In this document: one piece after another, positions 1 through 32,000 of the stretch
How the letters are laid out: each line of letters starts with the position of its first letter
Numbering within the stretch: position 1 is the first letter of the stretch
NCBI GenBank assembly: GCA_964470455.1
Contig: CAYYCX010000004.1
Span: forward strand, 65,572-97,571
DNA: 32,000 bases
Direction: 5' to 3'
DNA from: an uncultured Wenzhouxiangellaceae bacterium
GTDB lineage: Bacteria; Pseudomonadota; Gammaproteobacteria; Xanthomonadales; SZUA-36
Notes under the pieces: generated by a model
Seen by the model: the letters and a program-made list of their open reading frames with translations, nothing else
The model's database searches: none
Told to the model about the DNA's origin: nothing
Made by a program: the position numbers and the translations under genes

Positions 1-308
1 TCAGCCCGACGGCCACACTGTTTACTGCCGGCGAGGGGATTGGCGATGGCATGAAAGTGGACAAGCAGGGCAATGTCTATTCCAGCGGCGGCGCCGGCCC
101 CGGCATCATCCGCATTACCGCGAAAGACGGTACCTTTCTCGGCTCGTTGCACCTGCCCATCTACGGCAAGGAACCGAAGAAACAGATCTGCGCCACCAAC
201 CTGGGTTTTGGCGACAACGACGGCAAAGCCCTGTACATCACCGCCTGTGACGCGGTCTACAGAATGCGCCTTGAGGCCGAGGGCATCCTCCCCGGCAAGG
301 CCCCCTGA
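1..308 (+). CDS. SMP-30/gluconolactonase/LRE-family protein, C-terminal fragment (5' end lies outside the window)
   Basis: Frame 3 is open from the window edge (SPTATLFTAGEGIGDG precedes the first Met at 51) to the stop at 306-308. The tail GNVYSSGG...GIIRI...NLGFGDNDGKALYITACDAVYRMRL resembles the last propeller blades of gluconolactonase/SMP-30 proteins. Confidence 0.55.
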   Translation, partial: SPTATLFTAGEGIGDGMKVDKQGNVYSSGGAGPGIIRITAKDGTFLGSLHLPIYGKEPKKQICATNLGFGDNDGKALYITACDAVYRMRLEAEGILPGKAP

Positions 309-359
309 TCCCATTATTCCACCAATTTTCCCACCAGGTATCCGACCGGAGCGTTCCGC

Positions 360-1778
360 ATGAGCAGGAAATACGACATGACCATTGGCGGACAATCTGT
401 CGCCGCCGAACACTACCGTGAAATCCGCAATCCGGCCAGTACCGGCGAGGTGGTTGGCCTGGCGCCGGTGGGCACCATGGAACACCTGGAAGCCGCGGTG
501 GCCGCGGCCACCAAAGCCTTTGCAAGCTGGCGGCACTCCAGCAGCGCGGAGCGCGAAGCGGCCTGCCAGGCCATCGCCAAAGTCATCGGCGACAACGCGG
601 CGGAACTGCAGGAACTGCTCACCCGGGAGCAGGGCAAACCGCTGAAGGGCCTGGGCTCGGAATTTGAAGTGGGCGGCTGCATCGGCTGGACACAGTACAC
701 CGCCGGCCTGGACCTGCCGCCCAGCGTCATCCAGGAGAACGAGCAGGGCAGCATTGTGATGTATCGCGAGCCCGTTGGCGTGGTGGCTTCCATCACGCCG
801 TGGAACTGGCCGCTGCTGATTGCCATCTGGCACGTCGTGCCGGCCATTCGCACCGGCAATACCGTCGTTCTCAAGCCCTCACCGTTCACCCCGCTGTCCA
901 CCCTGCGCATGTTTGAACTGGTTGCGGAGGCATTGCCTTCGGGCCTGATCAATGTGGTGTCTGGCGATGATGCGCTGGGCGCGGCGCTCAGCCAGCATGA
1001 GCGGGTCAGCAAGGTGGTGTTTACCGGCTCCATCGCCACCGGCAAGAAGATCATGGCCAGTGCGGCTGACACCCTCAAGGCCCTGACCCTGGAACTGGGC
1101 GGCAATGATGCGGCCATCGTGCTGGAAGATGCCGATCCGCAAAAAATCGCCGAAGGGCTGTTCTGGGGCGCCATGATCAATTCCGGCCAGACCTGCGGCG
1201 CCATCAAGCGGCTGTATGTGCACGACAGCATCTACGACCAGACCTGCGAGGCTTTGGCCGCATTCGCCAGCCAGATTCCGATGGGCGATGGCATGGATAC
1301 GTCCAGCATCCTCGGGCCGCTGCAGAACGAACGGCAGTTCAGGCGCGTGGTGGAGTTGCTTGAAAATGCGAAGGCCAACGGTGGCCGCGTTGTCTGCGGC
1401 GGCGAGGTGCCGGGTGGCAACAACTATTTCGTTCCGGTCACCCTGGTGGCCGATATCGCGGACGGCAGCCGGCTGGTGGACGAAGAGCAGTTCGGCCCGG
1501 TGCTGCCGGTCATCCGTTACACGGACCTGGATGAGGCCATTGCTCATGCCAATGGGCTGGATTTCGGCCTTGGCGCTTCCGTGTGGGGGTCTGACCCGGA
1601 AAAAACCAGGGCGGTTGCCGCCCGGCTGGAAGCCGGAACCGTGTACATCAACAAGCATGCCGAAATCGCGCCGCATGTGCCGTTCGGCGGCATCAAGTGT
1701 TCGGGCATCGGCGTGGAATTCGGGCTGGAAGGCCTGGCGGCCTATACCAACATCAAGATCGTCAACGCGGCTGCCTGA
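360..1778 (+). CDS. NAD(P)+-dependent aldehyde dehydrogenase family protein
   Basis: 472 aa. ALDH hallmarks are present: LTLELGGNDAAIV (catalytic Glu region), NSGQTCGAIKRLYV (catalytic Cys), FTGSIATGKKI (cofactor binding) and EEQFGPVLPV. Confidence 0.9.
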   Translation: MSRKYDMTIGGQSVAAEHYREIRNPASTGEVVGLAPVGTMEHLEAAVAAATKAFASWRHSSSAEREAACQAIAKVIGDNAAELQELLTREQGKPLKGLGSEFEVGGCIGWTQYTAGLDLPPSVIQENEQGSIVMYREPVGVVASITPWNWPLLIAIWHVVPAIRTGNTVVLKPSPFTPLSTLRMFELVAEALPSGLINVVSGDDALGAALSQHERVSKVVFTGSIATGKKIMASAADTLKALTLELGGNDAAIVLEDADPQKIAEGLFWGAMINSGQTCGAIKRLYVHDSIYDQTCEALAAFASQIPMGDGMDTSSILGPLQNERQFRRVVELLENAKANGGRVVCGGEVPGGNNYFVPVTLVADIADGSRLVDEEQFGPVLPVIRYTDLDEAIAHANGLDFGLGASVWGSDPEKTRAVAARLEAGTVYINKHAEIAPHVPFGGIKCSGIGVEFGLEGLAAYTNIKIVNAAA

Positions 1779-1843
1779 AAAGACCATCGCCACAGGCCAT
1801 TGTCACAGGCCATTGCCGGGGCGGGCGAACCGCCCGGCGGGAA

Positions 1844-2299
1844 CTACACCGAGCCGTAAAAGTCCGCCAACAGTCGGTACAGCTCCTCCATGCGGGCTGA
1901 ACCGAAGGATTTCTCCATCCTGGCGTAAACGGCTTCGGCCGCCGGAGCCACCTTGACGAACAAAGCTTCGCCCTTGGGCGATAGTTGCAGCAACACGCGG
2001 CGCTGGTCACTCTCGTGTGTCAGGCGTTTCACCAGGCGCTCGCCTTCCAGGAATTGCAGGATACGTGAGAGGCTGGGCGCCAGCAGGATGCTGCGCCTGG
2101 CCAGTTCACTGGCCTCCAGCTGGCCGTAAGCCGCCAGCACCCGAATCACGCGCCACTGCTGTTCGGTCAGGCCGAATTCCCGCAACATGGGCTTGAAGTG
2201 GGACATGGCCGATTCACGGGCCTTCAGCAATTCCATCGGCAGCGAGCGTTCCAGCGAACGCAGCTTTACCGATGATACTTTGCCGGCTTTTGAACTCAT
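1844..2299 (-). CDS. hpaR: MarR-family transcriptional regulator, HpaR-like (homoprotocatechuate operon repressor type)
   Basis: 151 aa. LLKARESAMSHFKPMLREFGLTEQQWRVIRVL closely follows the E. coli HpaR N-terminal pattern as I recall it (LLQAREAAMSYFRP...LTEQQWRIVRIL). The start overlaps the stop of the upstream FAH gene by 4 nt. The gene sits within an hpa-type cluster. Confidence 0.75.
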   Translation of the reverse strand: MSSKAGKVSSVKLRSLERSLPMELLKARESAMSHFKPMLREFGLTEQQWRVIRVLAAYGQLEASELARRSILLAPSLSRILQFLEGERLVKRLTHESDQRRVLLQLSPKGEALFVKVAPAAEAVYARMEKSFGSARMEELYRLLADFYGSV

Positions 2300-3156
2300 G
2301 CAAACTCGTTGGCAACGGTGTTGCGCAGGATGCCGATTTCCGCAACCTCCACTTCCACCACGTCTCCCTGGCGGAGGTATTTCGGCGGATTGAAACGCGC
2401 ACCCGCCCCGTTCGGCGTGCCGGTGGCGATGATGTCGCCCGGCTTCAGCCGGCAGAACGTGGAAACATAGCTGACCAGGTAATCGAAAGGAAACATCAGG
2501 TTGGCCGTGGTGTCATTCTGCCGTTCTTCACCATTCACGCGTGTCACCAGGCGCAGCTCGCTCATCGGGTCCAGTTCATCCGAGCTTACCATGTGCGGGC
2601 CCAAAGCACCCGAGCGCTCAAAATTCTTGCCCTGGGTGACGTTGAATTTGGAATGGCGCAGCCAGTCACGCACTGAACCCTCGTTCATCAGCGTCAGGCC
2701 AACCACATGCTGCATCGCCTGATCACGCGGAATGCGCCGGCCTTCCCTGCCGATGACCAGGACGATTTCACCCTCGTAATCCAGCTGCTCGGATTCGGGC
2801 GGACGCATCAGGGTTTGCTGGTGCCCCACCAGCGATTCACGCGTGCGCATGAACACGCTGGGATACTGCGGCAGGTCCGAACCATCCTGGTACTCGGCAT
2901 TGCGGTTGGCATAGTTCACGCCGATGCAGATGATTTTTTCCGGGTTTGGAATGGTGGGCAGGAATTCCACCTCGCCAACGGCAAAATCCGCATCGCTGCC
3001 GTCCGCTTCACGCCCGAGAGCCTCCAGTCGATGTTGCCGCAATACCTCCCGCAGGTCCGGCAGGTCCGGATGACGCGCTCCAAGATCAACGATACCTTTT
3101 TCGGTCAAGGCACCGTAGCTGTCCTTGCCTGCATGGCTGAAACTCAGGAATTTCAT
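2296..3156 (-). CDS. Fumarylacetoacetate hydrolase (FAH) family protein (hydratase/decarboxylase/isomerase of a meta-cleavage pathway)
   Basis: 286 aa. The C-terminal half (EGEIVLVIGR...GLTLMNEGSVRDWQ-like...PGDIIATGTPNGAG) follows the FAH-domain pattern. It is translationally coupled to hpaR-like and lies 2 nt after the DHDPS-like gene. Confidence 0.8.
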   Translation of the reverse strand: MKFLSFSHAGKDSYGALTEKGIVDLGARHPDLPDLREVLRQHRLEALGREADGSDADFAVGEVEFLPTIPNPEKIICIGVNYANRNAEYQDGSDLPQYPSVFMRTRESLVGHQQTLMRPPESEQLDYEGEIVLVIGREGRRIPRDQAMQHVVGLTLMNEGSVRDWLRHSKFNVTQGKNFERSGALGPHMVSSDELDPMSELRLVTRVNGEERQNDTTANLMFPFDYLVSYVSTFCRLKPGDIIATGTPNGAGARFNPPKYLRQGDVVEVEVAEIGILRNTVANEFA

Positions 3157-3158
3157 GG

Positions 3159-4070
3159 TCAGCTCCCGGCCTCGATCAATCCGGCCCGTTCCAGCACGCC
3201 GTCGAGGCGTTTCTCCAGTTCGGCTGTGGCCGGCATCATCGGCAGCCGGTGTTCATTGGCCGGCAGTATGCCCATGCGCTTCATCATGTACTTGATGGGA
3301 ATCGGGTTGGTGTCGAAAAACACCGACTTGTTCAGCTCCAGCAGGCTCTGGTGCAAGCCCCGGCCGGTTTCGAGGTCATTGTTCCACACCGCTTCGCACA
3401 TGCGCACCAGGATGTTCGGCGAAAGATTGCCCACAGCATTCATCAATCCGCAGGCGCCCACGGCCATCATCGGGAAGGACAACTCCTCAAGGCCGACAAA
3501 TATCCTGAAGTCATCACCCAGCGCCTCGAAACATTCGCTGACAAATCCCAGGTCATTCACCGCATGCTTCATGCCGACGAAGTTGGGTGATCGCTGTTGC
3601 AGCTCCCGCAGGGTTTCCACGGTCACACTGACCGCGGTGCGGCCGGGAATGTGGTACACCATCCAGGGAATGTCCACGTCGCGCGTTGCCGACAGGTAAT
3701 ACTCCACCAGCCCGCGTTGCGGCGGACGGATGTAGTACGGCGTGACGATCAGCAGGGCATCAGCGCCGGCTTTCACCGCATGTTCGGTCAGCGCGGTGGT
3801 TTCCGCCAGTGATTGCGAACCGGTGGCGGCCACCACCGGAATCTGGCCTTTCACCGTTGCCACCGCCAAGTCCACCAGCCGGTTGCGTTCTTCGGTAGTG
3901 AGCGTGGAAGGTTCCGACGATGTGCCGTTCACCAGGATGCCGTGAGTGCCTTCCTTCAGCTGGAACTCCAGCAGGCCGGCATAGGCCTCGTAATCCACTT
4001 CGCCGTTGCGGAATGGTGTGATGATGGGGGGTATGGATCCGCGCAAAACCTTCGAACCGGAAGTACTCAC
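3159..4070 (-). CDS. Dihydrodipicolinate synthase/N-acetylneuraminate lyase family protein (class I aldolase/lyase)
   Basis: GSIPPIITPFRNGEVDYEAY...GILVNGTSSEPSTLTTEER...VVAATG...YYIRP follows the DapA/NAL family pattern. I prefer the GTG start at 4070, which is preceded by AAGGAG with 5-nt spacing. The ORF track's upstream ATG at 4139 has no comparable RBS. Confidence 0.8.
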   Translation of the reverse strand: MSTSGSKVLRGSIPPIITPFRNGEVDYEAYAGLLEFQLKEGTHGILVNGTSSEPSTLTTEERNRLVDLAVATVKGQIPVVAATGSQSLAETTALTEHAVKAGADALLIVTPYYIRPPQRGLVEYYLSATRDVDIPWMVYHIPGRTAVSVTVETLRELQQRSPNFVGMKHAVNDLGFVSECFEALGDDFRIFVGLEELSFPMMAVGACGLMNAVGNLSPNILVRMCEAVWNNDLETGRGLHQSLLELNKSVFFDTNPIPIKYMMKRMGILPANEHRLPMMPATAELEKRLDGVLERAGLIEAGS

Positions 4071-4095
4071 TGTTGCTCCTTCTGTTCCCTTTCGG

Positions 4096-4144
4096 GTGAA
4101 TTCACTTGACCAAACACTGGCCGAAAGTATAATTAACATGTTAA
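4096..4144 (+). promoter_or_regulatory. Sigma70-like promoter of the plus-strand hpa operon, flanked by two palindromic operator candidates
   Basis: TTGACC (4106-4111), a 16-nt spacer, then TATAAT (4128-4133), about 42 nt upstream of the GTG at 4176. The 10-bp palindrome GTGAATTCAC (4096-4105) abuts the -35. The 12-bp perfect palindrome TTAACATGTTAA (4133-4144) abuts the -10 and the likely +1. Confidence 0.45.
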
Positions 4145-4175
4145 CTTAGTTCAAGACGAACCGCGGAGTACAGCC

Positions 4176-4589
4176 GTGCCACACCAGATTGTTGAGTATT
4201 CATCCAACCTGGAATCCCAGGTCGATATCGGGGCCATGATCAGGCTGCTGCATGAAACCGTGGCCGGAATCGATGCGTTCCCGCGGGCGGCTTTACGCAC
4301 CCGCGTGGCGCGCCGCGACCAGTACTGCATTGCCGACCATCATCCCGACAATGCCTTCGTCCATGTGCTGCTGCGCATCGCCTCTGGCCGCAGCCCGGAA
4401 GTGAAGAAGGCCGCCGGCGACCAGATTTTCCGGGTGTTGTGCGACTACCTGGCGCCGGTGCAGGCAAGCACACCGCTGGGCATCTCCTTTGAGATACAGG
4501 AAATCGACCCGGTTTTCCGCTGGAAGAAGAACAACCTGCCCGCCTGGCTGGAAATGCGTGCCGCTGCGGGTGAGCCGACAGCATCCTGA
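4176..4589 (+). CDS. hpaF: 5-carboxymethyl-2-hydroxymuconate isomerase
   Basis: 137 aa. The N-terminus MPHQIVEYSSNLE matches the MPH-x-I-V-E-x-S-x-N start of CHM isomerases (Pro-1 tautomerase-like). GTG start with GGAG 8 nt upstream. Confidence 0.8.
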   Translation: MPHQIVEYSSNLESQVDIGAMIRLLHETVAGIDAFPRAALRTRVARRDQYCIADHHPDNAFVHVLLRIASGRSPEVKKAAGDQIFRVLCDYLAPVQASTPLGISFEIQEIDPVFRWKKNNLPAWLEMRAAAGEPTAS

Positions 4590-4640
4590 TGAACCCATAC
4601 GATGATAACCAGCCATGAAGCCCAACAATGAAGACCCATC

Positions 4641-6170
4641 ATGAGTGACCTGAAGCAGAATCTCGAGAAAGCCGAACAATTGTTGCGCCCGTTTCGCGAC
4701 GCGCCCTTGCAGCACTTCATCAACGGACAGCGCACGCCGGGCAGTTCAGGGCAGCTGTTCGAGGTGGCCACGCCGATCGACAACTCAGTCATCGGCAAAG
4801 TGCACTCCGGCAGCGCCGCCGATATCGATGCCGCCTGCGCCGCCGCGACCGAAGCCTTTGCAGCCTGGCGCGACCTTCCGGGAACCGAACGCAAGAAGCT
4901 GCTGCACCGGATTGCCGATGCCATTGTGAAACGGGCTGACGATATCGCCGTGGTTGAAAGTTACGATACCGGGCAACCAATCCGCTTCATGAGCAAAGCG
5001 GCCATCCGCGGCGCCGAGAACTTCCGCTTCTTTGCCGACCTCGCGCCCGATGCCCGAAACGGCCTGGCCCTGCCGGCGGATGAACACCTCAATTTCACCT
5101 CGCGCAAACCCATTGGCCCGGTAGGTGTGATCACGCCCTGGAATACGCCATTCATGTTATCCACCTGGAAAATCGCCCCGGCACTGGCAGCGGGCTGCAC
5201 GGTGGTGCACAAGCCGGCTGAATGGTCGCCTTACAGCGCCATGCTGCTGGCGGAGATTGCCCATGAAGCCGGCTTGCCCGATGGCGTGCTCAATTGCGTG
5301 CAGGGTATCGGCGAAACGGCCGGCCGCGCGCTGACCGAGCATCCGGCCATCAAGGCGGTGGCCTTCGTGGGCGAATCCAGCACCGGCAGCCACATCATGC
5401 GCCAGGGCGCAGACACCCTGAAGCGGGTGCATTTTGAACTGGGCGGGAAAAACCCGGTGATCGTGTTCGACGATGCCGACCTGGAGCGGGCTCTCGATGC
5501 CGTTGTGTTCATGATCTACAGCCTCAATGGCGAGCGCTGCACCTCCTCCAGCCGGCTGCTGATCCAGGAAAGCATCCGCGAAGAATTCACCGCAAAGCTT
5601 GTTCAGCGCATTGCCAGGCTCAAGGTCGGCCATCCGCTGGACCCGGGCACTGAAATCGGCCCGTTGATTCATCCGCGCCACCTGGAAAAGGTCTGCAGTT
5701 ACTTCCGCATTGCCGAACAGGATGGCGCAACCATCGCTGCCGGCGGCAAGCCCAAGGAAGGCCCGGGCAATTTTGTTGAACCCACCCTGTTCACATCCGC
5801 CAGCCCGCATATGCGTATTGCCCAGGAAGAAATTTTCGGCCCGGTTTTGACCGCCATTCCCTTCCACGATGAAGCCGAAGCCGTGCGAATCGCAAATGAT
5901 TCCGCTTACGGCCTGGCCGCCTATCTGTGGACCCGGGATGGTGAACGCGGTTTGCGGATTGCCGACAGGCTGGAAGCGGGCATGATCTGGGTGAACTCCG
6001 AAAACAACCGTCACCTGCCTTCACCGTTCGGCGGCATGAAAGCCAGCGGCATCGGCCGCGATGGCGGCGACTACAGCTTTGACTTCTACATGGAAACCAA
6101 GAATGTCTGCCTCGCCATGGGCACCCACCGGATTCCGGGCCTGGGCAAATCGGACTCGAGCAAAAAATGA
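4641..6170 (+). CDS. hpaE: 5-carboxymethyl-2-hydroxymuconate semialdehyde dehydrogenase-type aldehyde dehydrogenase
   Basis: 509 aa ALDH. Motifs are FELGGKNPVIVF and SLNGERCTSSSRLL (the NGERCT catalytic Cys motif typical of HpaE-type enzymes). It lies directly after the CHM isomerase gene. Confidence 0.8.
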   Translation: MSDLKQNLEKAEQLLRPFRDAPLQHFINGQRTPGSSGQLFEVATPIDNSVIGKVHSGSAADIDAACAAATEAFAAWRDLPGTERKKLLHRIADAIVKRADDIAVVESYDTGQPIRFMSKAAIRGAENFRFFADLAPDARNGLALPADEHLNFTSRKPIGPVGVITPWNTPFMLSTWKIAPALAAGCTVVHKPAEWSPYSAMLLAEIAHEAGLPDGVLNCVQGIGETAGRALTEHPAIKAVAFVGESSTGSHIMRQGADTLKRVHFELGGKNPVIVFDDADLERALDAVVFMIYSLNGERCTSSSRLLIQESIREEFTAKLVQRIARLKVGHPLDPGTEIGPLIHPRHLEKVCSYFRIAEQDGATIAAGGKPKEGPGNFVEPTLFTSASPHMRIAQEEIFGPVLTAIPFHDEAEAVRIANDSAYGLAAYLWTRDGERGLRIADRLEAGMIWVNSENNRHLPSPFGGMKASGIGRDGGDYSFDFYMETKNVCLAMGTHRIPGLGKSDSSKK

Positions 6171-6502
6171 GCCTCTACAACCTGCAGAAATTCCTGTACG
6201 TGCTGAACCGCGACGAGGCAGCGCAGCAAGCGTTTCGTGACGACCCGGCCAGCCAGCTGGACCAGTACGACCTGACGCCGGAAGAGCGCGGCGCGCTGGA
6301 ACAGGGCGACATCGGCCTGTTGTACGTGCTGGGCGTGAACGGGCAGATCCTGATGCATTTCGCCGCCTTTCTCGGCATTGCCTGGTTCGACTACCTGGAG
6401 CTGATGCGCAAGGGCATCGAGAAATACGGACCGGTGCGGGCCGGCATCTATGCCATGACGGGCGCCGGTAAAAGCTTCGCAGAAGAGGACGTACGCAAAT
6501 GA
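6167..6502 (+). CDS. LigA-like small (alpha) subunit of a class III extradiol dioxygenase
   Basis: 111 aa. LQKFLYVLNRDEAAQQAFRDDPASQLDQYDLTPEERGALEQGDIGLLYVLGVNGQIL follows the LigA-domain pattern (protocatechuate 4,5-dioxygenase alpha chain). ATGA overlaps occur with both the upstream and downstream genes. Confidence 0.7.
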   Translation: MSLYNLQKFLYVLNRDEAAQQAFRDDPASQLDQYDLTPEERGALEQGDIGLLYVLGVNGQILMHFAAFLGIAWFDYLELMRKGIEKYGPVRAGIYAMTGAGKSFAEEDVRK

Positions 6503-7335
6503 GTCTGGTTTACGCAGGCGTGCTGAGCCACGCGCCGGGAATTACCGGCCGCGCCAGCCTTGTGAAAAACACTGAAAAGCGCGACGAGTTCTATGCCGCG
6601 CTGGACCGTCAAAGGCAGGAGATTGAAGCCTGCGGCGCCGAGGCACTGGTGGTGATGGCAGCCGAACACTTTGCCAATTTCTTCATGAACAACATGCCCG
6701 CCTACTGCATCGGCATGGCCGAGTACTACGAAGGCCCTATCGAAGACCCGAAGTGGCTGGGCATTGAACGGCGCAGGATTCCGGGCGCGCCCGACCTCAG
6801 CCGCCGCCTGGCAGTGGAGATCATGCAAACCGTCGACGTGGCCTATTCGGAAGAGTGGAAGTTCGACCACGGCATCATGATCCCGCTGAATTTCCTCACG
6901 CCGCGCTATGACCTGCCCATCATTCCGGTGAACATCAACTGCCAGGGCCCGCCGCTGACACCGTTGCATCGCGCCTGGGCTTTTGGCGAGGCCATCCGCC
7001 GCGCCTGTGATTCAGTGCCGGAAAAAATCGCCGTGGTCGGAACCGGTGGCATTTCGCATTGGCCGGCTACGCCCGATTCCGGCAAGATCAATGAACCCTG
7101 GGACCGCGAATTTCTTCGCCAGTTGATGAGCCAGGACCGCGAAGCGTTGCTCAGTTACGACGATGTGCAAACCTATGCCGATGCCGGCCAGGGCGGTTTT
7201 GAAATCCGCACCTACATTGCCGCTGCGGCGGCCGCGGGTGGCAAAGGCGACCTGCAGTTCTACACCGCCGAGCTGCCGATTTTCGCGGTGGGCTGCACGG
7301 TGGCCCGGTTTGATATTGCTGCCGCCGAAAGTTGA
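6499..7335 (+). CDS. Class III (LigB-type) extradiol ring-cleavage dioxygenase, catalytic subunit (HpaD/HpcB-like or LigB-like)
   Basis: 278 aa. The N-terminus YAGVLSHAPGI and the internal GTGGISHW are typical of the LigB superfamily. It is translationally coupled to the LigA-like gene. Confidence 0.8.
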   Translation: MSLVYAGVLSHAPGITGRASLVKNTEKRDEFYAALDRQRQEIEACGAEALVVMAAEHFANFFMNNMPAYCIGMAEYYEGPIEDPKWLGIERRRIPGAPDLSRRLAVEIMQTVDVAYSEEWKFDHGIMIPLNFLTPRYDLPIIPVNINCQGPPLTPLHRAWAFGEAIRRACDSVPEKIAVVGTGGISHWPATPDSGKINEPWDREFLRQLMSQDREALLSYDDVQTYADAGQGGFEIRTYIAAAAAAGGKGDLQFYTAELPIFAVGCTVARFDIAAAES

Positions 7336-7344
7336 AAATGGGCC

Positions 7345-8268
7345 GTGATGAACCCAGCTGACTCCCACCCTGCCGCAACAGCCGATACCAGACAGCGGGT
7401 GATGGACTTCATGCGGTCCTTCACCATGGAAGTGACGCCCGCAGGCGCAAAGCGCATTCATGATTTCAGGGAACACATCGCGGAAGGCACCTGGGTGTAT
7501 GTCACTGCATTGAGCGGCAGCGATTTCAACGAGACGGTTGAGGCCTGCAAAAAGCTGGCTGATCAAGGCATGACACCGGTGCCGCATTTCACTGCCCGCA
7601 GCATGGCCAGCGCCCGGGCGCTGGACGATCATCTCCAACGGGTAACCTCGGAGGCCGGCGTGACACGCGTGCTGGCGATTGCCGGCGCCGACAGCAAGCC
7701 GGCGGGGCCGTTTGCGGACACGCTGTCGATGCTGGAAACGGGGCTGTTTGGAAAGCATGGCATCCGTTCCATCGGGCTGGCCGCCCATCCGGAAGACCCG
7801 CCCGTTGATGACCGTTCGGTAATCCGCGAACACGCCGACCGCAAAATCGAGTTCGCCGGCAAAACCGGCATCGAGATTTACTTCGTCACCCAGTTTGTGT
7901 TCGAAGCCAGGCCCATTTTCGACTTCGTGGCGCGCATTCGGTCGCTGGGCAACGACCGGCCTCTGGTACTTGGCCTGCCCGGCCTTGCAACCCTGCAATC
8001 CCTGATCAAACACGCCACCGCCTGTGGCGTGGGTCCGTCCATGCAGTTCCTGACCGGGCGCGCGCGGGATTTACGCAAGCTGCTGAGCGTGCAAGCCCCC
8101 GACAAACTGGTCATCGACCTGGCCAACTACGTGGCCGAACACCCCGAGAGCCGCATCAGCGGCGTGCACATTTTCCCGCTGGGAGGCTTCGAGAAAAGCG
8201 CCGCCTGGGCCAATGCCGTGGTGGCGGGGGAGTTTGAGTTTGTGAAAGGCGGCTTTGCGGTTAGCTAG
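7345..8268 (+). CDS. Methylenetetrahydrofolate reductase (MetF/MTHFR) family protein
   Basis: 307 aa. The pattern parallels MetF: PHFTARS, VLAIAGAD, AAHPE, VTQFVFE, GLPGL. The start is GTG 7345 or ATG 7348. Confidence 0.75.
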   Translation: MMNPADSHPAATADTRQRVMDFMRSFTMEVTPAGAKRIHDFREHIAEGTWVYVTALSGSDFNETVEACKKLADQGMTPVPHFTARSMASARALDDHLQRVTSEAGVTRVLAIAGADSKPAGPFADTLSMLETGLFGKHGIRSIGLAAHPEDPPVDDRSVIREHADRKIEFAGKTGIEIYFVTQFVFEARPIFDFVARIRSLGNDRPLVLGLPGLATLQSLIKHATACGVGPSMQFLTGRARDLRKLLSVQAPDKLVIDLANYVAEHPESRISGVHIFPLGGFEKSAAWANAVVAGEFEFVKGGFAVS

Positions 8269-8290
8269 GCCATCCCCAAACCACCGGTTC

Positions 8291-9652
8291 TCACCTGCTA
8301 CTCGTTGGCCTTAAACCCAATGACGCCAATCGCTGCCCCAAATCAGTCGGCGCAAAGAAAACGTATGCATTGCCCTGTCTGGCTTTTTCCAACAGGCCTA
8401 AAGCCTCCAGTCCGAGCAGATCGGTTCGTGCCGTCTGGTAGACGACGCCATGCGACCGCTTATGTGTATCCATCCGGTAGGCGGCTCCTGGATTGCGCAG
8501 GGCATGATTCAGCAGAGCCTGCTGGCGGTGATTGAAGCGCCCGCGCAAGGCAGGTGAGCGGGCCAGCAAACGTTCGGTTTCTCCTCGTTCACGGGTCTTG
8601 CGTTCGACGTATGCGTGCAAAGCGGCAATGGCTTTTCGGATGGTCTTCAGTTGATGAATGAGGAAATAGGTAGTGTCGTTATGCCCTGTTTCGGTATGCA
8701 GATAAGCACGCACGTATTGCGCTGGAGCCTTGCGCAGGATATGGCTGATGGAAGTGTATTCCATCAACCAGTAGCCGCTGCGCGCCATGGACCAGTAGAA
8801 CAGCGCCCGCGCGGTACGGCCGTTTCCATCAGCGAACGGATGATCGTAGCCCAGCATGAAATGCAACAGGATGGCCCGGAGAACGGGATGCACGAATGGC
8901 AATGAATTTTCATCCGCATTGGCGAAGTCGCACAGCCGTTGCATGCGTTCAGGCAACTCCCTGTACGAAGGTGGCTGATGCAATACCGTGTGGTCGCGCT
9001 CATCAACAATCCGTACCTCATCGTTCTGCCGGTATCGACCGGCATCCTGCGGGTTCTCCAGCGTGCCATCGGTGATCATCCGGTGCAGTTCCAGCACAAG
9101 AGCCGGTGTAAGCAGCTCGTGGCGCAACGAGCGCAGATGCTCCATCGCCTGGTAGTTGTTGAAGATCATCCGCTCGCTGTGATCGCGGGGTTTGCGGCCG
9201 CTGCGCAGCATGTCCGCGGCTATCCGGCGCGTGGTTGCGGCGCCTTCGAGCTGGCTGGAAGTGATGGCCTCTTCCACCAGAGAGCTGATCAGAAACCGCT
9301 GGGATTCCGTCTGTAGCGGTGCGCCGGCGGCAGACTGGATGTGCCCTGCCGCATCACGATCAATATGATGCAGGTCGAGGGCAACCGGACCCGGAACCGC
9401 GAATACGAATGGTTCGCCCTGTTTATCCAACAGGGGCAGCGATTCCAGTAATGCCGAACGGGCCAGACTGACCGCAGCCCACCACTCATCATGGGACAAG
9501 TTTCCGGGTGCCTGTCGCCGTTTCAGCTCGTCCCAATGCAGGTACTTGCCAGTCGGCAAGGGGGTTTGATGCGCAAACAAATCCGACATGCGATCTGCGG
9601 ACAGATGCTCAAAAGCCCAATCCAGAGTGGGTGCGTGCTCGGGAATTCGCAT
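8291..9652 (-). CDS. Fic family protein (class II; AMPylase-type Fic domain with an intramolecular inhibitory motif and a C-terminal wHTH-like region)
   Basis: 453 aa. The canonical Fic motif HPFADGNGRTAR is present. The upstream TSSQLEGA fits the [S/T]xxxE[G/N] inhibitory-helix motif. The gene is convergent with the MTHFR-like gene across a 22-nt gap. Confidence 0.9.
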   Translation of the reverse strand: MRIPEHAPTLDWAFEHLSADRMSDLFAHQTPLPTGKYLHWDELKRRQAPGNLSHDEWWAAVSLARSALLESLPLLDKQGEPFVFAVPGPVALDLHHIDRDAAGHIQSAAGAPLQTESQRFLISSLVEEAITSSQLEGAATTRRIAADMLRSGRKPRDHSERMIFNNYQAMEHLRSLRHELLTPALVLELHRMITDGTLENPQDAGRYRQNDEVRIVDERDHTVLHQPPSYRELPERMQRLCDFANADENSLPFVHPVLRAILLHFMLGYDHPFADGNGRTARALFYWSMARSGYWLMEYTSISHILRKAPAQYVRAYLHTETGHNDTTYFLIHQLKTIRKAIAALHAYVERKTRERGETERLLARSPALRGRFNHRQQALLNHALRNPGAAYRMDTHKRSHGVVYQTARTDLLGLEALGLLEKARQGNAYVFFAPTDLGQRLASLGLRPTSSR

Positions 9653-9753
9653 TTTCTACTAAATTACCTATAAATTAGTAGAAATTAGTATAGGCGGGTA
9701 TTTGTGACAGAGTCCAGTCAATTTCTACTAATCTGTTTGAAAATTAGTAAAAA
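9653..9753. promoter_or_regulatory. Two copies of a 10-12-10 inverted-repeat operator candidate upstream of fic
   Basis: First copy: TTTCTACTAA (9653-9662), 12 nt, TTAGTAGAAA (9675-9684). Second copy: TTTCTACTAA (9722-9731), 12 nt, TTAGTAAAAA (9744-9753). An extra TTAGTA half-site lies at 9685-9690. The first copy abuts the fic start codon. Confidence 0.5.
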
Positions 9754-10018
9754 ACGCCCCAGAAACAGCATCAAGCCAAAAGCGCTTGGAAATCCCGAGG
9801 CCAAATCCAAATCAAACTCGGGACCTTTCAGTCATTGCTCGGCTTACAGGAGTGCAAGCTTTTTACATTCACCAGGCATGCGTAAGTAAAATGCAATAAG
9901 ATACCAAGGCCTAATGTAACCAGTTGAGATCAAGAATGATCCCAAAATCAGCGCAAATCTTGTTTGCACCGATAAGCAATGCTGCCCCCATTCGACAGAA
10001 TAATCCGAGGCCCAATCT

Positions 10019-10357
10019 ATGAGCAGTGTCATCATCCGAAAGCTGGATTCACTCAGGAAAGCCGGCGCGATGAATATTACAGATGTCGCGAATGTCCTGG
10101 GCACCACCCCAGCCACCGTTTCCCGCTGGAATAGCGGCAAGGCATCACCGCAGCGTGCCAAGGAACTTTTGCTCGTTGAGCTTGAGTATGTTGTTGACCG
10201 CTTGCAGGAGTTCTACACGCCCGAGGAAGCCAGACTCTGGATTTTTTCGCGGCACCGCCTGCTGCAAGACCGAAAGCCCGCAGACCTGATCCAGGAGGGC
10301 AATATCGAGCCTGTGCTGGCTGCCATTGAGCAACTGGACGACCTGGTTTACGTATAG
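10019..10357 (+). CDS. Xre-type HTH / DUF2384 (ParS/MbcA-like) antitoxin
   Basis: 112 aa. The N-terminal HTH is NITDVANVLGTTPATVSRWNSGK. The C-terminal part EARLWIFSRHRLLQDRKPADLIQEGNIEPVLAAIEQL follows the DUF2384 pattern. It lies 18 nt upstream of a RES-domain gene. Confidence 0.8.
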   Translation: MSSVIIRKLDSLRKAGAMNITDVANVLGTTPATVSRWNSGKASPQRAKELLLVELEYVVDRLQEFYTPEEARLWIFSRHRLLQDRKPADLIQEGNIEPVLAAIEQLDDLVYV

Positions 10358-10375
10358 GCGACCGAATAACGCCTC

Positions 10376-10903
10376 ATGGCAAGTTCATCCGTACATGACC
10401 CGAAAATTCTCGATGTGCTCAGCACACTGGATGTTGCGTCTCTGGAGACTCAAGTTTATCGGGCAGTATTTCAAGGACGGGATCCTACCGTTGGCAGCCT
10501 CGCAGGTGGCAGATGGTCGCCCCCTCAGACGTTTGAAGCACTGTACACAAGCTTTGAACCGCAATGCGCTATTGCCGAAGTCTATTTTCACCTGAATCGA
10601 CAACCCGTATTCCCGTCCCGACCGGTTGAACTTCACACACTGGGCATCGTTACTCAACGCACCATTGATATTTCCACAGACAAAGCCATGAGCGCTCTGG
10701 GATTGAATGAAAAAGTCCTGACATCGCTCGATTACACCCCTTGCCAGGACATAGGCCACGCCGCTGAGTTCCTGGGCTTTGATTCGTTGTGTGTCAGAAG
10801 CGCGCGATGCAGCTCAAACAATATGGTGATTATCGTTGGTCACCTGGCTACGGTAATTGAGCCGAAATCTTTCAAGGTTATCGATTGGTCGGAAGCCTAT
10901 TGA
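10376..10903 (+). CDS. RES-domain toxin (ParT/MbcT-type NAD+-targeting toxin family)
   Basis: 175 aa. The R-E-S signature positions are visible (GGRWSPP ... AIAEVYFH ... LCVRSAR). Its size and its position after the Xre/DUF2384 antitoxin are typical. Confidence 0.85.
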   Translation: MASSSVHDPKILDVLSTLDVASLETQVYRAVFQGRDPTVGSLAGGRWSPPQTFEALYTSFEPQCAIAEVYFHLNRQPVFPSRPVELHTLGIVTQRTIDISTDKAMSALGLNEKVLTSLDYTPCQDIGHAAEFLGFDSLCVRSARCSSNNMVIIVGHLATVIEPKSFKVIDWSEAY

Positions 10904-10926
10904 AGACAATCAGGCCAGTGGCGGCC

Positions 10927-10990
10927 AACCGGGCTGGCCCGCAGCCTGGACGTTCCCGCGGGAACGTGGGGGTGGCGGCCGGGCCTGGTT
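10927..10990. repeat. GC-rich nested imperfect palindrome/hairpin between convergent genes
   Basis: The apex is the perfect 18-bp palindrome ACGTTCCCGCGGGAACGT (10950-10967). It is concentric with the outer arms AACCGGGC (10927-10934) / GCCTGGTT (10983-10990) and the inner pairs 10939-10942 / 10975-10978. It sits in otherwise AT-richer sequence and has no T-run. Confidence 0.5.
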
Positions 10991-11100
10991 TGACGGCGGT
11001 ATGCCATTGGTTCTCCCCGACTTTCCGGACGCTCAGTAAGAGCGATTCAAAGTGCGAGGGATGACTGGTGTGCCTTGGTAAGCGTTTTCACAGTACTCAT

Positions 11101-11631
11101 TTATTTTTCTGTTGTGGTTAGCGTGGACCACGATACTCGCGCATGTGTTCCATCGCCTTTTGAAAGTTTCTTTCTGCCAATAAGCCGGGCTTCGAATTCA
11201 AAGTCTTTGGATATTTTTACAACCACTAGTTTATTGAAGTTGCCGGCGCGCTTGACTTGAACTTGCTCCCCGGCTTTTTCTGGAGAGATGGTCTTTACCT
11301 CAACAAAATCATTGCCCAATCTGCCGTCCGAACCCCTTGTATGTGGCTTGTGTCGCTTGATGCCGTACTTAATTTCCGCATAGAGCTCTCCTAACTCACC
11401 CCAGATTTGCAGGTAGCGGTCTGTCAGGGCGTGGTACGAGATTGCACTCTCAACCAAGCTCTCGAAAATAAACACCAATTCAGGATCGGGCTGTGACAGT
11501 CCGGTTGATAATTCTTTCTCATCTAAGGGCTGCCACTCCCAAGGGTTATACCCACAGGCAGCGGCATCAGCTATTTGCTCTGAGCTATAGCCTTCGTTAT
11601 GCATGTCGTGCAGAAAGTCCCAATCGCTCAT
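11101..11631 (-). CDS. Hypothetical protein (possible PD-(D/E)xK-like C-terminal core, unverified)
   Basis: 176-aa ORF with no competing frame. The C-terminal part GSDGRLGNDFVEVKTISP...LVVVKI has a D...E-x-K arrangement. I recognise no family with confidence. Confidence 0.55.
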   Translation of the reverse strand: MSDWDFLHDMHNEGYSSEQIADAAACGYNPWEWQPLDEKELSTGLSQPDPELVFIFESLVESAISYHALTDRYLQIWGELGELYAEIKYGIKRHKPHTRGSDGRLGNDFVEVKTISPEKAGEQVQVKRAGNFNKLVVVKISKDFEFEARLIGRKKLSKGDGTHARVSWSTLTTTEK

Positions 11632-11681
11632 GAGTTCGCCTTATTGCCTAACGTTGTGCTGGAGCAGCGCCGGCCAGAAAA

Positions 11682-11939
11682 CTACTGCGAAGCGCTACCG
11701 CGCTTTCCCCGGCGCCCACCCGGAGCGCTGGTTATGCGTGATGCTTCCTCTGCGATACTCAACAAGCCGTGCAAAGCATCATTAACTGCCTTTGAGGTGG
11801 GAAAGGCCTTGGCTATGTCCGGCTCAAGTAAAGCAACTGATGTGCCCTTTCGTACCTCGGCGTGAAACTTCCCACGCTCAAGTTTCTTGAAATCGGATCG
11901 TTTGTACTCGCTACGTATTTCGTCTTTAGCCTTCTTCAT
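11682..11939 (-). CDS. Small hypothetical protein, antitoxin-like pattern
   Basis: I prefer the ATG at 11939 (MKKAKDEIRSEYKRSDFKKLERGKF...LLEPDIAKAFPTSKAVNDALHGLL). This (E/D)-I/M-R-x-EY...RGK...L-(D/E)PD-x-AK-x-FP-x-S-x-x-VN-x-AL pattern recurs in small TA-partner proteins. That link is from memory, not from a search. Confidence 0.5.
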   Translation of the reverse strand: MKKAKDEIRSEYKRSDFKKLERGKFHAEVRKGTSVALLEPDIAKAFPTSKAVNDALHGLLSIAEEASRITSAPGGRRGKRGSASQ

Positions 11940-11964
11940 ACAGTTCTCGTATTTGGACACTCTG

Positions 11965-12185
11965 TTACCCGCGACCATACGCCAGCACAAACTGAAATGA
12001 CCGGAGGCATGGATAGGTTTCAGGGATTACGTCCTTCATGGGGTGTTTCTTCTCGATTGCAGCAGCTATCTCTGATATGAAGTTTGGAACCGTAGTGATC
12101 TCGATGTCCTTACCCCAAGTGCTGGTTGGTTGTGACCTTGAAGTACCGATTATGGCCCGCTTCTGAATTGTGGCAGGCTTTGTGC
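11965..12185 (-). pseudogene. 3' portion of a small gene split by the IS3-family insertion
   Basis: The frame is open from the IS left end to the stop at 11965 (…STKPATIQKRAIIG...IPETYPCLRSFQFVLAYGRG). It is in frame with the 5' portion at 13505-13760 once 12186-13504 is removed. Confidence 0.6.
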
Positions 12186-12235
12186 TGAATCGCCCCGGGT
12201 TTTGAGGAGGCTCCAACCTTTGAGAGAATGGAGCC

Positions 12236-12559
12236 ATGAACACATCTACGAAGTTTTCCCCGGAAGTCCGAGAACGCGCTGTGCGTATGGTGCAGGAGCA
12301 TCGCGGTGATTACCCCTCCCTTTGGGCGACGATTGAATCGATTGCACCGAAGATCGGCTGTGTACCGCAGACCCTGCATCAATGGGTACGCAGGTATGAG
12401 ATCGACAATGGCATTCGGGACGGTGTCAGCAGCGAAGAGCGTGATCGGATCAAGGCATTGGAACGTGAGGTGAAAGAGCTGCGGCGGGCCAACGAGATTT
12501 TGAAGCTGGCCAGTGCGTTTTTCGCCCAGGCGGAGCTCGACCGCCGTCTCAAGTCCTGA
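12236..12559 (+). CDS. IS3-family transposase OrfA (HTH / leucine-zipper part)
   Basis: 107 aa. [16 protein letters not shown]...[18 protein letters not shown] and the [29 protein letters not shown] coiled-coil tail are typical of IS3 OrfA. Confidence 0.85.
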
Positions 12560-12612
12560 ACGCTTTTATCGACAGTCAACGAGATACCTACGGGGTCGAG
12601 CCCATCTGCAAG

Positions 12613-13464
12613 GTGCTGCAGATGGCACCGTCGGGGTATCGGCGCCACGCGGCACGCCAACGTAATCCGATGCTGCGTTGTGCCCGTGATCAGCGTGATG
12701 AGCTGCTGATGCCACAGATCCAGCAGGTATGGGACCGGAATATGCGGGTCTACGGTGCCGATAAAGTCTGGCGACAGATGAACCGGGAAGGCATAGCGGT
12801 TGCCCGCTGTACAGTTGAACGCTTGATGCAGCGCATGCAGTTGCAAGGTGCACGGCGCGGCAAGGTGGTTAAGACCACGCTGGCGGATAAAGGCGCCGTC
12901 TGCCCCCTGGACAAGGTCAACCGGCAGTTCAAGGCCAGTCGTCCCGATGAGCTGTGGGTGTCGGACTTTACCTATGTCTCAACCTGGCAGGGCTGGCTGT
13001 ACGTGGCTTTTGTCATCGACGTCTTTGCGCGGCGCATCGTGGGTTGGCGGGTCAGCCACTCCATGCAAACCGACTTTGTCCTCGATGCGCTGGAACAGGC
13101 GTTGTATGACCGACGGCCGGCAGGAGGCAGTTCACTGATCCATCACAGCGACCGAGGCTCGCAATACCTCTCCATCCGTTACAGCGAGCGTCTCGCCGAA
13201 GCGGGCATAGAACCCTCTGTAGGTAGTCGTGGAGACAGCTATGACAATGCCCTGGCCGAGACCATCAACGGCTTGTACAAGACCGAACTGATCCACCGCT
13301 GCGGGCCGTGGAAAACGAGGCAATCGGTAGAAATGGAAACTCTGCGCTGGGTACACTGGTTCAACCACCAGCGACTACTGGAACCGATTGGCTATATCCC
13401 TCCGGCTGAAGCTGAGGCAAACTACTGGCGGCTACTCGCTGAGAACGAAAAGCGTGCTGCTTGA
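12613..13464 (+). CDS. IS3-family transposase OrfB (DDE catalytic domain), probably expressed as an OrfAB fusion
   Basis: The DDE pattern is present: WVSDFTYV ... HHSDRGSQY ... YDNALAET. The frame is -1 relative to orfA and is open from 12445 (…[27 protein letters not shown]). The T5 run GCGTTTTTCGCC (12515-12526) is a candidate slippery site. Confidence 0.85.
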   Translation: MLQMAPSGYRRHAARQRNPMLRCARDQRDELLMPQIQQVWDRNMRVYGADKVWRQMNREGIAVARCTVERLMQRMQLQGARRGKVVKTTLADKGAVCPLDKVNRQFKASRPDELWVSDFTYVSTWQGWLYVAFVIDVFARRIVGWRVSHSMQTDFVLDALEQALYDRRPAGGSSLIHHSDRGSQYLSIRYSERLAEAGIEPSVGSRGDSYDNALAETINGLYKTELIHRCGPWKTRQSVEMETLRWVHWFNHQRLLEPIGYIPPAEAEANYWRLLAENEKRAA

Positions 13465-13504
13465 ACTTAAACCAAATGGCCTCCACGAAACCCGGGGCGA
13501 TTCA

Positions 13505-13760
13505 TCCCTGTAATAGCTGCATACTCGGCTGCAGAATAAACAAATTTCTTCCTCAAGAACTTCTCTTCTCGTTTTTCCCAGCTCAATGCATCCCATGAGG
13601 TTTCCAAATGCACCAATTTCTTGCTTGCGGGATCATATGCCAGAACGTCCAGCTCGTTATCCCAGCCGCCTTTCCCGCGCCTGTTCGCTTTGATGTTCGT
13701 GCGCACAAAATACCCTTGAATGGCGTACCACTCTGCAGCAAGGGATTCGAGAAAGTTCAT
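13505..13760 (-). pseudogene. 5' portion of a small gene split by the IS3-family insertion (first gene downstream of the pAgo gene)
   Basis: A strong RBS (AAGGAG, 5 nt, ATG at 13760) precedes it. The sequence reads MNFLESLAAEWYAIQGYFVRTNI...GGWDNELDVLAYDP...LVHLETSWD...AAEYAAITG and then runs into the IS right end. The last 12 aa of the tracked ORF are IS-encoded. Confidence 0.6.
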
Positions 13761-13872
13761 TCGTGCTCCTTGCAGTTAACGCTAATGCTCAGCCGTGCAC
13801 CGCTTCGACGCGTGCGCTGGAGTTACTTGTTGGGCAGCTTTGTTCTCCGTCACTATGTGCTCAATGACGCGC

Positions 13873-15300
13873 CTACATAAAAAATCTGTAGTTGTACACG
13901 TCATCAACAATTTCCGGTGTGCCCTTCACAACATTAGCAAATCGCTGAGAGTACACTAGCGTCGCCGGCAATGTCTTATAAAGTGTGTTGTTGTTCCAGT
14001 CACACTTGGTAAGCGAATATACACTCAGGCAGGTGTCATGCCAGCCACCCACCCCCGACCAGCGCCTGAGTAATAAGGGGTTCGGTGTAGGCTTGAAAAC
14101 GGCCTCTTTAAAGACAGGTCGATTCGCCTGTTGGGCATTTACGCCGGACACGCTACCCTGTGTCCACAGCAGGCATTCAGTTTCAGTAAGCGGCAGATAG
14201 CTACCACGATCAAGCGGATAGGCAGCCGGCCGTGCTTTCTGATGCGGGGGCTGCGGCAGATCGACTTTGAGACCGTGCCACTCCGTACTTCGGATGATCT
14301 GGATGAGTTCCACCTCGGTCTTTGAACCAAATGCGTCCAGCGCGCCCTGGATTTCTTCCTCCGTAAAACGCGTCGACTTGTGAACGAAAATTTTGCGCGG
14401 CACATGTGCGTAGTGGCCGTTTTGATAGAGCATGAGGCTGCGCGAAAGAACGGACATCATTTCCTGATAGCTCAAATACGGATTCCCTCTCCTGTCCGTC
14501 TCGAATTCCCGCGTGTCATAGGCGACAAATTCAAAACCTGTCCCGTCCGGATCGAAGATCTGGCTACAACATGTGCTGTATTCCATACCATCTCCATGCT
14601 TGCGCATCGCATAGCTAAGGCCGATATAGGCCTCGTCACGATCAAAGTCCGCAAGCTTCCACGGAATCCCGCCGGCTTTGGCATAGAGAGCGACCGTAAT
14701 GCCCCACATCGCCTGCGAACGGCAGGTACGTGAGAATACAGTTTCATTCATGATCTGCACGGGAATGCCGAGCGGCGCTATCAGTGCTTTTAGTCGGTCG
14801 TGGAGATTAAAACCTTCGTACGTAAATGCGTTTTTCCACTCCGGTGGTAGATAGATCATGAGCACATCGAAAGAGCCACGCTTCGCCCGCGTAGCGCCGA
14901 TGGCGTGAACGAGTGCGCGCACAAGCCCCTCGCCATTCTGTGCCTGTGCAAGGCGCCCACATTCATCCGGTGGCATAAACTTTAGGGCATCATTCGCCGG
15001 AACGAGCGGAACGCGAAATACGCTCTCAAAGCCCGGATACTCAAAATAGTAATTCTGTGCTTCTCTCACTTGCGCCTTGCGCTGCATTTCGGAGGCGATG
15101 TGCTCGATCCGGTTAATGCGATCAGCGGGTGCCAGATAGGCAAGCCGCACCTGCGCCGGAAAACCAAGATCACGACTGTATGGTCCATTTGCGATCAGAC
15201 CCCGAAGCGGGTGCGTGTCAGTCTTCTTGTCCGCAAACAAGAGAGCCGGTTCTGGGAGCATGCCATGTGCGGATAGTTCTTCGTGCCGCTGCGCGTTCAT
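13873..15300 (-). CDS. Short prokaryotic Argonaute (MID-PIWI only, predicted catalytically inactive)
   Basis: 475 aa, too short to carry N/PAZ domains. A MID 5'-end pocket-like H-K-Q-K pattern is present ([20 protein letters not shown]...[11 protein letters not shown]). The PIWI-like AYIGLSYA and IFVHKSTRF occupy the places where active Agos have IGxD and RDG. The ATG overlaps the stop of the SIR2-APAZ gene (ATGA). Confidence 0.85.
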
Positions 15301-17063
15301 GTGGATGCCCTCCTGCTGAACGCCGTACGGGTGGAAACAGTGAAGGAAGCTGGGTAGTCCGTATCAGCGCCGTAGGTGACGGTAACCGGTTTGCCCTGGC
15401 CAATTGGGCCTATAAGAATCTCGATCCAGGCGTTTAGGATTTCGTAGGACTGATTGTTATATCGTTTGAGTTTACGATTGCGCAGAAAGTCTTGCGCATC
15501 TTCACGATTCTTTAGCGGTTTGATCCATACATCAGGCTCCAGCAAGAGCCACAGGACACTGGCACGCTCTTCAAGCCTTAGCTTGACACACTCGGCCCAG
15601 TGCGTATCGGGAAGTTCACGGACGGCTCCGCAAATTGGTGCGGGATTGCCACGAAAGCCAACGGCTTTCTTTAATGATGCGAAGCGTTCATCGTTAGCCT
15701 GCCGGTAGTCAACAACAGCGTAGCAGGTCTTTCCCTTCTTGCGTGAGAGTACGGGTTTGTCGCGGCAAAGTGCTTCTGAAACGCCATGCTCGTAGAGCGA
15801 CTTTAGATGTGTGGATGCGGCGATCTCAGCGACAGGATCGGCAATCTCCCGCATGCCGATATCATTCGCAATCAGCCCCTCCAAGCTTTTCGCAACCTTT
15901 GTTGAATCGCCCCAGAATACGACGCCATCCTGATAGGCAATGACGGCATCCGGCTGCTTCTCGCGCACAGCGGCAAACACATCGGCAACGGGAACATTGC
16001 CGGCAGGAAGCGAGCCGCACTGCCGGGGCGCGTCGACGATTTCGAGTGCGTTCGTTCGCAGGATCGGATAGCTCTTGCCGCATGCGGGCAACGGAATGGA
16101 TACCGGATGCGCCCGTGCTGAGCGCACATTGCCATCCAGTGCCTGTGGCTTGTCAGGAATTTGCCGCCAGATCTTGTAGAGCATCAGATCGAACGTTCCG
16201 GTCTCTACAATATAGGCCGCAACGCCCTTTTCCCGCGCAGCTTCGATAAACGCCGCGACAGCAGGTGCGGCGCTGGATGCGCGCGGGACGGACCACCAGA
16301 TTCCGTGCGGGAATGGATTGGGCTGCTCTAGCGCCTTTCCCAGCATGGCCATGACGTTGCTGTCCCGGCCGCTATAACCGGCGACGATCAGGCCGTTGCG
16401 TCCCGCCGCCGCAACGAAGCACTCCTGAATCTTCTCATCGTTACTAAGCAGATCCCTGGAAAGGTTTTTGATTTTCTGGTACCGAAAGTCCCCATGAATC
16501 TTTGCGTATAAGGGAAACCGCTCTGCATTTAGTGCTTCAAGCGCGGCATATGACCCTTCAAGATGAAAAGGCGTCAGGTTCTTTCCGGCTACGGCGGCGT
16601 AGGCATCCTCAATAACATCATCGAAATTCGTGGTGAAGACAAGACGTGACCGCTCCATTGCCAGAAGCGAAGCCAACGCGCGCGGCCCGATTGTCAGCGT
16701 CACCTTGTCCGGTGACATCTGCTCCTGAATATAGGATTGCTGTGCAGCGTAGTCCTCGCCGAACATCAGTTTGAAATAGTAGGAATATTCCTCATTACTC
16801 CAGATTTCCGGGCAGCCTTTGCCGTCGAAGTAGCTCTGGATCTTCGCCTTGATGGCATGATTGCTGACGTCATGAGCCTGAACGTCCTGGTTCTCTTTCG
16901 CGCAGTAGTACCGTCGCTTTAAATCCCAGATCAGATCCACCGCAGCGGGGAGACCGGACGAACGTGACGTGCCCGCGCCGAGTAACCACATAAGCTGCTG
17001 CGCATGCTGCACGAAGTGACGCAGAAACTCCTGTTCATCGATCTGTAAATTCACGCTGCTCAA
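15297..17063 (-). CDS. SIR2-APAZ protein (SIR2-family NADase domain fused to an APAZ-sized C-terminal region), partner of the short pAgo
   Basis: 588 aa. SIR2_2-type motifs are [23 protein letters not shown] and KIHGDF, followed by a C-terminal extension of about 300 aa. It is translationally coupled to the pAgo gene. The start is TTG 17063 or GTG 17054, and no in-frame ATG is available. Confidence 0.85.
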
Positions 17064-17256
17064 TCTGCCATCTGCCCCAAAAGTCTTTCCACGGCTCTTC
17101 AGCGCCGTTCAGCTCATACCAATCGATTTCTTCAGGTATGGAGATTGACTGCATCATGTCCCCTAATGTCCAACGCATTTAGCTAAGCGGCCACGCAAAG
17201 CCTAGGCCGAGTGAGCGCTACCAACGGCTTAAAGGCGTTGTGTGGTGACATTAGCA

Positions 17257-17787
17257 CTACGTGCTCCCAAATTTAGTGACCAGCGTGAAGTACACGAACC
17301 AGCTCCCTAAAGCAAAAGCCGCAAAAGAAAATGATAGCAACCCAATATACGTCCATTTGGAAATGCTTATCCATCGCTCGTTTTCGGCGTACATGAAATA
17401 ATGCATTGCGTGGTGAGCAGCCAAGCCCACTGCACCAAACAGCACACCCAACACATAGCCCGATAAAGAATTTACTAGCCCCATAAGAGTCGGTGCCAGA
17501 CCAACGTCTGGCCAAAGATTACCGACAAAAGCGAGAAGTGCTATTGCAGCACCAGCATTTATTATCATTGCAGTTCGAAGCGCGGATTGAGCTGAAGTGT
17601 ACTCCGAACGAAATGCTTCAATCGATGTTTCAACTGCAGCTTGGAAATTGACTATGTCTAGTTGGCTTGGGTCCTCAGTATCGACCAAGTCACGGATTTG
17701 CATACCCCAGATTTCCTTGATTCTAGGTCGCAACTTCTTATCCGAAACTTTCATTGTTATGGATTTCAAGCGATTTTCTCTTGGCAC
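17257..17787 (-). CDS. Hypothetical polytopic membrane protein
   Basis: 176 aa (GTG at 17787; an alternative ATG at 17754 gives MKVSDKK...). The N-terminal 70 aa or so are polar. Three to four hydrophobic helices follow (IINAGAAIALLAFVG, LSGYVLGVLFGAVGLAA, IGLLSFSFAAFALGSWFVYF). The gene is AT-richer than its neighbours by eye. Confidence 0.6.
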   Translation of the reverse strand: MPRENRLKSITMKVSDKKLRPRIKEIWGMQIRDLVDTEDPSQLDIVNFQAAVETSIEAFRSEYTSAQSALRTAMIINAGAAIALLAFVGNLWPDVGLAPTLMGLVNSLSGYVLGVLFGAVGLAAHHAMHYFMYAENERWISISKWTYIGLLSFSFAAFALGSWFVYFTLVTKFGST

Positions 17788-17950
17788 CTTATTACGTTTT
17801 TACAGAAACTGTCGTGTTCAGGACTGTCAGAGCACGATATCGCCACTTGCTTTCCAAAACTACTTTTAAATCAGTTTCATAAATTTCACAACTTGGTTCT
17901 TCGAGGGTGGCGAAGAGGTCGAAGGTTTGAGGCCGAGGATTTGAAATAGG

Positions 17951-19570
17951 TCAAGCGGCGGTGGTCAGTTCGGAAACGGCGGCCTTCATGAGGGTTGCGC
18001 CGGTGCTGTGGGCGGTGGCGAGCTGGGCTTCCAAGGCGTCCACCAAGGCCATCAGTTCGTCCACTTTAGCCACGATCCGGTGTTGTTCGGCGAGGGGCGG
18101 GATGGGTACAGGATACGCTGCGAGCGAACGCCCTGTCAGGTGCTTGATCGTGGCTCCGGTGAAATAGCTAGCAAGTACACCATTCGAACTATCAATCTGA
18201 AGATTGAGCGCGAGAAATTCAGTCATTACAGCGGCGCATGGGCGAACGCGATGAATAGCCTTTTGAAAGTACATTTCGGAAACTTCATCGCCCCAGATGG
18301 CGCAGCGACCCGGTTCACCTCCCTCACAGATGAGCAAATCACCATACTTCAGCCGAAGTTCATTCACTTCACGTTGCTCGACTTTCATATTCTTTATGTC
18401 ATTAAGATCAAACCGCATCCACTGCACGTTTGTATTCCTGAGGTAGGGCTTGAGCTCGCCGCGATTCTTTTCCACGTCCAACATTTTTCCCAAGCGTTGT
18501 TCGCCTACACCTGCAAAGGAAATCCAAGTCCATGAATCTGGTACAGCTTGCCGATCTGCATCCGGCGTTACCGCCCACCTGTCCAAATCAACGCCGCAGG
18601 AGCTAAGTGCGCTCTCTGATGGTTCGTCGTTGGGGTCCTGGGGGACGAGTTTGCCATGGACGGCGAGGGTGAGGATGGACTTGCGGAGGTCGGCGGGGGA
18701 GATGCTGTAGGACTTGTGGAAGAGCAGGTCGAGGTTGACTGGGGTGGGTGCGTCGGCGAAGCGGGCTAGCGACGCCTGGGCGAGTTCGGTGTGCCGTGTC
18801 TCCCGTTCCTGTTGCTGCGCTTCCAGCCGATCACACAACTCCATCAGCTCATCCACTTTGGCCACGATTCGCTTTTGCTCGGCGAGCGGTGGGAGCGGAA
18901 ACGGTGCAAGTCGGGCATCAACAGTCCCGAGGCGTGGCAGATTCATCCCGTAGCTCTTGGAGTTCGCGTATGCGAGGAACGCTGGACGCTTCAGCGCATA
19001 GCAAAGGTAGCCGGGATCAATAAACCCAAACGCACGGATTGGGATGATCTCGGTGGTGCAATAGCCCGATGCATCTGCAACGAGTACCTTATTCAGGTAT
19101 GGGCGGAGCTTTCCATAGAGGACATCGCCCGTGCGGAATGCTGTCTTCGTACTCTTTGAGGGACTCTCACGAAATATCTTTCTCTGCAGCAGCCGGGAGG
19201 TGTCTTTTTCAATGTCTTCCAAATCAAGGAGCCATGTGTCCTCCGGAATGTCTGTCGATTTGACTTTTTCCGACGAGCCGTAGTCGACGACATTGCCGAG
19301 CCGCACCCACTGCCAGCTAGAAGGAATTATCGAAAGGTTGTCGTCGTCGAGCGCCTCGACCGGTGAACAGCGTACCTCTTTTCGACTCCGCAAGGCCGCA
19401 AAGTGTCTTTCGATTCGTTCCACCAAGGCTGCCGCTGGTTCATCCGCGGAGGATTGCTCGACGAGTCGGCCGGTGGTAGCCCATTCAAGTACCAACTCCC
19501 GCATCTTCGCCACTGCATCGGGTGCATCAGCGAAGAGTTCGAACTTTTCGAAGAAAGTCTCCAGCTTCAT
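17951..19570 (-). CDS. hsdS: Type I restriction-modification system specificity subunit HsdS
   Basis: 539 aa with two target-recognition regions. They are separated and followed by conserved helices: PPLAEQKRIVAKVDELMELCDRLEAQ and PPLAEQHRIVAKVDELMALVDALEAQ. A 4-nt overlap links it to hsdM. Confidence 0.9.
   Translation of the reverse strand: MKLETFFEKFELFADAPDAVAKMRELVLEWATTGRLVEQSSADEPAAALVERIERHFAALRSRKEVRCSPVEALDDDNLSIIPSSWQWVRLGNVVDYGSSEKVKSTDIPEDTWLLDLEDIEKDTSRLLQRKIFRESPSKSTKTAFRTGDVLYGKLRPYLNKVLVADASGYCTTEIIPIRAFGFIDPGYLCYALKRPAFLAYANSKSYGMNLPRLGTVDARLAPFPLPPLAEQKRIVAKVDELMELCDRLEAQQQERETRHTELAQASLARFADAPTPVNLDLLFHKSYSISPADLRKSILTLAVHGKLVPQDPNDEPSESALSSCGVDLDRWAVTPDADRQAVPDSWTWISFAGVGEQRLGKMLDVEKNRGELKPYLRNTNVQWMRFDLNDIKNMKVEQREVNELRLKYGDLLICEGGEPGRCAIWGDEVSEMYFQKAIHRVRPCAAVMTEFLALNLQIDSSNGVLASYFTGATIKHLTGRSLAAYPVPIPPLAEQHRIVAKVDELMALVDALEAQLATAHSTGATLMKAAVSELTTAA
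18049..18106. repeat. hsdS conserved-region repeat, copy 1 (C-terminal helix)
   Basis: This 58-bp segment is about 81% identical (47/58 by hand alignment) to 18841-18898. Confidence 0.8.
18841..18898. repeat. hsdS conserved-region repeat, copy 2 (central helix)
   Basis: Direct repeat of 18049-18106, located 792 bp away. This is the usual substrate for TRD shuffling in type I S subunits. Confidence 0.8.
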
Positions 19571-21042
19571 TCAGCCGTCCCTGCGGTGGCGCTTAGTGCT
19601 TTCTGAAGTTCTGCCTTCAGCGCAGCGCGGGTCTCAGCGATTTGAGCGAGGAGTTTTTCGTATTCGGGCAAAAGGTGATCCACGTCGCCAGGGCCGGTGT
19701 CGGGGTTGTGCGGGTTCTTGAGATCGAGGTTGTAGTTGCCGGCCTTGATGTCTTCGATGGACACGCGCCAGGCTTGCTCGTTCTCTGCGCGGGCGGCGAA
19801 GCCGTCATCCTCGCTGCCCCACCAGGCTTTTTCGTTTTCGAACTCCTCGATGCGGATGGGTTTGCCTTTGTTGTAGCTCTTGGCGCCGGGGGGATAGGGG
19901 TGCTCGTAATACCAGACAGCGGTGGTCGGCGCGCCTTTGGTGAAGAACAGCAGGTTGGTGCGGATGCCGGTGTAGGGGTTGAACACGCCGTTGGGCAACC
20001 GGACGATGGTGTGAAGGTTGCAGTCGGTGAGCAACGCTTCCTTGATGCGGGTTTTCACACCTTCACCGAACAGGGTGCCGTCGGGTAATACCAGGCCTGC
20101 GCGGCCGCCCGGTTTGAGCAACTTCATCAGCAGCACCAGGAACAGGTCGGCGGTTTCGCGGGTACGGAAATCGGCGGGGAAGTTGGCTTCGATGCCGTCT
20201 TCCTCCATGCCGCCGAAGGGTGGATTGGTGACGATCACATCCACGCGTTCCTTTGGGCTCCAGTCGCGCAGTGGACGGGCCAGTGTGTTGTCATGGCGAA
20301 CATTCGACGGAACGTCGATGCCATGCAGCAGGAGATTGGTCATGCACAAAACGTGCGGCAGATGTTTCTTCTCGATGCCGGCAAAGCAGTCCTGGATGGT
20401 GCGCTCGTCGGCCTCGGTTTTGGCCTGCTTGCGCAGGTGCTCGATGGCGCAAACCAGGAAGCCGCCGGTGCCGCAGGCGGGGTCGAGGACGGTTTCACCG
20501 AGCCTGGGGTTGACCTGGTCAACGATAAACTGGGTAACGGCGCGTGGGGTATAGAACTCGCCTGAGTTGCCGGCTGACTGCAGGTCTTTGAGCAACTTCT
20601 CGTAGATGTCGCCGAACATGTGGCGGTCATCGGAGGCGTTGAAGTCGATGCCGTTGATCTTGTTGATCACCTGCCGCATCAGGGTGCCGTTCTTCATGTA
20701 GTTGTTGGCGTCCTCGAACACCATGCGGATCAGGCCGGCAATCTTGTCGGCGCCACCCGTCAGCGCCTTGAGCTTGGGCAGCAGGGTGTTGTTGACGAAG
20801 TCGAGCAGCGGCTCGCCGGTGATGCCTTCGTCATCGGCCGCCCAGGCGGACCAGCGCAGGTGCTGCGGCAGCGGCGATTTGTAGGTGTCGCGCAGAATTT
20901 CCATTTCCTTTTCGCGGTCGTCGAAGATCTTCAGGAAGAACATCCAGCCGAGTTGTTCGAGTCTTTGTGCATCGCCGTACGTACCGGCGTCCTTGCGCAT
21001 GATGTCCTGGATGGTTTTGACGAGGTTGGAGACGTTGGGCAT
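19567..21042 (-). CDS. hsdM: Type I restriction-modification system N6-adenine DNA methyltransferase subunit HsdM
   Basis: 491 aa. Motif I is LDPACGTGGFL and motif IV is VIVTNPPFGG. It lies between hsdR and hsdS. Confidence 0.92.
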   Translation of the reverse strand: MPNVSNLVKTIQDIMRKDAGTYGDAQRLEQLGWMFFLKIFDDREKEMEILRDTYKSPLPQHLRWSAWAADDEGITGEPLLDFVNNTLLPKLKALTGGADKIAGLIRMVFEDANNYMKNGTLMRQVINKINGIDFNASDDRHMFGDIYEKLLKDLQSAGNSGEFYTPRAVTQFIVDQVNPRLGETVLDPACGTGGFLVCAIEHLRKQAKTEADERTIQDCFAGIEKKHLPHVLCMTNLLLHGIDVPSNVRHDNTLARPLRDWSPKERVDVIVTNPPFGGMEEDGIEANFPADFRTRETADLFLVLLMKLLKPGGRAGLVLPDGTLFGEGVKTRIKEALLTDCNLHTIVRLPNGVFNPYTGIRTNLLFFTKGAPTTAVWYYEHPYPPGAKSYNKGKPIRIEEFENEKAWWGSEDDGFAARAENEQAWRVSIEDIKAGNYNLDLKNPHNPDTGPGDVDHLLPEYEKLLAQIAETRAALKAELQKALSATAGTAE

Positions 21043-21045
21043 GGG

Positions 21046-23433
21046 TCAGGCGGCTTCCTGGTAAAGCTGGGTTTCAAGTTCGTGAATAGCGGCGAGGTAG
21101 TTCTCCCTGCCGCCAAAAAGGTGGACGATTTCAACCGGTGTGCCGAAGCGGGTCAGAGGGTCGACTTTGAGGATTTCGAGCGACTCAACGCTTCTCAGGC
21201 CGGCATCGGCGTATTTGTCGAGCAGGGCTTCGAGCACCGCGCGCACCGGGTCGCCATACTTGCCGAACACATTGCGCTTGCGCACCTTCTCCGCTCGTTC
21301 GCGCCGCGTGAGTGGCGGCTGGTCGAAGGCAATGTGGCAGATGAGATCGAACGCGTCGAGGTCGCGGCCAACCTGGTCGGAGAGTTCATCGATGAACACG
21401 CCATGGCTGGCAAGTTCATCGATAACGGCCTGCTTGCGCTCGGCGGCGTTCCAGGCGTTGAGGAAAGTATCCAGCGACGCATAGGTTTTGCGCACGGCCT
21501 TGCGCGTGTAGTCCTTCAGCGATTCGGTGATGAGCTTGCCGTTGGCATCGAGGTACTGCACCCGCTCGCTGACGATGTTGACCTCCACATCGTCCACCAC
21601 GAACTTGCGGGTGGGTTCGTGTACTCCGCCCGGCGGCTCGCCGCCTATGATGTCGGTTGGCCCTTCGCCTGCAGGTACGCCAGAGCCTTCCTGTTCATCC
21701 GGCAGCACCGGAGGCTCACCGGGCCTGGGTTCATAGATTTGCACCGGGTCACCATCAAAGTCCGGATCGGCGAACAGCGCCGTGGCCCGCTTGAAGTCCA
21801 TGATGGTGAAGTAGAACTTGTTGTAGTCCTCATTGATGCGCGTACCGCGGCCGATGATCTGCTTGAACTCGGTCATCGACTGGATGCGCTTGTCGAGCAC
21901 GATCAGGCGGCAGGTCTGCGCGTCTACGCCGGTGGACATCAGCTGCGAGGTGGTGGCGATCACCGGAAAAGTGGATTCGGGGTCGATGAAGTTGTCGAGC
22001 TGGGCTTTACCTTCGTCGTTATCACCGGTAATGCGCATCACGTAGCGGGGGTTGGCCGCCGCCAGGTCGGCATTGGTATTGACCAGCGCCTGGCGCATCC
22101 GCTCGGCGTGGTCGATGTTCTCGCAAAACACGATGGTCTTGGCGTATCGGTCGGTGGCCCTGAGGAATTCCGTGACCTTGGCAGCCACCAGCTCAGTGCG
22201 CTTTTCCAGGATCAGGTTGCGGTCGAAATCGGTTTCGTTGTATTCGCGGTCGTCGATGAGCTGGCCGTACTTGTCGGTTTTGCCCTTTTCAGGGCGCCAG
22301 CCTTCCAGATCCCGGTCGATGCCGATGCGCACGACTTTGTAGGGGGCGAGAAAGCCGTCCTCGATGCCCTGCTTGAGCGAGTAGGTGTAAATCGGGTCGC
22401 CGAAGTACTCGATGTTGGAGACGTCTTTGGTCTCCTTGGGTGTAGCGGTCATGCCAATCTGGGTGGCCGACGAGAAATATTCCAGCACTTTGCGCCAGTT
22501 GGCATCCTCGGCGGCGCTGCCGCGATGACACTCATCGACGATCACCAGGTCGAAGAAATCCGGGGAGAACTGCCTGTAGATGTTTTGCTCTTCCTCGGTG
22601 CCCGTCACTGCCTGGTAAAGCGACAGATAGATCTCAAAGGCCTTATCCACCGTGCGGTTGGTGATCTTGGTCATGGCCTGGCCAAACGGCTTGAAGTCGT
22701 TGGTCTTGGTCTGGTCGGCGAGGATATTGCGATCCACCAGGAACAGAATTCGCTTTTTGGCGCCCGATTTCCACAGGCGCCAGATGATCTGGAAGGCCGT
22801 GTAGGTCTTGCCGGTGCCGGTTGCCATCACCAGCAGGAGGCGGTTCTCACCTCGTGCGATGGCATCGATGGTGCGGTTAATGGCGATGAGTTGGTAGTAG
22901 CGCGGCGCTTTGCCCGAGCCGTCGTCGTAATAATCCTGGCTGGCCACCTCCTGCTGGGCGGCTGTGTAGCCTTTGGCCTTGCTGTAACGCGCCCAGAGCT
23001 CCTCGGGCGTGGGGAACTGGTCGAGCGGAATTTCCCGTTCGACGGGGCCGGATTGGGCGGTGCGATCATGCTCCAGGAAGGCATCGCCATTGCTGCTGTA
23101 GGCGAACGGCAGGTCGAGGATCTGGGCATATTCCAGGGCCTGCTGCATGCCGGCGCCCACCGTGTGGGTGTTGTCCTTGGCCTCGATTACAGCAATGGGC
23201 AGGCCGGGTTTGAGGTACAGGATGTAATCCGCCTTCTTGGCTTCGCCACGCTTGACCGTCTTACCCCGAACAATCACCCGGCCCTTGGTGAAATAGATTT
23301 CCTCGCGCAACTGAGTCATCACATTCCACTTGCCGCCATTGGGGCCGCCGGTGGGGCCGCCATTGGGGCCGACCAGCGCGGGCGTGATGAACTTGGTGCG
23401 GATGTCCGCTTCGGTAAGGTTCTTCTTGTCCAT
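21046..23433 (-). CDS. hsdR: Type I restriction enzyme R subunit HsdR (short, EcoEI/type IB-like architecture)
   Basis: 795 aa. Helicase motifs are LLVMATGTGKT, VIVDECHRG and TTSQLMSTGVDA...QIIGRGTR. The C-terminal ~150 aa (VFIDELSDQVGRDLDAFDLICHIAFDQPPLTRRERA...) resemble the EcoEI-type R-subunit C-terminal domain. Confidence 0.9.
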   Translation of the reverse strand: MDKKNLTEADIRTKFITPALVGPNGGPTGGPNGGKWNVMTQLREEIYFTKGRVIVRGKTVKRGEAKKADYILYLKPGLPIAVIEAKDNTHTVGAGMQQALEYAQILDLPFAYSSNGDAFLEHDRTAQSGPVEREIPLDQFPTPEELWARYSKAKGYTAAQQEVASQDYYDDGSGKAPRYYQLIAINRTIDAIARGENRLLLVMATGTGKTYTAFQIIWRLWKSGAKKRILFLVDRNILADQTKTNDFKPFGQAMTKITNRTVDKAFEIYLSLYQAVTGTEEEQNIYRQFSPDFFDLVIVDECHRGSAAEDANWRKVLEYFSSATQIGMTATPKETKDVSNIEYFGDPIYTYSLKQGIEDGFLAPYKVVRIGIDRDLEGWRPEKGKTDKYGQLIDDREYNETDFDRNLILEKRTELVAAKVTEFLRATDRYAKTIVFCENIDHAERMRQALVNTNADLAAANPRYVMRITGDNDEGKAQLDNFIDPESTFPVIATTSQLMSTGVDAQTCRLIVLDKRIQSMTEFKQIIGRGTRINEDYNKFYFTIMDFKRATALFADPDFDGDPVQIYEPRPGEPPVLPDEQEGSGVPAGEGPTDIIGGEPPGGVHEPTRKFVVDDVEVNIVSERVQYLDANGKLITESLKDYTRKAVRKTYASLDTFLNAWNAAERKQAVIDELASHGVFIDELSDQVGRDLDAFDLICHIAFDQPPLTRRERAEKVRKRNVFGKYGDPVRAVLEALLDKYADAGLRSVESLEILKVDPLTRFGTPVEIVHLFGGRENYLAAIHELETQLYQEAA
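23332..23367. repeat. Three imperfect 12-nt tandem repeats inside the 5' end of hsdR (encoding GPNG-GPTG-GPNG)
   Basis: The plus strand reads GCCGCCATTGGG / GCCGCCGGTGGG / GCCGCCATTGGG, followed by a degenerate fourth unit. The protein reads ITPALVGPNGGPTGGPNGGKWNV. Confidence 0.8.
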
Positions 23434-23485
23434 TAAGCTCAGGATATTAGCCTAAGCTCCGCCAGTGTAGCCATGCGACGAGTAG

Positions 23486-24594
<1,109 letters not shown>

Positions 24595-24758
24595 GGCTTT
24601 CCTTTACCCCTTTTCCTTCAAGGCGATTGCGGGCTCACGACGGACGCAAAAAAACTGCCTGCACTGCGTCGCTGATGATTTGGTGCGGGCATGGACAACC
24701 TTTCGACGAACCCCGCTTGAAGCTATGTTGCAGACCTGTTCCGGTTAAAGCAAGTCAT

Positions 24759-26492
24759 TCACTCCAGCTGTTCCAGCCGCGCACGCGCCTCGGCTTCCTC
24801 GGAATAGCCCTGGCCGGCAGCTTCGGCAATCACCCCGCGCCAGGCCCGGCGGGCGTTATCGATGTCTCCCGCCCGCTCCAGCGCTTCGGCACGTTGCCAC
24901 ATGGCGCCAAAATGATGCGGGTTTTCCTGTAATACCTGGTCCAGCAGGTGCAACGCCGCCGAATAATCCTTCGCCTGGTAGATCAGGCCAAGCGCCTGGC
25001 TCATCCGGCTTTCACCCGGCGGTTTCAGCCCTTCGGCCGCAAGGTGTACCGAGCCTGCCGGACAATTCTCCGGCAGCTTGCGGTCCACCACCTCGAATTC
25101 GTGCATGGTGGGGCCGGTGAGCAGGAACCCCATGGGAGCCATGTCCACCGCGCAATACGTCACACCGGGCTCCATCCGCGGCCAATATTGATCCGCACCC
25201 CAACTGCGCGCCAGCCCGGCATAGTTCAATGTTTCAATCCGGTAATAATCGCGGTTGAGAAAACCCGAACAGACGAACAGGCCCATCACCAGCATCAGCA
25301 TCAACACGGCAACCACGGTGGAGCGGCCACGAACCAGCGGATACAGGCTGGCAATGAGGCCGGCCCAGACCAGCGGCAGGAACAGGTAGTAGCGCAACTC
25401 GTGGGACTGAGGAAACATCGAAACCAGCAGCAACAGCGATGCGCCGGCCATGCAGATAACCAGCCCCTTGCGAGGTTTCAGCCACAGCGCCAACGCAGCG
25501 GCCAGCAACAGGTGGCACACCACCGCCACATTCCAGAACCCGCCCGAGCGGAAGGCTACCCAGGCGTTGCCCTGGTCGATGATCCAGCGGGCCCGATGGG
25601 CATACTCGTGCGGGTGCCCGATCTCAAACAGCGAGTGCAGGAACTTGACGGACTGGCTGCGCCCCGCCAGCGGTGGCGGGCTGTTCTCCCACGGTTGGGG
25701 TTGCAGGAACTCCGTGCTGTAAGGCAGGTAGTCCTGCAACAGTGGAACCGGTACCGGCCAGAACGGGTTGCCGTAGACCACCCAGTTCTTGATGTAGGGA
25801 ACCGTGGCCAACAGGCCGGCCAGCGATATCCACGCCAGGGCTCGCAGCTGGCGGGCATCCTTTCCCCACGGGGCCGGCCGGTAAACCGCCAGATAGAGCA
25901 GCAGCGTGATCGCCACGGCGGGGGTGAGCTGGAATTTGCTCCAGGCCGCCGCAACCAGGCCCGCCAGGCCGGTGAGCAGGATCGCCAGGTCTGATGTCTT
26001 GTCAAAGTAATAAGCATGAAAAAGGCATAACATGCCCAGCGCCAGCCACGAATTGCTGAAGAGATCCACATAACTCGATGCCATGTGAATCAGCACCAGC
26101 GGAGCAGTCAGCGCAATGGCGGCAAACAGGTAAAACGGAATCCTGAGCTTCCGCTGGCCGATCGCAAGAAGTGTTGCGAAGGCCAGGAAGTTGGCCACCC
26201 CGGTGGCGTTGGCCGAGCCGGTCACCCGCCACAGGACACCCTGGACGAAATGCGCCAGCGGCGGAAAGCCCTGGAAGGCCAGGGTGATCCGTTCCGACAT
26301 GGTGTAGGCAATATCCAGCCCACCGTACACGGCGGCAAAGGGCAGGTGGTAAAGCGGCGTATCCCAGCGGCCTTCCAGCCGCAAAGCGGCACGCGTCGCC
26401 AGGACCGCCAGGCACGCCAGCACCAGCGCCATGAACAGGTACTGCAGGTAACGCACCACTCCGTGGGTGGATTGGCTTTGCTCCCGATTCAA
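24759..26492 (-). CDS. Polytopic membrane protein with a C-terminal TPR region; possible GT-C (ArnT/PMT-like) glycosyltransferase
   Basis: 577 aa. More than 10 hydrophobic segments span the first ~440 aa. A soluble tail with TPR-like repeats follows (YQAKDYSAALHLLDQVLQENPHHFGAMWQRAEALERAGDIDNARRAW). The coding call is firm. The enzymatic assignment is inferred from architecture only. Confidence 0.6.
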   Translation of the reverse strand: MNREQSQSTHGVVRYLQYLFMALVLACLAVLATRAALRLEGRWDTPLYHLPFAAVYGGLDIAYTMSERITLAFQGFPPLAHFVQGVLWRVTGSANATGVANFLAFATLLAIGQRKLRIPFYLFAAIALTAPLVLIHMASSYVDLFSNSWLALGMLCLFHAYYFDKTSDLAILLTGLAGLVAAAWSKFQLTPAVAITLLLYLAVYRPAPWGKDARQLRALAWISLAGLLATVPYIKNWVVYGNPFWPVPVPLLQDYLPYSTEFLQPQPWENSPPPLAGRSQSVKFLHSLFEIGHPHEYAHRARWIIDQGNAWVAFRSGGFWNVAVVCHLLLAAALALWLKPRKGLVICMAGASLLLLVSMFPQSHELRYYLFLPLVWAGLIASLYPLVRGRSTVVAVLMLMLVMGLFVCSGFLNRDYYRIETLNYAGLARSWGADQYWPRMEPGVTYCAVDMAPMGFLLTGPTMHEFEVVDRKLPENCPAGSVHLAAEGLKPPGESRMSQALGLIYQAKDYSAALHLLDQVLQENPHHFGAMWQRAEALERAGDIDNARRAWRGVIAEAAGQGYSEEAEARARLEQLE

Positions 26493-26554
26493 TCGGACAC
26501 CCGCATCAGGACGTCGCCGGCAGGTGCAGCATGGGGATCAGCGGCCGTCACCGG

Positions 26555-27694
26555 TCATGTTGCGCCGGTATCCGCGTGGCCCACTTTGGCCACCGAGAAC
26601 TGCCGGTTCTGGCGAATCCTTTCCAGGTCTGCCGGTGGAATGGCCAAACCTTGTTCAACCTTCGTCAATACAGTGTCGCAGGCAGCCAGGGATTCAGCAT
26701 AGGCGCCCGCCCAGTAAGCGGAAACCCCCAGCTCATCCAGCATCTGCCAGTCATAGACTGAACGCGACACGAACAAGGTGTCGTACGGATATGCGATCCG
26801 GCTGCCACTCTGCGCAAACACGAAAGCCCGGGTGAATTGCTTGCGCAGCCGGTAGTAACGCGCCAGTTCATACAGCGGCTCGGCGCGCGCGGGCCTATAG
26901 GCATAGGCGGCCAGCAGCAAGTCCATCACCTGCTCATCCGGCAGGTTCAGGCTGATGGCCATTTTTCCGAGCCACAGGCGGGCCATGAAGTTTTCTTCCA
27001 CCCAGCCGGCCATCGTGCAGCGCTTTTCATAGGCTTCGAAAGCCTTTCGAAAGTGCCCGGCATCCTTGTAGGAATTGGCCAGGTAGAACTGGCTGCGGGC
27101 ATCATCGGGGTGCTGTTGCAGATGCTGCTCCAGCAGGGCCGCATCACCGAGGAATTTCTGTTCCGCGCTGATGCCCTGCGAGCGGGCGCCTTCGCCGGAA
27201 TGGTAGTGGATATGAACACCCGCCAGTTTGGTGAAGTCCCGCGGCCCGGAAAGTTGCTCCAGGAACTCGTGTACCGGCGCCTGCCAGCGCCAGGTGGCTT
27301 CGCGCACGTTGACCAGAGCGGGAAGAAAATAACTCAGGGTGCTGTGTTTCTTCTCCAGGCGGTAATTCATGCCGGGCTGCAGGTTCTTCAACACCGCTGG
27401 ATCTTCCACCACCAGCTGTTCATCGGCGTCGATGAACAGCAGCCAGTCAGCTTTTCCCGCAGCAACCGCCAGCTCCAGCGCCTGCTGGCGGTTATGCCCG
27501 AAATTCACCCAGGGGCGCTCGTGCAGTTCGCCGGGGATGCCGGCCGTTCGAAACCAGTTACGAATGAACTCCTGCGTGCCATCGCTGGAACCGGTGTCCA
27601 CAATCACCCAGTAGGCAATGTGGCCTTTCACCGAACGGAACAGGCGATCCAGCACGCGGGTTTCGTTCTTTACAATCATGTTTAGGCAGATCAT
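26555..27694 (-). CDS. Family 2 glycosyltransferase with a C-terminal TPR-like domain
   Basis: 379 aa. The N-terminal GT-A pattern is MIVKNETRVLDRLFRSV...WVIVDTGSSDGT...LLFIDADE (DxD). The C-terminal half has TPR-like helices (QFYLANSYKDAGHFRKAFEAYEKR...). Confidence 0.8.
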   Translation of the reverse strand: MICLNMIVKNETRVLDRLFRSVKGHIAYWVIVDTGSSDGTQEFIRNWFRTAGIPGELHERPWVNFGHNRQQALELAVAAGKADWLLFIDADEQLVVEDPAVLKNLQPGMNYRLEKKHSTLSYFLPALVNVREATWRWQAPVHEFLEQLSGPRDFTKLAGVHIHYHSGEGARSQGISAEQKFLGDAALLEQHLQQHPDDARSQFYLANSYKDAGHFRKAFEAYEKRCTMAGWVEENFMARLWLGKMAISLNLPDEQVMDLLLAAYAYRPARAEPLYELARYYRLRKQFTRAFVFAQSGSRIAYPYDTLFVSRSVYDWQMLDELGVSAYWAGAYAESLAACDTVLTKVEQGLAIPPADLERIRQNRQFSVAKVGHADTGAT

Positions 27695-27750
27695 GCCTTA
27701 TTCTTTCCCGCGCCCGGCCGGAGAAGCAAGCAAGGGGTGCCATTCGTTGC

Positions 27751-27766
27751 TGGCGAACAGTGAGTT
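27751..27766. repeat. 16-bp direct repeat, copy 1 (TGGCGAACAGTGAGTT)
   Basis: Identical 16-mers at 27751-27766 and 29249-29264 bracket the AAA+ ATPase gene and its upstream region. A CATTCGT 7-mer lies 3 nt before copy 1 and 2 nt after copy 2. Confidence 0.6.
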
Positions 27767-27898
27767 AGGGTCCGGGCATATTCTGCTGGTCCAGCTCATA
27801 CCGGCCCTGGGCGTCCAACCAATTTTCTGGCCGGAAAATTTTTCCTCGCGACCAGATTTAACTATGTATTTTTAATATTTTGTGGTAAATATGCATAG

Positions 27899-29077
27899 AT
27901 GATAAAACGACGCCTGGAAGCTCTGGTTCGAGACCGCCTGCAAAACAGCCCTTCGGTTGCACTGTTGGGGCCACGTCAGGTCGGCAAGACCACGCTGGCG
28001 TTTGCACTCAGTGAAGGGCTTCCCTCTGTTTACCTCGACCTGGAAAACCGGACTGACCTGCGCAAAGTCCAGGACATTGAAGCCTTCCATCATGCCAACC
28101 GTAACAAGCTCATCATCCTTGATGAGGTACAGCGCCTGCCCGATGTATTCGCTCCGGTTCGTAGCCTGATAGATGCGGAACGCCGCAAGGGCAATCGCAA
28201 CCAGCTCTTCCTGTTTCTGGGCTCTGCGTCTATCGATCTGCTGCGGCAGTCCAGCGAAAGCCTGGCGGGCAGGATCTCCTATGTCGAGTTGTTTCCGATC
28301 GATGCACTGGAATTCCAGCGCGACTCGAGTGATCTGGACGCACTCAACCAGCTGTGGCTGCGTGGAGGATTTCCGGACAGCCTGCTGGCGAGAAATGATG
28401 CGAACAGCCTGCACTGGCGCATGGATTTCATCAAGACTTATCTGGAGCGTGACATCCCGGCCTTGGGCCCACGCGTTCCCGCGGAAACACTTGAGCGCCT
28501 CTGGATCATGCTTGCGCACGCTCAGGGCACCAATCTGAATGCCTCCAGGCTGGCTTCCGCTTTGAATGTTTCCAATGTCACAATCGGTCGCTATATCGAT
28601 TTGCTGGTAGACCTCTTGCTGGTTAGAAAGCTGCCACCTTATATCAGCAACATCAGGAAGCGGCTGTTGAAATCACCACGTACCTATGTCCGCGATAGCG
28701 GTATCACTCATGCTTTGTTGAATATTCCCAGCTTCAACGATCTGTTGGGAAATCCCGTGGCGGGCAAGAGCTGGGAAGGCTTTGTAATTGAAAACATCCT
28801 GTCGGTGTTACCGCTGGGTGCTCAGGCCTTTTACTACCGAACCGCAGGCGGAGCCGAAATTGACCTGGTACTGGAGTTGCCGGGTACTCCTGAAAGGCTC
28901 TACGCCATCGAAATCAAACGCAGCCCTGCTGCGGGCGTACAGCGGGGCTTCCATGAGGCTTGCGCCGATATACATCCCACGCATAAATTCCTAATTCACG
29001 CGCAGAAAGATGCCTTTCCAATGAAAGACAACATCCAGGCAACCAGCTTGCGAGCGTTCATGGAATTGCTGGTTTGA
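27899..29077 (+). CDS. AAA+ ATPase with DUF4143-type C-terminal domain
   Basis: 392 aa. Walker A is LLGPRQVGKTT and the Walker B-like motif is LIILDEVQ. The overall layout (AAA_14-like N-terminal part plus a C-terminal part ending GAEIDLVLE...YAIEIKRS) is typical of this widespread family. Confidence 0.8.
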   Translation: MIKRRLEALVRDRLQNSPSVALLGPRQVGKTTLAFALSEGLPSVYLDLENRTDLRKVQDIEAFHHANRNKLIILDEVQRLPDVFAPVRSLIDAERRKGNRNQLFLFLGSASIDLLRQSSESLAGRISYVELFPIDALEFQRDSSDLDALNQLWLRGGFPDSLLARNDANSLHWRMDFIKTYLERDIPALGPRVPAETLERLWIMLAHAQGTNLNASRLASALNVSNVTIGRYIDLLVDLLLVRKLPPYISNIRKRLLKSPRTYVRDSGITHALLNIPSFNDLLGNPVAGKSWEGFVIENILSVLPLGAQAFYYRTAGGAEIDLVLELPGTPERLYAIEIKRSPAAGVQRGFHEACADIHPTHKFLIHAQKDAFPMKDNIQATSLRAFMELLV

Positions 29078-29248
29078 ATGGATCCTCAGGCGCCAGTGTG
29101 TTTGGCAGTGCCGGCACCCATCGCTTCCCCCAGCAACCTCAGGTCGGCGCTGCCGGATGACTTTCGAATTGGCAACTCAGCCCGTCCCTGGCCTTCGCCC
29201 GCGCTGCGCTCGGGTCGCTTTACGCTTCCAATCGGCTGTCCTGCCGAT

Positions 29249-29264
29249 TGGCGAACAGTGAGTT
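29249..29264. repeat. 16-bp direct repeat, copy 2 (TGGCGAACAGTGAGTT)
   Basis: See copy 1 at 27751-27766. Confidence 0.6.
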
Positions 29265-29288
29265 CTCATTCGTCAAACCCCCCATAAT

Positions 29289-29317
29289 CAAAAAACCTCC
29301 GCGAGGGAGGTTTTTTT
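29289..29317. terminator. Bidirectional rho-independent terminator
   Basis: The sequence reads A6-CCTCC-GCGAG-GGAGG-T7, a stem flanked by an A-run and a T-run. It therefore terminates transcripts from both strands. It lies 5 nt beyond the 3' end of the minus-strand tRNA. Confidence 0.75.
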
Positions 29318-29322
29318 GATTA

Positions 29323-29399
29323 TGGCGCGCCCGGCGAGATTCGAACTCACGACCCCTGCCTTCGGAGGGCAGTACTCTATCCAGCTGAGCTACGGGCGC
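29323..29399 (-). tRNA. tRNA-Arg (anticodon CCG), CCA encoded
   Basis: The reverse complement reads GCGCCCGTAGCTCAGCTGGATAGAGTACTGCCCTCCGAAGGCAGGGGTCGTGAGTTCGAATCTCGCCGGGCGCGCCA. A 7-bp acceptor stem, D loop AGCTCAGCTGGATAGAGT, anticodon stem CTGCC/GGCAG with loop CTCCGAA, and T arm GTTCGAATC are all present. Confidence 0.92.
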
Positions 29400-29571
29400 A
29401 TTTGACTTGTCGATGAGGCCGCGTAGTTTAGCGATTTTCAAGGCAAAAGTAACCCTGCAACGGCTTCCGATGCCAACGGCCAGCGGCTATACTAGCCGCC
29501 GGTTTTCCAGCGACAGGCTGTCCAGGCACGCATTACAAGGCAATTGGCACAGGTTTTTTCAGAGGTTTTAC

Positions 29572-30066
29572 ATGAATCAGCAAGAAGATAGCGCGTTTCT
29601 CCGCAAATTTAGCGGCATCATCGTCGGGTTGATGATCGTCACCGGCGTCATCATAGTCCTGGCACTCAGCCTGCGTGGCGAACCCAATCCCAACGCCAAT
29701 CCCAGCCAGCAACGGCTTGCGGAGGAACGCATTGCCCCGGTTACCGGAGTACGCGAAGGTGCGGACGGACAAGCGGCCCTGGCTGCTGCGCAGGCAGAGG
29801 CCCAGGCTGCCGCTGCCCCGGCAGAGAGCGGCCCGGTCGATGGTTCCCAGGTTTACTCCAGCGTTTGCGCGGCTTGCCACGCAGCCGGAGTAGCAGGCGC
29901 TCCCCAGCCCGGCTCTGATTTGCTCGCACAGCGCCTGGCAGACAAGGGCCTGGATGGCCTGAAGAGCAGCGTCATCAACGGCCTGAACGTGATGCCGCCG
30001 CGGGGCGGACGGCCTGACCTGACGGATGAACAAATCCAGGCCGCCATCGACTTCATGCTGCAGTAA
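29572..30066 (+). CDS. Membrane-anchored cytochrome c5-family (class I c-type) cytochrome
   Basis: I prefer the ATG at 29572 (AGAGG upstream). An N-terminal TM anchor (IIVGLMIVTGVIIVLAL) and an Ala/Gln-rich linker are followed by the heme motif CAACH and a distal Met region NVMPPRGG. Confidence 0.85.
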   Translation: MNQQEDSAFLRKFSGIIVGLMIVTGVIIVLALSLRGEPNPNANPSQQRLAEERIAPVTGVREGADGQAALAAAQAEAQAAAAPAESGPVDGSQVYSSVCAACHAAGVAGAPQPGSDLLAQRLADKGLDGLKSSVINGLNVMPPRGGRPDLTDEQIQAAIDFMLQ

Positions 30067-30071
30067 TCATG

Positions 30072-30113
30072 CCCGGCGATGCCGTGTGAGTAAGCCCGCG
30101 GCATTGCGCCGGG
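30072..30113. terminator. Interrupted GC-rich hairpin between convergent genes (weak terminator candidate)
   Basis: CCCGGCG+ATGCCG (30072-30084) pairs with CGGCAT+(TG bulge)+CGCCGGG (30099-30113). No adjacent U-run is present. Confidence 0.3.
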
Positions 30114-30135
30114 GCCGTTGGAAATTCGCCAGGCC

Positions 30136-30741
30136 CTAGGCCACCCCGCTGTTCTTGCGGTCAGCTATCCAGTTACTGACCGCGGCTTGAACCTGCGGGA
30201 ACACCCGCTCGAAACCACTGGCAAACTCCGCTTCGAAGTCATCCCAGATTTCGTCCACCCTGTGCAGCGGATTGGAACGGGACAGGCGCCTGCCCAAGCC
30301 GGCCAGGCTGTAAAGAATCTCGTCTTTTTCCCGGTAGGCGGCAAACAGGCCGCGCCGGTCGGCGTACCGCATGAAACCTTTCAGCTCTTCCGGCAGGAAC
30401 GCCTCATACCGGGCCAGCAGATGCCGCACTTCGGCATCGAACTCGGGCAGCGAAATGTCGGAAAACTCATCCCAGCGCAGAGCCAGCTGGTGGTCAAACG
30501 CCACATCGATGATGATGCCGGCATATCGGCGGAATGGCGGGCCAAACCGTTGCCGTAGCGCTGCCAGTTCCGGCAGGCCATCCATGAACTGGTCGATGAA
30601 GCGGTGCAGGTGAATGCCTTTTTGCACATTCCGCGGCAGCCCACTGTCTTCCAGGTTGCCACGGACGAAGTCCCCGAGCATGGCGCCGAGCCGCAAACCA
30701 TCATCACCGTCGGCGAGCCAGAGATGAGCCAGGAAATTCAT
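30136..30741 (-). CDS. acpH: Acyl carrier protein phosphodiesterase
   Basis: From the ATG at 30741, MNFLAHLWLA...LGDFVRGN...GIHLHRFIDQFMDGLPE parallels E. coli AcpH (MNFLAHLHLA...ADFVRGN...GIHMHRRID). The tracked GTG at 30750 would add only 3 aa. Confidence 0.85.
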   Translation of the reverse strand: MNFLAHLWLADGDDGLRLGAMLGDFVRGNLEDSGLPRNVQKGIHLHRFIDQFMDGLPELAALRQRFGPPFRRYAGIIIDVAFDHQLALRWDEFSDISLPEFDAEVRHLLARYEAFLPEELKGFMRYADRRGLFAAYREKDEILYSLAGLGRRLSRSNPLHRVDEIWDDFEAEFASGFERVFPQVQAAVSNWIADRKNSGVA

Positions 30742-30870
30742 GGCGTGCACGATAGCAGATTCGGCCGGCCGGGGCTGGGCAGAATTTGCGCTCGGTCACG
30801 GCAGCCGGGCGGTGGTGCGCGCGCCGGCCGCTGCGGTATCATGCGGCATTCCGAAGCTTACAGGTCGGTA

Positions 30871-31584
30871 ATGACAACAAGCCATTCAAATTCTGAATCC
30901 GGCCCTGCGCCCGCAAGCTTTCCGGCGGAGCGCACCGAGTTCCTGCTGCCAGGGCCCGCGGGCATGCTTGAGTGCGCGGTGGATGTGCCCGATGCCGGCG
31001 AGGAACGCCCCGCCACCATCGTGTTGTGCCATCCGCATCCGCAACATGGCGGTACCATGCACAACAAGGTTGTGACGATACTCGAACGCGCCATGCGTGA
31101 GCTGGGGCTGCATACGGTGCGCTTCAATTTTCGCGGCGTGGGCTCCAGCGAGGGCAGTTTTGACGACGGCTACGGCGAAACCGATGACCTGTTTGCGGTG
31201 GTGGAATGGGTAAGACGCACGCGGCCCAACGATGAGCTGTGGCTGGGTGGGTTTTCGTTCGGAGCGTATGTTTCCACCCGGGCTGCGCTGAACCTGCAGC
31301 TGGGCCAGCTGATTTCCGTCGCGCCACCGGTCGACCGCTACGAATTCCCCAGCCTGCCGCGACCCGATTGCCCCTGGCTGATCGTCCAGGGAGATGAAGA
31401 CGATGTGGTTTCAGTGGATGCGGTGCAGCTGTTCGCAGACCGGATTGAGCCACCACCTGACCTGGTGGTGATGCACCAGGCCGGGCACTTTTTCCACCGC
31501 CGGCTGATGGATTTGCGCGGGCTGCTCAAAAACGGTGTACGCAACCAGTTGCCTGACCCCATCCGGGTAAAAGCCGCGGACTGA
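30871..31584 (+). CDS. Alpha/beta-fold hydrolase (COG2945-like)
   Basis: I prefer the ATG at 30871. LCHPHPQHGGTMHNKVV, the nucleophile-elbow-like GGFSFGAY and IVQGDEDDVV...GHFFH form a typical small alpha/beta hydrolase pattern. The upstream part of the tracked ORF overlaps acpH on the other strand. Confidence 0.75.
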   Translation: MTTSHSNSESGPAPASFPAERTEFLLPGPAGMLECAVDVPDAGEERPATIVLCHPHPQHGGTMHNKVVTILERAMRELGLHTVRFNFRGVGSSEGSFDDGYGETDDLFAVVEWVRRTRPNDELWLGGFSFGAYVSTRAALNLQLGQLISVAPPVDRYEFPSLPRPDCPWLIVQGDEDDVVSVDAVQLFADRIEPPPDLVVMHQAGHFFHRRLMDLRGLLKNGVRNQLPDPIRVKAAD

Positions 31585-31597
31585 TCCCGGCGTTTCC

Positions 31598-32000
31598 ATG
31601 TCCCAGTCTCCCCTGGCCCGTTATGAGCGTCTGCTGGATGCCGGGGAAATTCTTCCCGATACCGACCAGCATCAGGTTGTCGTTGCATTTGAACATCTGT
31701 GGCGGGATCTTCAAAACCCGTCGAACAGGTCTTTCCTGCAGAACCTGAACCGGAATGTGTTGGGCCAATGGCTGGGGCGGCAACCCCGGGGTATCAAGGG
31801 ACTCTACGTCTGGGGCGGTGTCGGCCGCGGCAAAACCTGGCTGATGGACCTGTTTTATGACAGCCTGCCATTCGAGCAGAAGCAGCGGATCCATTTTCAC
31901 CGGTTCATGCAGCGCATTCACCATGCGCTGAAGCAACGGCCCGATGAGCGCGACCCGCTGGTCACCATTGCCCGCCAGTGGTCACAGGACTGCCGGGTAT
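31598..32000 (+). CDS. zapE: Cell division protein ZapE (AFG1-like ATPase), 5' portion (3' end lies outside the window)
   Basis: Hand translation from the ATG at 31598 gives MSQSPLARYERLLDAGEILPDTDQHQVV...GLYVWGGVGRGKTWLMDLFYDSLP...RIHFHRFMQRIH. The Walker A and flanking residues are characteristic of ZapE/YhcM. The frame is open to the window end. Confidence 0.8.
   Translation, partial: MSQSPLARYERLLDAGEILPDTDQHQVVVAFEHLWRDLQNPSNRSFLQNLNRNVLGQWLGRQPRGIKGLYVWGGVGRGKTWLMDLFYDSLPFEQKQRIHFHRFMQRIHHALKQRPDERDPLVTIARQWSQDCRV

Follow-up and report, generated by a model that had tools for sequence, protein, structure and literature searches.

The window, the whole 32,000-nt stretch of DNA analysed here from an uncultured Wenzhouxiangellaceae bacterium, carries a SIR2-APAZ/short pAgo operon, and the first reading frame downstream of pAgo runs into an insertion sequence of the IS3 family. 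The question raised by this locus is whether the frames on the two sides of the element are halves of one gene and, if so, to what that gene belonged. An earlier note, made from the letters of the sequence, had offered two readings: an accessory component of the pAgo operon that has been knocked out, or the toxin half of a pair with a small antitoxin-like gene further downstream. The features that bear on the question are listed in Table 1.

Table 1. Features of the interrupted gene, the insertion sequence and the flanking modules (positions are those of the window)
Feature	Position	Strand	Basis or remark
85-aa antitoxin gene, BrnT-associated type, intact	11682..11939	minus	1104 homologues, up to 91% identical
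brnT remnant: last 7 codons (RELYEEG) and stop	11926..11949	minus	tblastn, 7/7 residues identical to BrnT C-terminus
Split gene, C-terminal piece	11965..12182	minus	74% identity to P0002 residues 86-155; abuts N-terminal piece in alignment
Split gene, codons 87-157	12180-11968	minus	stop 11967-11965
Split gene, codon 86 (ACA)	12183-12181	minus	overlaps left duplication copy
Left target-duplication copy, imperfect 3 bp (predicted)	12183..12185		TGC on plus strand; homologue codon spacing
IS3-family insertion sequence, 1319 bp	12186..13504	plus	antisense to split gene; inverted repeats and transposase domains
IS terminal inverted repeats	12186-12211 and 13479-13504		26 nt, 92% complementary
IS orfA	12236-12559	plus	HTH_Tnp_1 domain
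IS orfB	12613-13464	plus	rve/HTH_21 domains; -1 frame relative to orfA
Right target-duplication copy, imperfect 3 bp (predicted)	13505..13507		TCC on plus strand; homologue codon spacing
Split gene, N-terminal piece (codons 1-85)	13506..13760	minus	81% identity to P0002 residues 1-85; ORF list
Ribosome-binding site AAGGAG	13766..13771	minus	5 nt before ATG at 13760; sequence reading
Tail of SIR2-APAZ/pAgo module, ~95 nt past pAgo stop	13778..13872	minus	DNA conserved in five related pAgo loci

Reconstruction of the interrupted gene

The start codon of the split gene lies 112 nt past the pAgo stop by reading of the sequence, and when position 13505 is joined to 12185 by removal of the element in silico the frame stays open until the stop at 11965-11967. 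The coordinates, the ribosome-binding site, the distance to pAgo and the continuity of the frame given in the earlier note all agree with the sequence. As it stands, the N-terminal ORF continues for 12 more codons into the element and stops at 13467-13469 (97 aa in total), and the C-side ORF is listed at 11965-12243. A homologue search returned 230 proteins, mostly 156-158 aa in length. Full-length, uninterrupted homologues, which the earlier note had proposed as the check on its reconstruction, are thus present, with both halves on one protein. In the 156-aa protein P0002, the N-terminal piece (85 aa) matches residues 1-85 (E 3e-53) and the C-terminal piece (72 aa) residues 86-155 (E 2e-40). 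The pieces adjoin without gap or overlap in an alignment of 30 homologues, and in DNA alignment the joined flanks form a single continuous match to eight uninterrupted loci. After plain removal of the element three residues stand between the conserved G85 and P88, versus two in the closest homologues. The native gene is predicted to have 157 codons, not 158, because the closest homologues hold one residue fewer in this interval; the extra Ser codon is read as a target duplication of 3 bp in which one base is mismatched. The earlier claim that excision of the element restores an open frame therefore stands, and the length of 158 aa given with it does not. The insertion point is placed, on the same comparisons, between codons 85 and 86 of one minus-strand gene.

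The insertion sequence

The element has an orfA (HTH) and an orfB (DDE/rve) in the -1 frame and inverted repeats ending in TG...CA, which assign it to the IS3 family. End-to-end matches of ~1319 bp to annotated IS3-family elements were found at 75-77% identity, with common TGAAYCGCCCCGG termini. The copies on plasmid 1 of Polaromonas sp. JS666 and on Pseudomonas aeruginosa plasmids resemble it in length (1319 bp), in their TGAAYCGCCCCGG...TTCA termini and in the arrangement of orfA (HTH) and orfB (rve) in the -1 frame, at that same level of identity. Compared with these plasmid copies the element of the window is a distinct one: it is single-copy in its genome and is flanked by a 3-bp duplication with one mismatch. 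No relative of more than 90% identity was found among the plasmids searched. The draft genome, checked for copy number as the earlier note proposed, contains a single full copy.

IS3-family elements are expected to leave a direct target duplication of 3-4 bp. The flanking triplets differ, as the earlier note had observed (TGC versus TCC). On the minus strand they read GGA and GCA and agree in two of three bases; yet the spacing of the homologues leaves exactly three extra bases in the window. In related copies of the element a clean 3-bp duplication (TAG/TAG, L071) was present in one of four, and none in the other three. The earlier note had taken the mismatch as room for an IS-mediated rearrangement, by which the two halves would stem from different genes and the open frame between them would be accidental. 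Apart from the unequal triplets nothing in the comparisons favours such an event, and it is considered extremely improbable: the halves match consecutive residues of the same homologues, the flanks adjoin each other within one gene and align as one DNA match in all eight loci, and the spacing is exactly that expected of a 3-bp duplication. The insertion is thus read as simple, with no adjacent deletion or inversion. The halves keep 45 of the 47 strongly conserved positions of the family, and the remaining two are R-to-K and V-to-I changes. A search of the organism's own genome returned only the two halves and no second copy of the gene. The insertion appears to be recent, because neither half has decayed further. 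In the proposed course of events, the element would have entered between codons 85 and 86, giving rise to a 3-bp duplication in which one base now differs. The insertion would have knocked the gene out, and the surviving product would consist of 85 native and 12 IS-encoded residues and would lack strands 4-5 and the C-terminal helices.

Relation to the SIR2-APAZ/pAgo operon

The adjacent operon was identified by PADLOC as SIR2-APAZ/short pAgo (pAgo_I 3.9e-179, Aga_SIR2-PNTD 1.7e-188) and is of the same kind as the SPARSA-type systems (GsSir2/Ago). The reading of the split gene as a third, accessory component of this operon, inactivated by the IS, has its attraction in the layout of the locus: the gene is on the same strand, at a short distance from pAgo, behind a strong ribosome-binding site. 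No terminator or structured element is predicted between the two genes (RNA structure z-score 0.63). Nuclease-fold proteins are, moreover, common partners of short pAgos, and the split gene encodes a predicted nuclease-like fold (see below). The comparison of loci argues against this reading. Nine metagenome loci with a pAgo 71-94% identical to that of the window, and with 590-6000 nt of downstream sequence, were searched by tblastn and by a profile of the split-gene family (E <= 10), and none carries a family member downstream of pAgo; the content that follows pAgo varies among these loci. At the DNA level, similarity to the window is lost before the split gene: the blastn matches end at 13776-13784 (L048, L050, L053, L056 and L057) or at the pAgo stop, and the boundary of the module lies ~18 nt before the split-gene ATG. 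A weak tblastn match to the family upstream of SIR2-APAZ in L052 (E 4.8e-4) was dropped, the profile search being blank. In the opposite direction, pAgo or SIR2-APAZ genes were found at none of 35 genome loci of the family, examined over flanks of as much as 10 kb, and on neither of the contigs that carry the two closest homologues from metagenomes. The co-occurrence of uninterrupted homologues with SIR2-APAZ/pAgo that the earlier note suggested looking for was thus not seen, and PADLOC holds no Argonaute-associated model for the family. SPARSA-type systems consist of two genes, and no relative of the split gene accompanies them at the other loci examined. A functional link confined to this one strain would be compatible with the missing co-occurrence, but an accessory role is regarded as quite improbable. 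Judged from gene content and DNA similarity, the split gene does not belong to the SIR2-APAZ/pAgo system.

The downstream 85-aa gene

The second reading of the earlier note took the split gene for the toxin partner of the 85-aa gene, which lies 25 nt downstream. The order of a larger gene followed, after a short gap, by a small antitoxin-like gene fits such a pair, as does the nuclease-like fold. However, the 85-aa family has another partner: in all ten loci compared, a 90-aa BrnT gene (PF04365) lies directly upstream of the homologue of the 85-aa gene, with a 14-nt overlap in nine of them. DNA similarity between the window and these ten brnT-antitoxin loci is limited to ~11646-11949. Of brnT itself, only the codons at 11929-11949 are left in the window, still preceding the 85-aa gene, and nothing else of it remains; the junction is 15 nt beyond the stop of the split gene. 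This 7-codon stump implies that the juxtaposition with the split gene arose by deletion or replacement. Conversely, a relative of the 85-aa gene was found at none of the 35 loci of the split-gene family, and other family members are followed by ORFs that bear no relation to one another. The toxin reading is accordingly held to be very improbable. In BrnT/BrnA type II modules the 85-aa gene would hold the antitoxin position, as it does behind the PF04365 BrnT gene in all homologue loci; the window differs from such modules in that brnT is cut to 7 codons and the split gene is unrelated to BrnT. The 85-aa protein has no Pfam match at E <= 0.1, and hence none to the BrnA family. Because its homologues follow a BrnT gene and only 7 codons of brnT are kept in the window, the 85-aa gene is interpreted as an orphan antitoxin, whose toxin gene brnT has been lost, and not as a partner of the split gene.

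Fold and candidate active site

The two pieces and the intact homologue P0002 gave no match at E <= 0.1 in scans of Pfam, NCBIfam, PADLOC and PHROGs, and a profile search of PDB sequences returned nothing significant; its hits, sorting nexin and methyl-coenzyme M reductase among them, are noise. The AlphaFold2 model (pLDDT 92.4) has the layout alpha-beta-beta-beta-alpha-beta, with helices at residues 3-14 and 61-72 and strands at 18-27, 33-43, 48-55 and 90-97. Nearly all PDB structures that Foldseek matched to this model are PD-(D/E)xK domains, with E-values down to 2.7e-4 and TM-scores of 0.4-0.5 only. They include AF1548, Upx, the R2 endonuclease domain, McrC, Can2/Cdn1, DrdV and Hjc, and the Foldseek probability is 0.96-1.0 for most of the minimal PD-(D/E)xK matches, 0.84 for McrC and 0.63 for Hjc. 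Of these, Upx is known as a dual PD-(D/E)xK defence nuclease (PMC13099982). Among predicted viral structures (BFVD) the named matches are PD-(D/E)xK or other nucleases, with E-values down to 3.6e-6, and most of the others are unnamed. The core layout is common to the nuclease domains of AF1548 (PDB 1y88), the Hjc resolvase (2eo0), Upx, McrC and Can2 and to the split-gene family. The modelled fold thus supports a restriction-endonuclease-like (PD-(D/E)xK) core, as the earlier note had guessed from the N-terminal part, although no sequence model matches. YraN/UPF0102 (PF02021) is counted among similar minimal PD-(D/E)xK nucleases and was compared by sequence profile only; membership of the family was rejected, since hhalign to the YraN alignment gave the expected register at E 0.044 and a probability of 1%, which is not significant.

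In the alignment of 30 homologues, E10, D38, E53, H51 and K71/K72 are near-invariant. The acidic set resembles that of minimal PD-(D/E)xK nucleases, with E10 on helix 1, D38 in the ELDVLA strand and E53 in the LVHxE strand. The family differs from these nucleases in that no significant sequence or profile similarity to them is found and that the position of the (D/E)xK lysine is Ser/Thr in all aligned members. It also has features of its own, namely a C-terminal half (residues 90-156) with conserved P139-E140 and L145-R146 and an invariant N-terminus, MNFLE. Catalysis is uncertain because of the Ser/Thr residue at the lysine position throughout the family. The candidate site would consist of the conserved E10, D38 and E53. 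With Ser/Thr at the canonical position, the part of the usual lysine would be taken by another residue, for which K71/K72 and H51 are the conserved candidates. For the intact protein, a role as a metal-dependent endonuclease or as a nucleic-acid-binding protein is probable, and nuclease activity as such is put tentatively at somewhat below an even chance. It is possible, if rather unlikely, that the family keeps the nuclease fold without being a nuclease and acts as a DNA- or RNA-binding regulator or adaptor that has lost its catalytic lysine. The Ser/Thr at the canonical position, the blank results with all nuclease family models and the heterogeneous neighbourhoods, housekeeping genes included, are in line with this. 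Yet the near-invariant residues named above look like an active site with a moved lysine, and the structural neighbours in the PDB and BFVD are active nucleases. A relocated active-site lysine occurs in some branches of the PD-(D/E)xK superfamily.

Distribution of the family

The family is moderately large and comprises 562 representative clusters at 50% identity (E <= 1e-3), nearly all of 150-170 aa and single-domain. Its members come from several phyla of bacteria and from one MAG with an archaeal label; none was found in the phage collection searched, and only 3 plasmids carry the family. The longer members gave no consistent domain fusion, one of them being a probable nucleotidyltransferase read-through. 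The neighbours are mixed and include restriction-modification genes, group II intron reverse transcriptases, integrases, KAP NTPase, Shedu and TIR proteins and housekeeping genes. Family members often lie in defence or mobile regions. Clustering of the neighbours at 29 loci revealed no conserved partner gene. A type IIG/ISP-like methyltransferase, found at five loci, was considered as a partner and rejected as a complete type IIG enzyme within a defence island. From these comparisons the family is described as widespread, unannotated, stand-alone small proteins. That the 157-aa family is an undescribed single-gene defence or selfish nuclease with a variant PD-(D/E)xK site (E-D-E with a relocated lysine), moving between defence islands, is a speculative and rather improbable proposal.

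Organization of the locus and implications

The split gene lies in a mosaic defence island whose modules were acquired independently of one another. Their order is type I restriction-modification genes, a small membrane-protein gene, SIR2-APAZ/pAgo, the split gene, the brnT remnant with its antitoxin, a DUF6998-like gene, an Xre/RES toxin-antitoxin pair and a Fic gene. An origin of the sharp junctions from integron cassettes was considered and set aside: no convincing GTTRRRY core site was seen at the junctions read, and no integrase ORF is among those listed for 9-20 kb. Taken as a whole, the split gene is very probably a stand-alone gene of 157 codons with a restriction-endonuclease-like fold, knocked out by a simple, recent insertion of an IS3-family element, and neither a part of the pAgo system nor a toxin of the 85-aa gene.

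For annotation, the ORFs at 13467-13760 and 11965-12243 are one IS-disrupted pseudogene, and the 85-aa gene is an orphan BrnT-associated antitoxin. The SIR2-APAZ/pAgo annotation should be kept as a two-gene module, and the locus poses no new question for Argonaute biology; the disruption is a real but ordinary knock-out beside an Argonaute defence operon. If the family were indeed a selfish or defence nuclease, the knock-out would reflect the cost of this member to its host. As a family with a confident nuclease fold and no curated model yet, it is a candidate for a new Pfam entry.

Features of the interrupted locus and its neighbours
Feature	Position	Strand	Basis or remark
85-aa antitoxin gene	11682-11939		intact
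brnT remnant	11949-11926		last seven codons (RELYEEG) and stop; tblastn and DNA comparison with brnT-antitoxin loci
IS3-family element, 1319 bp	12186-13504	genes on plus	inverted repeats, transposase domains, annotated relatives
IS orfA	12236-12559	plus	HTH_Tnp_1
IS orfB	12613-13464	plus	rve-type, -1 frame
Start of split gene	ATG at 13760	minus	AAGGAG 5 nt upstream
Short pAgo	13873-15300		PADLOC, E 3.9e-179
SIR2-APAZ protein	15297-17063		PADLOC, E 1.7e-188

Interrupted gene and insertion element

The ATG of the split gene follows the pAgo stop codon (13873-13875) by 112 nt, and the reading frame enters the mobile element after 85 codons. The resulting 97-aa ORF, scored over native residues 1-85, matched 230 proteins, most of them 156-158 aa long. 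The best uninterrupted homologue, P0002 (156 aa), aligns with the N-terminal piece over residues 1-85 (81% identity) and with the 72-aa C-terminal piece (read from 12183 to 11968) over residues 86-155 (74% identity). The two pieces adjoin without gap or overlap when aligned with 30 homologues, and the flanks, joined by script, gave a single continuous DNA match over the junction in eight uninterrupted loci. These matches bear out the in silico join of an earlier note and show that the two flanks are adjoining parts of a single gene. The IS-mediated rearrangement that the note had feared is ruled out because of this contiguity.

The terminal inverted repeats of the element are 26 nt long, 92% complementary, and start TGAATCGCCCCGGG. 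Plasmids of Polaromonas, Pseudomonas, Acidovorax, and Comamonas carry end-to-end relatives of about the same length (75-77% identity, same termini), annotated as elements with an IS3 family transposase. The copy-number check proposed earlier yielded one full copy in the draft genome (195 contigs); a different contig carries a 40-nt fragment resembling an IS end. After plain removal of the element, the conserved G85 and P88 are separated by three residues, versus two in the closest homologues, and therefore three bases are duplicated. On the minus strand the triplet reads GGA before the element and GCA after it; we infer a single-base change in one copy after insertion. Of four related IS copies, L071 has a clean duplication of 3 bp (TAG/TAG) and the remaining three lack one. 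Keeping either copy gives the identical protein (ITG-TKP), and therefore the native gene has 157 codons. The 158-aa reconstruction was thus correct except in length, its additional serine being a probable product of the duplicated target.

Protein family and fold

No model in the curated libraries searched covers the family. HMMER, run over all 1.84 billion representatives, recovered 562 clusters at E <= 1e-3 (350 at E <= 1e-10), nearly all single-domain and 150-170 aa long, with no consistent domain fusion. AlphaFold2, with alignment input and P0002 as target, gave a model (pLDDT 92.4, pTM 0.86) laid out as helix, three strands, two helices, two strands, and two helices. Nearly all of its Foldseek matches in the PDB are PD-(D/E)xK domains, including AF1548, Upx (a dual-nuclease defence protein, PMC13099982), the R2 endonuclease domain, McrC, Can2/Cdn1, DrdV, Hjc, MspJI, and Bax1 (best E 2.7e-4, probability near 1, TM 0.4-0.5). 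Named matches among the BFVD predicted viral structures are PD-(D/E)xK or other nucleases; most others are unnamed. The nearly invariant residues E10 (helix 1), D38 (in ELDVLA), and E53 (in LVHxE) occupy the usual PD-(D/E)xK positions, whereas the lysine position holds Ser/Thr, and H51 and K71/K72 are conserved. Profile-profile alignment to YraN runs in the same register, below significance. The model thus supports a PD-(D/E)xK fold, in line with the restriction-endonuclease-like core guessed earlier; membership of any named family is not supported, and we only infer catalysis.

Relation to the SIR2-APAZ/pAgo genes

A metagenome scan provided 11 loci with a pAgo 71-94% identical to that of the window, nine of them with 590-6000 nt of downstream sequence. 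No family member was detected in these nine, either downstream of pAgo by tblastn or by the family profile on six-frame translations (E <= 10), and the sequence 3' of pAgo is different in every locus. In five loci DNA similarity to the window extends as far as 13776-13784, about 18 nt short of the split-gene ATG; otherwise it ends with the pAgo stop codon. The approximately 95 nt conserved in those five (13778-13872) end abruptly, which marks the 3' boundary of a mobile SIR2-APAZ/pAgo module; nothing notable was found in their RNA structure (z-score 0.63).

Conversely, 35 genome loci of the family were inspected with up to 10 kb of flank, from several bacterial phyla (including Gammaproteobacteria, Chloroflexota, Patescibacteria, Paenibacillus, and Planctomycetota) and one MAG labelled uncultured archaeon. 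No relative of either the pAgo or the SIR2-APAZ protein of the window was seen at these loci, and the contigs carrying the two nearest homologues likewise have neither. Among 100 related genomes, a single one has the pAgo (38% identity), and two different ones have a family member; neither was found in six genomes of the same genus. The proposed accessory role thus finds no co-occurrence on either side, and the split gene does not appear to be part of the Argonaute system.

The adjacent antitoxin gene

The 85-aa protein has 1104 homologues and is 91% identical to some that are always paired with BrnT. A 90-aa BrnT toxin gene (PF04365) lies directly 5' of the antitoxin gene in all ten loci examined, overlapping it by 14 nt in nine. 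Similarity of the window to such loci is confined to approximately 11646-11949; nothing further of brnT remains in the window, and the junction (11949/11950) lies 15 nt past the split-gene stop. The constant partner, the seven-codon stump, and the junction thus identify the antitoxin as an orphan whose toxin gene was deleted or replaced; that it lies close to the split gene is secondary. No relative of it occurs at the 35 family loci. The alternative suggested earlier, that the split gene is its toxin, is therefore contradicted by the BrnT partner and by the family loci alike, and very unlikely. Three distant BrnT genes lie elsewhere in the genome, so the orphan, which has no second copy there, might still be of consequence.

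Similarity to brnT-antitoxin loci stops approximately 15 nt before a 176-aa gene (11101-11631), whose DUF6998 match is weak and falls below the cut-off (E 1.5e-4). The gene has a D...EVK-like motif (GSDG...DFVEVKT) and may encode another PD-(D/E)xK-type protein.

Genomic setting and state of the gene

The family has no conserved neighbour. Among 84 flanking proteins surveyed with Pfam and PADLOC, the recurrent hits are restriction-modification components (type IIG and type I), group II intron reverse transcriptases, and integrases; KAP NTPase, Shedu SduA, patatin, and transposase occur once each, and plain housekeeping genes are also present. None of 50,697 phage records contains the family, and only three plasmids do; on an Acinetobacter plasmid the gene adjoins TIR-domain genes. 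It is a stand-alone gene, often in variable or defence regions, a habit that fits a solitary nuclease but is not proof of one.

On an Azospirillum oryzae plasmid (L074, NZ_CP054617.1 492932-503390) a member follows a row of genes for an RNaseH-domain protein of very large size (gene ~9.8 kb), an AAA ATPase, a hypothetical protein, and a DUF6035 protein, which looks like an uncharacterised defence-like cluster. A longer subfamily (~171 aa) from Patescibacteria/Saccharibacteria and uncultured gammaproteobacterial MAGs (L027:2911-8289, L023:5994-11169, L024:51-2583) lies directly 3' of type IIG/ISP-like restriction-methyltransferase genes or of HsdM and KAP NTPase; in L027 it precedes a Shedu SduA gene. 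Truncated 93-aa forms, homologous over residues 1-72 only, lie in unrelated contexts on metagenome contigs (L093:247-528, L094:22-303, L095:1274-1555, L096:574-855); one of them, seen on 23 contigs, adjoins a MIP channel gene. Decayed copies of the family thus occur elsewhere too.

The two halves keep 45 of the 47 positions conserved in at least 90% of homologues, the departures being R-to-K and V-to-I, and contain no stops or frameshifts; the disruption is therefore recent. The residual product (85 native residues plus 12 encoded by the IS) is missing strands 4-5 and the C-terminal helices of the AlphaFold2 model, and no further family member was found in the same genome; the gene is knocked out. 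What the locus shows is ordinary: an IS has inactivated an unannotated gene of nuclease fold that lies within a mosaic defence island.

Follow-up and report, generated by a model that had tools for sequence, protein, structure and literature searches.

Does the pair of genes on the minus strand of the window, the whole stretch of 32,000 nucleotides analysed here, form a complete Sir2–short Argonaute defence system, and if so, of which type? A preliminary description had read the two genes as coupled through an ATGA overlap at 15297-15300 and had likened their split Sir2/Ago architecture to that of the Geobacter and SPARSA systems. Both open reading frames lie exactly where that description had placed them, and the overlap is present. 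An AGGAGG Shine-Dalgarno (SD) sequence can be read 8 nt ahead of the Ago ATG, and this internal SD is kept together with the overlap in four related loci (L001-L004). The reading had been made dependent on profile matches to both proteins, and these turned out to be very strong: the PADLOC models for split genes, Aga_SIR2-PNTD1-PNTD2 (E 1.7e-188, profile positions 1-557 of 558) and pAgo_I (E 3.9e-179, profile positions 3-457 of 457), outscore the fused SIR2-APAZ-pAgo models (7.9e-75 and 7.9e-82), and PADLOC and the PDB entries of GsSir2/Ago are matched end to end. As in the S1B type, a separate SIR2-APAZ gene stands directly upstream of the pAgo gene in the same operon. The locus is thus very probably an intact two-gene SPARSA system, a GsSir2/Ago-type operon of short-pAgo clade S1B, the placement in this clade being suggested by the best matches and the architecture. 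Judged by its sequence, it is an ordinary further member of the well-studied Sir2–short Argonaute defence family.

The first protein was said to carry SIR2-type motifs in its N-terminal half and a C-terminal region of APAZ size. GAGTS at residue 29, TTNFDD at 144 and HGDF at 190 are all present, and Pfam SIR2_2 matches the protein with an E-value of 3e-15. The chains of the solved complexes (PDB 8in8_B, 8jkz_A and 8jl0_A) are matched at E 7e-208, residues 9-583 aligning on 5-580 with 53.6% identity. The limits of the Sir2 domain were carried over from GsSir2 (linker 309-331; PMC10781750) with an offset of +4. The residues corresponding to the catalytic N142 and H186 of GsSir2, whose roles have been described (PMC10781750), and to D230 (10.1101/2021.12.14.472599) are listed in Table 1; thus the catalytic Asn/His dyad and the NAD-binding Asp that mark the S1B type are all there. 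The HMMER alignment also pairs Y89, R190 and H163 of GsSir2 with Y93, R194 and H167 of the window protein. Pfam and PADLOC gave no match to a TIR domain in this protein; Sir2 models match instead. The region C-terminal to Sir2 aligns with the APAZ part of solved GsSir2-APAZ, and it is here that the PNTD1-PNTD2 portion of the PADLOC model is covered nearly to its end.

The second protein had been described as a 475-aa Argonaute consisting only of MID and PIWI, and its alignment to GsAgo (473 aa; PDB 8in8_C, E 1.4e-208, residues 7-475 on 6-473, 62.0% identity) indeed runs from one end to the other. The protein has neither N nor PAZ, and its hhalign alignment to TtAgo spans TtAgo 406-664, the MID-PIWI part. 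Pfam Piwi reaches only 0.006, under the gathering score, so generic libraries under-call the Ago of this locus. The pattern H-K-Q-K read earlier as a 5′-end pocket is found in HDRLK at 167, PVQIM at 180 and YAKAGGIPW at 206, confirming a MID domain of the HK type (10.1101/2021.12.14.472599). Its residues map to H166, K170, Q181, K207, N184 and R190 of GsAgo, and the roles of H166, K170, Q181, N184 and R190 have been reported (PMC10781750; PMC10474274). The GGIPW signature of PIWI lies in YAKAGGIPW at 206, and the protein ends freely in YRFFM, the C-terminus of GsAgo. Fourteen of the 16 residues of the sensor loop, which in GsAgo senses guide/target pairing at positions 13-15 (PMC10474274), are the same as in GsAgo 261-276, the substitutions being I266 to E267 and K270 to R271. 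Among the experimentally validated residues of GsSir2/Ago, the sole exception to conservation is GsAgo N195, which contributes to binding of the guide 5′-AUA and is replaced conservatively by Q196.

Can this Argonaute cleave its target? The proposal that the catalytic Asp residues are replaced agrees with IGLSY at 226 (IGLS for IGxD) and VHKST at 306 (HKST for HRDG). In an alignment of a six-sequence pAgo profile to TtAgo (L008:22997-25054:-), D478, E512, D546 and D660 of TtAgo fall on S229, N273, S309 and Q452; the hhalign probability is low (6%, E 0.0058), and the alignment is colinear over 254 columns with the RLKAL..QI(M/L)N and AKAG motifs in register. With S/N/S/Q at the positions of D/E/D/D, the Argonaute is predicted to be unable to slice. 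GsAgo, which bears the same IGLS and HK[S/T]T residues, has been reported to be catalytically inactive (10.1101/2021.12.14.472599). An intact DEDX tetrad together with an N-PAZ architecture, which would have contradicted a short Argonaute of this kind, was looked for, and neither is present.

Table 1. Coordinates of the features of the Sir2–short Argonaute locus in the window
Feature	Position	Strand	Detail
Conserved SPARSA cassette	13816..17174	(-)	3.36 kb: ~110-nt leader, SIR2-APAZ, pAgo, ~57-nt tail
Short pAgo gene	13873..15300	(-)	475 aa, ATG start, MID-PIWI only; stop 13873-13875
Degenerate tetrad positions	13945..14616	(-)	S229 (14614-14616), N273, S309 (14374-14376), Q452 (13945-13947)
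PIWI sensor loop	14470..14517	(-)	Residues 262-277; counterpart of the glutamate-finger loop in active Agos
MID 5′-end binding pocket, HK type	14677..14802	(-)	H167, K171, Q182, K208, with N185 and R191
Translational coupling signal	15297..15314	(-)	AGGAGG SD 15309-15314 within the SIR2-APAZ 3′ end, and ATGA stop/start overlap 15297-15300
SIR2-APAZ gene	15297..17063	(-)	588 aa from TTG 17063, or 585 aa from GTG 17054; stop TGA 15297-15299
APAZ domain	15300..16058	(-)	Approx. residues 336-588; (near-)gapless on solved GsSir2-APAZ to residue 583
Sir2 NADase domain	16128..17063	(-)	Approx. residues 1-312; holds GAGTS (29-33), N146, H190, D234
Sir2 NAD-binding D234	16362-16364	(-)	Equivalent to GsSir2 D230; GYSGRD 229-234, +4 offset of gapless alignment
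Sir2 catalytic H190	16494-16496	(-)	Equivalent to GsSir2 H186; HGD kept
Sir2 catalytic N146	16626-16628	(-)	Equivalent to GsSir2 N142
Conserved non-coding leader	17064..17174	(-)	Presumed promoter/5′ UTR; nucleotide conservation with L001, L003, L004
Membrane ORF upstream of cassette	17257-17787	(-)	Three hydrophobic segments (3-TM)

Is the system still maintained, or is it a cryptic, decaying copy, a horizontally acquired remnant neither expressed nor functional in its host? The setting might suggest decay, as the island shows IS activity and insertion of an IS3 element has destroyed the gene that follows downstream. The SIR2-APAZ gene starts with a non-ATG codon behind an SD that in the window is weaker (GGGG) than that of its relatives (GGAGG), and in promoter and terminator scans, whose counts equalled the shuffled expectation, no recognisable sigma-70 promoter stands out. 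However, both open reading frames run to full length, uninterrupted by frameshifts or premature stops, and the validated residues are kept apart from the conservative change at GsAgo N195. Moreover, SIR2-APAZ has a dN/dS of 0.11-0.12 against L001-L004 and pAgo one of 0.05-0.07, values that indicate strong purifying selection and hence a maintained function. The unusual start is likewise a conserved family state rather than a lesion: TTG is invariant in all six loci (the window and five relatives), with an SD of GGAGG/AGGAAG 7-11 nt ahead of it, and codon 4 is GTG, ATG or TTG in all six. The non-ATG start pointed out earlier is real, but it is not a peculiarity of this locus, since all five relatives share it. 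Decay is very improbable in light of these data, and an intact system remains the preferred reading. The NCBI record holds the 585-aa product starting from GTG at codon 4, and an exact look-up in NCBI did not find the 588-aa TTG-start product. No in-frame ATG occurs before codon 25, and starting there would remove the residues aligned to GsSir2 5-20.

The leader ahead of the TTG is conserved in nucleotide sequence, and no conserved reading frame was found in it. An upstream ORF of 40-47 aa (17035-17178, minus strand) that overlaps the SIR2-APAZ start gave weak tblastn matches to L001 and L003 and is not a gene: stop codons interrupt its frame in both L001 and L004, and L002 lacks the region. 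Might the leader and the invariant non-ATG start instead limit the expression of a toxic NADase, for example through a UCAAUCU/AGAUUGA helix occluding the TTG? The 3.36-kb cassette would then be a self-contained, recently mobile unit with built-in translational throttling. RNAalifold does predict a helix that spans the TTG start. A structured leader RNA is nevertheless unsupported: the covariation term is 0, the leader of the window is no more stable when folded than shuffled sequences are (z = -0.07), and Rfam returned nothing in it. Such throttling is very unlikely.

How far does the system extend? By blastn, the window and L001-L004 are 82-85% identical over 13816/13866..17076/17174, and nothing matches beyond; in an all-versus-all comparison of ORFs with the related loci, SIR2-APAZ and pAgo are the only genes in common. 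These near-identical cassettes, which the leader accompanies, are found in MAGs whose phylum assignments differ widely, evidence that the module has spread horizontally. Nothing in PLSDB matches the cassette closely; a search of it gave only a match of 207 nt at 70% in a gene on a Bradyrhizobium plasmid that is annotated as "nuclease PIN".

The membrane gene upstream and the small genes downstream, one of them split by an IS, had been singled out as deserving attention. The membrane ORF exists, and so does the IS-split gene, a 158-aa nuclease-like gene interrupted by the IS3 element; their proposed significance was not upheld. The family of the 158-aa protein has a PD-(D/E)xK-like predicted fold, and it is met again bordering other defence clusters, namely a TIR/TPR cluster, a type I R-M system and ResIII with a methylase. 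A larger SPARSA variant in which the membrane ORF, the 158-aa gene or both act as accessories would fit with this recurrence and predicted fold, and with the location of the flanking genes on the same strand near the cassette. However, the membrane ORF, the 158-aa gene, hsdS, DUF6998 and a 102-aa ORF, all tried as conserved partners, are absent from the five related Sir2/Ago loci, and DNA homology ends at 13816 and 17174, short of both candidate genes. The 158-aa gene has been inactivated while Sir2/Ago is still intact, the membrane ORF has no match in PADLOC, Pfam or NCBIfam and no plasmid homologue, and the founding study found that neither GsAgo nor CcAgo has further conserved partners in its operon (10.1101/2021.12.14.472599). 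An extended system is hardly credible and, as the compared sequences suggest, largely refuted by this lack of co-occurrence. The two-gene cassette is a module in its own right, lying in a defence island and adjoining a type I R-M system.

What would the two proteins do? How the prototype works, and with which phenotypes, has been described (10.1101/2021.12.14.472599; PMC11452484; PMC10474274), and by homology SIR2-APAZ and Ago would be obligate partners in a heterodimer, with APAZ in place of the missing N-lobe. This complex would load 5′-phosphorylated RNA guides of ~21 nt with a 5′-AU preference; transcripts that the invader makes in abundance, ColE1-type ori RNAs for example, would be their source. 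Once the guide had paired with complementary ssDNA of the invader, the PIWI sensor loop would be displaced, a displacement that may open or realign the Sir2 active site. Sir2 would then split NAD+ into ADP-ribose and nicotinamide, and the infected or plasmid-bearing cell would halt growth or die (abortive infection or plasmid exclusion). The activity, guide type and targets at this locus are presumed, being transferred from a prototype with 54-62% identity. For Sir2 activation, one structural study describes a process within the heterodimer and another target-induced tetramerisation, so the published structures disagree on the need for tetramerisation even in the prototype (PMC10474274 versus PMC11452484).

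The primary role could also differ from defence against phage: the system might chiefly police plasmids and replication intermediates (ori-derived RNAs, R-loops), or sense stress at the level of the chromosome. GsSir2/Ago excluded only a plasmid with the CloDF13 ori and was enriched for ori-derived small RNAs (10.1101/2021.12.14.472599), and guides from ColE-like plasmids have been reported (PMC11452484). On the other hand, the prototype also protects ~100-1000-fold against lambda-vir and SECphi27 (10.1101/2021.12.14.472599). Such a role is possible, if on the unlikely side; it would shift the emphasis within a known family and leave the mechanism unchanged, and the window gives no means of telling the two roles apart.

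For annotation, the assignment has a practical use. Both proteins are in NCBI without a name, members of the 90% cluster of the Ago are labelled, for example, "nuclease PIN" or "hypothetical protein", and NCBIfam has no model naming either SIR2-APAZ or Ago. Assignment to SPARSA of the GsSir2-Ago type, with mapped functional residues, corrects such labels and matters little beyond annotation. The locus raises no new question. With 54-62% identity to the prototype, it is a further natural variant that might be of use in comparative biochemistry or offer another scaffold for short-pAgo tools that detect nucleic acids.

Where does the system stand among known ones? It differs from catalytically active long pAgos in that the window Ago has neither N-PAZ-MID-PIWI nor DEDX. 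ThsA of Thoeris and DSR2 have in common with the window Sir2 a Sir2-fold NADase with the Asn/His dyad, and weak PADLOC matches to ThsA and SIR2 models were obtained, whereas their sensing relies on a SLOG domain or on tail-tube recognition rather than on Argonaute/APAZ. SPARTA (TIR-APAZ plus short pAgo, clade S2A) is similar in its inactive short pAgo, its APAZ-fused NADase and its activation by RNA guide and DNA target, but its effector is TIR instead of Sir2 and its Agos are much more distant from the window Ago (E about 1e-21 to 1e-22). PgSir2-Ago of Paraburkholderia graminis (clade S1A, a single chain SIR2-APAZ-pAgo) has the three modules in common with the window; here, however, they are two polypeptides separated by the TGA stop, and the fused PADLOC models (PDLC02420 and PDLC02384) match each protein with only the corresponding half of their own length.

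CcSir2/Ago of Caballeronia cordobensis and other operonic S1B systems, which defend by NAD+ depletion, are by description alike in having a split SIR2-APAZ and short pAgo (10.1101/2021.12.14.472599); phage and plasmid specificities vary among S1B members in published work. The closest of all is GsSir2/Ago, the SPARSA system of Geobacter sulfurreducens (8IN8, 8JKZ, 8JL0, 8K87/8K88, 8Y7Z), with 8IN8, its SIR2-APAZ/Ago complex (PMC10474274), 8JKZ and 8JL0 as the closest solved complexes (E about 1e-208). The window system differs from it by ~40-46% sequence divergence, by Q196 in place of N195 and two sensor-loop substitutions in the Ago, and by its host lineage, its own closest relatives being in MAGs from several phyla. 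Both are two-gene operons with the same gene order in a defence-island setting, with proteins of similar length (solved Gs chains of 584-587 and 473 residues against 588 and 475 aa), and both have the Sir2 N/H dyad, the D230 equivalent, the HK-type MID pocket, the sensor loop, the YRFFM terminus and the inactive tetrad.

Both minus-strand ORFs that the preliminary description had read as a SPARSA-type operon of SIR2-APAZ and short Argonaute (Ago) genes lie exactly where it had placed them, and profile searches bear out the identity of their products. The SIR2-APAZ protein matches the PADLOC model Aga_SIR2-PNTD1-PNTD2 (E = 1.7e-188, profile positions 1-557 of 558) and Ago matches pAgo_I (E = 3.9e-179, positions 3-457 of 457), both near full-length. 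Fused single-chain PADLOC models are matched by each protein over its own half only and far more weakly (E-75 and E-82), which fits a predicted split architecture (clade S1B) rather than a fused one (S1A). Pfam gives SIR2_2 at 3e-15 and a sub-threshold Piwi match (0.006), and an NCBIfam search of both proteins returned no useful match; the weak Piwi match and the empty NCBIfam result are probably the reason that public records leave both proteins unnamed. In a PDB search, chains of 8IN8, 8JKZ, 8JL0, 8K87 and 8Y7Z match both proteins nearly full-length (E about 1e-208). 8IN8 is the SIR2-APAZ/Ago-gRNA-DNA complex (PMC10474274), and the Geobacter sulfurreducens SPARSA system of PMC10781750 has residue numbering identical to that of the 8IN8 paper. 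Alignment to this prototype, GsSir2/Ago, gives identities of 53.6% for SIR2-APAZ and 62.0% for Ago.

The residues on which the prototype depends are almost entirely retained, and every motif quoted earlier from the two proteins was found where expected. The catalytic dyad N146/H190 corresponds to GsSir2 N142/H186, alanine mutants of which lose NADase activity (PMC10781750). HGD, Y93, R194 and H167 (HGD, Y89, R190 and H163 in GsSir2) are conserved, as is D234 within GYSGRD, equivalent to D230 of GsSir2, whose D230A mutant loses NAD+ binding and defence (preprint 10.1101/2021.12.14.472599). In Ago, H167, K171, Q182, N185, R191 and K208 align with the 5′-phosphate and 5′-AU contacts of GsAgo (H166, K170, Q181, N184, R190 and K207), matching the H-K-Q-K 5′-end pocket proposed before and agreeing with the published HK-type classification (10.1101/2021.12.14.472599). 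Q196 in place of GsAgo N195 is the sole functional-residue change found; the sensor loop (262-277; 261-276 in GsAgo) is identical at 14 of 16 positions and the C-terminal YRFFM is identical. The catalytic tetrad was located by hhalign of TtAgo (sequence from pTT27; residues 478/512/546/660 verified as D/E/D/D) against a profile built from six sequences, the window Ago and its relatives. The formal probability was low because both profiles are shallow, yet 254 columns align colinearly and the hallmark motifs of MID and PIWI stay in register; the tetrad positions are taken by S229, N273, S309 and Q452. The replacements noticed earlier (IGLS for IGxD, HKST for HRDG) agree with this assignment, and the window Ago is thus predicted to be one that cannot act as a slicer.

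The gene junction reads AGGAGGGCATCCACATGAACG in the window: the SIR2-APAZ stop TGA (15297-15299) overlaps the Ago ATG (15298-15300), the ATGA overlap already described, and a Shine-Dalgarno (SD) AGGAGG lies 8 nt 5′ of this ATG. The overlap and internal SD are kept in four related loci. The non-ATG start of SIR2-APAZ is real but not locus-specific as had been claimed, since TTG is invariant in six of six loci, preceded at 7-11 nt by an SD (GGAGG in relatives, AGGAAG in the related locus L005, a weaker GGGG in the window). Codon 4 is also start-type in all six (GTG in four, ATG in L002, TTG in L005), and the NCBI record of this contig begins a 585-aa product at GTG 17054. Because TTG is invariant, codon 4 is always start-type and residue 5 of the window protein aligns with GsSir2 residue 1, the predicted start is either TTG 17063 or GTG 17054. 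The first ATG is codon 25, and starting there loses conserved, structurally resolved residues.

A genome scan yielded five full relatives, four of them close (Ago 88-90% and SIR2-APAZ 82-86% identity) and a fifth from a Pseudomonadales MAG (66% and 57%). The close ones, L001-L004, are labelled Desulfurivibrionaceae, "Deferribacteres bacterium" (isolate HK-STAS-KSB1-1), unclassified bacterium and Gammaproteobacteria. Their cassettes are 82-85% identical in nucleotides, matching at 6121-9485 of each locus, despite flanks wholly unlike one another's, which implies spread of the two-gene module by horizontal transfer, the host labels being MAG-based and open to binning error. Compared with these four, SIR2-APAZ has a dN/dS of 0.11-0.12 and pAgo one of 0.05-0.07; both genes are therefore kept by selection. 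Nucleotide homology spans 13816-17174, that is, both genes with ~110 nt upstream and ~57 nt downstream, and ends before the membrane ORF on one side and before the interrupted downstream gene (beginning at 13760) on the other. Neighbouring window proteins, sought in the related loci by tblastn and all-vs-all ORF comparison, gave none shared beyond the two genes. Conservation of the leader may reflect a promoter or 5′ UTR, or no more than a recently shared ancestor; a helix predicted to span the TTG start showed no covariation (fold z-score -0.07). A 40-47-aa ORF set in this leader, in another frame over the SIR2-APAZ start (17035-17178, minus strand), was rejected, its frame being broken by stops in relatives.

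Features of the window around the Sir2/Ago cassette
Feature	Position	Strand	Remarks
Fic/DOC protein	8291-9652	-	adjoins Xre/RES pair
Xre/RES toxin-antitoxin pair	10019-10903	+	Xre_MbcA_ParS_C (weak, 9.4e-4), then RES (3.6e-19)
176-aa ORF	11101-11631	-	DUF6998 sub-threshold (1.5e-4); singleton cluster publicly
102-aa ORF	11682-11990	-	no family match
IS-split gene	13505-13760 + 11965-12185	-	joined flanks give in-frame 158-aa ORF
IS3-family element	12186-13504	+	1319 bp, apparently intact
IS3 orfA	12236-12559	+	orfA/orfB: HTH_Tnp_1, rve
IS3 orfB	12613-13464	+	orfA/orfB, NCBIfam: transpos_IS3 (2.6e-87)
ALIL -1 frameshift pseudoknot in IS3	12514-12630		Rfam
Short Ago ORF	13873-15300	-	475 aa from ATG
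SIR2-APAZ ORF	15297-17063	-	588 aa from TTG
Conserved leader	17064-17174	-	~110 nt; DNA-level conservation in L001, L003, L004
Membrane ORF	17257-17787	-	between hsdS and SIR2-APAZ; three hydrophobic segments in C-terminal half
hsdS	17951-19570	-	539 aa
hsdM	19567-21042	-	491 aa
hsdR	21046-23433	-	795 aa; EcoEI_R_C domain
Collagen-repeat protein	23491-24594	-	367 aa; collagen triple-helix repeats (9.1e-23); sub-threshold BclA_C-like C-terminal domain
tRNA-Arg (CCG)	29323-29399	-	

The other two points regarded as peculiar to this locus stand as observations, not as parts of the system. The upstream membrane ORF exists but is not conserved beside the cassette; it found no family match or plasmid homologue in Pfam, PADLOC, NCBIfam and PLSDB, and public collections hold only a 148-aa version from M29, a singleton cluster. 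The downstream gene is indeed split by an IS, as its rejoined flanks confirm, but is absent beside Sir2/Ago in the related loci. The IS3 element has 26-nt terminal inverted repeats (92% complementary) and no clean target-site duplication, its flanks being TGC and TCC. The 158-aa ORF has more than 260 full-length hypothetical homologues of ~157 aa, besides contiguous plasmid genes, and no Pfam domain. E36, D38, H51, E53 and D57 are invariant in the family, and a homologue with 79% identity, modelled confidently by AlphaFold (pLDDT 92), has as its best PDB matches the PD-(D/E)xK nuclease folds AF1548, R2 RLE domain, McrC, Can2 and Bax1, at a modest TM of 0.4-0.5. The defence-island settings of the family vary: members are embedded in a type I R-M operon, follow a TIR/TPR cluster or ParE, or precede a pair of ResIII and methylase genes; the family may represent an uncharacterised defence-island gene. 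On an Azospirillum oryzae plasmid (L009, 1-4489; NZ_CP054617.1, record 497902-512077), a homologue ends a co-directional cluster of a ~9.7-kb 'RNaseH domain-containing protein' gene, an AAA ATPase, a hypothetical protein and a DUF6035 protein, possibly a large defence system not yet characterised. The small co-directional 176-aa and 102-aa ORFs below the IS are likewise not conserved beside Sir2/Ago.

The cassette shares a co-directional island with the IS3 element, the Xre/RES pair, the Fic protein and a complete type I R-M operon, which lies directly upstream on the same strand, hsdM and hsdS overlapping by 4 nt. RES toxins also attack NAD+, and given this activity the Xre/RES pair would be a second NAD+-targeting module in the island. 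GC over ~9-19 kb is 0.47-0.57 against about 0.60-0.63 in the flanks, a dip that fits acquisition of the island; genes of housekeeping type fill 0-8 kb. No integrase was found beside the tRNA-Arg gene, where the adjacent 392-aa ORF is AAA_14/DUF4143. The collagen-repeat protein just past hsdR is an odd neighbour for a defence island.

Full-length matches, conserved residues and low dN/dS support the overall reading as a SPARSA-type operon: judged by sequence, the operon is intact, is maintained by selection, is orthologous to a system already characterised in structure and function, and had not been named before. By homology to the prototype (10.1101/2021.12.14.472599; PMC10474274; PMC10781750; PMC11452484), SIR2-APAZ and Ago would form an obligate heterodimer binding ~21-nt 5′-P guide RNAs, which would be enriched from ColE1-like ori transcripts and show a preference for 5′-AU. 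Pairing of complementary ssDNA with the guide would displace the PIWI sensor loop, upon which the Sir2 pocket would open or realign and hydrolyse NAD+ to ADPR, so that the cell dies or is arrested. Activation of the prototype is disputed, having been placed within the heterodimer (PMC10474274) or made dependent on target-induced tetramerisation (PMC11452484), between which sequence cannot discriminate. As to its extent, the comparison of loci leads us to conclude that the system consists of the two-gene cassette and nothing more, in agreement with the founding study, in which GsAgo and CcAgo, both in defence islands, were without other conserved operon partners (10.1101/2021.12.14.472599).
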